DNA of 64,000 nt from a virus. Taxonomy: Duplodnaviria > Caudoviricetes. The notes beneath the pieces are model-generated. The model made no database searches. It saw only the letters and a list, made by a program, of their open reading frames with translations, and had not been told where the DNA came from. Positions 1 to 64,000 of the stretch are shown here, one piece after another. The stretch is from positions 11,097-75,096 of IMG/VR virus record IMGVR_UViG_3300049982_000337; one strand, 5' to 3'. Positions within the stretch are counted from its first letter, which is position 1. Every line of letters starts with the position of its first letter. The position numbers were made by a program, and so were the translations under genes.

Positions 1-342
1 CTTCTTGGCTTTCTGGTCGGCCTTCTTCTTCCAGTTCGGCGCGTGGATCAGGCTGATGTCCGACCCGACGCCGAACGAGAGGACATGGGCGGCGGAGCCG
101 ATGTCCATCGCTCGCGTCGGCGCCTTCTTGGTCTCCTCGTCTTCCTCGTCTTCGTCCGGCTCTTCCACGGTGAGCTTGGGGTGGGCCGAGGCGGCGTGGG
201 CCAAGCTCTCGTTGAGACAGAGCTTCGCCACGCTGGCGTTCAGCGAGGGCTCCGGGCAGGGATCGTCCCGATATGCCTCCACCGGCACGCCCAGATAGAG
301 GCCGGGTCCGTCGATCTTCCCGGTCCAGAGACGCGCCTCCAT
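1..342 (-). CDS. RecE/exonuclease VIII-like (PD-(D/E)XK, DUF3799-type) protein, 5' part only
   Basis: Not in the ORF track. My translation: MEARLWTGKIDGPGLYLGVPVEAYRDDPCPEPSLNASVAKLCL...MDIGSAAHVL. The Y..DP.P.PSL.AS and GSAAH motifs are typical of phage ExoVIII N-termini. TGATG-coupled to the upstream gene. Confidence 0.7.
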   Translation of the reverse strand, partial: MEARLWTGKIDGPGLYLGVPVEAYRDDPCPEPSLNASVAKLCLNESLAHAASAHPKLTVEEPDEDEEDEETKKAPTRAMDIGSAAHVLSFGVGSDISLIHAPNWKKKADQKAKK

Positions 343-1568
343 CAGGCGGCCTCGGCGGTTTTGGCCGCGATCTGCTGGCCGAAGTCGATGCTCGTGTAGG
401 GGATCAGCTTGGCCGAGATCGCGCGGACGACGTCCTTTGCGACCGCCTCGTCGAGCGTGCATTGCTCGATCAGCGCCTCCTTGACGGCGCGCATGATGGT
501 GGAGCGATGGGGGATGTCGGCCTCGCGCGCAGCTTGGACCTCGCGCTGGCGCTGGGCGGCGGCTTCCTGGTCACGTCGCTCAGCCACGATCCGGTCAGCT
601 TCTTGCTTCCTGGCCGCCTCTGCCTCGTCGGCCCGACGGCGCTCGGCCGCGAGTTCCGCCTCGTGCTCCTGGTCGCGCCGGCGCTGCTCTCCTGCCGCCC
701 GTTCCTCAGCGTCCCGAGCGGCGGTCGCGGCCGCCTGCTGGCGAGCTTCCTCGGCACGGACCTCGGCAAGACGGCTCTCTTCGGCGGCGCGTTCCTGTGC
801 CGCGATGCGGTCCCGCTCGGCCTGATCTTCACGCTCGCGCTCTAGGCGGGCGGTTTCCTCCTCCTCGAGCCGGGTGGCTTCACGCGCTTCGGCCTCGGCC
901 TTTTCGGCCGCCTCGCGGGCCTCGCGCTCCGCCACCTCGGCGCGCAGGCGCTCCAGCTCGGCGCGGTCGAGTTCCTCCTTGCGGAGCCGTTCGAGCGCTG
1001 CGGCCAGGACCGTCAGGGCGTTGTCGCGGCGCTGAGAGGCGAGGTCGAATTCGATTCCGAACAGAGTGGGGTCGAGATTGCGGCCCCTGACCTCTTCCAG
1101 GCGAGCCTCGACCGTTGCGGCCGTGTCTTCGATGGTGACGACGGCGGCGGACGTGAGCCCGGCGAGCTGATCCTTCGCCTGCGCGATTCGCGTCTCTTCG
1201 GCGGCTTCCCAGTCGCTCAGCGGTTTGCGAACCAGATCGCGGAGCACATCGAGCTTGTCTCGGATGGCCTTGCGAGAGGCGTCGACCTTAGCGGTCTGAC
1301 TGCGCCATTCCTCAGTTAAACCTTTGCCCGCGGCGTCGATCGCGGTCTTCGTCTTGGTGACCTTGAACGCCAGGGCGGCGATTGCTTTGCGCCCCTTGTC
1401 CGTCGTCACGTCCGGCACGTGGGCGTCGGTCTCTGCCTTCACCTTGGCGTAGAAGGCATCGAACTGCTCGGGGTCCGTCAGGACGGTCAGGGCGGTCTCG
1501 CGCTCGATCACCACGGCGACCTCAGTGGTGCGCTCGATGATCTGCGGTTCTTTGACGGCGACGTTCAT
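342..1568 (-). CDS. Conserved phage coiled-coil protein (often mis-annotated as TolA-like)
   Basis: VPDVTTDKGRKAIAALAFKVTKTKTAIDAAGK N-terminal motif followed by a long E/R/A-rich coiled coil. Confidence 0.75.
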   Translation of the reverse strand: MNVAVKEPQIIERTTEVAVVIERETALTVLTDPEQFDAFYAKVKAETDAHVPDVTTDKGRKAIAALAFKVTKTKTAIDAAGKGLTEEWRSQTAKVDASRKAIRDKLDVLRDLVRKPLSDWEAAEETRIAQAKDQLAGLTSAAVVTIEDTAATVEARLEEVRGRNLDPTLFGIEFDLASQRRDNALTVLAAALERLRKEELDRAELERLRAEVAEREAREAAEKAEAEAREATRLEEEETARLEREREDQAERDRIAAQERAAEESRLAEVRAEEARQQAAATAARDAEERAAGEQRRRDQEHEAELAAERRRADEAEAARKQEADRIVAERRDQEAAAQRQREVQAAREADIPHRSTIMRAVKEALIEQCTLDEAVAKDVVRAISAKLIPYTSIDFGQQIAAKTAEAA

Positions 1569-1777
1569 AGTGCGCTCCGATGGAAGAAGGCCTGGCCGGC
1601 GCCGGTGGCGCGAGCGGTGCAGGGGTGGGTGTGGACGACGTCGGCGAGACCGAGGTCTTCGAGACGGACGGCGGCCGAGAGGGGAATTTTGCGGCCGAGG
1701 GGCGCACCGGCGCTGCCGGCGGCGACCAGGATCCGCAGCGCGTCGTGCTCGGCGGGTTGGAGGTGCAGGACACCCAT
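1565..1777 (-). CDS. Hypothetical phage protein
   Basis: Coupled to both neighbours by stop/start overlaps. Confidence 0.55.
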   Translation of the reverse strand: MGVLHLQPAEHDALRILVAAGSAGAPLGRKIPLSAAVRLEDLGLADVVHTHPCTARATGAGQAFFHRSAL

Positions 1778-2001
1778 CAGCGAGCCGCCTGCAGTTGGCC
1801 GACCTTCAGGCCGTCGATGCCGCGCTTACCGGCGCCATCGAGCCAGCTCTGAAGCTCCTCTTCCGAGAGGCCGTACTTCGCGACCGCCAGGCCGAAGCTG
1901 ATGCGCCCGCACTGGACGTCGTTGACCACGTCGAGCTTCCGTCCCGGCGTCCAGCGCAGGTCCACTGTCGTCGCGTGATGAGCGGGCCAGGCGCTCGCCA
2001 T
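1777..2001 (-). CDS. sciP: SciP/DUF1153-like small HTH protein (CtrA-inhibitor homologue)
   Basis: RWTPGRKLDVVNDVQCGRISFGLAVAKYGLSEEELQSWLDGAGKRGIDGLKVGQLQ matches the SciP pattern RW..RRKAEVV.AV.GGL.SL.EAC.RY.L..EEF.SW......G..GLR....Q. Confidence 0.75.
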   Translation of the reverse strand: MASAWPAHHATTVDLRWTPGRKLDVVNDVQCGRISFGLAVAKYGLSEEELQSWLDGAGKRGIDGLKVGQLQAAR

Positions 2002-2002
2002 C

Positions 2003-2245
2003 TCAGTGACCGCCCTCGATCAGCTCTTCGACGGACAGCCAGGCATAGACGTCACGGGGCGCGGGCAGGGGCGCCGAGGCCGGCGGGTAGACCTGAGGCG
2101 CGGGGACTGCGGGCTTGCCCGTCCAGGCCATCAGGCGCGCGCCGATGCTGCCCTTGTGACGGAAGGTCCGGCCATGGGGCTCGACGTCGTCCAGCCGGAA
2201 CGCGGCGAGGTCCATGGTCTGCACGGTGGCGCGACCGAGGCTCAC
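2003..2245 (-). CDS. Hypothetical phage protein
   Basis: In-operon ORF with a 4-bp overlap to the upstream gene. Confidence 0.55.
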   Translation of the reverse strand: MSLGRATVQTMDLAAFRLDDVEPHGRTFRHKGSIGARLMAWTGKPAVPAPQVYPPASAPLPAPRDVYAWLSVEELIEGGH

Positions 2246-2508
2246 GACGCTGGCCCCGTGATCCGCACGGTCGCGCCCTTAAGCAGACCCTTGCAGACCG
2301 CGCCCTTGACGCGGGTGCCGTTGGCGCCAGTTGCCTCGAAGGTCCGCGTCCAGCCCTCCTTGTCGGAACAGCCGAACCACGAGTTGCCGCCGAGTTCGAC
2401 CTGGGTGAAGCCCATGGCGTGGGTCGCCTGCAGGGCGGTGCTCTTTCGCACCTCGCAGCCGCCGAGGGCGACGGCAGCGATGGCAATGATCGCCAGCCGT
2501 TGCATCAC
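2242..2508 (-). CDS. Putative small lipoprotein
   Basis: N-terminal hydrophobic stretch and lipobox ALGGC; C-terminal GAVCKGLLKGATVR. Confidence 0.65.
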   Translation of the reverse strand: MMQRLAIIAIAAVALGGCEVRKSTALQATHAMGFTQVELGGNSWFGCSDKEGWTRTFEATGANGTRVKGAVCKGLLKGATVRITGPAS

Positions 2509-2711
2509 CGCGTACCCTCGGCGACGACCGGCCGGCCACCGCCGCGCGAGTTCTGGCCACCGGTCTTCCCGGCCGCGGCGGCGAGGTCGCGGTCCTTGGC
2601 GAAGCTGCGTTTCTCACCGGGCACGCTAGCCCCGCCCTTACGGGCGATCTCGGTGCGACGCTCGACGGTCATGCCGGCGAATCCGCGCTTGGACTTCGTG
2701 GTGGTGCTCAT
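2505..2711 (-). CDS. KGG-repeat general stress protein (YciG/GsiB/Con-10-like)
   Basis: From ATG 2711: MSTTTKSKRGFAGMTVERRTEIARKGGASVPGEKRSFAKDRDLAAAAGKTGG. RGFA.M...R..EIARKGG is the KGG signature. Confidence 0.85.
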   Translation of the reverse strand: MSTTTKSKRGFAGMTVERRTEIARKGGASVPGEKRSFAKDRDLAAAAGKTGGQNSRGGGRPVVAEGTR

Positions 2712-2938
2712 AGCGGTAGGGTCTCCTGGGCTGTCTCGAAGGAGAGGCGCATGGCCTCGGTGAGCTGATCGACCTTGTGCTTGGCCTGGGCGCGGGCGCG
2801 CTCGGTGGCCTGCGGGTCCTTGGATGCGGCGAGGTGCTGGGCCAGGGCCGAGGTGCATTGCCCCTTGGTCAGCCGCTGGCCGCTCGAATGGGTGACCCAG
2901 CCCGAACCCATTCCGTAGAAGAACGGGCCCTTGCTCAT
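2708..2938 (-). CDS. Hypothetical phage protein
   Basis: MSKGPFFYGMGSGW...; ATGA overlaps on both sides. Confidence 0.55.
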   Translation of the reverse strand: MSKGPFFYGMGSGWVTHSSGQRLTKGQCTSALAQHLAASKDPQATERARAQAKHKVDQLTEAMRLSFETAQETLPL

Positions 2939-3066
2939 CCCGGCAGTCCCGCGAGACCGCCCATCCACATGACGATCTGATAGAGGCCGGCGGCGATCAC
3001 GAGCGCGCTGACGGCGTTGTAGGTGATGCGCTCCAGGCGCGTGGGTGCGGGTTCGCGGCGGCGCAT
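2935..3066 (-). CDS. Small membrane peptide (43 aa)
   Basis: Not in the ORF track: MRRREPAPTRLERITYNAVSALVIAAGLYQIVMWMGGLAGLPG. Coupled at both ends. Confidence 0.55.
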   Translation of the reverse strand: MRRREPAPTRLERITYNAVSALVIAAGLYQIVMWMGGLAGLPG

Positions 3067-3254
3067 CAGGCGCGCCCCTGCAGCGCTAGCGCCGCTTCGA
3101 TTTTGACCCTCTCGGTATTGGCAATCGCGCCGACGCCGACGATCAGCAGAATGGCCATGGCGGCGGCGTAGATCGCAGCCCGCCCCCTGGCCTTTTCGCA
3201 GAATGCGTTGATTGCCCGGCAGAACGCGTAGCCGGCGAAGAACAGCGAGAACAT
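3066..3254 (-). CDS. Small membrane protein
   Basis: Two hydrophobic segments; TGATG coupling. Confidence 0.55.
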   Translation of the reverse strand: MFSLFFAGYAFCRAINAFCEKARGRAAIYAAAMAILLIVGVGAIANTERVKIEAALALQGRA

Positions 3255-3478
3255 CAGGACTGGCCCTCCGCTTCGACCGGCGCGTAGTCGAGCGCCGTCG
3301 GGTGGCTGGGCGAGGCGAAGTTCTGCCCGTCGAACCGCACCATGACGTGGTGGCCCTGGGACGGGTTCTCGCGGGCGATGGTCCCGAAGGAGCGCGGCCC
3401 TTTCATCTCCGGGTGGCGCACACGGGCGCCGACAACCGGGTTCACGCCGTAGGTGCGCTTGACGTAGTCGTAGGCCAT
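3254..3478 (-). CDS. Hypothetical phage protein
   Basis: MAYDYVKRTYGVNPVVGARV...HPTALDY, a small phage-type ORF; TGATG coupling. Confidence 0.65.
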   Translation of the reverse strand: MAYDYVKRTYGVNPVVGARVRHPEMKGPRSFGTIARENPSQGHHVMVRFDGQNFASPSHPTALDYAPVEAEGQS

Positions 3479-3867
3479 CAGGCGTGTTCCTTCTGGCCGA
3501 GCGCCGCTTCGAGCTTGGCGATCACAGGGTCGATGTCGGTGGCGAGGAAGGCCGCGGTCTCGGCGTCTAGGGTTTCGAGGACGGGCTCGAACGTCGCCGG
3601 GTCGAGGACGCGCGCGCTCGAGATCAGCTCCGACCGATCGGCCTTGATGATCGCTAGGGCCAGGGTTGCAGCGTCGACCAGCGCGGTGTTCTCAGCCACC
3701 ACGTGGTGGAGATCGCTCGCAAGAACCGTTGACCCGCCCGGCCCGTAGGACCGAACCAGCGCCTCCATGTACGAAGAGCGAGGCGAAGAGAGAGCCGCTT
3801 GCAGCTTCTTGACGCGCGCAAGCCTGTTCCGCGGAACGTCCAGCTTGCTGTTGAAGGTGGAGGACAT
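3478..3867 (-). CDS. Hypothetical phage protein
   Basis: In-operon ORF; TGATG coupling. Confidence 0.6.
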   Translation of the reverse strand: MSSTFNSKLDVPRNRLARVKKLQAALSSPRSSYMEALVRSYGPGGSTVLASDLHHVVAENTALVDAATLALAIIKADRSELISSARVLDPATFEPVLETLDAETAAFLATDIDPVIAKLEAALGQKEHA

Positions 3868-4628
3868 CAGGCGGCCCTCTGAACGTCGAAGGAGATAAGG
3901 ACGGTGTTGACCCCGGTTCCGGCCTCGCGGAACGATCCTTCAGGCAGGTGCTCGCAGGTGCCTCGATTGCCGTCGACGAGGTCGCGGACCGCCCGATAGT
4001 GCGCAGTCTCGCGGAAGGTCACGGCAGCGCTCATAATGGCGACCAACCGCCCGCCCGGCCTCAGCATCTTCACCGCGTGCAGGACGTGAAGGGCGTCCTG
4101 CTGCTTCGCGAATGGCGGGTTCATGATGACGCGGTCGAAGCGGTCGGTGGGCCCCATCGTCATGAAGTCTTGTTCGTGGACACGACACTCGAGGGCGAAC
4201 TCCGCCCTAAGCTTCTCCGCGGCTGTGCTGTCGAGCTCGCACGCCTCGACCAGTGCGCCCGTGGCCAGCGCAGGGCGGATTAGCGCTCCACCGCCAGCGC
4301 TGGGCTCCAGGACAAGATCGTCCGCACAGATCTCCGCCGTTGCCACGACGCGCGCAGCCAGCTCGGCGGGGGTGAAGAAGGCTTGAAAGTCCTGCTTCCG
4401 GTTCGTGATCTCGCCGGTCAGCAGGATGGGATCGATGGCGTCGGCTGCATTGATCGCAAAGACGTGGGCACCAGCCTTCCGGTCCCACTTGCCGCCGGCC
4501 AGCTCCAGCGCCTTGTTGGTGGCGACGTAGAGCTTCCGGTCGAGGGACGCTGGCAGGTGTAGAGCCGTCCCGTCTGTGATGGAGAGATCGAGGACCTCAA
4601 GGACCTCGTGGGAAAGTCGCAGGGCCAT
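3867..4628 (-). CDS. DNA adenine (N6) methyltransferase
   Basis: True start is probably ATG 4628 (MALRLSHEV). FFTP, VLEPSAGGG (motif I) and VIMNPPF (motif IV), in gamma order. Confidence 0.9.
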   Translation of the reverse strand: MALRLSHEVLEVLDLSITDGTALHLPASLDRKLYVATNKALELAGGKWDRKAGAHVFAINAADAIDPILLTGEITNRKQDFQAFFTPAELAARVVATAEICADDLVLEPSAGGGALIRPALATGALVEACELDSTAAEKLRAEFALECRVHEQDFMTMGPTDRFDRVIMNPPFAKQQDALHVLHAVKMLRPGGRLVAIMSAAVTFRETAHYRAVRDLVDGNRGTCEHLPEGSFREAGTGVNTVLISFDVQRAA

Positions 4629-4990
4629 CAGCGCGCACCCGGCAGGCTGTAGGACGCGAGGTCCGCGGCCAGCAGGCTGAAGTCGACGCGGTGCTCCAGC
4701 AGCGTGGCCTGGACGTCGAGATTGAAGGCGCGGGTTTCGAGGTCGAGGCAGCAGGCGAGGGCCTGGGCCTGCAGGTCGTCGAAGTGGGCGGCTCGCTCTG
4801 TTTCGCCGCGGCGCCGGGCGCCAGCGGCCTTGCCCGCATACTCGGCCTCGGCCTCCATCACCTTCTCGGCCCGATGGTTCAGATCGGCGGCTTCGAGGCG
4901 GTAGAGCGCGGCGATCTCGGCGCGGTTGCTGACAGCAGCCGGCGAGGTGCGGGCGCGGAAGCGGGCGAGTTCTATGACGGCCCCCATCAC
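4628..4990 (-). CDS. Hypothetical helical protein
   Basis: Coupled ORF in the leftward operon. Confidence 0.55.
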   Translation of the reverse strand: MMGAVIELARFRARTSPAAVSNRAEIAALYRLEAADLNHRAEKVMEAEAEYAGKAAGARRRGETERAAHFDDLQAQALACCLDLETRAFNLDVQATLLEHRVDFSLLAADLASYSLPGAR

Positions 4991-5307
4991 GCCGCCGCCC
5001 GAACTTGCCGAGCGCCGGTGTACGCGCCGGAGAGAGAGGGGCGAGCCGCGCGTTCATTGCAGACCAGATCACCGACCGTGACGGTGAGGGCGTCCAGGGG
5101 CATCCGGCGTTGCCGGTTCATCCAGGCGCCCCAAAGCTTCGACACTTCAGCGTCCGACAGATCGGAGAGCGTGGCCGGAGCCGCTTCCACTGCCAGATCG
5201 GCGAGGTGGGCGTTCAGCAGGTCCGAGTTGAAGACCGAGACCTTACCGGCGATCAGGCGTTCGCCTGGGCGGCAGATCGAAGCGGTTGGGGTGGTGTCGC
5301 TGGGCAC
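4987..5307 (-). CDS. First gene of the leftward (pL) operon, hypothetical
   Basis: GTG start at 5307 preceded by a GGAG RBS, just downstream of the left operators. Confidence 0.55.
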   Translation of the reverse strand: MPSDTTPTASICRPGERLIAGKVSVFNSDLLNAHLADLAVEAAPATLSDLSDAEVSKLWGAWMNRQRRMPLDALTVTVGDLVCNERAARPSLSGAYTGARQVRAAA

Positions 5308-5336
5308 GTTGTCTCTCCGGTGTTGGAGAGAGAATA

Positions 5337-5381
5337 TACGGAGTTTCGTAGATCGCAATTGGGAAAATACGAAACATCGTA
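5337..5381. promoter_or_regulatory. Left operator OL: two 14-bp TACG-N6-CGTA sites (5337-5350, 5368-5381)
   Basis: TACGGAGTTTCGTA and TACGAAACATCGTA; the same sequences recur between cI and cro. Confidence 0.85.
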
Positions 5382-5507
5382 GATTTCAAAGTGCTCGGCG
5401 CAAAGCGTAGCTGCGACAGGAGCGGACGCAGGCCATACACGTCAGCGTTGACTTGGCGCACGCGGACGGGAATCAGTCGTTAACACTTGAGGGAGGGGAT
5501 GCCCGAT

Positions 5508-5765
5508 ATGACGCGTCGCACCGTCTACTGCGTTCAGACCTACAGCCACCGGGCCTGCGTCCTCGTGGCAAGCCAGATAGAGCGGTTCCGCAGTGAGACC
5601 GAGGCGACCAGGCAGGCAAATTATCTAAGGCCACGAGTGTCTGGCGGCGTCATCTTCAGTCAGGAGGTCGATCCCGAGTTCGACGTCCTCGGCGAGCCGT
5701 GCCTGCTTGCTGCATATGGGGAGTTGCCCGAAGGTGCCCGACTAGGCGTGGGGACGGCGGGGTAA
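5508..5765 (+). CDS. Hypothetical protein in the immunity region, convergent with cI
   Basis: GGAGG upstream; MTRRTVYCVQTY...GEPCLLAAYGELP. Confidence 0.6.
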   Translation: MTRRTVYCVQTYSHRACVLVASQIERFRSETEATRQANYLRPRVSGGVIFSQEVDPEFDVLGEPCLLAAYGELPEGARLGVGTAG

Positions 5766-5812
5766 GCAGGCCGGTACAATCAGAGCGCACAAATGGCGAA
5801 CGAGGAAGCCGG

Positions 5813-6337
5813 CTAGCCGTCAGTGCCAGTGAAGGTCCTCAGAACCTTGATGGCTTGCTGCTGGTTTTCGGCAGGCACGGTGCTGGCGAGCGCCACGATG
5901 TCCGATTTGGCGAGTGCCGGCGACTTGAAGAGGTTGCCCTCGTTGGTCCCAAAGAGTGGCGCTAAACGCCGCATCCATTTTCCAGTGAGATCGATTTCGC
6001 CGGCCTCGAGTTGCAAAACCACCTGGACAGAAGTCTTCAAAGCGGCGGCTACGTCCTCGACAGTAAGCCCGGCTTCCGCTCGCCATTCGCCGATATGGTT
6101 GGGCTCAAGCTCGGCATCGACGACGGGTGCCGCACCGAAGATGGCTTCGACGGACACCCCATAGGCGCTGGCAATGCGCGCCTCCAGGTCACCCTTCATG
6201 CTCGCTGTTGGCTTCGCGGCGTAGGAGTTGATCGTCGACGGTGTGACGCCAACCCGCGTCGCGATCCGATTTGGGTTCAGGCCGTTGGCGGCCATCCAGG
6301 CCAAAAAGTTCGCGTGGCGACGGGCGGCAAGATCCAT
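5813..6337 (-). CDS. cI: CI-like prophage repressor with two XRE-type HTH domains
   Basis: Start at ATG 6337 (MDLAARR). HTH1 LNPNRIATRVGVTPSTINSY; HTH2 WRAEAGLTVEDVAAALKTSVQVVLQLEAGE. Divergent from cro. No S24 peptidase domain seen. Confidence 0.85.
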   Translation of the reverse strand: MDLAARRHANFLAWMAANGLNPNRIATRVGVTPSTINSYAAKPTASMKGDLEARIASAYGVSVEAIFGAAPVVDAELEPNHIGEWRAEAGLTVEDVAAALKTSVQVVLQLEAGEIDLTGKWMRRLAPLFGTNEGNLFKSPALAKSDIVALASTVPAENQQQAIKVLRTFTGTDG

Positions 6338-6357
6338 CGCTATTATCTGCCCCAAAA

Positions 6358-6419
6358 TACGAAACTCCGTAATGACGATGTTTCGTAGTTTGAGCTTGCG
6401 GGTTCTACGAAACATCGTA
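6358..6419. promoter_or_regulatory. Right operator OR: three 14-bp sites (6358-6371, 6374-6387, 6406-6419)
   Basis: TACGAAACTCCGTA, GACGATGTTTCGTA (reverse complement TACGAAACATCGTC) and TACGAAACATCGTA, between the divergent cI and cro starts. Confidence 0.85.
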
Positions 6420-6430
6420 GATTGCGGCTC

Positions 6431-6652
6431 ATGTCAGACGTCGCCCGCGCCATTCAGAACATCGAAGCCGTTGCCGAAGAGCTAGGGCTCGCGGAATTCG
6501 CCCGCGAGGCGGACGTCCCGTACACGACCGCAGCCGATTGGAAGTCGCGCGGTTGGCGTCCGAAGTGGGTGGTGACGCTGGAGAAATTCGCAGCGGCTGC
6601 CGATCGCCGACGCGCGCCTGAAGCATCACCAACCCAGGATGCCGCAGCGTGA
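6431..6652 (+). CDS. cro: Cro-like HTH protein
   Basis: LGLAEFAREADVPYTTAADWKSRGW HTH; first gene of the rightward operon. Confidence 0.8.
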   Translation: MSDVARAIQNIEAVAEELGLAEFAREADVPYTTAADWKSRGWRPKWVVTLEKFAAAADRRRAPEASPTQDAAA

Positions 6653-6837
6653 GCGAGCTCCAGGCAATCGCGCTGTGCATCGCGTTCGGGTCGCTCGGTC
6701 ACGCCATCGGATCGATAATCCTGATCCGCGAGATCAGAGCTTTGGCGGAGGCCCTGTCTCTCACGGTCACCATCAGCACCGCTGACTTGAAAGGCGCCTT
6801 CGACCAGACGTGTACCGACGCGAAGAGCCGGCCATGA
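6649..6837 (+). CDS. Small hydrophobic hypothetical protein
   Basis: GTGA-coupled to cro; overlaps an opposite-strand ORF. Confidence 0.45.
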   Translation: MSELQAIALCIAFGSLGHAIGSIILIREIRALAEALSLTVTISTADLKGAFDQTCTDAKSRP

Positions 6838-7178
6838 TTGTCCTTGCCCATTCGGCACGTCACCGCCCGCATGGAGAGCCAATCTCCGTCGATGGACTTC
6901 GTCCCATTCGGGAGGGTCTTCGTCGCGCCGCCGCCGGGCAGCAAGAACAGTTTCTTTGGCCAAAGGCCTGTGACGATCAGCTGACCCTCGAGGATCTGGC
7001 CTTGCGCGTCGTAGATGACCTCTATGCCGCACATCTTCTCGTTGAGGCGGGAGCCGAGCAGCGAGAGCTGTCGCGAGTGCCGTCGATAGGCGCCAAGCGC
7101 CAAGCGACCGACCTGGATCGCGATGGTCACCACGGCCGCAATTCCGGCTACGCCCGTCCAGTCGAGGTTCATGCTCAA
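6699..7178 (-). CDS. Hypothetical membrane-anchored protein (antisense moron)
   Basis: N-terminal TM (VAGIAAVVTIAIQV) followed by a globular beta-rich domain. Confidence 0.5.
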   Translation of the reverse strand: MSMNLDWTGVAGIAAVVTIAIQVGRLALGAYRRHSRQLSLLGSRLNEKMCGIEVIYDAQGQILEGQLIVTGLWPKKLFLLPGGGATKTLPNGTKSIDGDWLSMRAVTCRMGKDNHGRLFASVHVWSKAPFKSAVLMVTVRDRASAKALISRIRIIDPMA

Positions 7179-7663
7179 GCATCAGTCATGGCCTCGCTCA
7201 TGTCGAGCACGGCCTGACCGATGCCGCGGGGGGCCTTCACCGACATTCGAGATCACGCGCGGAGGGTCCTGACAGCGCCCCCCGCCCAGCCTGCCGCGCG
7301 TGTGGCCCTCGGCCGTGTATTGGCCGGGGGTCTTCCATTCCTGAGATCGTGGCTTCCGGCGTCGAGCCCGGCTGGCTGCGTTTCACGGCCGGCCAGCCAT
7401 GCCCGGACGTGTGTGAGGCAGGCCCGCAGCGCTCGCCGCGGGCCTGCTGAACTTCTCCAGGGTTCCCGCCCTGAAGCATGGCCGGCGCATTCCCAGCGCC
7501 TTCCAAAAAAACCGCGTGCCCTGGCGTTCTCGCGCCTTGCACGTCGTCTCGTCTCGGTCCTGACCGCTATCCCAGCACGTCAGGGCCGCATCAAACATCT
7601 CCGTATCGAACTCCCTATCCATGACGCGTCCCCCCGGGGCGCCGCCCTTCGTCGTGCTGAAAC

Positions 7664-8107
7664 ATGACGGACCTGATGATGGAAATCTTCGATGGAGTTG
7701 GGGGAAGACGCCCCCTTCCTCGCCTCCCGCGTGAGCTGCGGAAGGCCATCGCCACCTATGTGGCGATCCACGCTCCGAGAGGCCGCCGCAAGTGGGCGGA
7801 GGAGCGCTGGGGCCTCACCTCTGACCAGGCGCGAAGCGTCTGCGACGGCACCGCCTCGCTGAGCACGCTCCAGGTCATCTTCAAACACCCGAATGGCGGC
7901 TGGGCCCTGCTGATCCCGGTCATGGGCGCCGTCATCGGCCAGGAACTCGACGACTTCATCCAAGACGAACGGAAACGCCATGTCGAAGACGCCCTTCGCT
8001 CCGATGCGCTGGGCCGCGATCTGCGCGCTCTGGCTCCTGGTGGCCCTGGTGCTGCCTCCGAGCTGGCTTCTGCGCCAGACCGGTCGTGGAGGGCTCGCAG
8101 TGGCTGA
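7664..8107 (+). CDS. Hypothetical phage regulator (CII-position gene)
   Basis: HTH-like RKWAEERWGLTSDQARSVCDG; position after cro. Confidence 0.55.
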   Translation: MTDLMMEIFDGVGGRRPLPRLPRELRKAIATYVAIHAPRGRRKWAEERWGLTSDQARSVCDGTASLSTLQVIFKHPNGGWALLIPVMGAVIGQELDDFIQDERKRHVEDALRSDALGRDLRALAPGGPGAASELASAPDRSWRARSG

Positions 8108-8251
8108 AATCGCCCGCGACGGCATCCGGCGCCTTCGGGGGCCTCCTGCTCAGAGAACATACCGGGATCGGTGATCGCTCAGCGAGCGACCCGCCCACAC
8201 CTTAAACCCCACCGGCCGCGGGGATGAGCGGTCTGAAGAGAGGAGGGCGGC

Positions 8252-8944
8252 ATGCCCCGCTCCAAGACGGCGAACGACGACCGACCAGCGACGATCCCGA
8301 ATAAGCAAGAGCGTGCTGACCTGCTGAGCCACCACATGGTTCTCCTGCGCGCCCAGGAAGTCCGCCTGGCCAGCAAGAAGGCCGAGCTCGACGAGCTGCG
8401 GGCCGAATACTCCGAGGAGCAGCAAACCCTCACCGACCTCTTCCTTCAGGCCAAGTCCGACACCCGCATCGAGCGCCAGATGCTCGAGCGCGCCCTGAAG
8501 GTCGAGAAGTCCGGCGTCCGTGCGGCGCATAAGGAGGCCGCGGATTGGAACTTCGTCTGCGAAGCCCTGGGCTATCCCTACCAGCCGGATATGTTCGGCA
8601 CCGACGCCACGCCCGAACCGGCGAAGGACCTCCTTTTCTGGGAGGCTGAGGGCTACCTCAACGGTCGTCGCGCCGGCGATCCCGCGGCGCCCAAGGGCTG
8701 CACCGGCGAAGCGCTCCAAGCGTTCCTGAAGGGCCGAGACAAGGGCCAAGCAGAGAACGGCCTGGCTCTCGGCCGCGCCAAGAACGTCATCGAGGCGAGG
8801 GCCACGCCCTCCGTCGAGCCGCCCGTCGACCTCAACTCTGAGGAAGGCCAGGAGGCCATCGACGACGCGGCGAAGAAGCTCAAGAAGAGCGACTTCATGA
8901 AGACCGGCGGTGACGACGCCGGCGCCCAGGCGAGCGCCGCCTGA
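8252..8944 (+). CDS. Putative GapR/DUF2312-like protein with an acidic C-terminal extension
   Basis: Strong GAGGAGG RBS. EEQQTLTDLFLQAKSDTRIERQMLERALKVEK...EAADWNFVCEALG resembles the GapR pattern EI...IKEVYAEAKG.GFD.K.L..VV..RK.......E.A..DLY..A.G. Confidence 0.5.
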   Translation: MPRSKTANDDRPATIPNKQERADLLSHHMVLLRAQEVRLASKKAELDELRAEYSEEQQTLTDLFLQAKSDTRIERQMLERALKVEKSGVRAAHKEAADWNFVCEALGYPYQPDMFGTDATPEPAKDLLFWEAEGYLNGRRAGDPAAPKGCTGEALQAFLKGRDKGQAENGLALGRAKNVIEARATPSVEPPVDLNSEEGQEAIDDAAKKLKKSDFMKTGGDDAGAQASAA

Positions 8945-9363
8945 TGCGCGCTCCGGCCATGCGCGGTTTCAAGGCCGCCCCGATTAAGGAGGTCAGCCTC
9001 CACATGACGGTCGCGGCGCTGATCCGGCGCGCATGGCCGGAGCATCTGCCCTGGTGGCACACGCCGAACGGTGAGCAGCGGGACAAGCGCGTCGCCGGCA
9101 AGCTGAAGGGCATGGGCGTCCTGGCGGGCGTGCCCGACCTCATCTTCATCATGCCCAACGGGCAGGCGTCGTTCATTGAGCTGAAGCGGAAAGGAGAGGG
9201 CCTCTCAGCAGACCAGCTGGTGGTTCACGACAAGCTGCGCGCGCTGGGCTGCGCCTACGAGACCTGCCGGACGCCCGAGGAGGTCGAGGACGTCTTGGAG
9301 CGCTGGCTTGGAGCCTTTGGCCTGACCCTGCGCTGCCGCATCATACGCCCGAGGGCGGCATGA
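8944..9363 (+). CDS. VRR-NUC domain nuclease
   Basis: WWHTPNG...GVLAGVPDL...FIELKRKGEGLSADQ (PD-(D/E)XK). Confidence 0.9.
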   Translation: MRAPAMRGFKAAPIKEVSLHMTVAALIRRAWPEHLPWWHTPNGEQRDKRVAGKLKGMGVLAGVPDLIFIMPNGQASFIELKRKGEGLSADQLVVHDKLRALGCAYETCRTPEEVEDVLERWLGAFGLTLRCRIIRPRAA

Positions 9364-9947
9364 GCGCCCCGGCCGCCACGAGCAACTCACCAGGCTCCAC
9401 TTCGCCAGCCCGCCTGAACGCCCATCGCGCCATGGCACAATCCGCCGGCTGGAACGATGAACGGATTGAGCATCTCAAGAAAGAGTGGGCAGCAGGTCGG
9501 TCTGCGAACCAGATCGCCGCGGATCTCAAGCTCACGCGCAATGCCGTGATCGGAAAGGTTCACCGCCTTGGCCTCAACAGGCGCAGCGGATCGCCGGAGC
9601 CTCGCCGGATGCACATGGCCGCGCCGCGCCCCAAGGTGGCGAAGGCGCCCCAGCCGAGACCGCAGCTCATGATCGCGAGCAATGGGTGTGTCGTCGAGAA
9701 GGCCGAGCCCAGACCGCCGCGTGTCCAGATCCCGGCTCGTGTCGAGGGACCGGGTTCCGCGACTCTGCTGACCGTCGGCGCCCACATGTGCAAGTGGCCG
9801 ATCGGCGATCCGATGGACAAGGAATTCACCCTCTGCGGCCGCGGCCGCGAGCGCGGGTCCTACTGCGCTTCCCATGCCGCCCTGGCCTATGCACCGGCGT
9901 CGAGCACACCCAAGGAGCTGATGCGCGGCCTGCGGAGGTACGTATGA
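9360..9947 (+). CDS. gcrA: GcrA cell-cycle regulator homologue
   Basis: GWNDERIEHLKKEWAAGRSANQIA...TRNAVIGKVHRLGL N-domain and LLTVGAHMCKWPIGDP...FTLCG...GSYCASHAALAY C-domain. Confidence 0.93.
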   Translation: MSAPAATSNSPGSTSPARLNAHRAMAQSAGWNDERIEHLKKEWAAGRSANQIAADLKLTRNAVIGKVHRLGLNRRSGSPEPRRMHMAAPRPKVAKAPQPRPQLMIASNGCVVEKAEPRPPRVQIPARVEGPGSATLLTVGAHMCKWPIGDPMDKEFTLCGRGRERGSYCASHAALAYAPASSTPKELMRGLRRYV

Positions 9948-11422
9948 GCGGCCGCGCCCAGGGCGGAGGTTGCGTCACCGCCCTCTCCGCCGAGAACATC
10001 GCTGCGGCCCTCGTCATCTCGGCCAAGGTATATGGCGACGCGACGTTAAAGGCGGTCGCCGCCAAGAGCGGGATCCTGAGACGATCCCTGCCACCGGCTT
10101 GCGTTGGCCTGCATCTGGCCACCGGCGCGCCGATCGCGCGGGTGGCCGCGCTGATCGGCCTCAGCCATCGCAACGTCATTACCGCTCGCACCAACGCGGA
10201 CGGCCGTTTCACGACGGCGGTTGAGCAGGTGATGGCCGCGCTCGGCGCAACAGAGACCGAAAAGCCGTCCAGACCGCGACCTTGCCCGCCCGTCGAAACC
10301 GTGGCGCCTGTTACGGCGCCTTCGCCGAAGCCGGTGACGCCGAAGGATCGACCGCAGATCGCGGCGCAGTTCGCCGACCTTCGCCGCGTCCAGGACGACC
10401 TGGTCATCAAGGCAATCTCGGTCGCTTCGACCGCCAGTGCAGATGGCTACGCCTACCTAACCCTTGGCGCTCTCGCGGTAGCCACGGACGTGCCCAAGGG
10501 CAGCATCCTCTTCGTGGTTCGGCGGCTGGTCGAGGCCGGCCGGCTTGAAGTCCGCAAGGTGGACACGGCCAAGGGCGAGGTCAGGCAGCCCAATGGTTAC
10601 CGCGTGGCCGACATGGGCCGTGCGGATCCGATTCAACAGCCTTCATCTCAGGTCGCCGCTTGTGCGCCCCCATCGTCTCCCCGGGCAGCGCCTGAGGAAC
10701 GGGCACCCGCGATCCTCGATGGCAAGGTCTCGTCGGTCGACCGCCTTCTCGCCGCGATGCGCGCCGTGGCGACGCCGGATGGCCGGGCCTTCGTGGTTCC
10801 ATTGGAGATCTGCGCGGTTGCCCAGGTCCTGTGGACGAGCTGGGACACCCTGAAAGGCAAGCTGATAGCTCGAGGCGACCTCAAGCTCATCCTTGCGGGG
10901 AAGGTCGATCAGCCCTGGACGTTCTGGGTCTCGACCGGCGAGCGGGGACGGGCGCTGGCGGCTGCCGAGCCAGCCGCGGCCCCTAAAGCTGCACCTCCGC
11001 CGCCGGCCCCGGCCGCGCCGGCGCCGGCCCGCACGGTGGCGACGCGACCGGTCCCGGCTGTTCGGCCCCCGGGCCCGAAGGCGGAGCCCTGGCTTGAGCA
11101 GCGATCGGTTGTGCCGGCCCGCGCACGTCAACACGAGCCGGAGACCCCGACGCTGCCGGTCCCGCCGCGTGCTGACGCCGCGCTTGGGCTGGACGAGTGG
11201 GACGATGGCAAGCCCGGGCCCAAGGCGCTGCGCCACCTGAAGGCTCACGCCTGCCGGTGGCCGATCGGAACGCCGAAGCCGGGCTATGCCGATGAGCAGC
11301 TCTTCTGCGCCGCTCGCGCGCCGCTCGACGAACCGTACTGCGCCCAGCACCAGCCGATGTCCCGCCAGCGCGGGACGTCGCTCACCAAGCCGAAGGCGGC
11401 GCCAACCCGGACCATGCAGTGA
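9944..11422 (+). CDS. Multi-HTH protein with a C-terminal GcrA-type Cys domain
   Basis: Start at ATG 9944 (ATGA overlap). Several winged-HTH-like segments; C-terminus LKAHACRWPIGTP...LFCAA...PYCAQH. Confidence 0.7.
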   Translation: MSGRAQGGGCVTALSAENIAAALVISAKVYGDATLKAVAAKSGILRRSLPPACVGLHLATGAPIARVAALIGLSHRNVITARTNADGRFTTAVEQVMAALGATETEKPSRPRPCPPVETVAPVTAPSPKPVTPKDRPQIAAQFADLRRVQDDLVIKAISVASTASADGYAYLTLGALAVATDVPKGSILFVVRRLVEAGRLEVRKVDTAKGEVRQPNGYRVADMGRADPIQQPSSQVAACAPPSSPRAAPEERAPAILDGKVSSVDRLLAAMRAVATPDGRAFVVPLEICAVAQVLWTSWDTLKGKLIARGDLKLILAGKVDQPWTFWVSTGERGRALAAAEPAAAPKAAPPPPAPAAPAPARTVATRPVPAVRPPGPKAEPWLEQRSVVPARARQHEPETPTLPVPPRADAALGLDEWDDGKPGPKALRHLKAHACRWPIGTPKPGYADEQLFCAARAPLDEPYCAQHQPMSRQRGTSLTKPKAAPTRTMQ

Positions 11423-11628
11423 GCGACGAGATCAACGATGAAGCCGCCGCGATCGTCGGTAAGGCCTGCTCCGAGGCGAGAAGCCCCCCCGCTATGGCGG
11501 CGGCTTTGGCACGGATCGCCGGCAATGCCTTCGCCCGCTTCACGAGCCATGACGACGCCTTCTTGCTGCACACCAAGCGGGCTCGGGAGCACCAGCTGCG
11601 CATGGGCCAGAAGAGGCACCTGCGATGA
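11419..11628 (+). CDS. Hypothetical protein
   Basis: Coupled ORF. Confidence 0.5.
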   Translation: MSDEINDEAAAIVGKACSEARSPPAMAAALARIAGNAFARFTSHDDAFLLHTKRAREHQLRMGQKRHLR

Positions 11629-11870
11629 AAGCCTGGGTCGTCCCAATCGAGGCCGTCAGGGCCAGCGCCACGCTGATGGGGGCCCGGGTTCTGGCCCGGC
11701 TCGCGGGGGAGGGCGCAACGCTCCACCCGAACGCCACCGTCCAGCTCCTGCCGACGCAGGGCTACATGGCCACCGTCACCTATGTCGCCCAGCCGCGTGC
11801 GGAGCGCCAGTTCGCCGCCACCATCCCGCTGGAATGGGCGCCGCGCGAGAACCAGGCGGCGACCGCATGA
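11625..11870 (+). CDS. Hypothetical protein
   Basis: Coupled ORF. Confidence 0.55.
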   Translation: MKAWVVPIEAVRASATLMGARVLARLAGEGATLHPNATVQLLPTQGYMATVTYVAQPRAERQFAATIPLEWAPRENQAATA

Positions 11871-14368
11871 CCGACACCTATCAACAGCTCTTGGAAGACA
11901 AGGCCTGCCCGGCGCCGTCGACTGGCTTCCATGTTGAGCTCGACGAGCTGCATCCCTGGCTGAAGCCGCATGTCCGCGCCATCGCGCAATGGGGGATCGC
12001 CGGCGGCAGCCGCGCCTTCTTCCTCGCCTACGGGCTCCACAAGACGTCGCTGCAGCTGGCGGTGACCAGCACGATCGTCGAGCGCAAGGGTGGCGCCGGG
12101 CTGATCGTGGCGCCTCTCGGGGTCCGCGACGAGTTCTTCGGCGACGCCGCGACGATGGGCATCGACTTGCCGTTCATCCGCTCGAACGCCGAGATTCGCG
12201 ACGGCCAGGTCAACCTCGCCAACTATGAGAGCGTCCGGGACGGCAAGATCGACCCGCGGCTCTTCACGGCGACGTCGCTGGATGAGGCCGAGGTCCTGAG
12301 GAGCTTCGGGTCGAAGACCTATCAGGAATTCCTCCCGGCCTTCGCCGAGGTGCCCCACAAGTTCGTCGCGACCGCCATGCCTTCGCCGAACCGCTACAAG
12401 GAGCTGATCCACTACGCAGCGCATCTGGGCGTCATGGACAGCGGCCAAGCCCTGACGCGCTTCTTCGGGCGCAATAGTGAGAAGGCCAACGACCTCACCC
12501 TCTACCCGCACAAGGAGGAGGAGTTCTGGCTCTGGGTCGCGTCCTGGGCAATCTTCCTGCAGAAGCCCTCCGACCTCGGCTTCAGCGACGAGGGCTATAT
12601 CCTGCCGCCTATGGAGGTGCGCTGGCACGAGGTGCCGGCTGACCTGCGCGACAACACCCCGGAGAGCAACGGCCAGCTTCGCCTGATCCGCGACGCCGCC
12701 GTGGGCGTCCAGGGCGCCGCGCGCGAGAAGCGGGACACCCTGACGACCCGCATCGCCAAGATGAAGGAGCTGCGCGAGGCCGAGCCGGAGAACCACTTCA
12801 TCCTCTGGCACGACCTCGAGGATGAGCGCCGGGCTATCGAACAGGCGATTCCGGCGGCCGTCAGCGTCTACGGCTCGCAGGACATCGAAGACCGGGAAAA
12901 GGTGGTCAAGGCCTTCAAGGCCGGCACGATCACCGACCTCGCCGCCAAGCCGGTGATGCTGGGCGCCGGCGGCAATCTCCAGCGGCACTGCCACCGGGCG
13001 ATCTTCGCCGGCATCGGCTTCAAGTTCCGGGACGTCGCCCAGGCCTGGCACCGCCTCCAGCGGTTCGGCCAGGAGCACCCGGTCGTCATCGACATGATCT
13101 ACGCCGAGACCGAGCAGGAGGTGCGCCGGTCCTTCGAGGAGAAGTGGGAGCGCGACCGCGTCATGCGCGAGCGCATGAGCGAGATCATCCGGACCTATGG
13201 GCTCGGCAAGATCTCGACGGCCGTGGCGATGCGGCGGTCCATCGGAGTCGAGCGCGAGGAGGCCAGCGGCGAGGGGTGGTCGGCGATCAGGAACGACTGC
13301 GTCGATGAGGCCCGGCGGATGGACGACGACAGCGTCGGCCTTATGGTCACCTCGATCCCATTCGGGACGCAGTACGAATACTGCGAGAGCTACAACGACT
13401 TCGGCCACAACGACGACAACGCCGGCTTCTTCCGCCAGATGGACCATCTGACCCCGGAGCTGCTGCGGATCCTGCAGCCGGGCCGGATTCTGGCCGTCCA
13501 CGTCAAGGACCGGATCATCTTCGGCGCCGTGAGCGGCCTGGGCTTCCCCACCGTGGAGCCCTTCCACGCCGACTGCATCGCCCACTACACCAAGCACGGC
13601 TTCGCCCTGATCGCGGTCCGACCCATCGAGACCGACGTAGTTCGGGAAAACAACCAGACCTACCGCCTCGGCTATTCGGAGATGCGGAAGGACGCGACGA
13701 AGATGGGGGCCGGCTCGCCGGAATATGTCCTCTTCTTCCGGAAGCCGCAGACCGACCAGAGCCGCGGCTATGCCGACATCCCGATCACCAAGGCGGTCGA
13801 GGAATACAGCCTGGCCCGCTGGCAGATCGACGCCTCGGCCTTCTGGCGCAGCAGCGGCGACCGCATGCTGACGACGCGGGAGCTGGCCGCCATGCCGCCC
13901 CAGGTGCTGGCCAGGACGTTCAAGGCCCACTCGGAGCGGACCGTCTACGACCACGACGCCCACGTCGAGATCGCCGAGGCCCTGGCCGACCGGAAAGCCT
14001 TGCCGAAGACCTTCTCGGCCGTGGCCCTCGGCTCGCCGTCCGGCCAGGTCTGGACCGACATCGTTCGGATGCGGACCCTCAACTCGGAACAGTCGCTCGG
14101 CGGCCGTGAGAAGCACGTCTGCCCGCTCCAGATCGACGTCGTCGACCGGATCATCCGGTTCTATTCGAACAAGGGCGACCTCGTCTTCGACCCCTTCGCC
14201 GGCCTCTTCACGGTGCCGGTCCGAGCCTTGATGCTCGGCCGCCGCGGCGGGGGTAGCGAGCTGCACGACGACTACTGGCGCGATGGCGTTCGCTACCTGC
14301 GGATCGCCGAGCTCGAGGCCAACGCTCCGACGCTTTTCGACTTCCTGGAAACGGGGGAAGCTGCGTGA
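11867..14368 (+). CDS. SF2/SNF2-like helicase - DNA methyltransferase (N4/N6 family) fusion
   Basis: Start at ATG 11867. GLHKT Walker A-like, SLDEAE, ATAMPSPN, helicase-C GAGGNLQ/HRLQRFGQ. MTase VTSIPF (motif IV variant) precedes VFDPFAG (motif I). Confidence 0.88.
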   Translation: MTDTYQQLLEDKACPAPSTGFHVELDELHPWLKPHVRAIAQWGIAGGSRAFFLAYGLHKTSLQLAVTSTIVERKGGAGLIVAPLGVRDEFFGDAATMGIDLPFIRSNAEIRDGQVNLANYESVRDGKIDPRLFTATSLDEAEVLRSFGSKTYQEFLPAFAEVPHKFVATAMPSPNRYKELIHYAAHLGVMDSGQALTRFFGRNSEKANDLTLYPHKEEEFWLWVASWAIFLQKPSDLGFSDEGYILPPMEVRWHEVPADLRDNTPESNGQLRLIRDAAVGVQGAAREKRDTLTTRIAKMKELREAEPENHFILWHDLEDERRAIEQAIPAAVSVYGSQDIEDREKVVKAFKAGTITDLAAKPVMLGAGGNLQRHCHRAIFAGIGFKFRDVAQAWHRLQRFGQEHPVVIDMIYAETEQEVRRSFEEKWERDRVMRERMSEIIRTYGLGKISTAVAMRRSIGVEREEASGEGWSAIRNDCVDEARRMDDDSVGLMVTSIPFGTQYEYCESYNDFGHNDDNAGFFRQMDHLTPELLRILQPGRILAVHVKDRIIFGAVSGLGFPTVEPFHADCIAHYTKHGFALIAVRPIETDVVRENNQTYRLGYSEMRKDATKMGAGSPEYVLFFRKPQTDQSRGYADIPITKAVEEYSLARWQIDASAFWRSSGDRMLTTRELAAMPPQVLARTFKAHSERTVYDHDAHVEIAEALADRKALPKTFSAVALGSPSGQVWTDIVRMRTLNSEQSLGGREKHVCPLQIDVVDRIIRFYSNKGDLVFDPFAGLFTVPVRALMLGRRGGGSELHDDYWRDGVRYLRIAELEANAPTLFDFLETGEAA

Positions 14369-15051
14369 AGCCCCGGATCCTCGACCTCTACTGCGGAGCC
14401 GGCCTTGCCGCAGAAGGCTACGTGCGCGCGGGCTTCGAGGTCGTCGGTATCGATATTGAACCGCAGCCGCGCTACCCGGGCGACCAGTTCATCCGCGCCA
14501 GCGCCCTGGAGCAGGACCTCCGATTCCTGCGCTCGTTCCACGCGATCCATGCCAGCCCGCCCTGTCAATTCGGCTCGGCCATGCGCCATGCGCCGAACGC
14601 GAAGACCCACGCCAACCTGATCCCGGCGACGCGGAAGCTGCTGAAGGCCTCGGGCCTGCCCTACGTCATCGAGAACGTCGAGCAGGTCCGCCCGCACCTC
14701 ATCGATCCGATCATGCTGTGCGGCTCCATGTTCGGACTGTCGGCCGGCGGTCACCAGCTCCGGCGCCACCGGCTGTTCGAGACCAACTTCGCCGTCCCTG
14801 AGAGGACCTGTCGCCACAAGACCCCCGTGATCGGGATCTACGGCGGGCACGTCCGCAACCGCGCGGCCGGCCACGGAGGCCGAGGCACCGCGGACTTCAT
14901 CGGTCAGGACAAGAAGGCCCTCGCGCTCGAAGCCATGGGGCTGACCCGCGAGTTGACGATGGACGAGATTTCGCAGGGGCTGCCGCCGGCGTTCACGGCG
15001 TACATCGGCCAGCACTTGCTCGCCCACCTCCATCAGGCGAGGGCGGCGTGA
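14365..15051 (+). CDS. DNA cytosine-C5 methyltransferase-like protein
   Basis: LDLYCGAG (motif I), HASPPCQ (catalytic PC), IENV (motif VI), RRHRLFE (motif VIII). Confidence 0.85.
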   Translation: MKPRILDLYCGAGLAAEGYVRAGFEVVGIDIEPQPRYPGDQFIRASALEQDLRFLRSFHAIHASPPCQFGSAMRHAPNAKTHANLIPATRKLLKASGLPYVIENVEQVRPHLIDPIMLCGSMFGLSAGGHQLRRHRLFETNFAVPERTCRHKTPVIGIYGGHVRNRAAGHGGRGTADFIGQDKKALALEAMGLTRELTMDEISQGLPPAFTAYIGQHLLAHLHQARAA

Positions 15052-15221
15052 CCTGGTCGCTGATCATCCCACACGGCGCCGAGTTGGAGTTCGCCTGCAC
15101 GGGCGCGTTGACCATCAGGCATCCGAAGCTGCCGACCGTCCGCGTCCGCTCTCGCGAACCAGGCCGCTTTGTACTGGGCCCGATCACGACCGAAGGCCAG
15201 CGGCTGGAGCTGCGCCGATGA
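15048..15221 (+). CDS. Small hypothetical protein (57 aa)
   Basis: Not in the ORF track; GTGA and ATGA overlaps at both ends. Confidence 0.5.
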   Translation: MTWSLIIPHGAELEFACTGALTIRHPKLPTVRVRSREPGRFVLGPITTEGQRLELRR

Positions 15222-15916
15222 TCATGATCGCGTACGCCAGCAGGACCGGAACCAAGCGCAACCTCGCCCTCATGAAGGCCGCCAACCTGATGGCCGGGTC
15301 GGCGGTCTGGCGGCTGATGGTCTCGGCGCGGGGGGTGCTTCGTTCCGAGGGCTTCCGCTACGCCCTCGACAACGGTGCCTGGACCGCCTTCCAGGAATGG
15401 CTCGCCGGCAAGCGTTTGGTGAACCTGCTGGACCTAGTCGCCTTCCTCAAGGCGGTCCGCCTGCTGGGCCGGGATGCCGACTTCATCGCCCTGCCTGACA
15501 TCGTCATGGGCGGCGAGGCCTCCCTGGACCTGTCGTTGGCTTGGCTGCGGTGGCTTCGCCGCTGGCGATCACTGCGCGGCGTTCGGTTCATGCTCGTGGT
15601 GCAGAACGGGATGGACGAAGGTCCGATGCTGGCGCGCATCAAGCGGGTGGTCGGCCCCAAGGTGGGCGTCTTCGTCGGCGGCGACACTTCCTGGAAGATC
15701 GCGACCATGAAGTTCTGGGCCGAGTTCGCCCATGAGCGCGCCACGATCTGCCATGTCGGCCGGGTCAACACCCCGCGGCGCATCCGCATCTGCGCCGACG
15801 CCGATGTGGACAGCTTCGACGGATCGGGCCTGAGCCGGTTCGCTGTCAACATCCCAGCCATCGAAGCCGCCCGTCAGCAGCCCGACATGTTCGGTCACCG
15901 GAGATTGGCGGCATGA
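15218..15916 (+). CDS. TGT-fold (DpdA/queuine tRNA-ribosyltransferase-like) base-exchange enzyme
   Basis: Motifs in TGT order: YALDNGAW, LPDI, VVQNG, FVGG, HVGRVN, VDSFDGS. Confidence 0.7.
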   Translation: MIMIAYASRTGTKRNLALMKAANLMAGSAVWRLMVSARGVLRSEGFRYALDNGAWTAFQEWLAGKRLVNLLDLVAFLKAVRLLGRDADFIALPDIVMGGEASLDLSLAWLRWLRRWRSLRGVRFMLVVQNGMDEGPMLARIKRVVGPKVGVFVGGDTSWKIATMKFWAEFAHERATICHVGRVNTPRRIRICADADVDSFDGSGLSRFAVNIPAIEAARQQPDMFGHRRLAA

Positions 15917-17412
15917 GCACCGAAGTCGACCTCCGCCCCAAGCCGCCGGCCGAGAAGCAGCCCCCTGCCAACATCGAGCTCGAGCAGATGGTGCTCGGCT
16001 GCGTGCTCTACGACAACGAGGCCTATCACCGCTGCGACGGCCTGACCGCGGCCCACTTCTACGAGCCCTTCCACGGCCGGCTCTGGGACGCGATCGCCGC
16101 GCGCATCGGCAAGGGGAATGCGGCCGACCCCGTTCTGCTCGACGAGACGTTCAGGAACGATGCGGCCTACCAGGAGCTAGGCCACATCCGCTATACGGCC
16201 GACCTAGTCGACCGTGCGCCGCCGGCCGTCCACGCCGGTGACTACGCCTCAGAGATCATCGACATTTCCTTGCGCCGGAACCTTATCCGGGTCTGCGGAG
16301 AGGGAGCGGCCCAGGCCGACGAGGACCGTGACCACACCGGCCGGGAGATTGTCGGGGAGATCGAGCAACAGCTCTTCGCCCTGGGCGAGACCACCAACCG
16401 CCAGGGGTTCCGGTCCTTCAGCGACTATCTCACCGGCGCCATCGAAATGGCCGCCGAGGCGCACCAGCGCGACGGTTCGGTCTCGGGGATCTCCACCGGC
16501 CTGATGGACATCGACCAGAAGATCGGCGGGCTCCACCCCTCCGACCTCATCATCATCGCGGCGCGGCCGTCGATGGGGAAGACGTCGCTGGCCTGCAACA
16601 TCGCCTTCGATGTCGCCAAGCACTTCAAGTTCGAGGTCCAGCCGGACGGCTTGAAAAAGACCATCTCCGGGGGTGTGGTCGCCTTCTTCTCGATGGAGAT
16701 GTCCGGGGAGCAGCTGGCCATGCGCCTGCTGGCCGAGGCCTCGCGCGTCTCCGGCGACAAGATCCGCAAGGGGCAGATCGAGAAGCACGAGTTCGGGCAC
16801 ATCGTCGACGCCGCTGAGATGATCCGGTCGATCCCGCTGCACATCGATGCGACGGCCGGCCTGACCATCGGCCGGCTGGCCGCCCGGGCCCGGCGCCTGA
16901 AGCGCACCGGCGGCCTCGACCTGGTGGTCGTGGACTACCTCCAGCTCATGCGCGGCGACCGCACCTACCGGGGCGGGGAGCGCGTCCAGGAGGTCACCGA
17001 GATCACGGTCGGCCTGAAAGCCCTGGCCAAGGACCTCAATGTCCCGGTGGTCGCCCTGTCGCAGCTATCGCGCCAGGTCGAGAACCGCGAGGACAAGCGG
17101 CCCCAGCTCTCCGACCTGCGGGAATCCGGCTCCATCGAGCAGGACGCCGACATGGTGATGTTCCTCTATCGCGAGGAATACTACCTGAGCCGCACGGAAC
17201 CGCGCGACGGCACGCCTGAGCACATGAAGTGGCAGGACGAGATGCAGCGGTGTCGCGGCCAGGCCGACGCGATCATCGCCAAGCAGCGGCACGGGCCCAT
17301 CGGGACGGTCCGGCTGTCGTTTAACGCGGACACGACGAAGTTCGGGAATTCGGCCCGGCCGACCATCGACTTCACGCAAGCCACCTTCAGGAACCTGGGG
17401 GGCGCCGACTGA
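15913..17412 (+). CDS. dnaB: Replicative DNA helicase DnaB
   Basis: PPANIELEQMVLG, AARPSMGKT, VVVDYLQLM, LSQLSRQVENREDKRPQLSDLRESGSIEQDAD, KQRHGPIG. Confidence 0.98.
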   Translation: MSTEVDLRPKPPAEKQPPANIELEQMVLGCVLYDNEAYHRCDGLTAAHFYEPFHGRLWDAIAARIGKGNAADPVLLDETFRNDAAYQELGHIRYTADLVDRAPPAVHAGDYASEIIDISLRRNLIRVCGEGAAQADEDRDHTGREIVGEIEQQLFALGETTNRQGFRSFSDYLTGAIEMAAEAHQRDGSVSGISTGLMDIDQKIGGLHPSDLIIIAARPSMGKTSLACNIAFDVAKHFKFEVQPDGLKKTISGGVVAFFSMEMSGEQLAMRLLAEASRVSGDKIRKGQIEKHEFGHIVDAAEMIRSIPLHIDATAGLTIGRLAARARRLKRTGGLDLVVVDYLQLMRGDRTYRGGERVQEVTEITVGLKALAKDLNVPVVALSQLSRQVENREDKRPQLSDLRESGSIEQDADMVMFLYREEYYLSRTEPRDGTPEHMKWQDEMQRCRGQADAIIAKQRHGPIGTVRLSFNADTTKFGNSARPTIDFTQATFRNLGGAD

Positions 17413-18362
17413 TGAGCGCGCCTCCGTACATGAAGCTCTATATCGCCGACTACCTGGCCGACACGACCCACCTCAGCCGCGATGAGCATGGAGCATACCT
17501 GCTGCTGCTGATGGCCATGTGGCGCGCTGGCGGGAAGCTGCCGGCCGGCGACGACAAGCTGGCGAAACTCGCCCGCTGCAGCCCGAAAGAGTGGGTCGCC
17601 CTGAAGGATACCGTCCTGGTTTTCTTCAAACGGTCGGGCAGGAGCATCACCCACAAGCGCATCTCGAAGGAGATGGCCCACTATGAAGCTGTTTCGGAGC
17701 GCCGAAAGGAAGCCGGAAAACGAGGTGGATCGGAAACAGCAAGGAAAAACAACGACAAGGCCCAAGCAAATGCTGCAGCAAACGCGCGGCAATTGCCGAC
17801 AAAACCAGAACCAGAACTAGAACCAGAACTAGAACCAGAGAGAAGGGAAAAGAGCCCTTCTCTCTCCGCCGGCAAGCCGTCGAGAGCGAGCGCCCCGAAA
17901 CGAGGTCCGGAAGTCCAGATCCCTGACGGGTTCCCCGGCGCTCCGGACCAATCTCTGGCCGAAGGCTGGGTTGCCGCGGCCCGCGTGACCCTCAGCGTCG
18001 GCGAGCACGCCAAGCGCTTCCGGAACCACGCCGCGACCAACGACCGCCGGGTCAGGGACTGGCCGGCGGCCTGGCGCGCCTGGATCGACATCGAGATCGG
18101 CAAGGCGCCGGCGGTCGCCAACTCGGCGGCCGCTGCGCCCATGGCCTGGAACGGCCCGGCGGACGTCTGGGCCGCCGTCGCCGACGCCATGACCGAGCCT
18201 AAGGCCCGCAGCTATCTCGGCATCTGCACCTGGCAAGAGGTCCCGTTCCAGGCGGTGATCGCGCCGCAGGAATTCTGCGCCGAGCAGCTGACCAAGGGCG
18301 CTGGCCAGGCGCTGGCCGGCCGCGGTGTTCGGATCCTGGTCAAGGCGGGGAGGGCGGCTTGA
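17412..18362 (+). CDS. Phage replication initiator, YdaU/DUF1376 family
   Basis: PYMKLYIADYLADTTHLSRDEHGAYLLLLMAMW signature; PEPELEPE linker. Confidence 0.9.
   Translation: MSAPPYMKLYIADYLADTTHLSRDEHGAYLLLLMAMWRAGGKLPAGDDKLAKLARCSPKEWVALKDTVLVFFKRSGRSITHKRISKEMAHYEAVSERRKEAGKRGGSETARKNNDKAQANAAANARQLPTKPEPELEPELEPERREKSPSLSAGKPSRASAPKRGPEVQIPDGFPGAPDQSLAEGWVAAARVTLSVGEHAKRFRNHAATNDRRVRDWPAAWRAWIDIEIGKAPAVANSAAAAPMAWNGPADVWAAVADAMTEPKARSYLGICTWQEVPFQAVIAPQEFCAEQLTKGAGQALAGRGVRILVKAGRAA
17765..17839. repeat. Putative iterons and hexamer repeats inside the initiator gene (candidate origin)
   Basis: AGCAAATGCT, AGCAAACGCG and GGCAATTGCC at 11-12 bp spacing in an A-rich tract, then AGAACC/AGAACT tandem hexamers. 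Confidence 0.45.
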
Positions 18363-18748
18363 CCGATCAACCCGCCAACGTCCCGGCCAACCGGAACACC
18401 CTCATCGCGGAGCTCTACCGTCAGGGGGAGAAGCTGGAAGGCATCGGCGCTCGCTTCGGGATCACGCGCCAGCGCGTCCTGCAGATCGCCAAGGCTGAGG
18501 GCCAAATCCTTCGCGGCCACGCCCCTCCGAAGCCCCAGTTTCAAAGGATGGGCAGGCTTGGAAACGTCGATCTGGAGGCCCGGAACGTGGTGATCCTGAG
18601 CCTCTACGAGTTCGGCTTTCGGCCGTTGCACATCTGCGGGATCACCGGCCTTACCCGGGGCAAGGTCCAGGGTGTGCTCGACCGGTTCGCGCCGCTGCGC
18701 TGGCCGCGCGGGCACTTCGAGGCCGAAGCCGCTGGAGACCGACCATGA
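18359..18748 (+). CDS. Sigma70-region-4-like HTH protein
   Basis: LYRQGEKLEGIGARFGITRQRVLQI, plus a second HTH-like segment. Confidence 0.7.
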   Translation: MTDQPANVPANRNTLIAELYRQGEKLEGIGARFGITRQRVLQIAKAEGQILRGHAPPKPQFQRMGRLGNVDLEARNVVILSLYEFGFRPLHICGITGLTRGKVQGVLDRFAPLRWPRGHFEAEAAGDRP

Positions 18749-18957
18749 CCCCCAAGCGCGCCTGCCGCACCTGCTGGTTTTCCGGCATGGAGCCGAAGAC
18801 CGAGGCCGACGCATGGCGGCAGAACGGCGCCTTCCGCTGGACTTGCGTCCTCGACCGCAGGCCGAAGAAGCCACCCTACGTCTGCAACGGCCATGCGCCG
18901 GACCAGGAGCGGGCGCCGACCTACCGAGAGATCGAAGTTGCGAGGGCTTTCCGATGA
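18745..18957 (+). CDS. Cys-rich hypothetical protein
   Basis: CRTC...C...C; coupled ORF. Confidence 0.55.
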   Translation: MTPKRACRTCWFSGMEPKTEADAWRQNGAFRWTCVLDRRPKKPPYVCNGHAPDQERAPTYREIEVARAFR

Positions 18958-19151
18958 CGCCGGTCCAGATCTCCCGCGACTTCGCCGACGGCACATCCGA
19001 GACATGGAGTTGGCGGGCCGCGGTGCACTGGCGAGCTTACGTGATGGAGATGCTCCGCGGGGAATGCGTGAAGGGCAGAGCCGTCGCCATCGCGGTGAGG
19101 CTGCGGCTGTATAGCGGCCAACTCCTCGTGATCCGACCGAGGTCAAAATGA
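18954..19151 (+). CDS. Hypothetical protein
   Basis: ATGA overlaps at both ends. Confidence 0.5.
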   Translation: MTPVQISRDFADGTSETWSWRAAVHWRAYVMEMLRGECVKGRAVAIAVRLRLYSGQLLVIRPRSK

Positions 19152-19423
19152 ACCAGCGCCCTCGCTATCCCCGGACCGGCTGCATCGTCCCGTTCTGCCG
19201 GAAGACGTCGACGCTGTTCCCCGGTGAGTGGGTCTGCGCCGACCATTGGCGCCTGGTCGACCGCGCTCTGAAGCAGATCCGGGCCCGTCTGATTCGTCGG
19301 TTCAAGCGCCGTGGCTGGATCGACGACCGCCGGCGCTGGCCAGCGGTCAACCAAACCCTCGACGGCGTCTGGCGACGCATGAAACGCCAAGCCATCGAAC
19401 GAGCAGCAGGAGCGAGCGCATGA
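19148..19423 (+). CDS. Hypothetical Zn-binding phage protein
   Basis: CIVPFCRKT...WVCADHW motif. Confidence 0.6.
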   Translation: MNQRPRYPRTGCIVPFCRKTSTLFPGEWVCADHWRLVDRALKQIRARLIRRFKRRGWIDDRRRWPAVNQTLDGVWRRMKRQAIERAAGASA

Positions 19424-19833
19424 TGAGAATCAAAACGCTGCAAGGCGTCGTCTGGACGCTTGTCGGCCTCGTGCTCCTGGGCGTCTGCATCGGCCTCGCG
19501 ATCTTCGCGCCGGCCCGCGCCCAGGAAAACCTGATCCTGTGCGCCTCGCCTGGAATCACCGATGGCGACACCTTTCGTTGCGACGGCAACCTCAAGGTCC
19601 GGCTCTGGGGTATCCAGGCGCCCGAGCGCTCCGACCCAGGCGGTCCGGCCTCGACGCGGGCCCTGGCGGACATCACGCACGGCAGGACACTGGTCTGCCG
19701 GCGCCGCGGCAAGTCCTACGACCGCGTGGTCGCTCAATGTTGGATCGGTGACACCGACGTCGCCGGCGAGATGGTCCGCCGCGGCCAGGCCGTCGACTGG
19801 CCCGAGTTCAGCCGGGGCCACTACGCCCGATGA
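19420..19833 (+). CDS. Thermonuclease (SNase) family protein with an N-terminal signal/TM
   Basis: ITDGDTF, VRLWGIQAPE, SYDRVVA, EMVRRGQA. Confidence 0.9.
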   Translation: MMRIKTLQGVVWTLVGLVLLGVCIGLAIFAPARAQENLILCASPGITDGDTFRCDGNLKVRLWGIQAPERSDPGGPASTRALADITHGRTLVCRRRGKSYDRVVAQCWIGDTDVAGEMVRRGQAVDWPEFSRGHYAR

Positions 19834-20075
19834 TTGCCCTCTTCCTCCCGGCCGAAGGAGCCGACCTAGTGACCGAGTCCCGTCCCGATACCTCGCGGCT
19901 CGACGCCGCGGCCGACGCCTACGCCGAGGCCAAGCGTGATCTCGACGCCATGATGGCCGCTCCGTTCGAGCAATCGGCCTACGAGACGGCCATCACGAAC
20001 TGGCGGGCCGCCCTCGTCCGCCTGGAGCGGGCGGCCATGGCGCGTCCGAAACCCGAGCCGGAGATCGTGACGTGA
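19830..20075 (+). CDS. Hypothetical protein
   Basis: Coupled ORF. Confidence 0.5.
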   Translation: MIALFLPAEGADLVTESRPDTSRLDAAADAYAEAKRDLDAMMAAPFEQSAYETAITNWRAALVRLERAAMARPKPEPEIVT

Positions 20076-21247
20076 ACGCGACCGCAATGAGCCATCGGCC
20101 CTTCGTGCTCCGTGTCGGCGACCTCACCGTGGTCATGCCGACGGAAGGCCAGAGGCTGACCCGCTCCATGCTGGACGACCTCGCCTGCGCCTCAGTGCTC
20201 GACGCGGACGGCCGCGAGGGCCCGGCCCGCGAACTGATCGCCCAGCTCGAGCAACGCCTGGGCGTCCACCCCGCCCACCGGGAAGCGCTGGCCAAGACGC
20301 CCGAAGGCTTCCACGCCCGCCTTCGCGAGGAGAAGATGCGCCGCCGGCTGGACGAACATCGCCGCGTCGCCCAGATGAGCGCGCCCCTTCGTGACCCCGC
20401 CATCGTCGAAGCGATCGCGGCCAAGGAGCACCAGGCCCACGACAAGCGGGCCGAGGCGGCCTCGCTCCGCATCATCGGGCCGAAGATCCATCGCAAGGCG
20501 GCCAAGGCCCTGGAATCGCAGGCGCGCGCCCTCGACGAGCAGGCGGCCGAGCTGAAGGCGAAGGAGGCCGAGCAGGACCGGCTCTACGGCGAGGCCAAGG
20601 ACCCGATCCTCCGCGCCAAGATGCGAGGCGAGGAGATCGCCGCGGCCGACGTGGAGATGGCCGAGATCCTGACAGATGAATACGGCGCCCGGATCATCCA
20701 GCGCCGCGGGCCCGGGAGGGGGCTGCCGGCCATGAAGTACACCCGCGGCACCAGGGCGAAGAAGTTCACGGGCATCGAGCATGCCTATCTCAGCGGCCAT
20801 CTCAAGGGCGGGCCCGGGTCTCCGAGCGCCGAGAGCCTGCGGAACTTCGGGCTCAGCTGGGGCGAGGCCTTCGTGATCGTCTGCGGGCAAGCTGGCAAGG
20901 GCGAGGGTGGCGGAGGAGGCGGCTTCGGCCCCAAGGCGCCCCAGCCGCGCATGGTCGAGGCCGGCGAGGCCAGGAGCATCATGGCGGGCACGATCGCTCG
21001 GCCGGGGCTGGACCTTGTCCGCATGACCCAGCGCGAAGTCGACGTCCTGGACAACATCTGCGGCCGGGACATGATCCTGCGCGATCTGGCGCCGACCCGG
21101 GGCATGGTCCCAGCGCTCCAGCGCCGCCTGCGTCGCGCCCTCCGGATCGCGATGGCGAACATGAAGGCGGCCCAGGAGCGGGGGGAGGTCGGCAAGGCGG
21201 CGCGCCAGGTGATGGTGGCCGTCGAAGAGTTGGCGAAGGTGAGGTAG
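20072..21247 (+). CDS. Putative late-gene regulator (Q-position), hypothetical
   Basis: Last gene of the early-right operon; C-terminal HTH-like REVDVLDNICGRDMILRDLA. The function is inferred from position only. Confidence 0.5.
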   Translation: MNATAMSHRPFVLRVGDLTVVMPTEGQRLTRSMLDDLACASVLDADGREGPARELIAQLEQRLGVHPAHREALAKTPEGFHARLREEKMRRRLDEHRRVAQMSAPLRDPAIVEAIAAKEHQAHDKRAEAASLRIIGPKIHRKAAKALESQARALDEQAAELKAKEAEQDRLYGEAKDPILRAKMRGEEIAAADVEMAEILTDEYGARIIQRRGPGRGLPAMKYTRGTRAKKFTGIEHAYLSGHLKGGPGSPSAESLRNFGLSWGEAFVIVCGQAGKGEGGGGGGFGPKAPQPRMVEAGEARSIMAGTIARPGLDLVRMTQREVDVLDNICGRDMILRDLAPTRGMVPALQRRLRRALRIAMANMKAAQERGEVGKAARQVMVAVEELAKVR

Positions 21248-21362
21248 GCCCGAAGCTACGATCGCAGTGCCCGCGACACCGGGAAAGTCGTCGCGCGGCT
21301 CCGAATGACTTGCAGGCGCCCAAGTCTGCACGGTTAAGGTGCGCCCTCAAGGGGGACCGCAC

Positions 21363-22535
21363 ATGGCTAAAGCTGCCGCTTGGCTCGTACTGCCCATGGC
21401 AGGTGGGGGCGATCAAACATTTGCTGATCATGCCGCGCTGATCGCATGGATCGCAGAGGTGCGCAGCAGCTGGGCCCCTCTTCTTGGCAATGTGGGTCGG
21501 ATACGCGGTGTTGAGTTAGGACGGGACCGGCTGAATGGGACGCTGACGGCTATGGCTGGAGCAACTGACCCGGAAGCCATTCGAGGGTCGGTGATTTCGC
21601 AGTTTCCAAGTGGGTGCCCCTTTGCACCAAGCGACGCCGTCCGAGAGGCGATCCGCAAGCGATATTCTGCCGCTGGGACCGGGGCGGAAGGAACTGCGCT
21701 AGGCTCAATAATTTGGGCAGCCATGAAGCGGGCCCCAAACGTACCGCTCGACCTGGGCGAGGTGGGGCATCCCATCTGCTTGGAGACCATTGGCTTCGCA
21801 GCGGCAATCCGGGAAGTGGGGGCTCGCAACAACGGCGCGGTTTTGTCCGCTGCCATATCTAGAGCTTCGACCGATATAGCGGAGCTGCTGGCGGCCGGAA
21901 AGGAAGATGCGGCCGCTCAGAGCAAGGCCTTCGATGAGATGATGGATGAGAGCTTAAAAAAAATAGCCGCCGGCATCTCGAATTTGCACCAAACAATCGG
22001 TGCTGCCCGTGACGAACTCAACACCACTGAAGCTCGCTTTGCAGAAATCATGCGGATGAAGGCGCCTGTCGACTACTGGGCCGCCAAATCGGTGGATCAT
22101 AGGAAGTCCGTGCGGGTCTACCGATTTTGGCTCACCGGGCTGACCCTGATGTTTCTCCCGGTCCTAGGAGGCGTCTATTGGGGCGGTTGGCATGCGCTCG
22201 ATCGCTACACTACGACACATCCGGCCGCAGCAATCGGGATGACGCTCTATGTCGCCGGCTTCGTCGGTGCGGTTACGGCCGTGGGCCTTTGGTTCATCAG
22301 GATCGTTGTCCGCCTGTACATGAGCCAACACCACTTGATGGCTGATGCTGAGGAGCGCGCCTCCTTCCTCAGGACCTACCTCTCGCTTGCGGAGGGCGGG
22401 AATGTCAGCGAGACCGAACGCGCGTTGGTCCTAGCCTCGGTCTTCCGTCCAGTCCCCGACGGCCTTGTTCACGATGATGGAGCTCCGACGTTGTCACTCG
22501 CTTCGGTTTTCGCCGGCATGCTCGACAAGAAATAG
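21363..22535 (+). CDS. DUF6161-like coiled-coil membrane protein (moron)
   Basis: MKAPVDYWAAK..H, two TMs, RLYMSQHHLMADAEERASFLRTYLSL...LASVFRP. More AT-rich than the flanks. Confidence 0.75.
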   Translation: MAKAAAWLVLPMAGGGDQTFADHAALIAWIAEVRSSWAPLLGNVGRIRGVELGRDRLNGTLTAMAGATDPEAIRGSVISQFPSGCPFAPSDAVREAIRKRYSAAGTGAEGTALGSIIWAAMKRAPNVPLDLGEVGHPICLETIGFAAAIREVGARNNGAVLSAAISRASTDIAELLAAGKEDAAAQSKAFDEMMDESLKKIAAGISNLHQTIGAARDELNTTEARFAEIMRMKAPVDYWAAKSVDHRKSVRVYRFWLTGLTLMFLPVLGGVYWGGWHALDRYTTTHPAAAIGMTLYVAGFVGAVTAVGLWFIRIVVRLYMSQHHLMADAEERASFLRTYLSLAEGGNVSETERALVLASVFRPVPDGLVHDDGAPTLSLASVFAGMLDKK

Positions 22536-22539
22536 ATCG

Positions 22540-22770
22540 CTAGGTCGGTATGCCGCCCGGCGGCAGCGACCCCCGCAACATCATCGTCACCGCGCATTCC
22601 ACGGACCAGTGGATCCGCGTCCCGCGTTCATAGCGGCGGATGGTCTCGCCTGGGTCCTTGGCCTTGATCATCAGGGCGCGGCCCAGCTCGGCGCAGCGGA
22701 GCGGCCGGCCCTTGCCCCACATCTCGCCGAGCTTCCGCCGGGAGGCTCGCAGTTCAGCGGCTGTCATCAT
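22540..22770 (-). CDS. Stand-alone XRE-family HTH protein
   Basis: MMTAAELRASRRKLG...AELGRAL...TIRRYERG. Confidence 0.75.
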   Translation of the reverse strand: MMTAAELRASRRKLGEMWGKGRPLRCAELGRALMIKAKDPGETIRRYERGTRIHWSVECAVTMMLRGSLPPGGIPT

Positions 22771-23027
22771 GATCGACCCCCGATCTCTGTCACGACGATA
22801 CGACCGTTCGCAGAAAATTTGCAGCACCCCGAAACCAGGACACTGTCCGGGTTTTGCTCCCTAGTGCTTCTGACCAGATATTCGGCATATTTCAGCGGCT
22901 TGGCACGAGCGGCTAAGGCTAAAATCGTGCTTGGCGGAATGATGCTTGCGTGCGTATCAAGCATCCATGGTGCGTGATTCGCGCCCGACCACAGCCTGAA
23001 GCGCCGACAGATCCGAACTATCAGATC

Positions 23028-23054
23028 GCCCCGCCCGAAAGCGCGGGGCTTTTT
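23028..23054 (+). terminator. Intrinsic terminator upstream of the late genes
   Basis: GCCCCGC-loop-GCGGGGC followed by TTTTT. Confidence 0.75.
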
Positions 23055-23431
23055 CGTGCCCGGCCGCCCTCGTCGACCGCGCCACAACTTCCGAGGCCTG
23101 CCGATGGCCCGCGCAAGTATCCGCATCCGGGTCGAGATCGAGGCGGTTCAGGACGCGACAGACGATCTGGCGCGGGCGCATCAGAAGCTGGTCCGCCGGC
23201 ATGGCGCGGAGTTTCGCCTACTGGAGCGCGACATCAAGGGGGCATGGAGCGGCTCATCAGTTCGAAGCCGATCTGCCACGACCTCGGCGAAGGTTATCTA
23301 GTCATGACCTGCCCAGAGGAAGCTTCGGCTCTGCTGCTGAGGGCGCGACGCCTGGGCGTGATCTGATCCGCCCGCATCGGGCCGATCTCTCCAGGCCGGA
23401 AGGCGGAGAGCCCTCGCGATAGAGGTCCACC

Positions 23432-23713
23432 ATGCACAGCTCTCGATATTTCGGCTTCCACCTCGGTCTGGCTCTGATCAGCACCTTGGGCCACGCGTTC
23501 AACGCCGCGGTCACCGCCGTCTGCCGAACCCTCGACCTAGCCTTTCCGCCGCAGGCCGCGGCCGAGCGCCTGGCGCCCCAGACCGTCACCAGTTCTGAAG
23601 CCGTAGTCTACGGCGCCGGCAAAGCCCGCACCCGTTCGTTCCTCGGCCGCCTGGCCCAGCGCGACAACGAGCGACAGGCGTTCGGCGCCCTGGGCCTGAA
23701 CCCGGCCTTTTGA
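23432..23713 (+). CDS. Hypothetical protein
   Basis: AGAGG RBS; followed by a CGCCCCGGC/GCCGGGGCG hairpin. Confidence 0.55.
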   Translation: MHSSRYFGFHLGLALISTLGHAFNAAVTAVCRTLDLAFPPQAAAERLAPQTVTSSEAVVYGAGKARTRSFLGRLAQRDNERQAFGALGLNPAF

Positions 23714-23878
23714 TCGGCGCCATAGAGCGCTCAGACACCATTCGCCCCGGCCTCACCGCCGGGGCGTTTCCCCATCGCGCCCAGAGCAGCACTTCACCCG
23801 AAGGATGGCGAGCGACACCGGTGAACTCGACCGGCCGACCTCAGCTCATGGACAGAGGCCCGCATCTGCGGCGCGACC

Positions 23879-24322
23879 CTAACCGCCCCCCTTAAGTAGC
23901 AGGGCGATGATGGCGACTATGACGCCGCCCAGGCCGGTAACGGCCGAGAGCCACGCGATCTTCGTCTGGCTGGCCTCATGCTGCTCCCGCCTCAGTCGTG
24001 AACGCAAGTGTGCGATGGTCTCACGCGACAGCGCACCCCACCGGCTCTCGCCGTCGTGCCATGTGGCGTCGTCGGCGTAGTCCGGCGGCGGCAACATGAG
24101 GCGCTCGGTCTCCGCCAAGAGCCGGTTGCCCTGTAGCTTAGCGATGCCCACCACGTGGATTTCATCCTCGCTTTGACGCTCCCAACTGAGCGTCTCGACC
24201 TTGTGCGATCGGGGACCGTGCTGCACCTTCGCTGCATCGATCAGCCGGTCGTACATTTCTTCCGTCTTACGCCGCGCGAGCTGCAGCTTCCGCAGGCGCC
24301 ACCAGTAGATCAGCGCTTCCAT
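23879..24322 (-). CDS. Hypothetical protein with a C-terminal TM (antisense moron)
   Basis: Start at ATG 24322 after GGAGG; C-terminal WLSAVTGLGGVIVAIIALLL. Confidence 0.65.
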   Translation of the reverse strand: MEALIYWWRLRKLQLARRKTEEMYDRLIDAAKVQHGPRSHKVETLSWERQSEDEIHVVGIAKLQGNRLLAETERLMLPPPDYADDATWHDGESRWGALSRETIAHLRSRLRREQHEASQTKIAWLSAVTGLGGVIVAIIALLLKGGG

Positions 24323-24421
24323 TCGACCCTCCCTGCCGGTTGACGGTTGTTGCCGAGCTTCGTGCGGCGTCGGTCCTGATGCAACGGTCCCCTGGAGCGG
24401 GAGCCCCGGCCCGGAGGCCCT

Positions 24422-25006
24422 ATGAGTGACGGCCCATCGCACGATGCGCGGCTGACGATCCAGCAGGCCCAGCGCCTTAAGGGCCGCTTCGTCTATGGCT
24501 TGGCCGATGGCGATGGCATCTTCTACGTCGGCCAAACACGAAACCCGGCTCGGCGCTTCGAGGCTCATGGCGGGCGGCGCACGAACAACACCGCCCTACG
24601 CGACCGCCTTGGGGGCGCCGGAGCCGATCTCCGCGTCGTCATCCTTAGGCGCAACCCAGGGGACCTGAACGCTGCAGAGCGGGAGGAAATCCGCGCCCGC
24701 TCCGGCACCCTCGTCAATCTCGTCGGCGGCGATCATTGGTCGTGGGAGCGGCATAGGCGGATCCCGTGGGCGGCTGGCACCGGCATCTTCAGCCCCAGCG
24801 CCTATGCGATGACCAAGACGCCAAGGGAGCATAGATCGACGGTTCGGGCCGCGCTCGCGCTGTTGACCGACGCGGAGCGCTGCGTCGTCGAGGTCGGGCT
24901 GCTTCGTGATTTCCCGCCGCACCTCGCAAGCCGTTTCGATGGATGGCTCGAAACGACGCGCGAGAAGATGATCGCGTGCATGGAAGCCGCGTATGGGGCG
25001 GCCTAG
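24422..25006 (+). CDS. GIY-YIG nuclease family protein
   Basis: FVYGL...FYVGQT...RRFEAH...E..EI...LVN. Confidence 0.8.
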   Translation: MSDGPSHDARLTIQQAQRLKGRFVYGLADGDGIFYVGQTRNPARRFEAHGGRRTNNTALRDRLGGAGADLRVVILRRNPGDLNAAEREEIRARSGTLVNLVGGDHWSWERHRRIPWAAGTGIFSPSAYAMTKTPREHRSTVRAALALLTDAERCVVEVGLLRDFPPHLASRFDGWLETTREKMIACMEAAYGAA

Positions 25007-25454
25007 TAAGTTCACCGCGAAGATCGGCAGGGAGATTTGCGACCGCCTCTCAGAGGGCGAACCGCTTGCCCGCATCTGTCGCGATCCTCACATGCCTGCC
25101 GTTAGGACAGTAGGGGACTGGCGAGAGGTTCATCCCGCGTTTTCCGCTGACTTCGCGCGCGCACGCGACGACGGGTTCGACGCCATCGCGGCCGACTGCC
25201 TTCTGATCGCCGACACGCCCGAACTCGGCGTCGAGACGCTTACGAAGGGGACGGGGAAGAAGAAGGCCAAGGAGTTGCGAGAGGCCGATATGCTCGGTCA
25301 CCGAAAGCTCAAGATCGAGACGCGCCTAAAGCTGCTGGCCAGGTGGGACCCGCGTCGATACGGCGAGCGCCGTCAGGAGGAGGGCGGCATCAACGCCGCT
25401 GACGCCGCGGCTCAGATCCGCGAGATCCTGAAGGCGACCGAGGGCGACGGCTGA
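24993..25454 (+). CDS. terS: Terminase small subunit (Sf6-like)
   Basis: MGRPSKFT..IGREICDRLSEGEPLARICRDPHMP...TV..W; KLKIETRLKLLARWDPRRYG. Confidence 0.9.
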   Translation: MGRPSKFTAKIGREICDRLSEGEPLARICRDPHMPAVRTVGDWREVHPAFSADFARARDDGFDAIAADCLLIADTPELGVETLTKGTGKKKAKELREADMLGHRKLKIETRLKLLARWDPRRYGERRQEEGGINAADAAAQIREILKATEGDG

Positions 25455-26797
25455 TGGCTGTCCCCAAGCGCCTCTACCCGCTGCGACCCCACGGGAAGCA
25501 GGCGGCCTGGATGGCCAGCACCGCACGGTTCAATGTCGTGCCGGCCGGACGCCGGAGCGGAAAGACCGAACGGGCGAAGCGCAAGCTCGTGAACCGCGCG
25601 ATGCGGGGGACCAGCTTCGATGATCCCCGGTTCTTCGCCGGCGCGCCGACCCGCGATCAGGCCAAGGCCATTTACTGGGCGGACCTGAAGGCGATGATCC
25701 CGCGGGCCCTGATGGCCTCGGCGCCCAGCGAGACCGAGCTCTGCATCCGCCTGATCACGGGCGCCGAGGTCTGGGTTCTCGGCATGGACAAGCCGGAGCG
25801 GATCGAGGGGCGGCCGTGGGACGGCGGCATCCTCGACGAGTTCGGCAACATGAAGCCGACGGCCTGGGGCGCGAACGTCCGGCCGGCGCTCTCGGACCGG
25901 CGCGGCTGGTGCGACCTGATCGGGGTGCCCGAGGGGCGCAACCACTACTACGAGCTCTACAAATACGCCCAGGGCGACGACCCCGAGTGGGACTTCTTCA
26001 GCTGGTTCTCCTCCGACATCCTGCCGGCTGAGGAGATCGCGGCGGCCAAGCGCCAGCTCGACGAGCTTCTGTTCGCCCAGGAGTACGAGGCGAGCTTCAT
26101 CAACTTCACGGGCCGGGCTTACTACCCGTTTCTCGATACAAGCCACACCGCCCCGCTCGCCTACAATCCGGACGCGACGCTGGTCTTCTGTTTCGACTTC
26201 AACGTCGAGCCCGGCGTGGCGGCGATCTGCCAGGAGCAAGTCCTGCCCGGCCAGTACGAGCGCAGCCCCGAGGGCGTGGCGCTGTTGAACAGGCCCATCA
26301 CCGGCACCGCCGTCATCGGCGAGGTCTGGATACCGGCCAACAGCAACACCCCGGCAGTCTGCCGCAAGCTGATCGCTGACTGGGGCGCCCACCGGGGCAA
26401 GATCATCTGCTACGGCGACGCCACCGGCGGCTCGCGCGGCTCGGCCAAGGTCGAGGGCAGCGACTGGGAGCTGATCGCCAAGGAGTTGCGGCCGCACTTC
26501 AAGGACCGGGTGTCCTTCCGGGTGAAGCCGGCCAACCCGGCCGAACGCGCCAGGCTGAACGCCATGAACAGCCGCCTGAAGACGGCGTCGGGCGAGATCC
26601 GCATGATGGTCGATCCCGCCAAGGCGCCGCATGTCGTCCGTGACCTCGAGGGCGTCGTCCTGCTGAAGGGCGGGTCTGGCGAGCTGGACAAAAAGGCCAC
26701 GGACCTGACCCACATCACTGACGGCCTCGGCTACTACGTCGAATACGAGTTCCCCGTGACCAACCGGTCGACCTCGATTACCTCCCTCAGGATCTAG
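25454..26797 (+). CDS. terL: Terminase large subunit
   Basis: AGRRSGKT Walker A, ILDEF Walker B, nuclease FDFNV, YGDATG, HITDGLGY. Confidence 0.95.
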   Translation: MAVPKRLYPLRPHGKQAAWMASTARFNVVPAGRRSGKTERAKRKLVNRAMRGTSFDDPRFFAGAPTRDQAKAIYWADLKAMIPRALMASAPSETELCIRLITGAEVWVLGMDKPERIEGRPWDGGILDEFGNMKPTAWGANVRPALSDRRGWCDLIGVPEGRNHYYELYKYAQGDDPEWDFFSWFSSDILPAEEIAAAKRQLDELLFAQEYEASFINFTGRAYYPFLDTSHTAPLAYNPDATLVFCFDFNVEPGVAAICQEQVLPGQYERSPEGVALLNRPITGTAVIGEVWIPANSNTPAVCRKLIADWGAHRGKIICYGDATGGSRGSAKVEGSDWELIAKELRPHFKDRVSFRVKPANPAERARLNAMNSRLKTASGEIRMMVDPAKAPHVVRDLEGVVLLKGGSGELDKKATDLTHITDGLGYYVEYEFPVTNRSTSITSLRI

Positions 26798-26805
26798 GAG
26801 CGCCG

Positions 26806-28266
26806 ATGACTGCGGCTGTGAACTCGCGCTCAGCCGCGATGGAAGCGCTCGCCTGCGAGTGGCCGCTGCTCGAAGCTCTGATGGGCGGGACACCGGCCAT
26901 GCGCGCGGCCAAGGAGAAGTTCCTACCGAAATTCCCGAACGAGGATCTGGACGCCTACAAGGCCCGCCTCGAGACCGCGACCCTGTTCCCCGCCTACCGT
27001 CGCACAGTCGCGGTCATGGCGGGCAAGCCGTTCGCGAAACCGCTGACATTCTCCGCCGAAACGCCCGTCGAGATCCGTGGCGAGGCCGCCGACGAGAAGG
27101 TGCCCGGGTCGAAGGACGTGGCCGGCTGGGCCGACGATATTGACCGTGAGGGCGTCAACCTTCACACCTTCGCCTCGGAAATGATGGTCGAGGCCCTGGC
27201 CTTCGGCCTCGGCGGGATCCTTGTCGAAGCCCCGAAGCCGATCCAGGGCGCGGCCCTGACCGTCACGCGTGCCGAGCAGGCCGCCGCCGGAGTCAGGCCG
27301 TATTTCGTCAGGGTCCGGCACAACCAGATCCTCGGCGCCCGGCTGGATCGGATCGCGGGCAAGGCAGTGCTGACGCAGCTCCGCCTGCTGGAGCATGTCA
27401 CCGAGGCTGACGGCGAGTGGGGCGAGAAGACCGTCGAGCGAGTTCGCGTGCTCGAGCGCGGCAGCTGGAGGCTGTTCGAGAAGAAGGCCGCGACCAAGGG
27501 CGAAGAGTGGATCTCGGTCGAGGAAGGGAGGTCCGGCCTGGCCGAAATCCCGTTCGTGCCGCTTTATGGCAGCCGGCTCGCCTACATGATGGGCGCGTCG
27601 CCACTGCTGGACCTCGCCTACCTGAACGCAAAGCACTGGCAGAGCCAAAGCGACCAGGACACCATCCTGCACGTCGCCCGGGTTCCGATCCTGTTCGGCA
27701 GGGGCTTCCAGGAAGACGACACGATCGTCGTCGGAGCCGCCACTGCCATCAAGGTCAGCAGCACTGAGGCTGACCTGAAGTTCGTCGAGCACACCGGCGC
27801 AGCGATCGATGCGGGGAAGGCGTCGCTCGACAGCCTCGAAGACCAGATGATCCAGGCCGGCGCCGAGCTGCTGGTGAAGAAGCCCGGCGCGCGCTCGGCC
27901 ACGGAATCGGCGAACGACGCCGAGGCCAACAAGTCGGACCTGCAGCGGATCACCGAAGGGTTCGAGGACAGCCTCGACCAGGCCCTGCAGTTCATGGCCG
28001 ACTACGCCAAGCTCGGCTCCGGCGGCAATGTCACGCTCTACAAGGACTTCGGCGCGGCGCTGCTCAGCGAAGCCAGCGGCCAGCTCATCGTCTCGATGTG
28101 GCAGGCGGGCATGATCTCGAAGCAGACCGCGATCGAGGAGTTGAAGCGCCGTGGCGAGCTGTCGCCCGAGGTCAACGCCCAGCTTGAAGCCGAGCTGATC
28201 GACGAAGAGGGCCCGGCGCTCGGCGCCATCACCGACGACGAGGACGACGCGGGCCTAGCCGCCTAG
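26806..28266 (+). CDS. Portal protein (DUF4055 family)
   Basis: Follows terL; YKARL..ATLFPAY, IPFVPLYG, SPLLDLAYLN.KHWQSQSD. Confidence 0.9.
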   Translation: MTAAVNSRSAAMEALACEWPLLEALMGGTPAMRAAKEKFLPKFPNEDLDAYKARLETATLFPAYRRTVAVMAGKPFAKPLTFSAETPVEIRGEAADEKVPGSKDVAGWADDIDREGVNLHTFASEMMVEALAFGLGGILVEAPKPIQGAALTVTRAEQAAAGVRPYFVRVRHNQILGARLDRIAGKAVLTQLRLLEHVTEADGEWGEKTVERVRVLERGSWRLFEKKAATKGEEWISVEEGRSGLAEIPFVPLYGSRLAYMMGASPLLDLAYLNAKHWQSQSDQDTILHVARVPILFGRGFQEDDTIVVGAATAIKVSSTEADLKFVEHTGAAIDAGKASLDSLEDQMIQAGAELLVKKPGARSATESANDAEANKSDLQRITEGFEDSLDQALQFMADYAKLGSGGNVTLYKDFGAALLSEASGQLIVSMWQAGMISKQTAIEELKRRGELSPEVNAQLEAELIDEEGPALGAITDDEDDAGLAA

Positions 28267-28270
28267 CCAC

Positions 28271-29953
28271 ATGGCCACGGCAGCGGAGCGGCTTCACGAC
28301 CAGGCGGTCATCCACCGCATCGGCCTGAACCGATATTCGAACGCGCTCGTCCGCAAGATGATGGCGCTGCTCAACCGGATCGAGGTCAACGCGGTCCAGA
28401 AGCTCGCCGACGCCGGCGTCGAGGGCGCGGGGCCCAGACGGCTGAACCAGCTGCTCGACGCAATCCGCGAGATCCAAGCCCAGGGGTGGGCGCAGCTCAA
28501 GCCGGAGCTGATGACCAACCTCGACGGCCTGGCCGCCAACGAGATGGACTTCGCCATGAAGTCCGTCGCCTTCGCCGCGGCCGCCGTCGACGTCGAGCTT
28601 GGAGGCGGCGCCCCGGCGCTGGCCCAGGTGGTCGGCGCCGTCCGCGCCAGGCCGTTCCAGGGCCGGCTCCTTCGGGAATGGCTCAACGGTGAGGAGGAGG
28701 GGACCAAGAAGCGGGTCCGCGAGGTCATCCGCCAGGGCTTTGTTGAAGGCCAGACCACAGACCAGATCGTGCGCACCTTGCGCGGGACCAAGGCCAACCA
28801 GTTCAAGGACGGCGTGCTCGAACGCTCGCGCCGCGGCCTTGAGGCTATGGTGCACACTGCGGTCACCCACACCTCGACCGTCGCCCACCAGGCCGTCTTC
28901 GAGCAGCACGCCGATGTCGTCACAGGCGTGATCTGGACGTCGACGCTGGACGCCAGGACTACGCTGATCTGCATCTCCCGGTCGGAGAAGGTCTTTCCGA
29001 TCGATAAGGGTCCGCGGCCGCCGGCGCACATCCGGTGCAGGTCGACGATGCGACCGCAGGTCCGCGCGATCGAGGGCGTGGCCCCCATGAAGGTCCAGTC
29101 CTATCCGGAGTGGCTGGCGAGGCAGCCGGCCGCGGTGCAGGACGACATCCTGGGCTCGGCGCGCGGCGCGCTCTACCGATCCGGGGGCGTGAAGGTTGAA
29201 GGGTTTGTCGATCACGCCGGCAAGACGCTTACGCTCGACCAGCTGCGGAAGCGTGACGACGCTGCGTTCAGGCAGGCGGGGCTCGACCATCCGATTAAGC
29301 CCCCGCCAGGGACGCCAAAGGACGAGATCGTTCGGTTCCTCGCCGACAAGCCGGCACAACGGGCGCTACTGACCAGGTTGATGGGCAGCGGAGCCTCCGG
29401 GATCGAGCTTCATGAGATGGTGGTCGAGGGCGCGATAGAGCGAAATGCCTGGAAGGCCGAGGTCAACGATCTCCTGGCGATCCGCCATTACACCGGCCGC
29501 GCCTACAAGGCGATCAATCAGCGGATGCGCGAGGAAGGGGGGCTGCTCGAGGACCGCCAGTTCACTGCTCTGGCAGGGCGTGGCATCGAGACCCTGCCGC
29601 AGCACGAAGGGTCGACTTGGCGCGCGCCTGCCACGCGGGCCGACGTCGCAGACCGCATGTGGGAGCGCTCCATCGTCGGCGAAGACTTTGACATGGGCAA
29701 TCACCTGATCTCCACCTCGTCGTCGCGGGCCTTCGCGGTCGATTGGGGCAGTGCCGGGCGCTTGGTGCTCAAGATCCGGAACCCAAAGGGAGCCTCGGTC
29801 GACGAGGTCTCACTCAACCGCGGGGAGGGTGAAGTTCTCTTGCCCGCAGGAATGCGTTATCGTGTGGTGCGCAAGAGCGAAGAAAACCTGCCAGGGCAGT
29901 CTGGCGCGCTTCGGAATGTGCGCCTGGTGGAGCTGGAGATCATCGAGCCGTGA
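28271..29953 (+). CDS. MuF (SPP1 gp7-like) minor head protein with a C-terminal ADP-ribosyltransferase toxin domain
   Basis: MuF WTSTLDARTT..C...PPAH..CRS. ART HYTG..YKAIN..MR, GSTWR, ISTSSS, GEGEVLLP (R-S-E). Confidence 0.88.
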   Translation: MATAAERLHDQAVIHRIGLNRYSNALVRKMMALLNRIEVNAVQKLADAGVEGAGPRRLNQLLDAIREIQAQGWAQLKPELMTNLDGLAANEMDFAMKSVAFAAAAVDVELGGGAPALAQVVGAVRARPFQGRLLREWLNGEEEGTKKRVREVIRQGFVEGQTTDQIVRTLRGTKANQFKDGVLERSRRGLEAMVHTAVTHTSTVAHQAVFEQHADVVTGVIWTSTLDARTTLICISRSEKVFPIDKGPRPPAHIRCRSTMRPQVRAIEGVAPMKVQSYPEWLARQPAAVQDDILGSARGALYRSGGVKVEGFVDHAGKTLTLDQLRKRDDAAFRQAGLDHPIKPPPGTPKDEIVRFLADKPAQRALLTRLMGSGASGIELHEMVVEGAIERNAWKAEVNDLLAIRHYTGRAYKAINQRMREEGGLLEDRQFTALAGRGIETLPQHEGSTWRAPATRADVADRMWERSIVGEDFDMGNHLISTSSSRAFAVDWGSAGRLVLKIRNPKGASVDEVSLNRGEGEVLLPAGMRYRVVRKSEENLPGQSGALRNVRLVELEIIEP

Positions 29954-30141
29954 CGGCGGAACTGTCCGAAATCCGGATCAGCAGCATGGCGGATTATCCG
30001 CCGGCGAGGCTGTATCTCGCCTCCCACAAATGGACGGATGACGGCTACACGGTCGCCGAGGCCGTGGCGCGCTACATGGAAATGCATCCGGACGCCAACG
30101 AGGACGATGTTCGGGCCGAAGTCGAGGCCGCCGCGGCGTGA
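29950..30141 (+). CDS. Small acidic protein, candidate MuF-ART immunity protein
   Basis: GTGA-coupled directly behind the toxin; 63 aa, acidic. Confidence 0.5.
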   Translation: MTAELSEIRISSMADYPPARLYLASHKWTDDGYTVAEAVARYMEMHPDANEDDVRAEVEAAAA

Positions 30142-30395
30142 AGGAAAGCGGCAGCCGCCTCCGCCTCATCGAGGGCGGTCAGCCGGACAAGCCGAAGCGG
30201 AAGCGCAAGCCCCGCGAACAAAAGCCGTGGGAATGCCGGGTCTGCGAGACCGACATCGGGACAAGGACGCGCACCCTCGTGAAGGTCCGGCATGGCGCCT
30301 TCGAAGACGGCGAGCTGAAAGTCACCGGCGGCTCCGACCACTGGGCCTGCGCCATGTGCATGGCCCGGGGAAAGCTGACCCTGCAGACCGCATGA
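30138..30395 (+). CDS. Small Zn-ribbon protein
   Basis: WECRVC...WACAMC. Confidence 0.6.
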   Translation: MKESGSRLRLIEGGQPDKPKRKRKPREQKPWECRVCETDIGTRTRTLVKVRHGAFEDGELKVTGGSDHWACAMCMARGKLTLQTA

Positions 30396-30649
30396 CCCTC
30401 GACGAACTGATCCGACAGGATCGGGACCTTCCGCACCGCGTTGAGGTCGATGCCGAGCACTACGGGATCATCCTCGACGTCGTGAAGGCTCGGCCCGGCG
30501 ACTTCGAGGTCAATTTCTGCGGCTGGCCGGTCTTCCTAGTCGACTGCAGGAACTGGGAGGACGCAGTTTACATCCGCATCCTCGGCGGCGTGATCATCCG
30601 AACCACGCCCGACAATCTGAGCAAGCCCGGCTACAGCGTCGACATCTGA
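30392..30649 (+). CDS. Hypothetical protein
   Basis: ATGA-coupled. Confidence 0.55.
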   Translation: MTLDELIRQDRDLPHRVEVDAEHYGIILDVVKARPGDFEVNFCGWPVFLVDCRNWEDAVYIRILGGVIIRTTPDNLSKPGYSVDI

Positions 30650-30654
30650 CGCCG

Positions 30655-30803
30655 GCGGGCTGCTCCCCACCAAGGCCTCGACATCTCTCTGGCGGATCAC
30701 GGGCGCCGCCACGAAGCCCATCCTGATCGTATCTCCGGCGTGTTGAGGCCTCGGTCCTTCGGGGCATGGCTTAGGAAGTAGCGCTGAAGGGTGGGAAGCC
30801 CGC
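30655..30803 (+). ncRNA. Putative multi-stem structured RNA
   Basis: Nested pairings GCGGGCT/AGCCCGC, CCCACC/GGTGGG and AGGCCTCGACA/TGTTGAGGCCT, plus a cUUCGg hairpin; followed by a terminator. Confidence 0.4.
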
Positions 30804-30808
30804 ACCAC

Positions 30809-30829
30809 GCCGCCTCCGGGCGGCTTTTT
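30809..30829 (+). terminator. Intrinsic terminator between the MuF cluster and the scaffold gene
   Basis: GCCGCC-TCCG-GGCGGC-TTTTT. Confidence 0.75.
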
Positions 30830-30840
30830 CATGCCCAGCA

Positions 30841-30897
30841 CCCGGGATCGGGGAGGGCGCACCGGGCGGGATCGCCCTTTCCGCCGGCGGATGCCGG
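30841..30897 (+). promoter_or_regulatory. Three GGAT-tetraloop hairpins in the scaffold leader
   Basis: CCCG-GGAT-CGGG, GGGCG-GGAT-CGCCC and CCGGC-GGAT-GCCGG; the last overlaps the GGAG RBS. Confidence 0.65.
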
Positions 30898-30911
30898 AGA
30901 AAGCCACCACC

Positions 30912-31724
30912 ATGAAACTGAAGACCACCCTCCTGGATGGCGTGTCCTACGCTGTCCTCGATGCCGCAGGCCTGCCGGTCTACACCCACGACGACGGTAA
31001 GGAGGTCGGGTTCGACGCCGCCGGCGCCGTGGCCACCATCAAGGCCCGCAACGGCGAGGCGCAGAGCCACCGCGAGGCCAAGGAGAGTGCTGAGGCGGCC
31101 CTGAAGGCCTTCGAGGGCATCGAGGATGCCGAGGCGGCCCGCACGGCTCTGGAGACAGTCCGTAACCTGGCCAGCGGCGACCTGAAGACGGCGGCGCAGA
31201 TCAAGGAAATCACTGACGCCGCCAAGCGCGCTGCCGAGGAGCAGGTAGCAGCCGCGGTCAAGGCCAAGGACGAGGAGATCAAGCGGGTCGCTGACGAGCG
31301 CGACAGCGTCACCTCGGCGTTCCATGGCGAACTGATCGGCGGCGGGTTCAGCCGCTCCAAGTTCATCACCGACAAGATCGCCGTGCCGGTGGACCTGATG
31401 CAGTCGCAGTTCGGCCGCAACTTCAAGGTCGAGGACAACAAGCTCGTCGCCTACGGGCCCGACGGCAAGAAGATTTACAGCCGAGCCAACCCGGGAAACG
31501 TCGCCGAGTTCGACGAAGCCCTGGAAGAGCTCGTCAACGCCTACCCCAGCCGGGATCACATCCTGAAGGGCAACATTGGAGGCGGCGGCGGTGCGCCGAA
31601 CAGCCCCCACCTGCCGAACGGCGGCAAGTCCATCGCTCGTGCGGACTTCCTGAAGTTGGCTCCCGAAGCTGCTGCGGCCACGGCCAAGGAAGCGCGCGAA
31701 GGCAAGATCGCCATCGTGGACTAA
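30912..31724 (+). CDS. Capsid scaffolding protein (DUF6651-like)
   Basis: Start at ATG 30912; PVYTHDDGKEVGFDA...NGEAQSHREAKE; precedes the coat gene. Confidence 0.85.
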   Translation: MKLKTTLLDGVSYAVLDAAGLPVYTHDDGKEVGFDAAGAVATIKARNGEAQSHREAKESAEAALKAFEGIEDAEAARTALETVRNLASGDLKTAAQIKEITDAAKRAAEEQVAAAVKAKDEEIKRVADERDSVTSAFHGELIGGGFSRSKFITDKIAVPVDLMQSQFGRNFKVEDNKLVAYGPDGKKIYSRANPGNVAEFDEALEELVNAYPSRDHILKGNIGGGGGAPNSPHLPNGGKSIARADFLKLAPEAAAATAKEAREGKIAIVD

Positions 31725-31736
31725 GTCTCTGCCGTG

Positions 31737-31773
31737 CCTCGGGATCGGGGTCGGCGCTCGGGTCGGATGGCCC
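31737..31773 (+). promoter_or_regulatory. Two GGAT-tetraloop hairpins in the capsid leader
   Basis: CCTCG-GGAT-CGGGG and GGGTC-GGAT-GGCCC, with a GGCGC spacer as in the scaffold leader. Confidence 0.6.
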
Positions 31774-31837
31774 AAACCACGGCGGGCCATCCGCCTCCTT
31801 CCACGTCCCCAAAATCCCAGCCTGAAAGGTCCCACCC

Positions 31838-33007
31838 ATGGGCACGCTTACCCTTACGAACCTCATTGGCCCGATTTACGAGGCCTTCGACGTCGTCTCC
31901 CGCGAGCGCGTCGGGTTCATCCCCGCCGTTTCGCAGGACTTCAGCGCCGAACGCGCCGCTGTCGGCCAGCTGATCACCTCGCCTGTCGTCGGCCAGATGC
32001 CGGCCGAAGACCTCACCCCCGCCGCTGCTTCGGGCGACACCCCGAACCAGACCGTCGGCACTGTGCAGATGACCATCTCCAAGGCTCGCTCGGTGCCGTT
32101 CGGGATCACCGGCGAAGAGAACAAGGGTCTGAACAGCGGGGGCAACACGGCCACGATCAACCGTGACCGGATCGCCCAGGCACTGCGGACCCTGACCAAC
32201 GAGGTCGAGGTCGACATCTACGAGGAGATGCACAAGACCGTCAGCCGCGGTTACGGCACCGCCGGCACCACGCCGTTCGGCACCAAGGACGACTTCTCTG
32301 ACTTTGCCTCCTCGCTCGAAATCCTCGACGAGAACGGGGCGCCCGAGACCGACCGCCACATGGTCCTTGGCTCGGCCGGCATCCGCAACCTGCGCGGCAA
32401 GCAGTCGGGCCTTTTCAAAGCCAATGAAGCAGGCACCGACGAACTGCTGCGTCGCGGCGTGCTCTCCGACATCGAAGGCTTCGGCATTCACCAGTCGGCG
32501 GCCATCCGCAACGCGGTTACGGCCGGCACGGGCGCCTCGGCCACCACGAACACCACCGGCTATGCGGTCGGCTCCACCGTCATCACCCTGGCCTCGGCTG
32601 GGACTGGCACGATCCTCGCCGGCGACCTGGTCGCTTTCGCGGGCGACACCCGCAAGTACATGGTGGTGTCCGGTGATGCGGATGTTTCCGGCGGCGGGAC
32701 CTTCACCATCGCTGAACCCGGCCTTCTGAAGGCGATCCCGAACTCTGCAACGGCGATCACCGTCACCGCCGCCGCCGTCCGGAACGTCTTCCTCCACCGC
32801 TCGGCCCTCCAGCTCGCCACCCGCGCGCCGGCCATGCCGGACGAGGGGGATGCTGCTGACGACGTCATGGTCATCAGGGATCCGGTCTCGAAGATCGCCT
32901 TCGAGTTCTGCGTCTACAAGCAGAAGCGCCAGGTCCGTTACGAGGTGAACCTGGCCTGGGGCAAGAAGCTGATCGCCCCGCGCCACGCCGGTCTCCTGCT
33001 CGGCTAA
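31838..33007 (+). CDS. Major capsid protein (P22 gp5-like coat)
   Basis: LTNLIGPIYEAFDVVSRERVGFIPAV...RYEVNLAWGKKLI.P.H; position after the scaffold. Confidence 0.9.
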   Translation: MGTLTLTNLIGPIYEAFDVVSRERVGFIPAVSQDFSAERAAVGQLITSPVVGQMPAEDLTPAAASGDTPNQTVGTVQMTISKARSVPFGITGEENKGLNSGGNTATINRDRIAQALRTLTNEVEVDIYEEMHKTVSRGYGTAGTTPFGTKDDFSDFASSLEILDENGAPETDRHMVLGSAGIRNLRGKQSGLFKANEAGTDELLRRGVLSDIEGFGIHQSAAIRNAVTAGTGASATTNTTGYAVGSTVITLASAGTGTILAGDLVAFAGDTRKYMVVSGDADVSGGGTFTIAEPGLLKAIPNSATAITVTAAAVRNVFLHRSALQLATRAPAMPDEGDAADDVMVIRDPVSKIAFEFCVYKQKRQVRYEVNLAWGKKLIAPRHAGLLLG

Positions 33008-33110
33008 GCCGCCACGCCCACACGACAGATCAGGGTGGGGCTTCGGCTCCACCCTGTTTTCTCACAGGCGCCCGGCTTCGGACGTCTCTGCGAAAACAGG
33101 GAGCCATCCT

Positions 33111-33770
33111 ATGCGCACCATCAACGTGAAGCCCTGGGCCGATGGCCAAGGCGAGTTCGTGATCATCGACGTCGCCAGCTTCAACCCCAAGCTCCACGAG
33201 CGGCTCGACGGCGACGACACGCCGCTTCCGGGCCCCTTCGACGACCACAGCCGCGACCAGCTGATTGACTTGGCCGTCGTCAGCTTCCGCGAGGACATGG
33301 CAGGCCTTTCCGACGACGACCTGCGCCGCGGTCTTGAAGCCCTGGACCGTCGTCGCCAGCGCGAGGCGGAGGGGCCGTTCAATGGCGCCGACCCGGACCT
33401 GTTCGACCACGACGGCGACGGCAAGCCCGGCGGCAGCCTCGGCAACGCTCCCGGCGCCCGCGGCGGCGAGGAACTGGATCGGCCTGATGGCGCGCCGGTT
33501 GGCGAGCAGGTCAGCGGAGCAACCACGGACGGGGTGATCTTGGACCCTGTCGCCGCAAAGGGCCTCACCAAGCAGGAGATCATCGCCGACCTGGAGGGCA
33601 TGGGTATCGAGTTCGACCCCAGGGCCGCCAAGGCCGACCTGCTGGCCCTGCGCAATGAAGCCCGCGCCGCGCGCGACGCCCAAGCCACCATCGACGCCGC
33701 CGCGGCAGTCGCCACCCAAGCTGAGATCGACCTGGGCGACGACACCCAGGCGTCCGGCGCCGGCGAGTAG
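33111..33770 (+). CDS. Head-associated hypothetical protein with a HeH/LEM-like C-terminal motif
   Basis: DHDGDGKPGGS motif; LTKQEIIADLEGMGIEFDPRAAKADLLAL. Confidence 0.6.
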   Translation: MRTINVKPWADGQGEFVIIDVASFNPKLHERLDGDDTPLPGPFDDHSRDQLIDLAVVSFREDMAGLSDDDLRRGLEALDRRRQREAEGPFNGADPDLFDHDGDGKPGGSLGNAPGARGGEELDRPDGAPVGEQVSGATTDGVILDPVAAKGLTKQEIIADLEGMGIEFDPRAAKADLLALRNEARAARDAQATIDAAAAVATQAEIDLGDDTQASGAGE

Positions 33771-33799
33771 AACTTCAGCAGTCAGAAAGGCTTGAGCCC

Positions 33800-34114
33800 A
33801 TGACCGTCCACGTCCTCTTCATGTCCACCCGCGGGATCGGGTCTGTCGATTCCCCCGGCCTTGGAACCGTCCGCCTACGTGAGGTGGTCACCGTGCCTGG
33901 CGTAACCGACGGCCAGGCCGAGGAAGGCGAGATCGTCATGGTCGTCAACGAAGAGGCGACCTCCATCCTCGTGGCGCACGGCCTGGATCCTGATGCCTCG
34001 ACCCTGGAGCGCACCGAAGCAAGCAGCGCAGGGTTCCCCGTTCCGGCCGCTCGCTACAGCATGCCCATCGTCACCGGCCGCGGCGACAAGGTCAGCATCA
34101 AGGCGATGGCGTAG
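33800..34114 (+). CDS. Hypothetical virion-region protein
   Basis: Beta-rich ORF in the late operon. Confidence 0.6.
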   Translation: MTVHVLFMSTRGIGSVDSPGLGTVRLREVVTVPGVTDGQAEEGEIVMVVNEEATSILVAHGLDPDASTLERTEASSAGFPVPAARYSMPIVTGRGDKVSIKAMA

Positions 34115-34117
34115 GCC

Positions 34118-35413
34118 ATGCTGGAGTTCCTGACCCCGCTGCTGGCCCAGCAGCAGATCGCCATCGGAATGATCGGCGCCACCTTCGTCGGCGCGCTGGT
34201 CTATTCGCTGAAGGCACTGCCGTCCAACCTCTGGGCGGTGCTGCGCGAGCAGTTCAGCGTCACCCTCGCGGTCGAGGGCCAGGACCTCATCTATGACCAC
34301 CTGAACCTGTGGTTCTCCCGTCACCAGGCGGTCAAGCGCGTCCGTCGGATGATGCTGCAGCAGGAGTTCGACTACGACCGCAGCGACTGGCGCTGGAAGT
34401 TCACCCTGGGCAGGGGGTGGCACCTGATCTGGACCCACGGCCGTCCGATGCTCGTCCACCGCGACGTCAGCGAGGGCGGCGAGATCGCCAAGCTGCTGGG
34501 GAAGGGGACCAATCAGCGGATGTCGGTGATCACCATCGGCCGCGACCAGGCGCTGCTCCGCCGGATCGTGGAGGAGGCCGAGGAGATCTACAACTCCGAC
34601 GGCCACGTCCGCATCTACTACTGGAACCAGAGCGGCTATGACCTGGCCGACCGCCGGCCGCCGCGGTCCATGGACACCGTCTTCCTGCCGGACGCCCAGA
34701 AGCGCCGCCTCATCGCCGATGTCCGTGCCTTCACCGAGGCCAAGGCCGCCTATCGCGAGCGCGGCACGCCCTATCGTCGCGGCTACCTGTTCGAGGGTCC
34801 GCCCGGCACCGGCAAGACCAGCCTGATCTTCGCCCTGGCCGGCCTGCTCGGCCGCGCCGTGTTCGTGATCAACCTCAGCAACGTCCATGGGGACAACGCC
34901 TTGCTGGCCGCCTTCAACGCGGTCGGCAATGACGGCGTGGTGGTGATCGAGGACATCGACACCGCCGAGATCACCAAGGACCGTGAGGTGGTCGCTGTTC
35001 AGCAGGCCGAACAGCAGTCCAATGGTGGTGGCCCGCCTATGCTCATGGGGGCTCAGTCAGGCCGCGTCACCCTGAGCGGTCTGCTCAACGCCATCGACGG
35101 CGTCGCCGCTCGCGAAGGCCGGATCCTCTTCGTCACCTCGAACCACGCCAGCGAGCTCGACCCTGCGCTGCTACGCAGTGGCCGCATCGACCGCCGCGAG
35201 ACCATCGACCGTCTGGACGCCGATACGGCCTGGGCGATGTTCCAGGCGTTCCGGCCCGACGGCGCGCACGCCGATTTTGAGCGCCTTGTCCTGCCCCGGC
35301 TCCCCATCGCCGCAGCCGACCTGCAGAACCTGTTGCAGGCCGCCGACGACGGCGCAGAGGTCATAACCTTGCACCCTGCCGGCGAAACCCGGCGGGCCGC
35401 TCTGGGAGCCTGA
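34118..35413 (+). CDS. BCS1-like AAA+ ATPase with an N-terminal TM and BCS1_N-like domain
   Basis: GTPYRRGYLFEGPPGTGKTS, VVVIEDID, VTLSGLLNAIDGVAAREGRILFVTSNH..ELDPALLRSGRID. Confidence 0.9.
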   Translation: MLEFLTPLLAQQQIAIGMIGATFVGALVYSLKALPSNLWAVLREQFSVTLAVEGQDLIYDHLNLWFSRHQAVKRVRRMMLQQEFDYDRSDWRWKFTLGRGWHLIWTHGRPMLVHRDVSEGGEIAKLLGKGTNQRMSVITIGRDQALLRRIVEEAEEIYNSDGHVRIYYWNQSGYDLADRRPPRSMDTVFLPDAQKRRLIADVRAFTEAKAAYRERGTPYRRGYLFEGPPGTGKTSLIFALAGLLGRAVFVINLSNVHGDNALLAAFNAVGNDGVVVIEDIDTAEITKDREVVAVQQAEQQSNGGGPPMLMGAQSGRVTLSGLLNAIDGVAAREGRILFVTSNHASELDPALLRSGRIDRRETIDRLDADTAWAMFQAFRPDGAHADFERLVLPRLPIAAADLQNLLQAADDGAEVITLHPAGETRRAALGA

Positions 35414-35416
35414 GAC

Positions 35417-35941
35417 ATGGCGCTGATCGTCGAGGACGGCACCGGCCGGCCGGACTCTGAGGCCTACCGCTCTGTCGCCGATCACAGGACCTATTGCGCG
35501 GCACGCGGCATCGATCTGGGCAGCCTGAGCGATACAGACCTCGAACAGGACGCCCGAGTGGCGACCGACTTCATGGTGCAGAGTTTCCGCTATCGTTGGG
35601 CCGGTGAGCGCGCCACGAATACCCAGGCTCTCGACTTCCCCCGTCACCTGATCCCGATCAAGGACGGGCCCGGATCCTTCGCCTCGACCGTGACCTACTA
35701 CCCGCACGACCGGGTGCCGACTGAGGTCGGCAACGCCCAGTCCGAGCTGATGAACCGGGCTCGCGCTGGCGCGCTGGCGCCTGACCAGACCAGGGCGATC
35801 ATCACCGAGACGACCGGCCCGATCACCACGACCTACGACAAGAACTCGCCCGAGGCGCCGCGATACCGCGCCGTCCACATGATGCTCCGGCCTTTCCTGA
35901 AGAACGGCGGGGCAGGGACAGTCGGCGTGGTGCGCTGTTGA
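35417..35941 (+). CDS. Head-tail adaptor (DnaT-like ssDNA-binding family)
   Basis: MALIVEDGTG..DS.AY.SVA, QALDFPR, VP.EV..AQ.EL. Confidence 0.85.
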   Translation: MALIVEDGTGRPDSEAYRSVADHRTYCAARGIDLGSLSDTDLEQDARVATDFMVQSFRYRWAGERATNTQALDFPRHLIPIKDGPGSFASTVTYYPHDRVPTEVGNAQSELMNRARAGALAPDQTRAIITETTGPITTTYDKNSPEAPRYRAVHMMLRPFLKNGGAGTVGVVRC

Positions 35942-36336
35942 GCGACTATGACCTGCGGGCCCAGCAGACCGCGCACCGCAGCCTCAAGCCCAAATCCCAG
36001 GGCGGGAAGGGCCAGGAGGTGACGCTGAAGTCCGGCACGCCCGGAGCGTACATTCCCGCCACGGGGACGAGCGCCCCGTCGACGCCGGCCATCCAGCGGG
36101 GGTGCGGGATCGAGCTTGCCTACAAGGCTAGCGAGATCAACGGCACTCAGATCCTGCGCGGCGATAAGAAGTTCATGCTCTCGGCCCTGGGCGTCGACGG
36201 CCTGCCGATCACGATGCCGAAGGTGGGCAGCCATCTGGTTTACGCCACGGGCGCGCGGTTCCGGGTCGAGGGCGTCGATCCGGACAGCCCGGCCGGAACT
36301 CCGGTCTATGCCTACGTGCAGCTCCGCGACGCCTGA
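35938..36336 (+). CDS. Head closure / head-tail joining protein
   Basis: Position; EINGTQILRGDKK. Confidence 0.7.
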   Translation: MSDYDLRAQQTAHRSLKPKSQGGKGQEVTLKSGTPGAYIPATGTSAPSTPAIQRGCGIELAYKASEINGTQILRGDKKFMLSALGVDGLPITMPKVGSHLVYATGARFRVEGVDPDSPAGTPVYAYVQLRDA

Positions 36337-36770
36337 TGGCCGGCCCGTTTGAGCTTCGGCTCCGTGAGATCGCCAATCGCGCAGGTGACAGGGCCGATCA
36401 GTTCGTGCGGGGCGTCATGTTCGAGCTGAGCGCCCGCTTCATCGTGCGCTCGCCGGTCGACACCGGCCGGTTCCGGGGAAACTGGTTCTACAGCTTCGGC
36501 GCCAGGTCGACGCGCACGACTGGCGCAGACGTCGAGGCCGCAGCCCAGATCTACCAGGGCGGCGGCGGCGGTTACTCGGCCGAGGTGAACGGCCTTCGGG
36601 AGATGCCGACCCAGCATCTCGCCGGCGTCCACTTCATCACCAACAACCTGCCGTACGCCTGGCCGCTCGAACGCGGCCACTCCGGACAGGCCCCCCAAGG
36701 CATCGTGGGGCTCACGGTGCTGGAGTTTGCTTCCATCGCCGACGGCGCAGCGAAGAGGATGACACCATGA
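36336..36770 (+). CDS. HK97 gp10-like tail completion protein
   Basis: SPVDTGRFRGNW, ITNNLPYA..LE.GHS.QAP.G. Confidence 0.85.
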   Translation: MAGPFELRLREIANRAGDRADQFVRGVMFELSARFIVRSPVDTGRFRGNWFYSFGARSTRTTGADVEAAAQIYQGGGGGYSAEVNGLREMPTQHLAGVHFITNNLPYAWPLERGHSGQAPQGIVGLTVLEFASIADGAAKRMTP

Positions 36771-37198
36771 GCCTCGTCGCGATCCGCTCCGCGCTGGAAG
36801 TCGGCCTTAACGGGGTCTCGCCACCGATGGCGACGGCCTGGCAGCGGAAGGGCTTCGACCCGGCGACCGACGTCCCGGCCGATGAGCCGTATCAACGGGC
36901 CGAGCTGCTTTATGCCGACCCTGAGAACAACGAGAACACCAGCAGCTACACCGATATCGGTTTCCTGCAGATCACCCTCTGCTACCCGGTCGAGAGCGAC
37001 GTCACCGCCGGCGGTTCCGCCGAGGTCGAAGGCCGGATCGACCTCCTGCGCACCATCTTCAAGCGCAAAGCATCATTCAGCGCCGGCGGGGTCACGGTGA
37101 CCATTCACCGGACCCTGAAACTGCTGCCGCCCTACAAGGAAGGCGCCCGCGACTGCCAGCCGGTCCGCGTGCCGTTCTACGCCCACATCAACGCCTGA
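36767..37198 (+). CDS. Tail terminator-like protein
   Basis: Position before the tail tube; GFLQITLCYP. Confidence 0.7.
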   Translation: MSLVAIRSALEVGLNGVSPPMATAWQRKGFDPATDVPADEPYQRAELLYADPENNENTSSYTDIGFLQITLCYPVESDVTAGGSAEVEGRIDLLRTIFKRKASFSAGGVTVTIHRTLKLLPPYKEGARDCQPVRVPFYAHINA

Positions 37199-37270
37199 CG
37201 GCGCTGCTGCGACGGCCGATCTCCGGTCCGTCTTCGTCGACCCATCCTCACAATCTGATCGGAGATCCCC

Positions 37271-38479
37271 ATGACTGTTGCTCAGGGCATCGAACGCTAC
37301 ATCGTCTTCGCCGAGCAATCGGCTCTCGGCACGCCGGCCACAACCGGCGGCCAGAAGATGCGCCGCCGTACCGGCACCTTCGTCAAGGCCGTCGCGACCT
37401 ATGAGAACGACGAGATCGTGTCGCACCAGCAGTCGACGGGTTCGACCGCTGGCCAGCAGAGCACGACCGGCAACCTGGATGCGCTGCTCTCGCCGGGCAC
37501 CTATTCGAAGCTGTTCGCGAACCTCCTGCGCAAGGACTTCGCCGCTACGACCGCCATCACCGGCGCCTCGATCACGGTTGCCGGCTCTGGCCCGACGTAC
37601 ACGGTCACTAGGGCAGCTGGATCGTTCCTTACCGACGGGATCAAGGCGGGCGACATCGTCCGCCTGACTGCAGGCGCCTTCGCTGCCGGCAACCTCAACA
37701 AGAACCTGCAGGTCGTGTCCCTCACCGCACTGGTGCTGACTGTCCGAACCCTGAACGGCTCAGCCCTCGCCGCCGAAGGCCCGGTGGCTACCGCGACGGT
37801 TACCGTCCCGGGCAAGAAGTGCTGGGTCCCGATGACCAGCCACACCAACAAGTACTTCACGGTCGAGGACGTCTTCCCCGACCTGACCAAGGCGGAACAG
37901 TTCAACGACGTGAAGGTCGGCTCGGCCGCCTTCAACCTCCCGGCCACGGGCAACGCCGGCGTCGTATTCGCCTGTCCGGGGCTTAGCCGGACGCGCCTGC
38001 CGATCACGATCGCTGCCCCGGCCGATGAATCGACCACCACGGTCGTCTCGGCTGTGAACGGCGTGCTGCTGGTGGGCGGGGCTGTCGTCGCGGTGACGGG
38101 CATTCAGTTCACCATCGACGGCGGCATCACCACGGCGGAACCCGAGGCCGGCACGAACGCCGCCAGCGACCACCAGCGCGGCCGCATCAAGGTCTCCGGA
38201 TCGTTCACCGCGAAATTCAGCGGTTCCACCCTGCAGGATGCCTATGACGATCAAACGCCGCTCGCGATCTGCATGGCGATCACCGACAGCGGCGCCGCCA
38301 ACGCTGATTTCGTCACGGCCGTCATGTCGAAGCTGAAGCTCTTCGGCGACGCCCCGGATGACGGCGAGAAGGAGATCATCCGCACCTATCCGTTCACCGC
38401 CGAGATCAACGGCTCGGGCGGCGCGGCCCTGGCCAACCTTCAGACCATCTTCTCGATGCAGGACAGCCAGGCCGCCTAA
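37271..38479 (+). CDS. Major tail tube protein
   Basis: Position; Thr/Gly-rich; EIVSHQQ, GRIKVSGSFTAKF. Confidence 0.85.
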   Translation: MTVAQGIERYIVFAEQSALGTPATTGGQKMRRRTGTFVKAVATYENDEIVSHQQSTGSTAGQQSTTGNLDALLSPGTYSKLFANLLRKDFAATTAITGASITVAGSGPTYTVTRAAGSFLTDGIKAGDIVRLTAGAFAAGNLNKNLQVVSLTALVLTVRTLNGSALAAEGPVATATVTVPGKKCWVPMTSHTNKYFTVEDVFPDLTKAEQFNDVKVGSAAFNLPATGNAGVVFACPGLSRTRLPITIAAPADESTTTVVSAVNGVLLVGGAVVAVTGIQFTIDGGITTAEPEAGTNAASDHQRGRIKVSGSFTAKFSGSTLQDAYDDQTPLAICMAITDSGAANADFVTAVMSKLKLFGDAPDDGEKEIIRTYPFTAEINGSGGAALANLQTIFSMQDSQAA

Positions 38480-38554
38480 GACGGCCCCCTGCGGATCCTT
38501 TCCCCCCAACTTTACGGGCCGGTCGCACCGGCCTGCTTTTTCAAGGAAGCAACC

Positions 38555-39019
38555 ATGGACACCAACGACACCGGCGTCGCCGCCGAGCCCACCGTCATGC
38601 TCGTCTCGCTGGACGATCTCGACGCCCGCAAGGCTGGCGAGAAGCCCTTCACCTTCGAATACATCAAGGCCGACGGTTCGCGTTCGGGTCTGACGTTCTC
38701 GGTCCTGGGCACCCACTGCGAGACCGTGACCAACGAGATCAACCGCCTGGTCAACGACCGTCGCCGCGAGGAAGCCGCCGCAGCCGCCGAGGCCGCCGCC
38801 AGCCGCCAGCCCGAGGGCTTCACCCCGGTCGAGAGCGACATCGCCTTCGGTCAGCGCCTGGCCGCAGTGCGTCTCGTCGGCTGGGAGGGCATCAAGGAGA
38901 AGTTCACGCCGGCGCTCGGCCTTCGGCTCTGCCAATCGAACCCTGATATCGCCGCCCAGATCACCGCTCAGTCCAACAAGCTGGCCAATTTTATGTCGGG
39001 CTCGCCGCGGACCTCCTGA
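38555..39019 (+). CDS. Tail assembly chaperone (G-like)
   Basis: Between the tail tube and the tape measure; ends LANFMSGSPRTS. Confidence 0.8.
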   Translation: MDTNDTGVAAEPTVMLVSLDDLDARKAGEKPFTFEYIKADGSRSGLTFSVLGTHCETVTNEINRLVNDRRREEAAAAAEAAASRQPEGFTPVESDIAFGQRLAAVRLVGWEGIKEKFTPALGLRLCQSNPDIAAQITAQSNKLANFMSGSPRTS

Positions 39020-39366
39020 GGTTCGCCCGAGCCCAGTTCCACTACAGCGCCCTCGAAGGGGAGGGCGCTTTAAAGGCCCCGCGCCGGGTCCACCTCGAGA
39101 GCCTGGCGCGGCAGGGCGATCCCAAGGCGGTCGCCGAGCTGGCAGCGATCGCCAAGCTGCCGCGCCACGCCGCCCATCTCTGGCGGTTCTTCGAAGAGCT
39201 GCACAGCACCAGGTCATTCAACGGGTTTGGGCCATCGCGCCTGACCCGCGCCGAGATCCGGCAGTGGCAGATCGACGAGGGCCAGCACCTCGATCCCTGG
39301 GAACGCAAGGCGATCATGGACATCGACGCGGCCTGGTTGGCTGCCCAGACGGCAAAGGAGGGATAG
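38990..39366 (+). CDS. Tail chaperone GT extension, reached by a -1 frameshift
   Basis: The -1 frame after GCCAATTTT (38984-38992) reads YVGLAADLLRFARAQF...HLWRFFEEL..TRSFNGFGPSRLT..EI..W...PWERKAIMDID to TAG 39366, abutting the TMP ATG. Confidence 0.7.
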
Positions 39367-42300
39367 ATGAGCACCGAAGTCGAACTCGCCTCCCTCGGCG
39401 TCAAAGTCGATGCGACCGCCGTAGATCCCGGCATCCAGAAGCTCCACAGCCTCGCGGATGCCGGCGGCGTGGCCGAAGCCGCGACCCTGAAGCTCACCTC
39501 CGCGACGGAGTTGCTGGCTGCGGAGACACGCAGGGCGTCCGGGGTCACCGCGGCCTCGGTCGACGCCCATGGCGCGGCCGCGGCGGCGGTGCAGGGTGAG
39601 GTCCAGGCGATCCTTGCGGCGGATGCCTCCCAGCGCAAGGCGCTGGCCTCCGCCGGCGGCTATTCCAGCGCGATGCGGGACATGGCCGACGCAGTTCGGC
39701 AGGCCGATCAGGTCGAGCGCGCCGCCTACCAGGCGACAAAGCAGCTCGACGTCGCCAACCTTCAGGCCGTGAAGTCGACGGCGGCGCTCGGCGTGGCCTA
39801 TCGGCAACTCGACGACCACGTCATGACCTACCACGTCAACGCCATGAAGGCGGGGGCTGCGGCCCAGTTCCTCGGCGCCGGGCATGTTGCGGCCGGCAAG
39901 GGGGCCAGACTTCAGGCCGCCGAGGTTCTGAACCTCACCCGCCAGCTGGCCGATGTCGGCGTCACCGCGGCGATGGGCATGAACCCGCTGATGATCGCCA
40001 TCCAGCAGGGCCCGCAGATCGCCGACATCTTCCAGACGGCCGCGGCGCGAGGCGTGAAGGCGTCCAGCGTCTTCGGCGAGCTGGGCTCCATCGTCGGCAA
40101 TGTTCTGGGCAAGGCCGGGCCGTTCGCCGTCGGCGCCGCAGTTGTCGGCACGCTCGGCGCCGCCTTCCTGGCTGGCGAGAAGGACGCAAACCGTTTCGCC
40201 AATGCCATCGCCATCACCGGCGGCGCGGCCGGGATCACCGGGTCCCAGTACGAGGCGATGGTCCGCCGCATCGAGGGGAGCACGGACGCGGGTTACGGCA
40301 AGGCCCGCGAGGCGATCCTGACCCTGGTCGATAGCGGCAGGGTGTCCGGCATTGCGCTGGAGAACTTCGCGTCCAGCGCCGTGACGCTGTCGCAGTTCAC
40401 GGGCAAGGCCGCCAGCGACTTCGCGAAGGACTTCGCAGGGATGGGTGACGACGTCACCGCCTTCGCCATCAAGTTCAACAGCCAATACCATTTGCTCACC
40501 GGCGCCCAGATCGAACACATCCGCCTTCTCCAGGAGCAGGGCCGTGTGACCGAGGCGATGACCGCGCTATCGATCAGCATGCACGAGCGCCTGGGCGAGG
40601 TCGGCCCGGAGAACCTTGGCCACCTGGAACGTGGCTGGCGGTCGGTCGAGCACGCCATCTCGGCGGCCTGGGAGGCCCTGAAGGGCTTCGGCAACGAAAC
40701 CGCCGGCCGGGATCGCGAGATCGCGCGTCTGGAAGCCGGCATCCAGAACATGAGCACGCCGTACAATCGGGAGCTGCCGAACCACGACAAGATCGTGGCC
40801 AACATGCAGGCCGAGCTCGACGCGCTGAAGAAGGTGCGCGACGCCCAAGGCGCCGCCGCCACGGGCGAACAGGCGGTGACCGACGCTGTCCAGCGCCACG
40901 CGACGACCTATGCGACGCTCGGGGACAACATCAATCGGGCAGCGGCCGAGCAGAAGAAATATCTCGCCGATCAAAAGGCGATTGCCGACGCCGCCAAGAA
41001 GGATCCGGCCCTCGCATCGGCGGTGGACAGCGCCGCCCGTCAGAAGGTGGTCCTCGAGGCGATCGAGAAGAAGTATGCCCCGGCTGCGGCCGCTGCATCG
41101 AATAAGGCCGAGACCGCAGCTGAGAGCGCCGCCAAGGCTGCGGCGCGTCATGCTGAGCAGCTTGCGCGCGAGGCGAGCGCCATGGACGCCACGACCGCCG
41201 GGGCGCTGGCCACTGCTCGCGCCTACGGTGTCAGCGACGCGGCCGCCCTGCGTTCTATCGCGACCGCCGACGCCACAGCCAAAGCGATCACCAAGCGCGG
41301 CGATGTTGAAGCCTTCGTCCAGCGCCAGCTCGACCTCAACGCCGCCAAGGCCGCCGAGAACGCCGCCAAGACCGTTGCTGGCGTCGAGGCGCAAATCGCA
41401 GCGCGGACGAAGGCGAATGCCTCCGTCGCATCGGGAAGCGCCACAAGCGCCGAAGCGAACGAGCGCCTGAGGCTAGAGGCGGAACTGCGCCCGCTAATCG
41501 CCCAGGCCGATGCGGCAAGCGGTGAGGCAAAGAGGATCCTGACAGAACAGATCATCCGGCTCGCCTTCGCGCGTAAGGCGGACAACGCCGAGGCGAAGAC
41601 CGAACTCCTCCTGGCTCAGCGAGCATCACAGTCCGATCAGCTCGCTTACATGGAAAAGGAACTCAGCCTGATCGGCGCTACCAACCGTGAGCGCGCAGTT
41701 GAACTGGCCATGTTCGCCAAGCGCCAGGAGATCCAACGCACCGGCATCGGAACTGAGGTCGACGTCGCGAAGGCCGGCGAGGTTGCAGGTAAGGACTTCG
41801 ACGTCCGCCGATCCACGGACAATCTCAATGCCAGCCTGAGCTACACCCTCGAACTGCTCGATCAGGTCGACGCCCATGCGCGCGATGCTGCGGGCGGCCT
41901 GGCCAGCGCCTTTGACGGCGCGGGCGCCGGTATCGAGCGGATGGTGCAGGCTATCGGCGGCCTGACGACGGTCATGACCAGCCTGGCGGCCCAGGAGGAG
42001 GCCATCCGCGTTCGCCGCGATGCCGACCAGAAGAACCAGATCAAGGGCTCGGCCGCTTGGCAGCACGCCGAGATCCTGGCCAGCCGCGAGACCACCAAGG
42101 CCCGGGTGGGCGCCTATGGCTCGATGGCCGGCGCTGCGCGGGACTTCTTCAAGGAAGGCTCGAACGGCTACGAACTTCTCGCCGGTGCCGAGAAAGCCTT
42201 CCGCATCATCGAGTTCGGGCTGGCTCTTCAGTCGATTGCCATGAAGGGCGCTGAGGCGACGGCCGCAGTAGCCGCAGAGACCACCATCACCGGCGCCACT

Positions 42301-44565
42301 GTGGCCGGGACCGCGATCCGCACGCCGCTCAAGGCCGCCGAGGGCATCGCCGGCATCTTCGCCGCACTGGGCCCGTTCGGCTTCCCGGTTGCGGCCGCAG
42401 CGACCGCGGTCATGGTCGCCGCCGGCGTGAAGGCATTTGGCGGCGGCGGCGGAACGCCTGGCGTCACGGACATGGAAGACCGCCAGAAGGCGCAGGGCGC
42501 CGGCTCGGTGCTGGGCGACGCCTCGGCGAAATCCGACAGCCTGGCGAGGGCCATGGAGGCTGTGGCCTCGAACACCAATCGCGACCTCGAATATTCCAAC
42601 TCCATGCTGAAGAGCCTGCGCGCCATCGAGGGTGGCATCGGCGCAGTGGCCGCGGCCCTGGCCCGAACGCTCGGCGCCAGTGGCGCGCTCAGCACCGATG
42701 GTCTCGACCTCGGCAAGACCACGGAAGGCCCGGGCATCGCGGCGCGGATCCTGGCGCCGATCTCCAACCTGCTGCCGGGCCTGTTCGGCGGCTCCAAGAC
42801 CCGGACCCTCCAGGACCAGGGCCTGCAGTTCGGCTCCCAGAGCCTGTCCGACATCCTCGGCGGCGGCATCGACGGCCAGACCTACCAGCAGGTGCTTGAG
42901 CAGACGAAAAAGAAGGCCTTCGGCGTCACCTATTCGAACAAGACCAAGTCGCTCACCGAAACCGGCGATATCGACGCGGACCTGTCCGGCCAGATCACGC
43001 AGCTGATCGGCTCGCTGAAGACCGGCGTGCTGTCAGCCGCCGAGGTCCTGGGCGTGACCGGCGCCGAAGCGGTGCTCGACAGCTTCCAGGTCAACCTCGG
43101 CAAGCTGTCGTTCAAGGACATGTCCGGTGAGGAAATCACCGCCGCGCTGAACGCCATCTTCGGCAAGCTGGGCGACGATCTGGCCTCCGCGGCCGTGCCG
43201 GTGCTCACCGAACTGCAGAAGGTGGGGGAGGGCGCGTTCGAGACCCTGGCCCGGGTCGCGCGGAACTATCAGGTGCTGGACGTTACCCTGTCCTCGATCG
43301 GCATGGTGTTCGACGGCGTAGGGGTTTCGTCCCTGACCGCGCGCGAACGGCTGATCGACCTGGCCGGCGGCATCGACGCCCTGGTGGAGCAAACCCAGTT
43401 CTTCGGCGAGACCTTCCTGACCGAAGCCGAGCGCCTGGCTCCGATCCAGGCGGCAGTGACGAAGGAGATGGCGCGCCTTGGCCTGGCGGGCGTCGACACG
43501 CGGGACGAGTTCAAGCGCCTGGTCCTAAGCCTCGATGTCTCCACGGCGGCCGGCGCCGATCTCTATGCCGCGCTGATGGCCGTGGCCCCTGCCTTCGCCA
43601 AGGTGACCGAGGAGAGCGATGCCGCGGCCCAGACACTGGCGGACGCGGGGGACGCCCTCAGTGCTGCGCTTGAGCGCCAGGCGAGCGCAGCGGAAACTGC
43701 ACGCGACAAGTTCCAGGGCTTGGCCGACACCCTGAAGAAGTTCAACGAGGGCCTCTATTCCGGCCCGGCGGCGAAGCTGTCGCCCGAGGAGCAGTATCTC
43801 GCCTCGAAGGATCTGTTCGAGAAGACCTATGCGGCGGCCCAACGGCACGACGAGAAGGCCATCGCCGAACTGCCGTCGATCATGCAGTCGTTCCTGGACG
43901 CGTCGGAGGACTACAACGCCTCGTCGGTCGGCTACTTCGACGACCTCGACGCGGTCAAACAGGCGACCGCCGCCACCCAGGGCTATGCCCAGACCCAGGC
44001 CAATATTGCCGACCAGCAGCTCAGCGAAACCCGCCGGCAGTCCGATGCGATCTTCGGCGTCAAGAGCGCGGTCGAGAGCGTTGAGCAGCTCCTGGCCGCC
44101 TATCTCGCGGCGGGAGGCACGATGGGCGGGGCGGCTGGCGGGGCGACCGGCGGGGCAGGGACGCCTTCGCGGGCATTCGACGGCTCCGACTACCTCGACG
44201 CCAATGCCGACATCGCCGCGGCCTTCCAGAAGTACCTCGCCGGCGATCCGGCCTTCATGGCGCAGTCGGGCTACGCCTCGGGGATGGACGCCGACCAGTT
44301 CGGCCAGAAGCACTGGGACAACGGCGGCAAGAACGAGAACCGCCCGACCTTCGTCATGACCCCGGCGCCGGCTGCGACCATGGCCGCGCCCGTCAGCAAC
44401 GACAACACCAGGGTGGAAGCAAAGCTCGACGCCGTCGTCAGGGAAATGCAAGCGCTCGTTCGCCAGGGCGGCGCGGCGTCGCCTGCCATGATCCAGCAGC
44501 TTGAGCGGCTCCGCGAGGACGTAGCCGCCAATAGCCGCGCCCTGCACACCTTTGCGTCGAATTAG
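39367..44565 (+). CDS. Tape measure protein
   Basis: 1732 aa, Ala-rich; NLTRQLADVGVT...GMNPLMIAIQQGPQI lambda-TMP N motif. Confidence 0.95.
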   Translation: MSTEVELASLGVKVDATAVDPGIQKLHSLADAGGVAEAATLKLTSATELLAAETRRASGVTAASVDAHGAAAAAVQGEVQAILAADASQRKALASAGGYSSAMRDMADAVRQADQVERAAYQATKQLDVANLQAVKSTAALGVAYRQLDDHVMTYHVNAMKAGAAAQFLGAGHVAAGKGARLQAAEVLNLTRQLADVGVTAAMGMNPLMIAIQQGPQIADIFQTAAARGVKASSVFGELGSIVGNVLGKAGPFAVGAAVVGTLGAAFLAGEKDANRFANAIAITGGAAGITGSQYEAMVRRIEGSTDAGYGKAREAILTLVDSGRVSGIALENFASSAVTLSQFTGKAASDFAKDFAGMGDDVTAFAIKFNSQYHLLTGAQIEHIRLLQEQGRVTEAMTALSISMHERLGEVGPENLGHLERGWRSVEHAISAAWEALKGFGNETAGRDREIARLEAGIQNMSTPYNRELPNHDKIVANMQAELDALKKVRDAQGAAATGEQAVTDAVQRHATTYATLGDNINRAAAEQKKYLADQKAIADAAKKDPALASAVDSAARQKVVLEAIEKKYAPAAAAASNKAETAAESAAKAAARHAEQLAREASAMDATTAGALATARAYGVSDAAALRSIATADATAKAITKRGDVEAFVQRQLDLNAAKAAENAAKTVAGVEAQIAARTKANASVASGSATSAEANERLRLEAELRPLIAQADAASGEAKRILTEQIIRLAFARKADNAEAKTELLLAQRASQSDQLAYMEKELSLIGATNRERAVELAMFAKRQEIQRTGIGTEVDVAKAGEVAGKDFDVRRSTDNLNASLSYTLELLDQVDAHARDAAGGLASAFDGAGAGIERMVQAIGGLTTVMTSLAAQEEAIRVRRDADQKNQIKGSAAWQHAEILASRETTKARVGAYGSMAGAARDFFKEGSNGYELLAGAEKAFRIIEFGLALQSIAMKGAEATAAVAAETTITGATVAGTAIRTPLKAAEGIAGIFAALGPFGFPVAAAATAVMVAAGVKAFGGGGGTPGVTDMEDRQKAQGAGSVLGDASAKSDSLARAMEAVASNTNRDLEYSNSMLKSLRAIEGGIGAVAAALARTLGASGALSTDGLDLGKTTEGPGIAARILAPISNLLPGLFGGSKTRTLQDQGLQFGSQSLSDILGGGIDGQTYQQVLEQTKKKAFGVTYSNKTKSLTETGDIDADLSGQITQLIGSLKTGVLSAAEVLGVTGAEAVLDSFQVNLGKLSFKDMSGEEITAALNAIFGKLGDDLASAAVPVLTELQKVGEGAFETLARVARNYQVLDVTLSSIGMVFDGVGVSSLTARERLIDLAGGIDALVEQTQFFGETFLTEAERLAPIQAAVTKEMARLGLAGVDTRDEFKRLVLSLDVSTAAGADLYAALMAVAPAFAKVTEESDAAAQTLADAGDALSAALERQASAAETARDKFQGLADTLKKFNEGLYSGPAAKLSPEEQYLASKDLFEKTYAAAQRHDEKAIAELPSIMQSFLDASEDYNASSVGYFDDLDAVKQATAATQGYAQTQANIADQQLSETRRQSDAIFGVKSAVESVEQLLAAYLAAGGTMGGAAGGATGGAGTPSRAFDGSDYLDANADIAAAFQKYLAGDPAFMAQSGYASGMDADQFGQKHWDNGGKNENRPTFVMTPAPAATMAAPVSNDNTRVEAKLDAVVREMQALVRQGGAASPAMIQQLERLREDVAANSRALHTFASN

Positions 44566-44568
44566 GCC

Positions 44569-46089
44569 ATGATCCTCATCGAGGTGACGGCGGCGGTCGA
44601 TGCTGCCGGCGCGCTGCAAACCCTCTATCTCAGCGACGCCGACTTCATCACCGAGCCGTCGGACACGCCCGCCAACACCGCCTTCCTTTCCCGGCTGAAG
44701 AACTCCGGGACGATCGGTCTGCACGTCTATTCCGATGGTAAGACGGGCGGGGCTTCCAAGCTCGAAACCGGGACGATCACGGTCGCGAACATCGACGGCG
44801 AGTTCGACCACTGGAAGGACTTCAGCTTCGACGGTCGCCCGCTGGTGATCCGGTCGGGAACCGGCGGCGCCTATCCCTCAGCCTTCGGGGTCGTCTTCAC
44901 CGGCACCGTCGAAAGCGTCGAGGTGACCTGGGACCTGCTGATCATTCGGCTGCGCGACAAGCAGTTCATCTTCGACAGGCCGGTGGCCGCCACGCGCTAT
45001 GCAGGGACCAACGTCGGCCCGCTCGGTCTTGAAGGCACCTCAGCCGATCTGAAGGACAAGCCGAAGCCGTGGACGCGCGGCGCGCCGCCGAACATCCCGG
45101 CACCTTGCGTCAACACATCGAAGCTCGCCTATCAGGTCAACAACGGAGTGGTGACGAGCATCGTGGTCTTTGATCGCGGGCTCGAGCTCGTCGCGGGGAC
45201 GGACCACGCCGACAGCGCCGCGCTCGTGGCGGCGACCGTAACTGCGGGCGAGTACGACACCTGCCTTGCCGAGGGCTACTTCCGCCTCGGGTCAGCCCCC
45301 TCCGGCCAGGTCACCGCCGATGTCGTGCAAGGCGCCACCGAGGTGGACCGCACCGTCGCCCAAACCCTGCAAGCCCTGGCGCTCGCCGCGGGCCTGACGC
45401 CTGCCGAGATCAGCGCCGAGGACGTGGCCGCGCTCGACGCCCTGAACCCCGCGGTCATCGGGCTCTACGTCGCCGACGACGAGACCTTCCGCAGCGCCAT
45501 GGACCGGGTGGCGGCCAGCATCGGCGCCTACTTCATCTTCGACCCGCTCGGTGTTCTGCGCATGGGCGTGCTCACGGCGCCGGAAGGTTCGCCGCTGCTG
45601 ACGCTCTACGACTACGACATCGGGGACGACGTCCAGATCAAGCCTGCCCGCGACAAGAACATCCCGGTGTGGTCGGTGACGGTCCGGCATACGAAGCTGG
45701 GCTTGGTGCAGGCCACTGACCTGGCTGGATCGGTGGACGCCGAGCGTCGAGCCTATCTCGCCCAGGAATATCGCTCGGCCAAGTACGAAGACGCGGCGAT
45801 CAAGGACCAATATCTGCTGGCGACCGAGATGCAGGTCGACACCCTGCTGACGGGCGAAGACGCCGCTGATGCCGAGGCCGAGCGCCGGTTCCGACTGCAC
45901 AGCGTCGGGCGCCTCCGGTTCGACGTCTCGGCTCCCATCGACCTGCTGACCGCGAACGGCGTGTGGCTGGCCCGGGTGATCGCCCTCGATCTCAATCGCT
46001 TTGGCCTCGCGGGCGGCAGGTCGTTCCGGGTGCTCGACATCGCGCTCGACCTTTCGAAGCAACGCGCATTCCTGAACATCTGGGGCTGA
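44569..46089 (+). CDS. Tail tip / hub protein
   Basis: Follows the TMP; DLKDKPKPW..G...NIPAP.VN, YDTCLAEGYFRLG. Confidence 0.75.
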   Translation: MILIEVTAAVDAAGALQTLYLSDADFITEPSDTPANTAFLSRLKNSGTIGLHVYSDGKTGGASKLETGTITVANIDGEFDHWKDFSFDGRPLVIRSGTGGAYPSAFGVVFTGTVESVEVTWDLLIIRLRDKQFIFDRPVAATRYAGTNVGPLGLEGTSADLKDKPKPWTRGAPPNIPAPCVNTSKLAYQVNNGVVTSIVVFDRGLELVAGTDHADSAALVAATVTAGEYDTCLAEGYFRLGSAPSGQVTADVVQGATEVDRTVAQTLQALALAAGLTPAEISAEDVAALDALNPAVIGLYVADDETFRSAMDRVAASIGAYFIFDPLGVLRMGVLTAPEGSPLLTLYDYDIGDDVQIKPARDKNIPVWSVTVRHTKLGLVQATDLAGSVDAERRAYLAQEYRSAKYEDAAIKDQYLLATEMQVDTLLTGEDAADAEAERRFRLHSVGRLRFDVSAPIDLLTANGVWLARVIALDLNRFGLAGGRSFRVLDIALDLSKQRAFLNIWG

Positions 46090-46092
46090 TCC

Positions 46093-46953
46093 GTGGGCAA
46101 CAGCATTCTCTCCTACGGCAACCTGGCTGACATCGGCACGCTGACCGGCGGCGCCTGCTTTCCAACCCTGCCGCTGACCAACCTGCAGAACCGCACGCTC
46201 GGCCGGAAGGCGCGCTTCATCAACACCGACCCGGCGAACACTTGGCTCCAAGGGGACCTGATCAAGGATCGCCTGATCCGCGTGGTCTCGCTGATCGGCC
46301 ATAACTTCGGGCTTTCAGCGACTTATCGCGTCACCTTCAGCCGGTCGTCGGACTTCGCCGTGCTGGTCGGCGACAGCGGCTGGCGCGAAGCCTGGCCGCG
46401 CGAGTACTCGACCAAATCACTGGCCTGGGAATCGCCGAACGTCTGGTCTGGCAAGCCGCTGGACGAGGAGCGCCAGGGCGATACCTGGAAGGCGGCCTAC
46501 ATTCTGCCGACGCCGATCCGCGCCCGGTTCGTTCGGGTCGAGATCATCGATAACGGCGCGGGCAATGCCTACGTCCAGGCCGGGCGGCTGTTCATTGCGG
46601 GCGGCTGGCAGCCGATCCGCAACATCTCGCGGGACGGGTTCGCCATCGGTTGGGAAACCGGGACCCAGGCGCAAGAGACCCTGGCCGGCGGCATGGTGTT
46701 CGACCGTAAGACGCCGCGCCGCGTGGTTCAGTTCGTCACCGCCAGCATGACCGACGACGAGGCCTTCGGGCAGGCGTTCGAGATCATGCGGCGGATGGGC
46801 ACCGATGGAGAGGTCTTCTGGATCTTCGATCCTGACGACACCCGCCACGCCCGGCGCCGCCAAATCTACGGTCACCTGCGCAAGCTCGACCGCATCGCCT
46901 ACCCCTACATCGATGGTCACACCGTCCCCTGGGAAGTGGGCGAGCTGATCTAA
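46093..46953 (+). CDS. Minor tail protein
   Basis: Late operon; GRLFIAGGWQP..N motif. Confidence 0.7.
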   Translation: MGNSILSYGNLADIGTLTGGACFPTLPLTNLQNRTLGRKARFINTDPANTWLQGDLIKDRLIRVVSLIGHNFGLSATYRVTFSRSSDFAVLVGDSGWREAWPREYSTKSLAWESPNVWSGKPLDEERQGDTWKAAYILPTPIRARFVRVEIIDNGAGNAYVQAGRLFIAGGWQPIRNISRDGFAIGWETGTQAQETLAGGMVFDRKTPRRVVQFVTASMTDDEAFGQAFEIMRRMGTDGEVFWIFDPDDTRHARRRQIYGHLRKLDRIAYPYIDGHTVPWEVGELI

Positions 46954-47009
46954 GCCCGGGCGCCCCGCCCGACCCCCGACATCGCTGAAGACGAGATGGA
47001 GCTGGCCCG

Positions 47010-47954
47010 ATGGTCAACGCTTTCTATGCCGATCCTGCCGTCGGCGGGAGCGGTGCGCACTATTCCGACGGTGACGACCCGCTCACCGGGATGGGTGATG
47101 ACGGTCACGCCCTCCGCTTCATTCCGGCATGCGGCGAAGTCGTCGCCATCGGCGGGTTCATTCTCGGGAAGGCAGAGGAGGTTGCAGCGGCGGCCGCGAG
47201 CGCCCTGGGCGCGCCCGGCACGAACTCCACCAGCATTACCTCCTTGGCCATCGGGACGGGCGACAAGACCTTTGTCACCCAGACCAACAAGCTCTGGTCG
47301 ACCTCGCAGACCATGGTGGCTGGCTCGGCGGCGAACGCGGCCAACTACATGGTCGGCCTCTGCAAGTCCTACGACCCAGCGACAGGCATCCTGGTCATCA
47401 CCGTGGCGACGGTGGGCGGATCAGGGACGTTCGCTGACTGGAAGATCAGCCTCACGGCGACCGGCGGTGTTCCAATCACGCGGAGCATTACGGGCGGCGG
47501 CCTGGTGACCGGCGGCGGAGACTTCGCGGCCAACCGGGTCCTGACCGTCACCCCGGCGACAGCGAGCAATGTTCGCGCCGGCACATCTAACGCCGTCGCC
47601 GTCACGCCCTTGGGCATCATCGACGGGGCCAGGCCCCTGGTCCTACCCGACAATGGCGTGACCTGGACCTGGGACATGGCGATCCAGCCGGCCGCCGAAG
47701 GCACGCTCACGGGCGGCAATCGGGCCTTGGCGACACCAACCGGGATGAAGAAGGGGCAGGTCTATCCGCTGGCCGTGACCCAGGGGGATTCCGGTGGCCG
47801 GCAACTAACCCTGCCTGGCGCGGTGAGCGTCGGCCGCGCCGGGACGCCGAGTTGGAGCGTCGGCGCCGGCAAGATCGACTGCCTCTACCTCCACTGCCTC
47901 GACGACACCGCAGGCGCACCCAAGTTCCGCCTCGGCTTCAACGGTGACGAATAG
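47010..47954 (+). CDS. Tail fibre protein
   Basis: TSLAIGTGDKTF...NYMVG.CKSYD.ATG.LV; ITGGGLVTGGGDFAANRVL. Confidence 0.75.
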   Translation: MVNAFYADPAVGGSGAHYSDGDDPLTGMGDDGHALRFIPACGEVVAIGGFILGKAEEVAAAAASALGAPGTNSTSITSLAIGTGDKTFVTQTNKLWSTSQTMVAGSAANAANYMVGLCKSYDPATGILVITVATVGGSGTFADWKISLTATGGVPITRSITGGGLVTGGGDFAANRVLTVTPATASNVRAGTSNAVAVTPLGIIDGARPLVLPDNGVTWTWDMAIQPAAEGTLTGGNRALATPTGMKKGQVYPLAVTQGDSGGRQLTLPGAVSVGRAGTPSWSVGAGKIDCLYLHCLDDTAGAPKFRLGFNGDE

Positions 47955-50900
47955 ATGTTCGGCGCCATGGGGATGCTCGTCGGCGGCGGGGCGCCGAAGA
48001 TCCAGTATACCGCGTCCGGCGTGATCGCGCCGAGCGTCGGCAACACCAGCCTGACCCTGCCCGACGGCGTGCGAGTGGACGATGTCCTGATTGCGTTTAA
48101 CCCCTTCGACGATCGCAGCACCACGCCCGAGATCGCGATGATCCAGAAGGGATGGATGACGCTCGGTCGCTTCAACTGGATGTACGATTCCAGCCTCGTG
48201 ATGTGGCGGGCAGTGAAGGACCCGCTGGAACGGCCAAGTTTCCGGCTTTCCCAGTACGGCTGGACCTGGGTGATCTATCGCAACGCTCTGTCGGTGATCG
48301 ACGTCGTCAATGCCTACCAGTCCCCGATGGGGGCGGACTTCATCGACATCGCATGGCCGGCGAAGGGGCAGGGTGTCCGCGGCCTAGTGGCGCTCATGGC
48401 CGACCGTGACCCCGAAGCCGCGTTGGTCGACAACGCGGCGTACAAAGTGCGCCATCGCTCATCCACGGGGGCGTTCGCAACGACGATCGCTGATCGGCTC
48501 GAAGTCCCGGCCGGCGAGCACACCGACCGCTTCGCCACCTTCTTCGCCTATTATGGACAGGCGGCCCGTGGACTTGAGCTGCGCGGTCGCAGTGCTGTGC
48601 CCTACGACGTCACCACGCCTCCGGCGATGGACTTCTACTCGACTGCCGCCGGCTACCAGGCGCTCGCCAGTACGGAGACTGGCCTCGGTAACGGGGCGCC
48701 CTGGAGGGCTTTCGACGGCAGCACAGGTACCTGGATGACTGCGACCGATGTCGCGTGGCTCCAGATCAGGTTCCCGACCGAGCGCAAGGTCCTCACCTAC
48801 AAGATCAAAGTCCAGGCCGCGAACTTCGGGCCCACGACCTTCTCCTTGCAGGGGTCTGTGGACGGTCGGAACTTCACCACGCTCGACGTTCAAATCTCGG
48901 AGCCGACCTGGACCGCGCACGAAGAGCGCGAATACACGATCGCGGTCCCGGCGCCGTTTTTCTACCTGCGCCTCGATGTCACCGACAACTCAGCGTTTCC
49001 CGTCGCCGGGTCCGAGATGGCTCTGCAGATCGAAGAGCTGTCCTTCACCTATGACGACGGGACCACGATCCCGTTCCCGGTGGATATCCAGCCCGCGGCG
49101 TTCAGCTTCACCGATGTCAGCGGCGCGGCGGTCTCGACCCCCTACACCTCCAACAGCATCACCGTTTCGGAGATCGAGGCGCCGTCACCGATCACCGTGT
49201 CCGGCGGCGAGTACAGCATCAACGGCGGCCCCTTCACCTCGGACGCCGGCACGGTCGTCAACCTGGACACCGTCCGGGCGCGCGGGACGTCATCGGCCAG
49301 CTTCGCTGAAGGCGTCGGCGTCACCGTCAGCATCGGCGGCATGTCGGACACCTTCACTATCACCACGGCTGCGGCCGAGGACGCGCCCGACGCTTTCAGC
49401 TTCACGGACGTAACCGGCGCGGCGCTCTCCACCGACTACGAGAGCAACACGATCACCGTCGAGGGGATCACGACCTCGGTCGCGGTGACCATCACCGGCG
49501 GCGAGTATTCCAAGAACGGCGCTGCCTACACCTCGGCCGCCGGAACAGCCGCGAGCGGCGATACATTCAAGGTAAAAGGCATGTCCTCAGGTTCGTTCAG
49601 CACTGCGCTGAACATTGCGCTCACAATTGGCGGAGTCAGCGACACCTATTCCGTGACGACCGGAGCGTCTGACACCGCGCCGAGCGCCTTCACTTTCGTG
49701 GACAAGACCCTTGCTGCTCTCTCGACCTCCTATGAGAGCAACGAAATTACCGTGGCCGGCATCAACGCACCGGCAACCATGACGATCACGGGCGGCCAGT
49801 ACCGCAAGAACGGCGGCGCCTGGGCCTCGACGTCCACTACCGTCGTCGCTGATGACGTGGTGCAGGTGCGGGGCACGTCCTCGGCTTCGAACGCCACAGA
49901 TGTCGATGTTGTCCTGACCATCGGCGGTGTCTCCGACACCTATTCGATCACCACCATCTCCGCGAGCGTCGTGGCCAAGGACGCGCAGTCGGTCACGATC
50001 CGCGACAGCGCGCCGCTGAACAGCGTCGACGGCAACGGCTGGGTTGCCGACGTCAACTTCAAAGGCATGGTGGTTGGCGGGACCGGCGACGTATCAGGCG
50101 CGAAGGCGCTGACGATCGAGGTCGACTCGCCTGGTTACGACGCGACGGGCGCTTCAACTACGGTTTCGCGCACGATCTACGGCACGATCCCTCTTCGCAA
50201 GCCGACGCCTGATCACACTGAGCACGCCCAGGAGACGAGCGGCTCCGACGCCGTGATCAGTTTCGCGCTCGACTCACGCATCTACGGCTCGTGCTCGGTC
50301 ACGTCGGCGAGCATCGGTGCAGGCGCCTACGTCCAGGGCGCCAATTCCTCCAACGCAGTCTCCGTCATCGCGACACTGCTCAACTCCAGCTCGCTTGGCT
50401 ATCCGCTGGCCGTCTGCGCCTGGGCGCAGCCCCACCGGATGCGGGCGACGGGCTCCACCTTCCATGTCGAATATGCTGTCACCCATCCGTTTGGCATGAA
50501 CCTGCGCATGGCGGCCTGTGTCGAGTTCCGCGTCGAGACCTTGGCCGGGGTCGATCAGGGCATCTCGGTCAAGGTCGACGAGATGACGGCGTCCACCTAT
50601 CTGACCGGCGGCAATCCGGTGCCGGTGTTCGCGGCCGACATCGACCTGACCGGCCTTTCACAAGGGGTCGAGTACAAGGTTCGCGCCAAAACATATCCGT
50701 GGATCGGCAATGTGGTTCACGACACCGGCCTGCTCCCAGATCCGTTGACGGTGGCGACTCTCACCAGCCTCCACTTCCTCTGCGACAAAGCCGGAACCTA
50801 TGGCAGTTCGGCGTGGGTGAAGGTGGGAGCTGTCGGCGGCATGGTCGGAAGCAACGCCACGCCCTACTCGACCATAGCCGCCGCAGCCGCCGCCCTCCGC

Positions 50901-52193
50901 GTGGCGCACAACGCCAAGGCGTCGCCTAACCAGCACGACAACTCCGGCGGAGGCGTGATCTATCTGATGGAGACGACGCCAGGCGGCGGGGCCGACCACG
51001 CGGGTATGGGCTTGGGAACCATGGGCACGTCCTCCGCTGGTTCCGTGACCTTCCTCGACATCCGGCCTGATCCTGATGCTACGGGCGTTGTGCGGGTCGT
51101 AACGGGAGCCCAGAAGAACCCCGGAGCCAATGCCAAATTCCACGGCATCAGGTTCATGAACGCAGTCGTCGCAGGCAACTCCAACGACCTGATCATGCTC
51201 AATGCTTTGGGCAACACGACGAACTTCATCAGCCTCTGGCTGGACGGTTGCTCCTATGCACCGTCCAGCACAGCAAGCGTCACCTCGTTCGCTCAGGCCG
51301 GCATGACGAGTATCACCAACTGCGAGTTCAACACCGTCAGCCGGTTGTTCGCGCCGACAGGGAACGTGAAGTCGCAATACACGCTGATCGGCGGCAACAA
51401 GGTCTACGGCAGCACTTCCGCAACGCCGTTCACGATGCTCGGGAACATCTTCTACGACGGCTGCGGCGTCTCTGACACGAGCGCAGCCACCGTCCTAGAT
51501 GCCAACGATGGCAAGGTCATCGTGGCCAACAGCTTCTTCAAGCAAGGCAGCGCCATCGCCTTCGGCAGCGCGCGCGTGCACACAACCGGCGCGGGCATCG
51601 CTCAGAACCTGATCGAGTATCTGACCGGACTAAATCAGGCTGAGAACTACTCGGCCGACAGTTGCAGCAACAACGTCGATAATGTCGTGGATGCCTTCAA
51701 CACCGCAGTCGGAGCCCGCTCGAATAAATTCTATTCGGCTTCCGGCGTGACGGCTGGAACGAGGAAGCGCGGCATCTCGCGCTTCAATCTGATGTGGCAC
51801 CTCAACATCAAGAGCGACGCGTTCGCGACTGAGAACGAAGGCGCGGCGAGCGGCGCCGACAGGACCGGCAACTGGGAATATCGACACGCCGTCGACAACT
51901 TCGGAAACGTGAATACCGACGGCGATGACAACGGCGGTCTCGGCCCGAACTATGCCTCATGGGACGGCGAGCAACTGGGCCGGGGCGGCGCGACGGGCCA
52001 ATTTGGCGTCACGTTCGCTGATCCGCAGGACCTGTCGGTCGCAGGCGTCGGTGGCGGCGACTACCACCTGACCGGCGGATCGAACCCGGCCTATGACCGC
52101 GTCCCAGCCGGCATGGCGATGTTCCCATTCGGCCTCGACGGCGCGCCCTGGCTTAACGATGGGTCCGACCCCTGCGGCTGTTATCCGAGGTAA
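47955..52193 (+). CDS. Large tailspike / receptor-binding protein (discoidin-like domain, three 98-aa Ig-like repeats, beta-helix-like C-terminus)
   Basis: PWRAFDG...W...WLQIRFP...P..FSLQGS.DG (F5/8C-like). Repeats begin FSFTD/FTFVD at 49101, 49395 and 49689 (294-nt period). Confidence 0.75.
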   Translation: MFGAMGMLVGGGAPKIQYTASGVIAPSVGNTSLTLPDGVRVDDVLIAFNPFDDRSTTPEIAMIQKGWMTLGRFNWMYDSSLVMWRAVKDPLERPSFRLSQYGWTWVIYRNALSVIDVVNAYQSPMGADFIDIAWPAKGQGVRGLVALMADRDPEAALVDNAAYKVRHRSSTGAFATTIADRLEVPAGEHTDRFATFFAYYGQAARGLELRGRSAVPYDVTTPPAMDFYSTAAGYQALASTETGLGNGAPWRAFDGSTGTWMTATDVAWLQIRFPTERKVLTYKIKVQAANFGPTTFSLQGSVDGRNFTTLDVQISEPTWTAHEEREYTIAVPAPFFYLRLDVTDNSAFPVAGSEMALQIEELSFTYDDGTTIPFPVDIQPAAFSFTDVSGAAVSTPYTSNSITVSEIEAPSPITVSGGEYSINGGPFTSDAGTVVNLDTVRARGTSSASFAEGVGVTVSIGGMSDTFTITTAAAEDAPDAFSFTDVTGAALSTDYESNTITVEGITTSVAVTITGGEYSKNGAAYTSAAGTAASGDTFKVKGMSSGSFSTALNIALTIGGVSDTYSVTTGASDTAPSAFTFVDKTLAALSTSYESNEITVAGINAPATMTITGGQYRKNGGAWASTSTTVVADDVVQVRGTSSASNATDVDVVLTIGGVSDTYSITTISASVVAKDAQSVTIRDSAPLNSVDGNGWVADVNFKGMVVGGTGDVSGAKALTIEVDSPGYDATGASTTVSRTIYGTIPLRKPTPDHTEHAQETSGSDAVISFALDSRIYGSCSVTSASIGAGAYVQGANSSNAVSVIATLLNSSSLGYPLAVCAWAQPHRMRATGSTFHVEYAVTHPFGMNLRMAACVEFRVETLAGVDQGISVKVDEMTASTYLTGGNPVPVFAADIDLTGLSQGVEYKVRAKTYPWIGNVVHDTGLLPDPLTVATLTSLHFLCDKAGTYGSSAWVKVGAVGGMVGSNATPYSTIAAAAAALRVAHNAKASPNQHDNSGGGVIYLMETTPGGGADHAGMGLGTMGTSSAGSVTFLDIRPDPDATGVVRVVTGAQKNPGANAKFHGIRFMNAVVAGNSNDLIMLNALGNTTNFISLWLDGCSYAPSSTASVTSFAQAGMTSITNCEFNTVSRLFAPTGNVKSQYTLIGGNKVYGSTSATPFTMLGNIFYDGCGVSDTSAATVLDANDGKVIVANSFFKQGSAIAFGSARVHTTGAGIAQNLIEYLTGLNQAENYSADSCSNNVDNVVDAFNTAVGARSNKFYSASGVTAGTRKRGISRFNLMWHLNIKSDAFATENEGAASGADRTGNWEYRHAVDNFGNVNTDGDDNGGLGPNYASWDGEQLGRGGATGQFGVTFADPQDLSVAGVGGGDYHLTGGSNPAYDRVPAGMAMFPFGLDGAPWLNDGSDPCGCYPR

Positions 52194-52262
52194 CCGCCTC
52201 ACGGCGACGCGCTGCGACCTGATCGCAACCTGGCGATTACCGCCTTCTCAAGGAATACCCTC

Positions 52263-53369
52263 ATGAAACTGCTCAAGATGGCGGCCGCCTGGTCGCTCGC
52301 GCTCTCCTGCCTGGTCGGATCGCCGGCCGCGGCTCAAACCGGCGCCCCGCTGACACCTTCCAGCACCGCCCGGGAACTTGCCGGCGCCGTGATCGCCGCT
52401 CCGGATCTCTTGGTGGCCAAGGCCTATGCGGGCCAGGTACTCGGCCCGCAGGTCAATTCGGCGTCCGGCCTCGTCGCCACGCTGAAGACGGCGCAGGGCG
52501 GGGACCGCGTCCGGCTTGCGCCGGGCCCCTATGGCGGGGTGTCGCTGGCCGGCTTCACCTTCTCGCCGCCCGTGACCTTGGAGGCCGCAGGGGCGGTGTT
52601 CACGGCGCTGAAGCTGGATCGGGTGGACGGCCTGGTCATGGAGGGTGGAACGGTCGCTCTCGACCCGGCCAGCAGCGCATCGTCCGCCTCGGTCACCGAC
52701 AGCGCCAACGTCGCCATCCGCGGGCTCGAGGTCTACGGCAAGGCGGTCTCCGGCCTGACGATCACGCGAGGGACGAAGGTCGAGGTCAGCGGCGGGTACT
52801 TCCATGACCTGCGCAACGCCGTGCTGATCACTGCCGGCGAGAACGTGCTGGTGACCAAGAACAAGGTCCGCCGGATGCTGTCGGACGGGATGGTCGGCTC
52901 AGGCGGCCCACGCAACCTGACCATTTCCTACAACGACATGTCGGACTTCAGCCCCCAGGCCGGCGCGCACCCCGACGGTGTCCAGTTGTTCACCCGCAAC
53001 GCCACCCGCTCAGCCGAGGATATCAAGATCATCGGCAACCGGATCACGCGCGGGTCGGGCGGTATTCCCCAGGGCATCTTCGTCACCACCCAGGCCGGGT
53101 GGGTGCTGCCCTATAGGCGCGTCGAGATCAGCGGCAACTATATCGAGGGCGCCATGCACTACGGCATCGGGCTTCAGAACGCCGACGTGGTCGAAATCAA
53201 GGGCAACATCGTCCAGCCGATCGAGGGTCAGAAGTCGCGCATCCACCTGATCAACCTGAGCAACGCCGTGGTGTCGGGCAACAGCGCCTGGATGATCACT
53301 CAGCAGGGTCCGGTCGTCACGGTCACCGGCACGAGGGCGCTCGGCTTCCTGAAGCCGGTGGCGCCCTAA
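52263..53369 (+). CDS. Secreted right-handed parallel beta-helix (pectin-lyase-like) protein
   Basis: Signal peptide ending AAA-Q; AHPDGVQLF; repeated NV.I.GN ladders. Confidence 0.8.
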   Translation: MKLLKMAAAWSLALSCLVGSPAAAQTGAPLTPSSTARELAGAVIAAPDLLVAKAYAGQVLGPQVNSASGLVATLKTAQGGDRVRLAPGPYGGVSLAGFTFSPPVTLEAAGAVFTALKLDRVDGLVMEGGTVALDPASSASSASVTDSANVAIRGLEVYGKAVSGLTITRGTKVEVSGGYFHDLRNAVLITAGENVLVTKNKVRRMLSDGMVGSGGPRNLTISYNDMSDFSPQAGAHPDGVQLFTRNATRSAEDIKIIGNRITRGSGGIPQGIFVTTQAGWVLPYRRVEISGNYIEGAMHYGIGLQNADVVEIKGNIVQPIEGQKSRIHLINLSNAVVSGNSAWMITQQGPVVTVTGTRALGFLKPVAP

Positions 53370-54517
53370 GCGAGCCTCACGCGTTGCCCGCGAAGGGTCT
53401 TGATTGCCCTAGTGATCGGTCGTTCGATGAGGAAGTGCGCCGCAAGCCCGCCGCCGACGCCGACGGCGCTTAGCATGATGAAGGCTACGGGGGGCGTGAG
53501 TATCGAGGTCATCCCGAGCCGGGCCAGGGTCATCGCCGCCACCGGCAGGAACAGCATGTGGGTCAGGTAGATCGCGAACGACGCCTCACCCATGGTCACC
53601 AGCCAGCGGGGGGCCTTCAGAAGGCCGGATCGCTCCGCTTCAACCGCGCCCATCAGCATCATGGCGCTGGCCATGCCGAAAGTCAGGGCCGCCGATTGAG
53701 TGTGTGAGACACCCATGCGGCTGGTGACTAGGCCGTTGACGACGAAGAGCAGCGCCCCGGATGCCAGCAGGAGGCGGGGCGCTGGTATCGTCCAGCGGGA
53801 GAGCGCAGCTGAACACCCCACGCCGATGGCGAAGAGGGCGTTGACGTGCGACGTCACGTAGGCGGGCCAAGGCGGCTCGAATGCCGTCATCGGCAGGATC
53901 AGGCAAGCCGCGGTCCAGGCCACGAACGCGGGAATACCGACCCGCGGCAGGCCAATCACTAGGGCGCAGAAGCCGTAGAACAACACCTCGTGCCACAGCG
54001 TCCACGACACGAAAACGATGGCGTCGAAGGGGTTTTTGCCGACCAGCAAGGCCGATTGCAGAACAACGAGGGGGTTTCGGAAATCCTCTCCGCCACTGCC
54101 CTTGACGTAAAACATGGCCAGGGTGACCAGCAGCACGGCCCATAGGAACGGATAGATCCGGTCGAAACGCTTCGTGGCAAACGCCCGGACGCGATCTGCC
54201 TGACCGATATCGCGCCGATGGATCATCAACATGATGAAGCCCGATAGGACGAAGAAGAACTCCACCCCGGCGTGACCGAACTTGAAGACCCCGCCAAACA
54301 CGCCATCGGTCCAGTACTTCGCGCTGGCGAAGTAATATTTGTCGACGTGATAGAGGACCACAAGCAGCGCCGCGATCCCTCGACCAGCATCGACGTTGGC
54401 TTGGCGGCTGACCTGAGGGGCGACCGAGGCGTTCGGCGCTGGGGTGGCCGGGCTCGCGCCCAACACCCCGCCGCTAGTCCCATCCAAGGGCGCAGTGTTC
54501 ATCGGATGCTTTAGCAT
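53366..54517 (-). CDS. Acyltransferase-3 family (OafA-like) membrane O-acyltransferase
   Basis: DAGRGIAALLVVLYH, GVEFFFVLSGF, KRFDRIYP, WTLWHEVLFY, GEASFAIYLTH, IERP. Confidence 0.92.
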   Translation of the reverse strand: MLKHPMNTAPLDGTSGGVLGASPATPAPNASVAPQVSRQANVDAGRGIAALLVVLYHVDKYYFASAKYWTDGVFGGVFKFGHAGVEFFFVLSGFIMLMIHRRDIGQADRVRAFATKRFDRIYPFLWAVLLVTLAMFYVKGSGGEDFRNPLVVLQSALLVGKNPFDAIVFVSWTLWHEVLFYGFCALVIGLPRVGIPAFVAWTAACLILPMTAFEPPWPAYVTSHVNALFAIGVGCSAALSRWTIPAPRLLLASGALLFVVNGLVTSRMGVSHTQSAALTFGMASAMMLMGAVEAERSGLLKAPRWLVTMGEASFAIYLTHMLFLPVAAMTLARLGMTSILTPPVAFIMLSAVGVGGGLAAHFLIERPITRAIKTLRGQRVRLA

Positions 54518-54739
54518 GGCGGGTTTTCAGCACGAAAGGCGGGTATTCGCCAGCAAAAACCCGCGAGGGTAGCGCGTCAATTCGCGCTCCCTTCACGGCG
54601 CCATCTCCCGTCATCCACCGCTCGCGCCCGCGCGATCCCCGCCCACCACAGCGAGAACCCTGCCCATGGACAGTTGCCGTGCGCGACGACTGGCCTGGGC
54701 GCGCTGCTATTCCAACAACCCAAGGCGGAGTGATCGCCA

Positions 54740-55012
54740 ATGACCGTTGATCCGGAGGCCGAACGCATGCCCCGCCCGCGCAAGATCGACACAGCTCTGC
54801 TTGGCATCGTGCTGACGCTCCTTCTTCAGGGCGTCACCGCGATCTGGTGGGCCGCCACCATGAACAATCGGATGACGCAGCTAGAGAAGGATTTGGCCCC
54901 GGCCCGGACGGTCTTCGAAACGGTGGCTCGCCTGGACGAGCGGTCGAAGGCGATGGAGAGCTCGACGGCGCGGATCGAGCGGAAGCTGGATTCCCTGGAG
55001 CAGCGGCGATGA
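54740..55012 (+). CDS. Putative holin-like membrane protein
   Basis: One TM plus a coiled coil, directly before the endolysin. Confidence 0.5.
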   Translation: MTVDPEAERMPRPRKIDTALLGIVLTLLLQGVTAIWWAATMNNRMTQLEKDLAPARTVFETVARLDERSKAMESSTARIERKLDSLEQRR

Positions 55013-55053
55013 GGTGGCTCCCCGCGGTCGCGCCCCGGGCGTCCGGTGGCGCC

Positions 55054-55608
55054 ATGACCGACGTCTTTGACCGGCTGATCGAGCCCCTGCTGAAGCGCGA
55101 GGGTGGCTACGTCAACGACCCCAACGATCGGGGCGGCGAAACCAACTGGGGCGTGACCATCGGCGTCGCTCGCGAGAATGGCTATGGCGGCTCCATGCGC
55201 GCCATGACGCGCGACCAGGCCAAAGCCATCTACCGGACCAAGTACTGGGCCAAGCCGGGCCTCTACCTCATCGCACCGCTGTCCGAAGCCGTCGCCGACG
55301 AGCTGTTCGACACCGGCGTCAACATGGGCACGGGCACGGCGGCGATCTTCTTCCAGCGCGCGCTGAACGCCCTGAACCGCCAGGCCAAGGACTATCCCGA
55401 CATCATCGTCGACGGCGGTATCGGACCGGCCACCGCGGCGGCCTTCAAGGCGTACTTAAAGCGCAACGGTAAGACGGCCGAGCCGGTGATGCTCAAGACC
55501 CTGAACAGCCTTCAGGGCGCCCGCTACGTCGAACTGTCCGAAGGCCGCGGGCAGAACGAGACCTTCACCAACGGCTGGATGGCCCAACGCGTCGGGCTGG
55601 CTGCATGA
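55054..55608 (+). CDS. Endolysin, glycoside hydrolase family 108 with a peptidoglycan-binding domain
   Basis: EGGYVNDPNDRGGETNWGVT, FDTGVNMG, DGGIGPAT, F..GW...R. Confidence 0.93.
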   Translation: MTDVFDRLIEPLLKREGGYVNDPNDRGGETNWGVTIGVARENGYGGSMRAMTRDQAKAIYRTKYWAKPGLYLIAPLSEAVADELFDTGVNMGTGTAAIFFQRALNALNRQAKDYPDIIVDGGIGPATAAAFKAYLKRNGKTAEPVMLKTLNSLQGARYVELSEGRGQNETFTNGWMAQRVGLAA

Positions 55609-55627
55609 CCCACATAAGGAGAATGTT

Positions 55628-55840
55628 ATGACCCGCAAAGCTTTGGCGGCGCTCGCGCTCGCCTGCGTCGCCCTGTCCGGCTGCGCGTCGATGCCCGGCG
55701 GCTCCGGCATCCCGAGCCAGATCCTCGACAACCTGGAGAACTGCAAGCGCAGCTATCGCGGCGGGACCGGCATCGGCGCCGTCTTCACGTTCGACATCGA
55801 GTGCGAGCCGCACGTCTCCCCGCCCGCCGCGGCGCCGTGA
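55628..55840 (+). CDS. Small lipoprotein (lysis cassette)
   Basis: Lipobox ALSGC. Confidence 0.7.
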   Translation: MTRKALAALALACVALSGCASMPGGSGIPSQILDNLENCKRSYRGGTGIGAVFTFDIECEPHVSPPAAAP

Positions 55841-56283
55841 TGGGCGCTGCGTTCCTCTCCAAGCTCCGCATCGAGGATACCGAGCGGGAGCGACACGGGA
55901 CTGAGCGCGCCGAGTGGGTCCTTCTGGAGCCGTTTGGATATCGCTCGTCCAAGGGCTGGGAGGTCTGGGTTCCAGCCGGCTATGTCACCGACTTTTCGAG
56001 CATCCCGGCGCGGCTTCAGGACGTCGAGTCCTCGACGGGCCGCGCCCGGCGTGCCGCGGTCATCCACGACTGGCTCTACTCAAGCCGGATCGTACCGCGC
56101 GAGGCGGCCGACAAGACGTTCCTCGACGCCATGGAGTGCTGTGGCGTGCCCTACCTTAAGCGATCGCTCATGTTCCGGGCGGTGCGGACGTTCGGGGGTT
56201 CGGGCTACGGCCGGCCGGAAGAGTACGAGGCGGCCAAGGCGCTGCTCGAACGCTCAGACCTTCCCTTGGCTTGGGACTGGTGA
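55840..56283 (+). CDS. DUF1353-domain protein
   Basis: VPAGYVTDFSSIP, AAVIHDWLY, AD..FLDAM...GV, AVR.FG. Confidence 0.88.
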   Translation: MGAAFLSKLRIEDTERERHGTERAEWVLLEPFGYRSSKGWEVWVPAGYVTDFSSIPARLQDVESSTGRARRAAVIHDWLYSSRIVPREAADKTFLDAMECCGVPYLKRSLMFRAVRTFGGSGYGRPEEYEAAKALLERSDLPLAWDW

Positions 56284-56383
56284 TGTTCGACCTCATCCTG
56301 GTCGGGATGGCGGCCTCGATCCTCCTCCCGCTGGCGGCCTTGGCGCTCTGGTGGCGTCTTAGGCTGACCGACTTGAACTGCTT

Positions 56384-56418
56384 AAGGCCCGCTCCCTTTC
56401 TGGGGGGCGGGCCTTTTT
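56384..56418 (+). terminator. Late-operon terminator
   Basis: AAGGCCCGCTCCC/GGGGGGCGGGCCTT hairpin followed by a T-run. Confidence 0.75.
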
Positions 56419-56450
56419 CTTATGCGCCTCGAAGATCATGGATCACCCGC

Positions 56451-56771
56451 TCACTCATCGTCGCGCGCCTTGCCATGCACGCCGGGCTTGTACGGCCCTT
56501 TGGACTTGCCGCCTGCCGGACGCTTGAACTCCCGCTTTGGCTTCTCGGCGCTGCGGGCGGTCGGCGCTGGACGGCGCGGTTCTTCTGGCGTCGGCGGAAG
56601 GACGTCGGGAATGAGCTTCGGTCGGACGCCTGCTCGGGCCTTGGCGCGCCAGAACTCGTGGCTGGCCTCGGTCAAGCACTTCCAGGGCATTGACGGACGC
56701 GGTGGGCCGAAGGGGTAGAGCTCTTGTTGGAGGGCGCGGGCGATGCTTTCGATCTCTTCATCGACTGTCAT
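56451..56771 (-). CDS. Hypothetical protein (paralogue of 60903-61127)
   Basis: Start at ATG 56771: MTVDEEIESIARALQ...MPWKCLTEASHEFWRAKAR. Confidence 0.6.
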   Translation of the reverse strand: MTVDEEIESIARALQQELYPFGPPRPSMPWKCLTEASHEFWRAKARAGVRPKLIPDVLPPTPEEPRRPAPTARSAEKPKREFKRPAGGKSKGPYKPGVHGKARDDE

Positions 56772-56832
56772 GCCGGCGGGGTAGGGCGATTCCCGGGGCG
56801 GTGAAGATGGGCCTCCAGTCGTTATCCAGGGA

Positions 56833-57081
56833 TCAAACGGTGACTGGCTTCGGGCGCTCATCCCGATCGTCGATATCGCCAGGCTCAAGCAGGCGCGCAA
56901 CGGGTGTGCAGCCTTCGTCTTCGTAGTCGCAGAGCTCCATTCCCCCATCCCCTGCGGGGGACATGACGTCTGCGAACACCTGACCCAACTGGCCGAAGTC
57001 GGGATGCACGCGCGATGGCATCATCACCGAGAGATCGGGGTCAAGGGCGCTAAGTGCCTCAATGAGCTGTCGAACGTTCAT
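56833..57081 (-). CDS. Hypothetical protein
   Basis: MNVRQLIEALSALDPDLSV N-terminus, common in phage ORFs. Confidence 0.55.
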   Translation of the reverse strand: MNVRQLIEALSALDPDLSVMMPSRVHPDFGQLGQVFADVMSPAGDGGMELCDYEDEGCTPVARLLEPGDIDDRDERPKPVTV

Positions 57082-57145
57082 GGCAGGATGCTGGCGGCGC
57101 TCAAAATGGAGTGAAGGCCATCGGGCGAGCCAGACGAGACCCACG

Positions 57146-57171
57146 AAAAAGCCCGCCGGTAAGGGCGGGCT
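57146..57171 (-). terminator. Intrinsic terminator ending the P63C-GNAT cassette
   Basis: On the minus strand AGCCCGCC-loop-GGCGGGCT followed by TTTT. Confidence 0.75.
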
Positions 57172-57192
57172 GTGGGTGCAAAGACCTAGAAG

Positions 57193-57384
57193 TTAGCGCC
57201 GCTCGCCGTGGTGGTCGTCGCCGCAATATCCAAGTGCTTCTTTGCGCTGCTCAGCGGACAGCGTAGCAAGGAAACCGGTCATGGCACGCGGGGCAGGACG
57301 CAGCGGTTCAGGTTCCGGCAGCGGCTTGCTGTGGAAGACTACCTTACGGAGCGGCTCAGAGAGCCAGGCTAGCATCGCATTCAT
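57193..57384 (-). CDS. Small protein downstream of the GNAT gene
   Basis: Starts 2 nt after the GNAT stop; ends before the terminator. Confidence 0.6.
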   Translation of the reverse strand: MNAMLAWLSEPLRKVVFHSKPLPEPEPLRPAPRAMTGFLATLSAEQRKEALGYCGDDHHGERR

Positions 57385-57386
57385 CT

Positions 57387-57926
57387 CTAGATCGCCTTCC
57401 GATAATAGGTGGGCGCTTTCCGAGGGGTGACAAGCTCGAACCCATACACATCTTGGTACATTGACGCTAACGCAGCGTTGACGGGTTCGATCCGGATTTC
57501 TCGCAGTCCGGCTCCTAGAGCGTAGTTGGTCGTGGCTTCCAAAGCAATCAGGACGCGCTTTCCCTGAAATTCGCAGCCCGCGCTTGGGTCGCCTTCGACA
57601 AACAACAGCGTTGCCGCCTGAGTGTTCATGGAGGCTAGGGCGAGCGCGACAAGCCGATCATCGGGGGTCCATATGGCCATATCGAGGCATTTCGGCTCTC
57701 TGTGACGCCGAAAAATCTCCTCCCAGTCCCAACCGGCATCGGGGTGACGGCCTGCAGGATTCCATTTGGTGTGAACTTGTTCATAAGCGCTGCGGCCGAC
57801 ACGCCGAATCCGCACATCAATCCCGGCGACAGAACGCAGAGTCTTGCTGGCCTCAAGACACGCTTTGTCCTTCAGACCTCCATAGTGCGCGTGTGCTTGT
57901 GCGAGAGTGTTCACAACGAAGGCCAA
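57387..57926 (-). CDS. GNAT-fold N-acetyltransferase-like protein
   Basis: WDWEEI, LDMAIW...LVALAL, LLFVEG, FQGKRV, RIEPVNAALASMYQDVYGF (GNAT motif B-like). Confidence 0.6.
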   Translation of the reverse strand: MAFVVNTLAQAHAHYGGLKDKACLEASKTLRSVAGIDVRIRRVGRSAYEQVHTKWNPAGRHPDAGWDWEEIFRRHREPKCLDMAIWTPDDRLVALALASMNTQAATLLFVEGDPSAGCEFQGKRVLIALEATTNYALGAGLREIRIEPVNAALASMYQDVYGFELVTPRKAPTYYRKAI

Positions 57927-58026
57927 TTATTGTTGGGGCGCCGGCCCTCGTGGGTGGATGGGGATTGTCCGCGGGCCACGACTGATTGGCTGGCTGGCCT
58001 AGATGGAGCGGAGCGCTCAGCAGGCA

Positions 58027-59112
58027 TCAAGAATCGAGATCGAAGTCGAGCTCTTGTTGTGAACCAAGCGGAATCGCCTCCGGGAAGGCCTTATAGAAAT
58101 TCTTCTCAAATTGCTGGATGTTTCGTGAAGCGTTCCCGATCCCGATCACTTGCCAAAGGTGAGCTCGGATTGCCGGAAGCCCAACCTCCTTTGAGAGGAA
58201 CTGGAAAAGTTTGTATTTCCGGCCGCCATTCGAATAGACGACAGGGTTTTGTTCGTCCAGCATTTCGAGGATCATGCCGTGGCTATTCGCGAGCGGATGA
58301 TAGATGAACTTACGAGTAAACTTTGCGAAAAACCTGGGGTGTTTCGTAGATGAAGCGTCGAATCGCTTATACCCGTAGATAGAGTAGAGCATATCTGCGA
58401 ACTTGTTGGGGAACTCTTGTTCCCACTGTGACCATTCGCTTTTGATGAACTGCTGGAATTGCTTGCGATACTCATCTTTAGCACGCTCGCCAAATCCCAC
58501 GGCTTCGTCGATGAGTGCAATGATCCCCAATTTGGCTGCGGATCGTATAATAATCTCGGCTTGGACTGCTAGGAACTCTTGCGATGTGCTTAGCGCGTTC
58601 TTCTTCTTTGCTTCAATGATCGCGATGCATACATCAATGAGCAGGGTGCCTTCATAGCCATCAATGACTTGACCTACGGCCGCCGAATCCGCCCCAGGGC
58701 GACGGAAATTTAGTGGATTCGCGATCTTGTGCCGAAGCTCATCAGTCAGCGCATCGTCGATCCCCTTGCGGGTCATCGTTCGCAGGAAGGCATTGCCGCC
58801 GGCGGACTTCAAATTGAGGGCGCGAGCCATTGCCTTCTTCGAGATCATCCGGCGATTGTCCTTGAGCCGGTAAACCTCAACTTCGACGTCGCCTATCTGC
58901 AGAACGCCTTGGTGGGTTGCGGAGGGTAGGACGTCGGGATCTGCGATGCGCTCCCACCTCGCTTTCGCAGCGCGAACAGCAATCTCGCGTCGCTCCTCGG
59001 AGGTGAGTTTCATGGCGCGCGCCGCGCCGCCAAGAGATTGAGGGTTTTGTGCCAACGGAGGTTGCTCCTTGCTTGCTGCAGGGAGATTGTCAGATGCTTG
59101 CAGCCCTAGCAA
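58027..59112 (-). CDS. P63C-domain protein
   Basis: GGAARAMKLTSEERREIAVRAAKARW; C-terminal EFP..F...LY..YG...F..KFIY.PLA...K.FQFLS..VGL..IRAHLWQVI. Start may be TTG 59055. AT-rich. Confidence 0.85.
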   Translation of the reverse strand: MLGLQASDNLPAASKEQPPLAQNPQSLGGAARAMKLTSEERREIAVRAAKARWERIADPDVLPSATHQGVLQIGDVEVEVYRLKDNRRMISKKAMARALNLKSAGGNAFLRTMTRKGIDDALTDELRHKIANPLNFRRPGADSAAVGQVIDGYEGTLLIDVCIAIIEAKKKNALSTSQEFLAVQAEIIIRSAAKLGIIALIDEAVGFGERAKDEYRKQFQQFIKSEWSQWEQEFPNKFADMLYSIYGYKRFDASSTKHPRFFAKFTRKFIYHPLANSHGMILEMLDEQNPVVYSNGGRKYKLFQFLSKEVGLPAIRAHLWQVIGIGNASRNIQQFEKNFYKAFPEAIPLGSQQELDFDLDS

Positions 59113-59262
59113 GCATATCTCGCCTAACAGCCTTCTTGCGTGCTTGCTGCCGAGTCTCTCTTAGCGCCGGCCTGCTTGGCTGTTCACGAGGACGAGCTGC
59201 GCCGGTGTGGCGGTGATCGTCACCGCCTCGGCGGAAGAGCTGTTTAAACCCTGTCAGGCCGC

Positions 59263-59314
59263 CCCAGGAAGATCGCCACCGCCACCGGCTGCGGTCCGAC
59301 CTTCTCCACCGCCT
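59263..59314. repeat. 52-bp direct repeat, copy 1 (orphan 3' end of a DUF3606 gene)
   Basis: CCCAGGAAGATCGCCACCGCCACCGGCTGCGGTCCGACCTTCTCCACCGCCT, identical to 62994-63045. Confidence 0.95.
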
Positions 59315-59321
59315 GGGGCTG

Positions 59322-59603
59322 CTACGCGCCTTTGATCAGCGCTGCGATCTCCAGGGCCAGGGCGCGGCCCTGGACGCTGGCCAGCTCCGGCGCCTTTCGT
59401 TCGGCGGCGACCTGGAGCTGTAAAAACTCTAGGGCCAGGAAGTAGACCGGCTTCACGCTGGCGTCGGCCCGCTCCAGATCCTGATATCCGCGAAGGCTCA
59501 TGCCCAGGCGTTCGGCCAACTCAGCTTGCGACAGATGCAGTCGCCGGCGGGCCATCGCCATGCGCTGTCCCTCGGTCGGAAGTCCTTGGGCAGGGCTGGT
59601 CAT
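59322..59603 (-). CDS. XRE-family HTH regulator
   Basis: ARRRLHLSQAELAERLGMSLRGYQDLERAD. Confidence 0.88.
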   Translation of the reverse strand: MTSPAQGLPTEGQRMAMARRRLHLSQAELAERLGMSLRGYQDLERADASVKPVYFLALEFLQLQVAAERKAPELASVQGRALALEIAALIKGA

Positions 59604-59790
59604 TGAACTTTCACCTCGGTTGACCTATTCTCCCTCCCGGAGAGCGACGCCGGTTTCCCGACGCCGCCCCCCGGTTATCGGGTCAGCGAGAGTGCAAATC
59701 TCAGACCCAACCATCGGATGCGGAGTTTGAAGCGAAGCTTCATTTTCTGCCTCCTGTGGTGTTCGGCGGGAGCACCGAACAAGAGTTTTA

Positions 59791-59839
59791 TACGCAGAAA
59801 GTGCGTAGCTCGCAAGGGCCATTACGCACTTTCTGCGTA
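59791..59839. promoter_or_regulatory. Pair of inverted 17-bp TACGCA-N5-TGCGTA operator-like sites
   Basis: TACGCAGAAAGTGCGTA (59791-59807) and its exact reverse complement (59823-59839), upstream of the XRE gene. Confidence 0.65.
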
Positions 59840-59850
59840 AATTCTTCAGA

Positions 59851-60045
59851 TCATGGATCAATGGTGAAATGCGCAACCCGCGCTTTGCAGCGGGTGCATT
59901 TGAACAACTGCTCCTGAAGCATCGCCCCTAGGTCACGGTCCCCGCGCCCGGCGACAGATAGCGCCAGGAGGTCGATGTATCCTTCGTGGTCGCAGTTCTC
60001 GCATTTCAGCCTTAGACTCGCCGTTACCGGCCAAGCATCGCCCAT
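59851..60045 (-). CDS. Small Zn-ribbon protein
   Basis: CENCDH...CTRCK. Confidence 0.55.
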   Translation of the reverse strand: MGDAWPVTASLRLKCENCDHEGYIDLLALSVAGRGDRDLGAMLQEQLFKCTRCKARVAHFTIDP

Positions 60046-60137
60046 GGCCCATGAAGCGATGCGCTTCCCAATCGCCCGGGCAAAGGTGGGCGGTGGTTCA
60101 TTGGCGACCTTGCCGTCGAACCAGCTGGCGAACTCCT

Positions 60138-60800
60138 TTACGCGTAGGGGCGCTGCGTCGGGGCCGATCGGCGTCCCCGAAGAGCTGAGCCGGCGAGGCC
60201 GAAGCCGAAGATCATCATAGCCCAGGTGGCGGGCTCCGGGATCGCGGTAGCGTCGCCAAGGGTGACGAGCAGCGAAGCCGGCTTGGACTGGTCGAACCAG
60301 TCGAAGGCCAAGTAGAGGTTGGCGATTGAATTATTGCCGAATGGATGAGCTCGGATCAAACAATCTCCAGCCGTCTCAGCTGTACAGTGTCGTGTGAAAT
60401 CGTGCGGAACTACGAGGCTTGCATAGGCTAGGCCGGGCCTTACTATTCTGAGGCAGGCATTGCTGGTGGTGCAATTGACGTAAATATCCTGTTCGTTGAT
60501 CTGGATGTCTTTGTAATAGCCGTTTCCGACCCCCATCCCTTCCTGGAAATACGCGAACTGCTCCACATAGAAGCCTTGCACGGACCCATATTGTAGGTCG
60601 AGATTGGAATACTCAATCTTGAGGGTTATCCGCTCCCCGGCGTCAGGGAGATGAAAGCTGACCGAGTCCGAATCCGTAAATCCGCTTTCGTGATAGTAGA
60701 GGTCTGTCATTTCCAAGACCTGGCCGGCGGCGGCTGGCGTTGCCAAAAGCCCAAGCAAAATCGGCCAGGCGCTGAGTGAGCGCGCGATTTGTCCGAGCAT
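60138..60800 (-). CDS. PEPxxWA-CTERM sorting-domain surface protein
   Basis: Signal peptide; C-terminal IPEPATWAMMIFGFGLAGSALRGRR. AT-rich core. Confidence 0.92.
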   Translation of the reverse strand: MLGQIARSLSAWPILLGLLATPAAAGQVLEMTDLYYHESGFTDSDSVSFHLPDAGERITLKIEYSNLDLQYGSVQGFYVEQFAYFQEGMGVGNGYYKDIQINEQDIYVNCTTSNACLRIVRPGLAYASLVVPHDFTRHCTAETAGDCLIRAHPFGNNSIANLYLAFDWFDQSKPASLLVTLGDATAIPEPATWAMMIFGFGLAGSALRGRRSAPTQRPYA

Positions 60801-60902
60801 GATTAACCCTCCACAGTTGTGAGCAATTCGCGCGCGCCTTGGTCGCGAGTCAAGCTCCGGCGGCGTGGGGATTAACTAGGATCGTTTGTGGTGGGTGGTG
60901 TC

Positions 60903-61127
60903 CTAGGCCGCCCGCTCGCCCTTGCGGGCCTTCGCCCGCCAGTAGTCGCGGGCCTGCTCGGACAGGATCTCCCACAGCATCGGGTCTCGGAGCGGGCCCT
61001 TTGCATGGGGCGCGGCCTGGAGCTCGCGGGCGATGTGCTCAATCTCTTCGTCTGACATGCCGCCGGGTAGCGCGATTCCGGCCAGAGCCAGGGCGTCCTC
61101 TATTCGCTGGTCGGCGGTCGAAGGCAT
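60903..61127 (-). CDS. Hypothetical protein (paralogue of 56451-56771)
   Basis: MSDEEIEHIARELQ...MLWEILSEQARDYWRAKAR. Confidence 0.6.
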   Translation of the reverse strand: MPSTADQRIEDALALAGIALPGGMSDEEIEHIARELQAAPHAKGPLRDPMLWEILSEQARDYWRAKARKGERAA

Positions 61128-61190
61128 CTGCAGACCGGCTGCGCTCCAACCTTCTCGCCTGCATTGGCAGCATCCGGCCCGTGGCTGTGA

Positions 61191-61283
61191 TCACCTCTTC
61201 CGCCTAAGCGACCACACGAGTTCTGCAAGCGCCCCGACGAACAGGGCCAGCGCCGTTACGGCAGCGGGATCGAGATGGAACAT
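61191..61283 (-). CDS. 30-aa membrane peptide
   Basis: Not in the ORF track: MFHLDPAAVTALALFVGALAELVWSLRRKR; GGAG upstream. Confidence 0.45.
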   Translation of the reverse strand: MFHLDPAAVTALALFVGALAELVWSLRRKR

Positions 61284-61427
61284 GGTCGCACTTCTCCATG
61301 AAAAAATCAGTGTGCAACCAAGGGTCCAGGGTCTCACGATAGGGCGTGGAGTCAAATTATTGTACGCCGTAAGTGGCGCGCTGGCGTCCGCAACTGACGT
61401 ACCGATCCGCTCCGCGAGGAGACGATC

Positions 61428-62933
61428 ATGTCGGCATCGATGTCACCGCGGCGGGCCGCTCAGTACCTCCGGATGTCGACGGAGCATCAGCGCTACTCGA
61501 CCGAAAACCAGGTGGCCGGAATCCTGGCCTACGCCGCGGAGCACGGCTACGAGATCGTCCGGACATATTCCGACGAGGGTATCAGTGGCCTGGCGCTCAA
61601 AGGGCGCGCGGGACTGGCTCAACTTCTCGCCGATGTCATCGGCAGGACCGCCGAGTTCGATCGCATCCTCGTCTTCGACGTCAGCCGTTGGGGCCGTTTC
61701 CAGGATCCGGACCAGAGCGCGCACTATGAGTTCCTGTGCCGCGAGGCCGGCGTTGACGTGGAATATTGCGCAGAGCCCTTCGAGAACGACGGGAGCCTGG
61801 GCGCCAACATCCTCAAGCAGATCAAGCGGAACATGGCGGCCGAGTACAGCCGGGAGCTGTCCGCGAAGGTGATCGCCGGCCAACGACGGTTGGCGGAGAA
61901 GGGGTTCTGGCAGGGAGGGCCGCCAGGCTACGGCCTCCGACGGATGATCCTTGCCGCCGATGGAACGGAACGCGGGGTAGCGGGCCATGGCGCCTACAAG
62001 GCGCTGCAGTCAGATCGGACAGTGCTGATCCTGGGACCACCTGAAGAGTTGGAGGTCGTGCGGCGCATCTTTCGGCTCTTCGTGGTCGGCGGCCTACACC
62101 GCAGAGGGCTCGTGCGTCTGCTCAATGCGGAGGGCGTGCCCACCGGGCTTGATCGACCATGGAGTGAGCATCTCGTGAAGCGGATTCTCACGAACGAAAG
62201 CTATATCGGCAACGTCGTCTACGGTCAGGTGTCGACCCGACTTGGCCGCCCAACGATCCGAAATCCACGCGAGGATTGGGTGACGGCCACAAACGTGCTT
62301 CCGCCGGTGATACGGCCTCAGATCTTCGCCGAAGCGCAACGTCTGATCCAGGCGTGCGCACGAAGCCAATCCGATGCAGAGATGCTGCGCCGACTGGCGA
62401 GCCTGGCCGCTGAGCGGGGCCACCTAAGTTCAGCCGAAATCAAAGCCGCGCCGGGGCTTCAGTGTCCCCAGGCCTATATGCGCCGGTTCGGCGGGCTGCC
62501 GGCGGCCTATCGGCTCATCGGCCATCAGCCGAAGCGCCGCACGACCTATCGGCGGATGGACGGCTTCAAGGATCGGTTAATCGAACTCCTCGTGGCTGAG
62601 ACCAACCGAGGTGACAGGAAGAAGCGTCCCCGTTCGGAGATTTGGCGGCAGCTCGTTTCGGAAGGCTTCAAGGGTGGCTATTCAAGTCTGGAGCAGCACG
62701 TAAGAGATTGGGAACTACGCACGTTCGGTGCGCCGCAACACCGACAGCGGCATCGAAGATTCGCCGACCAGGAGCTGCTCGAGGGTCTTCGAGCCCTCCT
62801 CGTTCGGGAAGGGCGGCTCTCGACGGACCTAATTGAGGCGGATCCAGGTCTTCCGCGGGCCTACATCTTCTGGAAGCGCTTCGGCGGGCTGAAGAAAGCG
62901 TACGCTTTGATTGGGTATGGAGAAGCGCGGTAG
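61428..62933 (+). CDS. Large serine recombinase (resolvase + recombinase domains, duplicated C-terminal module)
   Basis: AAQYLRMSTEHQ (catalytic Ser), YSDEGISG, DVSRWGRF, GGPPGYG; GAGGAG RBS. Confidence 0.93.
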   Translation: MSASMSPRRAAQYLRMSTEHQRYSTENQVAGILAYAAEHGYEIVRTYSDEGISGLALKGRAGLAQLLADVIGRTAEFDRILVFDVSRWGRFQDPDQSAHYEFLCREAGVDVEYCAEPFENDGSLGANILKQIKRNMAAEYSRELSAKVIAGQRRLAEKGFWQGGPPGYGLRRMILAADGTERGVAGHGAYKALQSDRTVLILGPPEELEVVRRIFRLFVVGGLHRRGLVRLLNAEGVPTGLDRPWSEHLVKRILTNESYIGNVVYGQVSTRLGRPTIRNPREDWVTATNVLPPVIRPQIFAEAQRLIQACARSQSDAEMLRRLASLAAERGHLSSAEIKAAPGLQCPQAYMRRFGGLPAAYRLIGHQPKRRTTYRRMDGFKDRLIELLVAETNRGDRKKRPRSEIWRQLVSEGFKGGYSSLEQHVRDWELRTFGAPQHRQRHRRFADQELLEGLRALLVREGRLSTDLIEADPGLPRAYIFWKRFGGLKKAYALIGYGEAR

Positions 62934-62974
62934 CCGCCATTCGCCGGGACGGCCGCGACGTAGATGCCCGTCAA

Positions 62975-63160
62975 TCAGACCACGTCCCCACGTCCCAGGA
63001 AGATCGCCACCGCCACCGGCTGCGGTCCGACCTTCTCCACCGCCTCGCTGATCTCTTCTGGCGACGCGTCCAGCATGGCGCCGACCTGGCGCAGCTGTTT
63101 CTCGTCATCGACGTCGATCAGCTTGTGGGGGTCGAACGCTTTCTGCTTTTCGGGTCGCAT
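62975..63160 (-). CDS. DUF3606-domain small protein
   Basis: Start at ATG 63160: IDVDDEKQLRQVGAMLDASPEEISEAVEKVGPQPVAV. Confidence 0.75.
   Translation of the reverse strand: MRPEKQKAFDPHKLIDVDDEKQLRQVGAMLDASPEEISEAVEKVGPQPVAVAIFLGRGDVV
62994..63045. repeat. 52-bp direct repeat, copy 2 (inside the DUF3606 gene)
   Basis: Identical to 59263-59314. Confidence 0.95.
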
Positions 63161-63198
63161 GGCGATACTCCGCTGGGTCCGACATAAACCGTCGTGGC

Positions 63199-63612
63199 CT
63201 AGCTCCGTTCCGAAAGGTGGATCTTGCCGTCGTCGCCCAGGTGGACGGAGACGGGCGGGATGTTGACGATCCGGCCAGTTTGCCGCGCCGCCCAGAACTC
63301 GCGGCCGTCTTGCGCTGTCGCTCCGCCGGAGTACGCGCGAACCACCCGCCCACAGTCCGCCAGGATCGACGCCAGGGCTTCCGGGGAGAGGTCGGAGAAG
63401 CCGACGTTCAGGTACGACGTGACGCCCTCCGCATCCATCGCCTGCTCCCGCAACCGTGGTTCGCCCATGAAGTCCCGATCCAGGCTCGCGAACATCGCCT
63501 CGATATATCCCCGAGTGAAGGGATCGAGGTCGGACCAATACCAGCGGCGAGTGCGGATGCCCTCCGGCCGACCGTTCACGAAGCCCGACGTGTCGAACGC
63601 GAACTCGGTCAT
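63199..63612 (-). CDS. Hypothetical phage protein
   Basis: LDPFTRGYIEAMF...GFSDLSPEALASILADC; ATGA overlap. Confidence 0.65.
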   Translation of the reverse strand: MTEFAFDTSGFVNGRPEGIRTRRWYWSDLDPFTRGYIEAMFASLDRDFMGEPRLREQAMDAEGVTSYLNVGFSDLSPEALASILADCGRVVRAYSGGATAQDGREFWAARQTGRIVNIPPVSVHLGDDGKIHLSERS

Positions 63613-63797
63613 TGGTCGGCTCCTGAAGCTTGGAGGGCGGCGCGAGCTTGAAGATTCAGAGCCTTCGCCACGTCCTCGGCGAAGCTTGGCGGGCTCACCG
63701 TGAACAGGAAGCCGCTGCAGCTCTCGTGATGAACGGCCCCGTGCTCGGCGCGGTAAGGCCCGGCCTCGGCGACCTTGCTGTCAGAGGGGGAGGTCAC
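63609..63797 (-). CDS. Hypothetical phage protein
   Basis: GTG start at 63797 overlapping the upstream TGA. Confidence 0.5.
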   Translation of the reverse strand: MTSPSDSKVAEAGPYRAEHGAVHHESCSGFLFTVSPPSFAEDVAKALNLQARAALQASGADQ

Positions 63798-64000
63798 GAG
63801 ACCGGCTCCGGCGCGTAGGTAATCCGGCTGCTGGGGCGGTTGATCGTGGCGTCGATGGCGTGGGCCTCGGCTCCAGCGAACGAGTCGAACTCGTAGGGCT
63901 GATCGTAGTCGTCGCGCATCCACCCGCAGGCTTCGCTGGCGCATCCAGCATCCAGTGTGGCCAGCACGCGGAACTTGGGGCTGTGAGCGGGGGAGGACAT
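63794..64000 (-). CDS. Hypothetical phage protein
   Basis: Coupled small ORF at the window edge. Confidence 0.5.
   Translation of the reverse strand: MSSPAHSPKFRVLATLDAGCASEACGWMRDDYDQPYEFDSFAGAEAHAIDATINRPSSRITYAPEPVS

What the first reader, a model, noticed from the sequence alone, without database searches (positions are those of the whole stretch)
1777..11422. Prophage carries a multi-gene set of host cell-cycle regulator mimics (SciP + GapR-like + GcrA + second GcrA-domain protein)
Seen: four early genes resemble core alphaproteobacterial cell-cycle or nucleoid factors, split between the pL operon (SciP-like, 1777-2001) and the pR operon (GapR-like 8252-8944, GcrA 9360-9947, GcrA-C-domain protein 9944-11422), upstream of methylases, DnaB and the initiator. 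Known: in Caulobacter, CtrA blocks replication initiation, SciP inhibits CtrA-activated transcription, GcrA is a sigma70 cofactor that reads methylated GANTC and drives S-phase genes, and GapR binds overtwisted DNA and stimulates type II topoisomerases. Single phage GcrA or GapR homologues have been reported. Inference: on induction this phage may force swarmer or G1 cells into an S-phase-like, replication-permissive state with a coordinated module. I am not aware of this combination being described as a system.
Basis: partly seen in the sequence, partly recalled or inferred. Interest (0 to 1): 0.82.

Follow-up and report, generated by a model that had tools for sequence, protein, structure and literature searches.

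The report
Phage set of SciP/GapR/GcrA-like regulators
A temperate phage of a Caulobacter-family bacterium carries diverged copies of three host cell-cycle and chromosome regulators (SciP, GapR, GcrA twice), and the same trio recurs in at least eight distantly related phages, so it looks like a selected early-gene module; what it does is untested.

Summary
All four genes exist at the stated coordinates.

- **1777-2001(-), SciP family:** DUF1153 47 bits and NCBIfam SciP 51 bits (cut-off 100). It lacks the N-terminal third. It sits in a phage-only clade (99/99) apart from chromosomal SciP.
- **9360-9947, full GcrA:** 139 bits. All DNA- and m6A-contact residues and the CCCH zinc finger are kept.
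- **9944-11422:** only the sigma70-binding domain of GcrA.
- **8252-8944, "GapR-like":** no GapR hit on its own. A 150-member family profile matches GapR at hhalign 88.7%, E 2.5e-6. Bridging phage proteins score 44-48 bits on Pfam GapR.

**Co-occurrence:** DUF1153 (leftward) plus GapR or GapR-like plus GcrA (rightward) recurs in eight phage contigs that are 30-55% identical. One of them has a canonical GapR.

**Prior reports:** Phage GcrA and phage GapR are published. I found no paper on a phage SciP relative, and none among 50,697 isolate phages.

**Function:** Host cell-cycle takeover is plausible but untested. The genes may equally serve phage transcription and replication.

Another first-reader note (e1-5900181) saw GcrA plus SciP in a prophage of another genome.

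The parts
1777..2001 (-). SciP-family (DUF1153) helix-turn-helix protein, 74 aa, phage-type. It lacks the N-terminal YVIGPxGxPLT..DLPP segment of chromosomal SciP.
   Evidence: Pfam PF06627 47.2 bits, covering profile positions 29-86 of 87. NCBIfam CtrAInhibSciP 50.9 bits, cut-off 100. PDB 2oa4 E 8e-8 and 2jrt E 1.7e-4. Core residues R16, W17, R21, K22, G32, W53, G61, L65 are invariant with chromosomal SciP. Phage-only clade 99/99.
8252..8944 (+). 230-aa two-domain protein: GapR-like N-domain, RMF-like middle domain and an acidic C-terminal tail. It belongs to a family of about 350 clusters at 50% identity.
   Evidence: Family found. AlphaFold model pLDDT 85.4, pTM 0.70, all helical.
8312..8578 (+). 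GapR-like domain (residues 21-109).
   Evidence: hhalign of the 150-member family against 34 GapR sequences: 88.7%, E 2.5e-6, 76 columns spanning the whole GapR domain. Real score 41.0 against column-shuffled 10.9 +/- 2.1 (maximum 17.6), reversed 12.2, SciP control 17.8. The tool's own hhalign against 12 GapR sequences: 47%, E 1.9e-4. 3 of 150 members hit PF10073. 18 of 80 canonical phage GapRs hit the family HMM. The protein alone has no Pfam hit.
8612..8770 (+). RMF (ribosome modulation factor)-like domain (residues 121-173).
   Evidence: Top structural match is 4v8g_AV RMF: Z 6.9, rmsd 1.8 A, 52 of 53 residues aligned. 27 of 150 family members hit Pfam RMF at E<=0.01, best 1e-5.
8944..9363 (+). 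VRR-NUC nuclease gene, translationally coupled between the GapR-like gene and GcrA.
   Evidence: Pfam VRR_NUC 31.2 bits. phrog_824 108 bits. The same position is occupied in L005, L007 and L009.
9360..9947 (+). Full-length GcrA paralogue, 195 aa: DNA-binding domain about residues 29-74, linker, and sigma70-interacting domain about residues 124-195.
   Evidence: Pfam 138.7 bits. 7ye1 140.9 bits. NCBIfam 169.4 bits, cut-off 280. About 50% identical to Caulobacteraceae chromosomal GcrA. R33, N34, I37, G38, K39, H41, R42 and C-X14-C-X9-C-X2-H are kept, read from the alignment against the residues listed in PMC5887438.
9944..11422 (+). 492-aa protein: N-terminal and middle part of unknown family (winged-helix-like repeats are a lead only), Pro/Ala-rich linker, and a C-terminal GcrA sigma70-interacting domain.
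   Evidence: Pfam GcrA 35 bits at residues 374-478. 5yix_B E 1.1e-5 at residues 410-478. Residues 159-469 are 29% identical, E 2e-27, to a 588-aa GP88-fused protein in L009. No other relatives found. Atlas winged-helix leads score 0.80, which is weak.
11171..11377 (+). GcrA-type CCCH zinc-finger sigma70-interacting domain of the 492-aa protein, with altered spacing C-X17-C-X10-C-X2-H.
   Evidence: Alignment; spacing read from the translation; reference motif from PMC5887438.
11438..15051 (+). Two DNA methyltransferase genes downstream in the same operon: a 976-aa N6/N4 type and a 228-aa methyltransferase-like gene.
   Evidence: PF01555 57.6 bits. phrog_363 104.7 bits. Best solved relatives are 2zie and M.MboIIA; no CcrM chain at E<=1e-3.
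15913..18362 (+). Replication genes: DnaB helicase and DUF1376 primosomal protein.
   Evidence: DnaB_C 334 bits and DUF1376 78.5 bits. PHROG primosomal protein.
5813..6415 (-). XRE-type HTH regulator lying between the two arms.
   Evidence: HTH_31 41.9 bits and HTH_3 38.4 bits. PHROG transcriptional regulator and repressor families.

Best explanation
**What it is.** This is a conserved early-gene module of a lineage of temperate Caulobacteraceae phages. It is built from phage-adapted, long-diverged paralogues of three alphaproteobacterial global regulators.

**Shown here**
- The homologies of all four genes.
- The domain make-up of each protein.
- The operon layout.
- The recurrence of the set in other phages.

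**Inferred, how it most likely works**
1. After induction the rightward operon makes a full GcrA paralogue. Its CCCH zinc-finger domain docks on sigma70 region 2. Its intact DNA-binding domain reads m6A-GANTC-type sites. Host RNA polymerase is thereby biased toward GcrA-type promoters, either host S-phase genes or the few GANTC sites left in the phage.
2. The 492-aa protein uses the same sigma70-docking domain behind a different DNA-binding part. It is either a second sigma70 cofactor with another specificity or a competitor of host GcrA.
3. The GapR-like domain of the 230-aa protein binds DNA in the way GapR does. It eases replication and transcription of phage DNA just upstream of the nuclease, methylases, DnaB and primosomal genes. 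The role of its RMF-like domain is open.
4. The leftward operon makes a truncated SciP-type protein. Most likely it binds CtrA and damps CtrA-activated host promoters.

**Net effect proposed:** a CtrA-low, GcrA-high, replication-friendly cell.
For: **Homology**
- DUF1153/SciP.
- GcrA, full length, with all DNA-contact and zinc residues: with PMC5887438.
- Second sigma70-interacting-domain protein.
- GapR-like domain. Bridging roughly 220-aa phage proteins next to GcrA score 44-48 bits on Pfam GapR, and one also has an RMF hit.

**Selection for the set**
- DUF1153 on the minus strand, with GapR or GapR-like plus GcrA on the plus strand, occurs in the window and in L005, L007, L009, L171, L172, L199 and L251.
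- Proteins across these contigs are only 30-55% identical.
- L251 uses a canonical GapR (109.7 bits) in the same slot and has two tandem GcrA-domain genes.
- 25 of 80 viral GcrA loci have GapR or a GapR-like gene within 10 kb. 16 of 80 viral GapR loci have GcrA.

**Not recent captures**
- The phage DUF1153 proteins form their own clade at 99/99 support.
- The SciP-like and GcrA proteins score below the NCBIfam equivalog cut-offs.

**SciP-like protein acts on the host rather than the phage**
- CtrA boxes in the phage are at chance level, 2 observed against 0.95 expected.

**Host type**
- Five Caulobacteraceae genomes each have exactly one SciP and one GapR.

**Literature**
- phiCbK GcrA has been speculated to act on the host cell cycle (PMC9437464; PMC7987155).
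Against: - No functional data exist for any of the four genes.
- The SciP-like protein lacks the N-terminal third of SciP and is below the equivalog cut-off.
- The GapR likeness is remote. The IERIERLEEEK signature is lost, and the protein alone gives no Pfam hit.
- Two of six sigma70-interface residues of GcrA differ (G129E, F132L).
- SciP is a G1 factor and GcrA an S-phase factor, so their joint effect on the cell cycle is not obvious (PMC6847485).
- GcrA-domain genes are common in phages: at least 219 IMG/VR loci, including Synechococcus phages that carry only the C-terminal domain. This points to a general phage transcription role.
- Several co-occurrence loci were found through GcrA or GapR queries. 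The counts are therefore ascertainment-biased and partly reflect shared ancestry.
Confidence: 0.45

Rival explanations
1. The proteins are phage-autonomous regulators. They are borrowed folds used only for the phage's own programme. The GcrA paralogue and the 492-aa protein are sigma70 adaptors that switch on phage middle or late promoters. The GapR-like protein organises or relieves torsion on replicating phage DNA. The DUF1153 protein is an ordinary HTH regulator of the leftward recombination operon. Effects on the host cell cycle are incidental.
For: - GcrA-domain genes are widespread in viral contigs: 219 confirmed loci.
- They occur in isolate phages of non-dimorphic hosts such as Synechococcus, Rhizobium and Phaeobacter.
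- The sigma70-interacting domain is fused to varied N-terminal parts: winged-helix-like here, GP88 in L009, HTH_23 in L251. This is what modular RNA-polymerase adaptors would look like.
- A prophage structural operon in Brevundimonas is expressed in a GcrA-dependent way (PMC7987155).
- GANTC is six-fold depleted in the window, 53 against 326 expected. Only 7 YGAKTCG sites remain against 68 expected, so the remaining sites could be regulatory.
- The DUF1153 gene always sits just upstream of a phrog_1376 protein and an exonuclease VIII-like gene.
- T4 DsbA, a late-transcription helper, is reported to be a GapR homologue (PMC7824862).
Against: - The only known activity of the SciP family is on CtrA, and the phage has no excess of CtrA boxes.
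- The GcrA DNA-binding domain keeps every residue that reads the host's methylated GANTC motif, so host promoters would be bound as well.
- No GcrA-type promoter in the phage was demonstrated. The TGATTCG at 22975 lies next to a terminator, not an evident promoter.
Confidence: 0.3
2. Only GcrA is a meaningful regulator homologue. The "SciP-like" and "GapR-like" labels are superficial. One is a generic small HTH related to IS3 OrfA-type HTH_28 domains. The other is a helical protein whose real activity lies in its RMF-like or C-terminal parts. Their linkage with GcrA then reflects a shared phage backbone, not joint function.
For: - P0002 also hits HTH_28 at 22.6 bits and is far below the SciP equivalog cut-off.
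- P0001 alone has no GapR hit.
- The nine-sequence profile gave only 4.7% probability.
- Foldseek found nothing, and the GapR structural match is weak, Z 3.4.
- Most triple-bearing contigs share synteny in methyltransferase, DnaB, DUF1376 and DUF3799 genes. Common descent therefore explains part of the co-occurrence.
Against: - DUF1153 is clearly the best family, at 47 bits and above cut-off in all nine phage proteins. The SciP core residues are invariant.
- The 150-member profile gives E 2.5e-6 with clean negative controls.
- Same-position proteins with genuine Pfam GapR domains exist.
- L251 carries a canonical GapR in the slot.
- Sequence divergence of 30-55% with retained layout argues for selection.
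Confidence: 0.2
3. The genes are passenger genes with no coordinated role, picked up from hosts at different times.
For: Temperate phages often carry host-derived morons. GapR is very common in viral and proviral contigs, with at least 554 loci.
Against: - The genes are embedded in translationally coupled early operons, not at moron positions.
- They form a phage-specific clade and have phage-specific architectures.
- They are conserved across eight diverged contigs.
- Canonical host-type SciP was found only once in 2.9 million viral contigs.
Confidence: 0.05

Closest known systems
GcrA homologues of phiCbK-like Caulobacter phages (Gill et al. 2012, as cited in PMC9437464 and PMC7987155)
   Same: Both are phage-encoded GcrA-family proteins in phages of Caulobacteraceae, and both have been speculated to act on the host cell cycle. 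23 isolate-phage records carry a GcrA relative.
   Different: - The phiCbK-type proteins are only about 30% identical and cover 67-72% of this one. This one is about 50% identical to chromosomal GcrA.
- This phage is temperate.
- It adds a second protein carrying only the sigma70-binding domain.
- It links GcrA to a GapR-like and a SciP-like gene. No isolate phage matched either of those.
SciP, the CtrA inhibitor of Caulobacter (DUF1153; NCBIfam NF051866)
   Same: It shares the same Pfam family and HTH core. The R-W...R-K, G, W and G..GL positions are invariant. Solved relatives are 2oa4 and 2jrt.
   Different: - It lacks the first roughly 28 profile positions (YVIGPxGxPLT..DLPP).
- It scores 51 bits against 135-142 bits for chromosomal SciP.
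- It falls in a separate phage clade.
- It is encoded in a phage early operon rather than as the single chromosomal copy.
GapR (DUF2312/PF10073), phage GapR of Erythrobacter phage R34L1 (PMC12185513), and T4 DsbA (PMC7824862)
   Same: The N-terminal domain aligns over the whole GapR DNA-binding domain at profile level, keeping the AK and ALG anchor motifs. It is encoded next to replication genes, as phage GapRs often are.
   Different: - It is not detectable by the Pfam model.
- The IERIERLEEEK signature is lost and helix 1 has a 7-residue insertion.
- It is fused to an RMF-like domain and an acidic tail, making it 230 aa against about 90.
- The roughly 350-cluster family has no Pfam family of its own.
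Ribosome modulation factor (PF04957; 4v8g chain AV)
   Same: Residues 121-173 superpose on the whole of RMF at rmsd 1.8 A, Z 6.9. 27 of 150 family members hit the Pfam model weakly.
   Different: Here it is a domain inside a DNA-binding-type protein of a phage, and P0001 itself is below detection by Pfam. Ribosome binding is not implied by the fold.
CtrA-box 'lytic deferment' phages (PMC9437464)
   Same: Both are alphaproteobacterial phages that couple their programme to the host CtrA cell-cycle circuit.
   Different: Those phages read host CtrA through binding sites in their DNA. This phage has no excess of CtrA boxes and instead encodes a relative of the CtrA inhibitor.

Membership tests
SciP / DUF1153 (PF06627; NCBIfam NF051866) | Scores above the Pfam gathering cut-off | tested here: met
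   47.2 bits against a cut-off of 23.5. All eight other phage-type proteins score 40-55 bits.
SciP / DUF1153 (PF06627; NCBIfam NF051866) | Scores above the NCBIfam equivalog cut-off (same function as SciP) | tested here: not met
   50.9 bits against a cut-off of 100. Chromosomal SciPs score 135-142 bits on Pfam.
SciP / DUF1153 (PF06627; NCBIfam NF051866) | Full-length architecture including the N-terminal YVIGPxGxPLT..DLPP segment | tested here: not met
   Only profile positions 29-86 are matched. The segment is absent in all phage-type members.
SciP / DUF1153 (PF06627; NCBIfam NF051866) | Conserved HTH core residues (R35, W36, R40, K41 in Caulobacter numbering; a role of R35 and R40 in CtrA binding is recalled from memory and not verified) | tested here: met
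   R16, W17, R21 and K22 are invariant across phage and chromosomal sequences.
SciP / DUF1153 (PF06627; NCBIfam NF051866) | Groups with chromosomal SciP in a tree | tested here: not met
   Eight phage proteins plus one chromosomal outlier form a clade with 99/99 support, apart from 27 chromosomal SciPs.
SciP / DUF1153 (PF06627; NCBIfam NF051866) | Binds CtrA and blocks CtrA-activated transcription | not testable with these tools
This needs two-hybrid and reporter assays.
GapR (PF10073, GapR_DNA-bd) | Scores above the Pfam gathering cut-off | tested here: not met
   No hit at E<=10 for P0001 and none in the record. 3 of 150 family members hit at E<=0.01.
GapR (PF10073, GapR_DNA-bd) | Profile-level homology across the DNA-binding domain | tested here: met
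   hhalign 88.7%, E 2.5e-6, 76 columns. The tool's own run gave 47%, E 1.9e-4. Bridging proteins have Pfam GapR at 44-48 bits.
GapR (PF10073, GapR_DNA-bd) | Signature motifs IERIERLEEEK and EAKxxGFDxK | tested here: not met
   In the alignment, only A48, K49, K66, A85 and the ALG motif are kept. The helix-1 signature is replaced.
GapR (PF10073, GapR_DNA-bd) | Small single-domain protein of about 80-100 aa | tested here: not met
   230 aa with an added RMF-like domain and tail.
GapR (PF10073, GapR_DNA-bd) | Tetrameric clamp on overtwisted DNA; stimulates gyrase and topo IV | not testable with these tools
   The monomer model matches 6cfx only weakly, Z 3.4 and rmsd 9.7 A. No oligomer prediction was available.
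GcrA (PF07750; NCBIfam NF050816), for 9360-9947 | Pfam cut-off met, with both domains present | tested here: met
   138.7 bits, profile positions 3-150 of 155. Full-length alignment to 7ye1.
GcrA (PF07750; NCBIfam NF050816), for 9360-9947 | NCBIfam equivalog cut-off | tested here: not met
   169.4 bits against a cut-off of 280.
GcrA (PF07750; NCBIfam NF050816), for 9360-9947 | DNA and m6A contact residues R33, N34, I37, G38, K39, H41, R42 (PMC5887438) | tested here: met
   All are identical in the alignment.
GcrA (PF07750; NCBIfam NF050816), for 9360-9947 | CCCH zinc finger C-X14-C-X9-C-X2-H | tested here: met
   Spacing and residues are kept (alignment).
GcrA (PF07750; NCBIfam NF050816), for 9360-9947 | Sigma70-interface residues W120, G129, F130, F132, Y142, Y151 | tested here: inconclusive
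   W120, F130, Y142 and Y151 are kept; G129 becomes E and F132 becomes L. Position 129 also varies in chromosomal GcrAs, for example E in Brevundimonas.
GcrA (PF07750), for 9944-11422 | N-terminal GcrA DNA-binding domain | tested here: not met
   Only profile positions 66-149 match. The N-terminal 370 residues are unrelated to GcrA.
GcrA (PF07750), for 9944-11422 | CCCH sigma70-interacting domain | tested here: inconclusive
   35 bits, above the 26.9 cut-off. 5yix_B E 1.1e-5. CCCH is present, but with C-X17-C-X10-C-X2-H spacing, and Y151 is not kept.
RMF (PF04957), for residues 121-173 of the 8252 protein | Pfam hit or RMF fold | tested here: inconclusive
   P0001 has no Pfam hit. 27 of 150 relatives hit at E<=0.01, all below the 27.9-bit cut-off in the cases seen. 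The best structural match is RMF at Z 6.9 and rmsd 1.8 A over 52 of 53 residues.

The most novel reading that the evidence does not exclude
The SciP-like, GapR-like and GcrA genes form a dedicated viral cell-cycle takeover cassette of alphaproteobacterial temperate phages.
- A phage-encoded, stabilised CtrA anti-activator would be the first SciP relative known on a virus.
- It would work together with one or two sigma70-docking GcrA paralogues and a GapR-derived DNA clamp.
- Together they would lock the host into a CtrA-off, replication-competent state.
- The GapR-RMF fusion would add a further, undescribed link from DNA topology to another host machine.
Probability: 0.25. Interest if true: 0.8.

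Novelty: new variant of a known kind. Interest (0 to 1): 0.62.

Why it matters
The CtrA-SciP-GcrA-CcrM circuit of Caulobacter is the best-studied bacterial cell-cycle network. How phages deal with a host whose replication competence depends on cell type is an open question. Known pieces are a GcrA homologue in phiCbK and CtrA boxes in some phage genomes.

This finding adds three things:
- A phage lineage of SciP relatives. A census found host-type SciP only once in 2.9 million viral contigs, against at least 554 GapR loci and at least 219 GcrA loci.
- A roughly 350-cluster family of GapR-like/RMF-like fusion proteins with no Pfam family of its own.
- Proteins that reuse only the sigma70-docking zinc finger of GcrA.

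The parts recur together in diverged phages. That gives a concrete, testable set of natural probes:
- a minimal SciP core to map CtrA binding;
- alternative sigma70 cofactors;
- a diverged GapR domain.

If the rival reading is right, the same genes show how phages turn host cell-cycle regulators into their own transcription and replication helpers.

Tried and rejected
**Searches that found nothing or little**
- Direct Pfam, NCBIfam, PHROG and PDB sequence searches of the 8252 protein gave nothing for GapR.
- The nine-sequence family profile gave only 4.7% hhalign probability. The link appeared only after the family was expanded to 150 members.
- Foldseek of the model against PDB had no match at E<=0.001.
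- hhalign of the family against a single bridging protein was weak: 10.6%, P 0.003.
- Looking for relatives of the 8252 family in species genomes found nothing. The metagenome scan added only short contigs.
- Four look-ups of distant family members gave contigs too short for context.
- Two word-based searches for relatives of the 492-aa protein found only itself. The 534-aa GP88 protein of L005 is unrelated to it.
- Protein Atlas leads for its N-terminal part (winged helix) scored 0.80, at chance level.

**Tools and papers not available**
- The SciP papers of Tan 2010 and Gora 2010 are not held. The role of R35 and R40 in CtrA binding rests on memory only.

**Ideas tested and dropped**
- CtrA boxes in the phage are not enriched.
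- The sigma70-consensus promoter scan of the switch region found no sites.
- The idea that the 976-aa methylase is a CcrM orthologue was rejected. No CcrM chain appears among its solved relatives.
- The TGATTCG at 22975 was considered as a GcrA-dependent late promoter and dropped, because it abuts a terminator.

Full report
**What the window is.** The window is positions 11097-75096 of a 75-kb IMG/VR provirus record.
- It carries portal (DUF4055), MuF, P22-type coat, GH108 lysis and tail genes.
- A tyrosine integrase sits at the far left of the record, outside the window.
- G+C content is about 67%.
- Its GcrA is closest, at about 50% identity, to chromosomal GcrA of Phenylobacterium, Caulobacter and Brevundimonas. 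The host is therefore most likely a member of the Caulobacteraceae.

- All four ORFs are present at the reported coordinates. They have coding-type GC3 of 0.79-0.86 and Shine-Dalgarno-like sequences.
- 1777-2001(-) lies in a chain of coupled minus-strand genes that runs towards a phrog_1376 protein and an exonuclease VIII-like gene.
- 8252-8944, 8944-9363 (VRR-NUC nuclease), 9360-9947 and 9944-11422 form a plus-strand chain with overlapping stops and starts.
- Downstream are two methyltransferase genes, DnaB and a DUF1376 primosomal protein.
- An XRE-type regulator (5813-6415, minus strand) lies between the two arms.

**SciP-like gene.**
- The 74-aa product hits Pfam DUF1153 at 47.2 bits (cut-off 23.5). 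It hits the NCBIfam equivalog "CtrA inhibitor SciP" at 50.9 bits, well below that model's cut-off of 100.
- It matches the solved DUF1153 proteins 2oa4 (E 8e-8) and 2jrt.
- Only profile positions 29-86 are covered. The N-terminal YVIGPxGxPLT..DLPP segment of chromosomal SciP is missing.
- The core (R-W, R-K, G, W, G..GL) is invariant.
- Five Caulobacteraceae genomes each have one SciP scoring 135-142 bits over the whole profile.
- In a maximum-likelihood tree, eight phage proteins plus one chromosomal outlier form a clade with 99/99 support, apart from 27 chromosomal SciPs.
- All nine phage-type proteins pass the Pfam cut-off, and all lack the N-terminal part.
- Conclusion: this is a real family member, but a phage-specific truncated subfamily rather than an orthologue.

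**GapR-like gene.**
- On its own the 230-aa protein gives no GapR hit in Pfam at E<=10, in the whole record, or in PDB.
- A first family of nine sequences gave hhalign P 0.0085 and probability 4.7% against 34 GapR sequences that I extracted from alphaproteobacterial genomes.
- A full HMMER scan with that profile found 350 clusters at E<=1e-3.
- With 150 of them aligned, the comparison rose to 88.7% probability, E 2.5e-6. It covers 76 columns, with residues 21-109 aligned to the entire GapR domain.
- Controls: the real score is 41.0; column-shuffled GapR gives 10.9 +/- 2.1 (maximum 17.6); reversed gives 12.2; an unrelated SciP alignment gives 17.8.
- The tool's own hhalign with a 12-sequence GapR alignment gave 47%, E 1.9e-4, over the same columns.
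- Independent support:
  - 3 of 150 members hit Pfam GapR_DNA-bd.
  - 18 of 80 canonical phage GapRs hit the family HMM.
  - Three roughly 220-aa phage proteins lying beside GcrA carry a genuine Pfam GapR domain at 44-48 bits, and one of them also has an RMF hit at residues 150-190.
- The AlphaFold model (pLDDT 85.4) is all helical. Foldseek found nothing.
- An exhaustive structural alignment put RMF bound to the ribosome (4v8g_AV) first: Z 6.9, rmsd 1.8 A, 52 of 53 residues, model residues 121-173. Bosea GapR appeared only at Z 3.4.
- 27 of 150 members hit Pfam RMF weakly.
- Conclusion: the protein is a remote GapR-like domain fused to an RMF-like domain and an acidic tail. The GapR helix-1 signature is lost, so I do not file it as a GapR.

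**GcrA genes.**
- The 195-aa protein scores 138.7 bits on Pfam GcrA and 140.9 bits against Caulobacter GcrA. It scores 169 bits on the NCBIfam equivalog, whose cut-off is 280.
- Against the residues defined structurally in PMC5887438:
  - every DNA and m6A contact residue (R33, N34, I37, G38, K39, H41, R42) is kept;
  - the CCCH zinc finger C-X14-C-X9-C-X2-H is kept;
  - four of six essential sigma70-interface residues are kept (G129E, F132L). Position 129 also varies among chromosomal GcrAs.
- The 492-aa protein carries only the sigma70-interacting domain: 35 bits on Pfam and E 1.1e-5 to 5yix_B. Its CCCH spacing is C-X17-C-X10-C-X2-H.
- Its residues 159-469 have one detectable relative, a GP88-fused 588-aa protein next to GcrA in L009 (E 2e-27). 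Otherwise it is an orphan.

**Is it a module?**
- Relatives of the 230-aa protein led to three phage contigs (L005, L007, L009). Each has DUF1153 in the leftward arm, and GapR-like, a roughly 140-150-aa gene and GcrA in the rightward arm. Methylase and DnaB follow in all three, and DUF1376 in L005.
- I scanned 80 of 219 viral GcrA loci with my own HMMs:

| Content within 10 kb of GcrA | Loci |
|---|---|
| DUF1153 + GapR-like + GcrA (L171, L172, L199, and a duplicate of L005) | 4 |
| GapR-like + GcrA | 11 |
| Canonical GapR + GcrA | 10 |
| GcrA alone | 55 |

- Of 80 viral GapR loci (from at least 554), 16 had a GcrA-domain gene. One of them, L251, had DUF1153 (39.9 bits) on the minus strand, with a canonical GapR (109.7 bits) and two tandem GcrA-domain genes on the plus strand.
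- A complete 60-kb phage (L165) has DUF1153 plus a small ORF resembling the GcrA C-terminal domain, at 23.5 bits, below the cut-off.
- Across these contigs the three proteins are only 30-55% identical to those of the window.
- Host-type SciP was found once in 2.9 million viral contigs.
- No isolate phage among 50,697 records matched the SciP-like or GapR-like proteins. 23 records carry GcrA relatives, mostly phiCbK-like.
- Caveats: several loci were reached through GcrA or GapR queries, and many share backbone synteny. The counts therefore mix selection with common descent.

**Mechanism.**
- Established facts:
  - SciP inhibits late-S CtrA-activated promoters and is a short-lived G1 protein (PMC6847485).
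  - GcrA rides on sigma70 region 2 and reads methylated YGAKTCG (PMC5887438).
  - GapR encircles overtwisted DNA and stimulates type II topoisomerases (as summarised in PMC12185513).
- I infer that the phage proteins keep the docking parts of these activities. This is best supported for GcrA, plausible for the second sigma70-interacting domain, and weakest for the SciP-like and GapR-like proteins.
- CtrA boxes are at chance level in the phage, 2 against 0.95 expected. A SciP-like protein would therefore act on host promoters rather than phage ones.
- GANTC is six-fold depleted, 53 against 326 +/- 16 expected. Only seven YGAKTCG sites remain against 68 expected. This fits life in a CcrM host and leaves room for a few regulatory sites.
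- I could not show a GcrA-type phage promoter.
- The phage methylase is not detectably CcrM-like.
- The rival view is that these proteins are phage transcription and replication helpers and not host-directed mimics. It is supported by three things: the wide spread of GcrA-domain genes in phages, the modular fusions of the sigma70-docking domain, and a GcrA-dependent prophage operon in Brevundimonas (PMC7987155).
- I rate host-directed reprogramming together with phage use at 0.45, purely phage-autonomous use at 0.30, and "only GcrA is meaningful" at 0.20.

**Novelty.**
- Already published:
  - phage GcrA in phiCbK (PMC9437464; PMC7987155);
  - phage GapR in Erythrobacter phage R34L1 (PMC12185513);
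  - T4 DsbA as a GapR homologue (PMC7824862).
- My searches found no paper on a phage SciP relative, and I met no description of the GapR-like/RMF-like family or of the recurrent trio. These searches cover open-access text only.
- I class the finding as a new variant of a known kind: phage-borne copies of host global regulators.
- A separate first-reader note (e1-5900181) reports GcrA plus SciP in a prophage of another genome, which agrees with the recurrence shown here.

**Data provenance.** Its locus L106 was left out of the GapR set.

Noticed in passing
window 1-64000: GANTC, the CcrM site, is six-fold depleted: 53 sites against 326 +/- 16 expected. The GcrA motif YGAKTCG is ten-fold depleted: 7 against 68 expected. 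21 of the 53 GANTC sites lie in the last 8 kb (56000-64000), which has lower G+C and holds a serine-recombinase element.
   Followed up: partly
window 8612-8770 (residues 121-173 of the 8252 protein): An RMF (ribosome modulation factor)-like domain sits inside a phage DNA-binding-type protein. From my own knowledge, NCBI groups RMF with the plasmid/ICE protein CrpP, which is linked to ciprofloxacin tolerance. Since GapR acts with gyrase and topo IV, a topoisomerase link for this domain is worth testing. This is pure speculation.
   Followed up: partly
L251:10918-12617 (IMGVR_UViG_3300047469_000377): Two consecutive GcrA-domain ORFs, each with an extra N-terminal HTH_23 domain, follow a canonical GapR. 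A DUF1153 gene lies on the opposite strand at 5133-5603.
   Followed up: partly
L190:3115-3765, L211:7898-8587, L234:2470-3147: Roughly 220-aa phage proteins beside GcrA have a bona fide Pfam GapR domain (44-48 bits) and a long C-terminal extension. L234 has a weak RMF hit. They look like intermediates between GapR and the GapR-like/RMF-like family.
   Followed up: partly
Viral-contig collection: There is a large asymmetry in how often phages carry the three regulators: GapR at least 554 loci, GcrA at least 219 loci, host-type SciP 1 locus (at a contig end, possibly host flank).
   Followed up: no
window 6454-7182 (-): The 242-aa ORF has GC3 of only 0.53. The overlapping frame 6699-7178(-) has GC3 0.81, so the gene next to the switch region is probably the shorter 159-aa ORF.
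   Followed up: no
window 23028-23056: A clear intrinsic terminator (GC-rich hairpin then TTTTT) lies just after the ORF ending at 22977, and about 45 bp after a TGATTCG site.
   Followed up: no
L152 (G054:C53:18729-18899): A chromosomal DUF1153 gene with the phage-type RWLPGRK core groups with the phage clade. It may lie in an unrecognised prophage.
   Followed up: no
L249:1-1119 (-), left of the window: The record starts with a tyrosine integrase, followed by DUF1643 and AAA_24 genes. The leftward early region is therefore about 18 kb long.
   Followed up: no

Follow-up and report, generated by a model that had tools for sequence, protein, structure and literature searches.

An IMG/VR provirus carries in its early region a short gene whose 74-amino acid (aa) product is a member of a widespread, phage-borne group of hairpin-less SciP-family (DUF1153) proteins; both its homology to SciP and its missing N-terminus are real. 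In comparison with chromosomal SciP it is predicted to be a minimal family member, consisting of the three-helix helix–turn–helix (HTH) core alone and lacking the N-terminal β-hairpin present in all chromosomal SciP proteins. A role directed at CtrA, the master regulator of the cell cycle that SciP silences in the host, whereby the phage protein would impose SciP-like repression, is plausible albeit tentative. Few bacterial cell-cycle circuits have been studied as well as the one with CtrA, GcrA and SciP at its core, and it is still disputed whether SciP operates by binding CtrA or by binding DNA. Phage copies of GcrA and CtrA are known, and a full-text literature search, which also covered DUF1153, found no published description of a phage SciP. 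The phage-borne hairpin-less DUF1153 proteins are an unnamed group that is defined in the present analysis.

The DNA analysed here, referred to as the window, is a 64-kb stretch that corresponds to bases 11097–75096 of the 75,096-base provirus. The provirus has a tyrosine integrase at its left end and also encodes a DUF4055 portal, a MuF protein, a P22-type coat protein, DnaB and an endolysin, all of which bear out the phage context previously claimed for the gene. The closest relative of the portal (60% identity) resides in a prophage of a Caulobacterales MAG, which makes it likely that the host, too, belongs to this order. The 74-aa gene lies ~3 kb into the early-left operon (Table 1), which runs on leftward, beyond the window, into an exonuclease-like ORF and an AAA_24 ATPase. 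The early-left promoter is probably situated in the 5072–5813 intergenic region, downstream of the repressor-like gene. Elsewhere in the window, the gene at 8252–8944 (plus strand) gave no Pfam match at E <= 0.01 and has homologues in two of the related proviruses described below (G203 and G204), while a second DNA methyltransferase, a 976-aa N6_N4_Mtase protein, is encoded in the right operon at 11438–14368 (plus strand) alongside the cell-cycle regulator homologues.

Table 1. Features of the window that bear on the short SciP-like gene, with their positions and the evidence by which they were assigned
Feature	Position	Strand	Basis
74-aa gene, hairpin-less SciP-family (DUF1153) HTH protein	1777..2001	-	profile matches, codon signature, AF2 model
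Residues 16-74 equivalent to SciP 35-93; residues 1-15 a non-conserved leader	74-aa protein		
Junction with upstream gene: its TGA, 1 base, then the ATG of the 74-aa gene	2002..2020	-	sequence read directly
Early-left operon holding the 74-aa gene; small ORFs tightly packed or overlapping	342..5072	-	ORFs, profile matches
phrog_1376-family gene just downstream of the 74-aa gene	342..1568	-	phrog match
N6 DNA methyltransferase in early-left operon	3867..5072	-	profile match
Repressor-like protein with two HTH domains (XRE/HTH_3 type)	5813..6415	-	profile matches
Full-length GcrA homologue, early-right operon	9360..9947	+	PF07750, 138.7 bits
492-aa protein with GcrA C-terminal-like domain, early-right operon	9944..11422	+	PF07750, 35 bits, aa 374-478

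The earlier note on this DNA had described a minus-strand ORF with the SciP core and without the host N-terminal segment; its coordinates and its length of 74 aa are exactly as claimed, and the DUF1153 match and the short frame agree with the description. The ORF shows the codon signature of the real genes in this 67% GC DNA (GC3 0.86, GC2 0.49). In a six-frame search, the stop-to-stop frame around it comprises just 80 codons; the absence of the N-terminal segment is therefore not the result of a mis-called start, and a longer form is impossible. Read directly from the sequence, a Shine–Dalgarno-like GAGGG is found 11 nt upstream of the ATG, and at the distal end the TGA shares a base with the ATG of the next gene in a TGATG overlap. 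The arrangement of these junctions suggests that the gene is translationally coupled to both of its neighbours, and no terminator-like sites were detected on the minus strand across 1–8600. The dN/dS ratio between phage homologues is ~0.4–0.6; the short SciP-like gene is under constraint and evolves much faster than chromosomal SciP.

The significant family matches of the protein are confined to DUF1153 and NF051866. Pfam DUF1153 (PF06627) is matched with 47.2 bits (E 2.5e-12; cut-off 23.5 bits; 45.5 bits in the six-frame search), whereby residues 16–73 occupy profile positions 29–86 of 87, so the profile is not covered in full. The NCBIfam model NF051866 ‘CtrA inhibitor SciP’ is matched with 50.9 bits (E 1.3e-13), residues 16–74 falling on positions 32–90 of 90; this is short of the equivalog cut-off of 100 bits, whereas two canonical SciP proteins run as controls reach 144.7 and 117.4 bits. 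The protein is thus a member of DUF1153 and not a SciP equivalog, from which it departs in score, hairpin, Leu52 and genomic setting alike. It fits the phage hairpin-less group in its RWT-type core, the absence of the hairpin segment, a polar residue at SciP position 52 and its location in a viral genome.

For comparison, canonical SciP sequences were taken straight from the DNA of 35 Caulobacterales and Rhodobacterales loci. These proteins share the N-terminal motif YVIGPxGxPLTxxDLP, in which G20, D27 and P29 are invariant. A 93-aa Caulobacter-type SciP (L036:1501-1779:-) served as the reference, with T24 in ‘PLT’, R35-W36, R40-K41 and T65; this numbering is consistent with the published SciP hypomorphs T24I and T65A (PMC4083442). 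The alignment of the phage core with the reference is gapless and reaches a common C-terminal end, with 34–39% identity to Caulobacterales SciP and 37–47% to Rhodobacterales-type SciP, and profile–profile comparison of the short forms with canonical SciP gave a probability of 99.8%. The 15 N-terminal residues of the phage protein are unrelated to the SciP segment and are not conserved among its relatives. The label ‘N-terminally truncated SciP homologue’ holds in one sense and fails in another: the protein is a phage-borne homologue of the core without the N-terminal segment, but its gene is no shortened version of the host sciP, given the 34–39% identity, the failed equivalog cut-off and the large and diverse set of naturally short forms.

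AlphaFold2 predicts three helices for the 74-aa protein (19–31, 36–43 and 47–60; mean pLDDT 78). In canonical SciP the same helices are preceded by a β-hairpin with strands at 13–16 and 22–24 (pLDDT ~87–91); since this hairpin is modelled with confidence, the part missing from the phage protein is a structured element and not a floppy tail. A Foldseek search of the PDB ranked the DUF1153 structure 2oa4 first and 2jrt fourth, and CENP-B, Brinker and transposase DNA-binding domains are among the nearest folds. All E-values exceed 0.5 and DUF1153 and generic HTHs score alike, hence the fold comparison is not discriminating. The earlier note had named a generic transposase- or TrpR-like HTH as best structural match, combined with a lack of CtrA interaction, as the outcome that would speak against its reading; the top match is 2oa4 instead, but CENP-B- and transposase-type HTHs score about the same. 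The same two structures, 2oa4 (SiR5 of Silicibacter pomeroyi) and 2jrt (RHOS4_12090 of Rhodobacter sphaeroides), are the best PDB matches at the sequence level (E 8e-8 and 1.7e-4, respectively); they represent proteins of 95–101 aa with no published function, in which ~31 N-terminal residues have no counterpart in the phage protein.

Residue by residue, the phage protein shares with the 93-aa SciP of C. crescentus and other Alphaproteobacteria (NF051866; PF06627) the three-helix HTH core and the C-terminal end, and retains R35, W36, R40, K41, G51, A58, Y62, L64, E67, E68, W72, G80, L84 and R93. It differs in the absence of the hairpin (SciP residues ~13–29, including T24), in the replacement of Leu52 by Arg and of Val37 by Thr, in the loss of T87 and Y92, and in its setting in a prophage early operon, in contrast to the single chromosomal gene with a CtrA-dependent promoter that encodes SciP. 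Ten of the eleven canonical-invariant residues (R35, W36, R40, K41, L52, E67, E68, W72, G80, L84 and R93) are thereby kept, the exception being L52. The R16/R21 pair of the phage protein is equivalent to R35/R40 of SciP, which are reportedly needed for CtrA binding, and S46 occupies the position of T65. A comparison of 33 hairpin-bearing with 135 hairpin-less cores places these features in a wider context: R35, W36, R40, K41, G51, A58, E68, W72, G80 and L84 are conserved in both groups, whereas position 52 is Leu in 94% of the hairpin-bearing proteins and polar or variable (Arg, Glu, Ala or other) in the short forms, with Arg33 at this position in the 74-aa protein. Positions 37, 38 and 50 also differ between the groups. 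On the simplest reading, Leu52 would pack against the hairpin and have become a surface residue once the hairpin was lost. Judged by position 52 and the AF2-modelled hairpin, the hairpin-less forms are a genuine structural subclass. The net charge of the core was considered as an indicator of DNA binding, but its values in the two groups overlap completely and it was dropped as a discriminator. For 140 family members (76 columns), the maximum-likelihood tree is unresolved, with two well-supported branches only, and therefore gives no answer as to whether the phage forms are a single clade or where they branch from SciP.

Short forms of this kind are numerous. When 1.84 billion representative proteins were searched exhaustively with phmmer, 218 relatives emerged at E <= 1e-3, none above 51% identity; many of them are 64–77 aa in length and carry an ‘RWTPGRK’-type motif with almost nothing N-terminal of it. 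Several clusters of 69–75-aa DUF1153 proteins, with 50–195 members each, are present in the ESM Atlas. Three proviruses (G203, G204 and G206) encode a short homologue of 41–53% identity directly upstream of a phrog_1376 homologue, which is the sole neighbour to keep its position beside the SciP-like gene in all three, and their other operon genes are 30–80% identical to those of the window. IMG/VR was furthermore scanned with a back-translated DNA pattern (W-T-x3-[RK]-K, 25 codons, [EDA]-E-[LF]-x2-W), which matched 54 stretches; 44 are true family members, 38 of them distinct. The hairpin segment is present in just three of these 38 RWT-type genes; the pattern demanded Thr after Trp and thus favoured short forms, so this figure is not proof that phages never carry full-length SciP. 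The neighbours of the short gene are diverse across the 38 viral loci, and several of the IMG/VR records that carry one are complete genomes with direct terminal repeats.

Amongst cultured-phage records, tblastn found no homologue at E <= 0.01. A weak match (E = 0.6) to gene XM05_97 of Erythrobacter phage XM05, annotated as hypothetical, was confirmed by Pfam as a 64-aa DUF1153 protein (65 bits, profile positions 29–87) that also passes the HTH_Tnp_1 cut-off. It has the same architecture as the 74-aa protein, with a profile match from position 29, and an alphaproteobacterial host, yet the two share only ~30% identity and the 152-kb XM05 record offers a different genomic context. All named relatives are from Alphaproteobacteria or their phages, and the plasmid or chromid matches are likewise alphaproteobacterial (15 of 15). 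On chromosomes, DUF1153 occurs in 200 of 201 Caulobacterales genomes (130–146 bits) and in exactly one copy in 197 of the 201, in keeping with the prior description of SciP as a chromosomal gene normally found once per genome; this count holds without G045, the one unpublished genome among them, and the rare extra chromosomal copies are divergent. Smaller searches added little: a word-based homologue search returned the 74-aa protein itself only, two single-protein locus scans yielded one canonical SciP and nothing, respectively, a metagenome scan gave mostly canonical Rhodobacterales SciP, and the clusters of the ten nearest homologues yielded neither names nor taxa. Apparent relatives from Hymenobacter proved spurious, being open frames of ~480 aa without a family HMM match.

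The provirus encodes two GcrA-related proteins in its early-right operon (Table 1). G203 and G204 likewise encode GcrA homologues, and the same holds for 10 of the 35 other viral records in which a short DUF1153 gene occurs, i.e. for about a third of the other carriers, a raw proportion that is not set against any background rate; phage XM05 gave no match to GcrA. Virus-borne cell-cycle regulators already described are based on the same idea of a phage copy of a host regulator that presumably resets the state of the host: GcrA homologues are known, for example gp222 of phiCbK-like phages (PMC3556154), and phages both encode CtrA homologues and use CtrA through CtrA-regulated phage promoters (PMC9437464). 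Neither study reports a SciP homologue, SciP serving in the latter only as a binding-motif control, and the phage SciP copy described here differs from those regulators in being reduced and not full-length. In the DNA of the 64-kb window there is no CtrA box (TTAA-N7-TTAA), the two one-mismatch sites being at chance level, and the SciP motif TGTCGCG is not in excess (18 copies versus 22 expected). Around the promoters of this temperate phage, too, there are no DNA words of the CtrA or SciP type. TTAA half-sites number 23 in the whole 64 kb and are scattered; single ones lie at 5480 (TTAAC) and at 8202, in two intergenic zones likely to hold early promoters. Four TGTCGCG copies on the minus strand are clustered within ~900 bp at 23154–24030 (~0.3 expected), in a low-coding stretch before the terminase region, and have no shared flanking context.

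Beyond what is observed (the homology to SciP, the architecture, the persistence of the gene in related phages and its occurrence alongside GcrA), we infer CtrA binding, a direction of its effect and a benefit to the phage as follows. As an accessory gene of the early-left operon, the SciP-like gene would be expressed after infection or induction. Through the conserved SciP surface, including R16 and R21, its product might then attach to the CtrA of the host at promoters that CtrA activates, and alter their output. In combination with the phage GcrA homologue, this could push the cell towards an S-phase-like state in which the GcrA programme is on and the CtrA-activated division, motility and pilus genes are off, a state that would favour phage replication. 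Consistent with a CtrA-directed role, DUF1153/SciP are the sole significant families of a protein that aligns with SciP without gaps and keeps the family-wide core residues, including the Arg pair, with a Ser in place of T65. The coupling to neighbours, the conserved operon position in the three related proviruses and the dN/dS ratio indicate that the gene is functional; GcrA homologues occur on its own prophage and in other carriers; and the named relatives stem from Alphaproteobacteria and their phages and plasmids, the Erythrobacter phage included. Precedents are provided by phage GcrA (PMC3556154), by phage use of CtrA (PMC9437464) and by SciP itself, the over-expression of which blocks motility through CtrA (PMC4083442). 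Turnover of SciP is known to be Lon-dependent (PMC8545394), and no description of a degron in SciP was found in the literature examined. Against a CtrA-directed role stand the failed equivalog cut-off (51 versus 100 bits) with the low identity to Caulobacterales SciP, the loss of a hairpin that matters to SciP activity, the missing CtrA boxes and SciP motif excess in the window, and structural matches that do not tell DUF1153 apart from HTHs of the transposase type. Moreover, DNA binding or the folding of a generic HTH could equally be what the conserved Arg, Trp and Lys residues serve.

The last point leads to the main rival explanation, possible but on the whole rather unlikely, according to which the protein is a sequence-specific DNA-binding regulator that works independently of CtrA and adjusts early or late transcription of the phage by direct contact with operators in phage or host DNA. 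Small HTH genes of phage early operons are usually regulators, and the predicted three-helix fold with CENP-B, Brinker and transposase domains nearby, as well as the HTH_Tnp_1 match of the XM05 homologue, are in agreement with such a function. SciP itself is proposed to bind DNA at TGTCGCG, with a ChIP signal at a subset of promoters (PMC4083442), but this published motif shows no excess in the 64-kb window. The 74-aa gene is, furthermore, positioned mid-operon among accessory ORFs and not at a regulatory junction; its varied neighbours across the 38 viral loci fit a movable accessory gene better than an operator-tied core regulator, and the invariant Glu pair that starts the third helix is common to SciP. 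The HTH similarity has a second possible source, namely that the gene encodes an accessory protein of an insertion sequence or transposase (IS3 or IS66 OrfA-like) that lies in the prophage by chance. The weak HTH_28 and HTH_Tnp_1-type similarities and the fact that PF06627 also has a match (E <= 0.01) in E. coli, used as a control genome, speak for this origin, which is nevertheless very improbable: HTH_28 stays below its cut-off (22.6 versus 25 bits) and SciP/DUF1153 is the best profile by far, which places the protein outside the transposase-type HTHs, the gene is coupled to phage ORFs on both sides, and no transposase ORF or inverted repeats were noted beside it.

Loss of the hairpin itself gives rise to a further reading. 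The hairpin matters to SciP activity, as the hypomorphic mutation T24I lies inside it (PMC4083442), and a hairpin-less protein may therefore not repress. Such a protein could instead be a dominant-negative, anti-SciP mimic that occupies the SciP-binding surface of CtrA, fails to block the recruitment of RNA polymerase and thus relieves SciP repression in swarmer cells. The retention of the SciP core residues alongside the lost hairpin and the weakened repression by T24I would fit, and phages that enter via pili or flagella meet SciP-rich swarmer cells (PMC3556154). The effect of T24I could, however, be on repression, stability or folding, and Leu52 is not kept, with several surface positions near it also unlike SciP, so that the CtrA interface may not be preserved; we regard the mimic as improbable. 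Even less credible, and scarcely to be entertained, is a decaying and functionless remnant of a captured host sciP. The protein is indeed shorter than that of the host gene, strongly diverged and fairly fast evolving (dN/dS ~0.5), but its ORF is intact and coupled to its neighbours, dN/dS is below 1, the same position is conserved in proviruses whose flanking genes are 50–70% identical, and dozens of independent viral short forms keep the invariant core.

As a group, hairpin-less SciP-like proteins could conceivably be widespread, undescribed phage effectors that bind CtrA directly and, often paired with phage GcrA, reprogramme the host for lytic growth by turning CtrA output down and the GcrA programme up, a generalisation we put forward with some reserve. 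As direct CtrA-binding effectors, they would be the first virus-encoded proteins to modulate CtrA activity and would represent a naturally occurring minimal module for CtrA binding. Binding of CtrA by such minimal proteins would imply that temperate and lytic alphaproteobacterial phages routinely target the CtrA switch; it would show how little of SciP is enough for CtrA to be recognised and amount to a natural experiment on the role of the conserved N-terminal hairpin. Should CtrA not be bound, the protein would be an ordinary small phage HTH regulator of common ancestry with SciP.

Several further arrangements of DUF1153 genes came to light in the surveys. Full-length, hairpin-bearing SciP-like genes are found on IMG/VR contigs (L094/L142, L125 and L137); they may stem from flanking host DNA where proviruses were over-extended, or else be genuine full-length copies carried by phages. 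One Caulobacterales genome has a second, divergent DUF1153 copy (L044, G020:C3:6028-6237; 35 bits, 93-aa frame) in a 45% GC stretch that is foreign DNA or contamination. A GC content of 45% is also seen in a complete 60-kb phage genome with direct terminal repeats (L048/G205), whose 76-aa short DUF1153 gene starts at the motif (‘MRFTAARK’) and lies ~5 kb from a sub-threshold GcrA-C-like match of 21 bits. In IMGVR_UViG_3300021560_000003, a complete phage genome with direct terminal repeats, two DUF1153-like genes (L112 and L139) are located ~1 kb apart, and one of them opens a 508-codon frame that has a long Pro-rich extension. Finally, the DUF1153 core forms the C-terminus of seven proteins of 125–167 aa (P0004, P0025, P0051, P0052, P0023, P0033 and P0036), the N-terminal ~65–108 residues of which are unrelated.

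Follow-up and report, generated by a model that had tools for sequence, protein, structure and literature searches.

A Bcs1-family AAA+ ATPase of a temperate phage, probably carried as accessory cargo between the capsid and adaptor genes

The analysis of a 64,000-nucleotide stretch of viral DNA (hereafter the window), taken from an IMG/VR provirus record of 75 kb, identified a gene on the plus strand (34118..35413, an open ORF) whose 431-aa product, P0001, is almost certainly a genuine Bcs1-family ATPase. The evidence assembled below suggests that this gene is probably accessory cargo and not a morphogenetic factor, and that its product would serve as an inner-membrane machine acting on a folded client with a benefit in the lytic cycle. 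The window gene (referred to as BCS1) adds to a family of phage genes that the literature had already recorded; what is new from the window is that BCS1 also travels in small temperate phages, hopping between early and late operons, and that one capsid lineage very probably does without it.

The preliminary description of this DNA, made from the sequence alone, had proposed an N-terminal transmembrane (TM) segment, a BCS1_N-like middle region and an AAA domain with three quoted motifs, and this architecture was borne out by Pfam, hydropathy and the motif positions. The predicted TM anchor covered residues 13-31 (34154..34210, +), the BCS1_N middle domain (PF08740) residues 25-188 (34190..34681, +) and the AAA module (PF00004) residues 224-364 (34787..35209, +), while the motifs GTPYRRGYLFEGPPGTGK, TLSGLLNAIDG and LDPALLRSGRID corresponded to residues 216-233, 318-328 and 347-358, respectively. 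The BCS1_N domain scored 63.3 bits against a gathering cutoff of 28.1 (E = 3.7e-17), with the match spanning positions 2-182 of the 182-position profile, and the AAA domain scored 58.5 bits (E = 1.2e-15). The catalytic residues, namely Walker A (GPPGTGK, 227-233), Walker B (IEDID, 277-281), sensor-1 (N342) and the arginines R353 and R356, were all invariant in an alignment of 35 sequences (A1). Among the 35 homologues, G98, G100 and G141 of the middle domain were also invariant, W91, H102 and R115 were conserved in at least 90%, and the hydrophobic N-terminal stretch was retained. In the window protein, residues 13-31 were moderately hydrophobic (Kyte-Doolittle mean of 1.69 over 19 residues) and were flanked by an acidic N-side (E3) and a basic C-side (K32/R43), giving a predicted N-out/C-in bias. 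The segment lay inside a long modelled helix (residues 2-46) of the AlphaFold2 structure, which was obtained from 35 homologues with a pLDDT of 88 and a pTM of 0.81.

The best Foldseek matches of this model were Bcs1 chains throughout, the top one being 8tp1_A (E = 1e-33, TM 0.72, 29% identity over 407 columns). Consistently, the top sequence matches among solved structures were mouse and yeast Bcs1 (phmmer; E = 1.7e-44 for mouse 6uko, residues 26-385), whereas Cdc48/p97 (1e-19) and YjoB (5e-14) were far behind. The full-length match to Bcs1 by Pfam, phmmer and Foldseek thus upheld the earlier assignment to this family, as opposed to a generic host AAA protein. Mitochondrial Bcs1/BCS1L (PDB 6uko, 8tp1, 6sh3, 9gs2) has the same collinear arrangement of TM segment, middle domain and single AAA module, and has the middle-domain GxGxH, TLSGLLNAxDG and LDPALxRPGRxD motifs in common with the window protein; no match of the latter was recorded to PF25426, a Pfam family found on eukaryotic Bcs1 homologues. 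YjoB of Bacillus subtilis (PDB 7w42/7w46), a soluble Bcs1-like AAA+ protein which we take to be devoid of a membrane anchor, has a related AAA module and N-terminal domain, but is far more distant (Foldseek E = 2e-17, TM 0.53, 17% identity), and its sequence match was confined to residues 195-282 of the window protein. The closest described family was phrog_7485, which was matched at full length (E = 1.9e-83, residues 3-406 against profile positions 10-398 of 430). Its phage orthologues, such as gp235 of Caulobacter phage CcrColossus and the proteins of Brevundimonas jumbo phages, display the same three-part architecture, and the Caulobacter and Brevundimonas phage proteins were 36-41% identical to the window protein over approximately 90% of the length. 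The phrog_7485 relatives reside mostly in jumbo phages, whereas the window copy is located in the late head/neck operon of a temperate siphovirus-type prophage.

BCS1 was separated from both of its neighbours by 3-nt gaps, with g104 ending at 34114 and the adaptor gene starting at 35417, in agreement with the spacing described earlier. The genes for TerS, TerL, the portal, a MuF-like minor head protein, the scaffold, the major capsid protein, g219 and g104 preceded it, in this order, and were followed downstream of BCS1 by those for the adaptor Ad1, the head closure protein Hc1, Neck1, the tail terminator, the tube, the chaperone and the tape measure. The major capsid gene (31838..33007, +; phrog_283, 1.7e-95) and the head-tail adaptor Ad1 gene (35417..35941, +; phrog_477, 1.8e-41) formed the left and right borders of the interval that we refer to as the cargo slot. 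The GC content of BCS1 (approximately 67%) was equal to that of its flanks. The only strong terminator-like hairpin in the scanned region (30.5-37.5 kb) followed the capsid gene and lay upstream of g219-g104-BCS1 (33031..33056, +; an 11-bp stem with 8 GC pairs, then TTTTCTC). No sigma-70-like promoter was detected in the same region, in a scan that does not cover alphaproteobacterial promoters; given this coverage, BCS1 may have its own expression in the lysogen. BCS1 is transcriptionally embedded in the late head/neck genes and, in view of the 3-nt gaps to its two neighbours and the failure to detect a promoter for it, would be read through together with them.

Two genes occupied the space between the capsid gene and BCS1. 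The first one, g219 (33111..33770, +), a conserved gene, gave weak PHROG matches of residues 147-189 to Arc-like-repressor families, which were read as a C-terminal HeH-like motif; its homologues followed the capsid gene in the BCS1-bearing loci L002 and L003 and in 13 of 80 loci with related capsids. The second one, g104 (33800..34114, +; ORF), encodes a small beta-rich phage protein with no Pfam or PHROG family, whose relatives fell into viral clusters of approximately 100-aa proteins with 118, 71 and 53 members (Atlas). The product of g104 had been put forward as a candidate client of the ATPase, and a g104 homologue is located beside BCS1 in L003 (46% identity). We rejected it as a dedicated partner or client of BCS1, as it belongs to a broad viral family, is absent from the BCS1-bearing L002 and is present in L185, which is devoid of BCS1.

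The relatives of the window phage were collected by means of a capsid alignment (A2), which yielded 80 phage loci with capsids 58-80% identical to that of the window. No BCS1 match was present within 10 kb in any of the 80 loci. Moreover, a BCS1 profile search, which recovered five of five known carriers as a positive control, did not find a homologue anywhere in the 27 long records with related capsids, 18 of which were at least 90% complete. The capsid-to-adaptor interval in these relatives ranged from about 1.4 to about 9.8 kb, and the long intervals held unrelated large genes, such as those for GDSL esterase-domain and FAD-oxidoreductase proteins; in L185 the order was capsid-g219-g104-adaptor, without BCS1. 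The interval is a hypervariable cargo slot in the lineage of the window phage. As the window capsid type assembles without BCS1, given that none of the 27 related-capsid records encodes it, BCS1 is very probably dispensable cargo for this capsid type. The gene had been regarded as a resident late gene, and the part of this reading that stood is its wiring into the late head/neck operon; as all 27 long records with this capsid lack it, it is not resident, and the synteny survey instead revealed the sporadic insertion in relatives that the preliminary description had named as evidence against its reading.

The slot spans 33008-35416 in the window; in the relatives (L173-L249), it often contained a gene for a 120-160-aa protein, followed by one for a protein of 500-800 aa with a GDSL esterase or an FAD-oxidoreductase/Golvesin_C domain. 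The larger proteins may be capsid-displayed enzymes.

The placement of BCS1 was then compared among its close orthologues, a set of 13 contexts (the window counted) in which the BCS1 proteins were 49-75% identical. Five of the 13 were located in head-gene clusters, at three different slots and in two types of head module, MuF/SPP1-like and HK97-protease type. The capsid-adaptor slot was used in the window and in L003. In L002, which belongs to the same head-gene lineage as the window and encodes a 75% identical protein, BCS1 lay directly after the portal gene, between portal and MuF. In L082 and L169, it was found in an HK97-type module between the portal and S78 prohead protease genes, directly upstream of the latter and separated from the portal by one to three small genes. 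The remaining eight contexts (L004, L081, L083-L087 and L168) were outside the head genes, mostly in a rightward early operon with methylase, SNF2, ParB, NusG-like or primase genes, or beside an integrase. Maximum-likelihood analysis placed the early-operon copies at the base of the tree and the head-slot copies as derived, with at least two relocations. One head-gene lineage hosts BCS1 in either the early or the head position, the head genes of L086 being approximately 60% identical to those of L082, yet its BCS1 being located in the early operon. BCS1 was therefore not considered a resident morphogenetic gene, because it is lacking from the 27 same-capsid records, occupies a hypervariable slot and is early in most of its close orthologues.

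These placements bear directly on the proposal that membrane-anchored BCS1 initiates or supports the assembly of proheads near the membrane, or delivers folded proteins into the head. BCS1 orthologues were previously reported in each of the three major jumbo-phage groups, and a role in membrane-proximal head assembly, together with the transfer of folded proteins into the head, was proposed for them (Iyer et al. 2021, PMC7824862); the earlier statement that no role in phage morphogenesis had been described is outdated in this respect. The head-cluster placement of five of the 13 copies, including three between the portal and the next head gene (L002, L082 and L169), might indicate a genuine connection with head assembly and not chance, and the portal-to-protease position was kept in L082 and L169 although their BCS1 proteins are only 64% identical. 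Three independent head-module placements and the portal-adjacent position in three loci are the reasons for which this reading keeps some weight. A further point in its favour is the MuF protein packaged in the head of the window phage, which carries an ADP-ribosyltransferase domain at its C-terminus. On the other hand, BCS1 was encoded by none of the 27 phages of the same capsid, portal and scaffold lineage, eight of the 13 close orthologues lie outside head modules, mostly in early operons, and it is the early-operon copies that are basal. Three head-slot insertions in about seven events are not above chance if about one-fifth of the junctions are head junctions, which is an estimate. In three annotated cultured lytic phages (one jumbo phage and two with genomes of 79 and 104 kb), BCS1 lay outside the structural module, amid unannotated and mostly small genes. 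The search for longer, fused forms with P0001 as the query returned only eukaryotic, mostly fungal, paralogues, and that with the S78 protease of L082 gave a single unrelated match, so no protease fusion was found in the BCS1 clade. The clear dispensability of BCS1 in one capsid lineage argues against a general function in head assembly; such a role cannot be general, and we regard head assembly as unlikely to explain the gene.

The MuF-like minor head protein mentioned above (560 aa; 28271-29953, +) carries the ADP-ribosyltransferase domain (PF03496) at residues 480-538, with 28.1 bits against a cutoff of 23.4. The MuF orthologue of L003 bears the same domain, and the window protein presumably resembles the MuF-type polymorphic toxins of temperate phages.

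All-against-all clustering of the surroundings of BCS1 in 69 viral loci, taking six genes per side, did not reveal any conserved neighbour, the neighbour families being common only to small groups of related phages. Likewise, a comparison of 11 close loci showed the small genes beside BCS1 to be unrelated, except in near-identical lineages. A 976-aa early protein of the window (11438-14368, +) has a C-terminal N6/N4 DNA methylase domain and is 50% identical to the methylase of L081, whose gene is located two genes after BCS1. Among 120 BCS1 homologues (P0004-P0122), 65 ended in Ala-Ala-COOH (RIAA, EVAA, GVAA and similar) and 87 in Ala, against a background of 22 of 301 genes of the same high-GC phage loci. 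This tail resembles an ssrA-type ClpXP degron. The window protein ends in AALGA, with residues 414-431 disordered in the model, and none of the five head-slot copies has an -AA end.

The family is widespread. BCS1 homologues were detected by tblastn in 181 of 50,697 cultured phage records (best identity 40.6%), mostly of jumbo phages infecting Pseudomonas, Erwinia, Serratia, Klebsiella, Brevundimonas, Ralstonia and Caulobacter, and an exhaustive phmmer search gave 2023 clusters (50% identity) at E = 1e-30 or better, eukaryotic Bcs1 counted in. The BCS1 homologue in the complete 63-kb phage record of L011 (G030:C1:26908-28095) is reported with one in-frame TGA inside the match. In species-representative genomes, full-length relatives were limited to about a dozen sequences (29-33% identity) from Planctomycetota and Rhodobacteraceae, the remaining matches covering the AAA module only, in Firmicutes proteins presumed to be FtsH-type AAA proteins. 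The two Rhodobacteraceae chromosomal copies (L093 and L095; Paracoccus and Sulfitobacter) were not located in prophages. One of them adjoins TnsA-like and Mu-transposase (Tn7-like) genes and a KAP NTPase gene, and the other adjoins genes for RtcR, a Ro60/TROVE protein and RtcB.

A quick tree was rooted with the Firmicutes AAA proteins (presumed FtsH), with long fungal paralogues and giant-virus copies as the eukaryotic sample. In this tree, the eukaryotic Bcs1-like sequences nested within the prokaryote and phage diversity, where they adjoined the copies from Planctomycetota and Rhodobacteraceae, with the Rhodobacteraceae clade as their nearest prokaryotic neighbour; the window clade was separate and grouped with Caulobacter jumbo phages. 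As its branches are long, its eukaryotic sample contains no canonical Bcs1 and its support is by SH-aLRT only, the rooted tree is taken as a lead, according to which mitochondrial Bcs1 may have been recruited from a mobile prokaryotic or phage gene.

In mitochondria, Bcs1 is an AAA heptamer that translocates the Rieske protein in its folded state, whereas the window copy is phage-encoded and would use the bacterial inner membrane. By analogy, we propose the following course of events for the accessory cargo. BCS1 would have landed in the hypervariable capsid-adaptor slot in the lineage of the window prophage. A single N-terminal helix would anchor the protein in the cytoplasmic membrane, with the middle domain (the basket) and the ATPase on the cytoplasmic side, and the subunits would form a ring, which is a heptamer in Bcs1. 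Upon ATP hydrolysis, the ring might grip a folded client at the membrane and then push it across, insert it or extract it. The candidate client is a phage or a host protein, and the candidate actions are the insertion or export of a phage protein and the extraction of a host membrane protein. The benefit would be expected in the lytic cycle, because strictly lytic jumbo phages carry the same family. Similarly, a membrane function with no need for precise timing is favoured, because the family does well in lytic phages and functions in both early and late operons.

A Bcs1-like action on a folded client follows naturally from the full-length homology, and the preliminary description had likewise suggested a folded-protein translocase or membrane remodeller; the general idea is plausible, although we hold it tentatively for the window protein and the specific clients named there (a lysis enzyme or the Rieske protein) were not supported. 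A stronger version, in which phage Bcs1 proteins would be Sec/Tat-independent, ATP-driven translocases of folded proteins across or into the inner membrane, appears unlikely; if true, it would represent a route not known in bacteria. Eukaryotes are usually credited with the invention of Bcs1, as a substitute for Tat that serves one client only. Even so, full-length homologues are common among phages, as the 181 cultured genomes attest. No experimental work on any phage Bcs1 homologue was found in the literature, and a BCS1-bearing temperate phage would offer a simpler system for knockout and trap experiments than a jumbo phage.

The sporadic presence of BCS1 in a hypervariable cargo slot is also typical of genes that benefit the lysogen, and BCS1 might be expressed by the prophage for phage exclusion (defence, abortive infection or superinfection exclusion) or for a change of the host envelope. 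The mobile or conflict-type contexts of the Rhodobacteraceae chromosomal homologues (Tn7-like with KAP NTPase; RtcR-Ro60-RtcB) would suit such a function, as would the presence in the same prophage of a minus-strand acyltransferase_3 gene, a candidate conversion gene. However, no defence family was matched, since the PADLOC profiles of defence ATPases (IetA, TRIP13, MkoA) gave only partial matches in the P-loop region, of at most 78 residues and with E = 2e-6 or weaker. Neighbour annotation did not reveal a protease or effector partner gene beside the window BCS1, and no effector neighbour was seen in the 69 viral and the close loci. In addition, neither a promoter nor a terminator of its own was found, the 3-nt coupling ties BCS1 to the late genes, and strictly lytic jumbo phages carry the family in abundance. 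A lysogen-benefit function was therefore judged improbable. The acyltransferase_3 gene, which encodes a membrane protein (53366-54517, -), comes directly after a beta-helix tail-spike-like gene (52263-53369, +), and is likely a lysogenic conversion gene acting by surface polysaccharide acylation.

With the two specific clients suggested previously, BCS1 would either export a lysis enzyme of the phage or interfere with Rieske/bc1 assembly in the host. The sole analogy for this is mitochondrial Bcs1 with its folded Rieske client, and the GH108 endolysin of the window seems to be devoid of a signal sequence if started at an internal Met. However, the prophage has an ordinary-looking lysis cassette (54740-56693), in which a holin-like gene for a 90-aa one-TM protein (54740-55012) precedes and overlaps the ORF of the GH108 and PG_binding_3 endolysin (54847-55608), followed by a DUF1353 gene, and this makes the need for lysis-protein export by BCS1 unlikely. 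BCS1 lies 19 kb upstream of the cassette and was never found beside lysis genes in the relatives examined. As regards host respiration, no respiratory gene was linked to BCS1 in any locus examined, and the Rieske protein is exported by Tat in bacteria (PMC13673990). Both clients are regarded as very improbable.

Several further features of the window were recorded. The N-terminal extension of 70 residues in the longest endolysin ORF is implausible, and the real start is probably an internal Met. A 645-aa early protein (9485-11422, +) ends in a GcrA cell-cycle-regulator domain, which indicates an alphaproteobacterial host. The GC content drops to 57-62% between 58000 and 63000, a region that encodes a P63C-domain protein (58027-59112, -), a PEP-CTERM protein (60138-60800, -) and a large serine recombinase (61428-62933, +), and that is probably the prophage end with the integration module.
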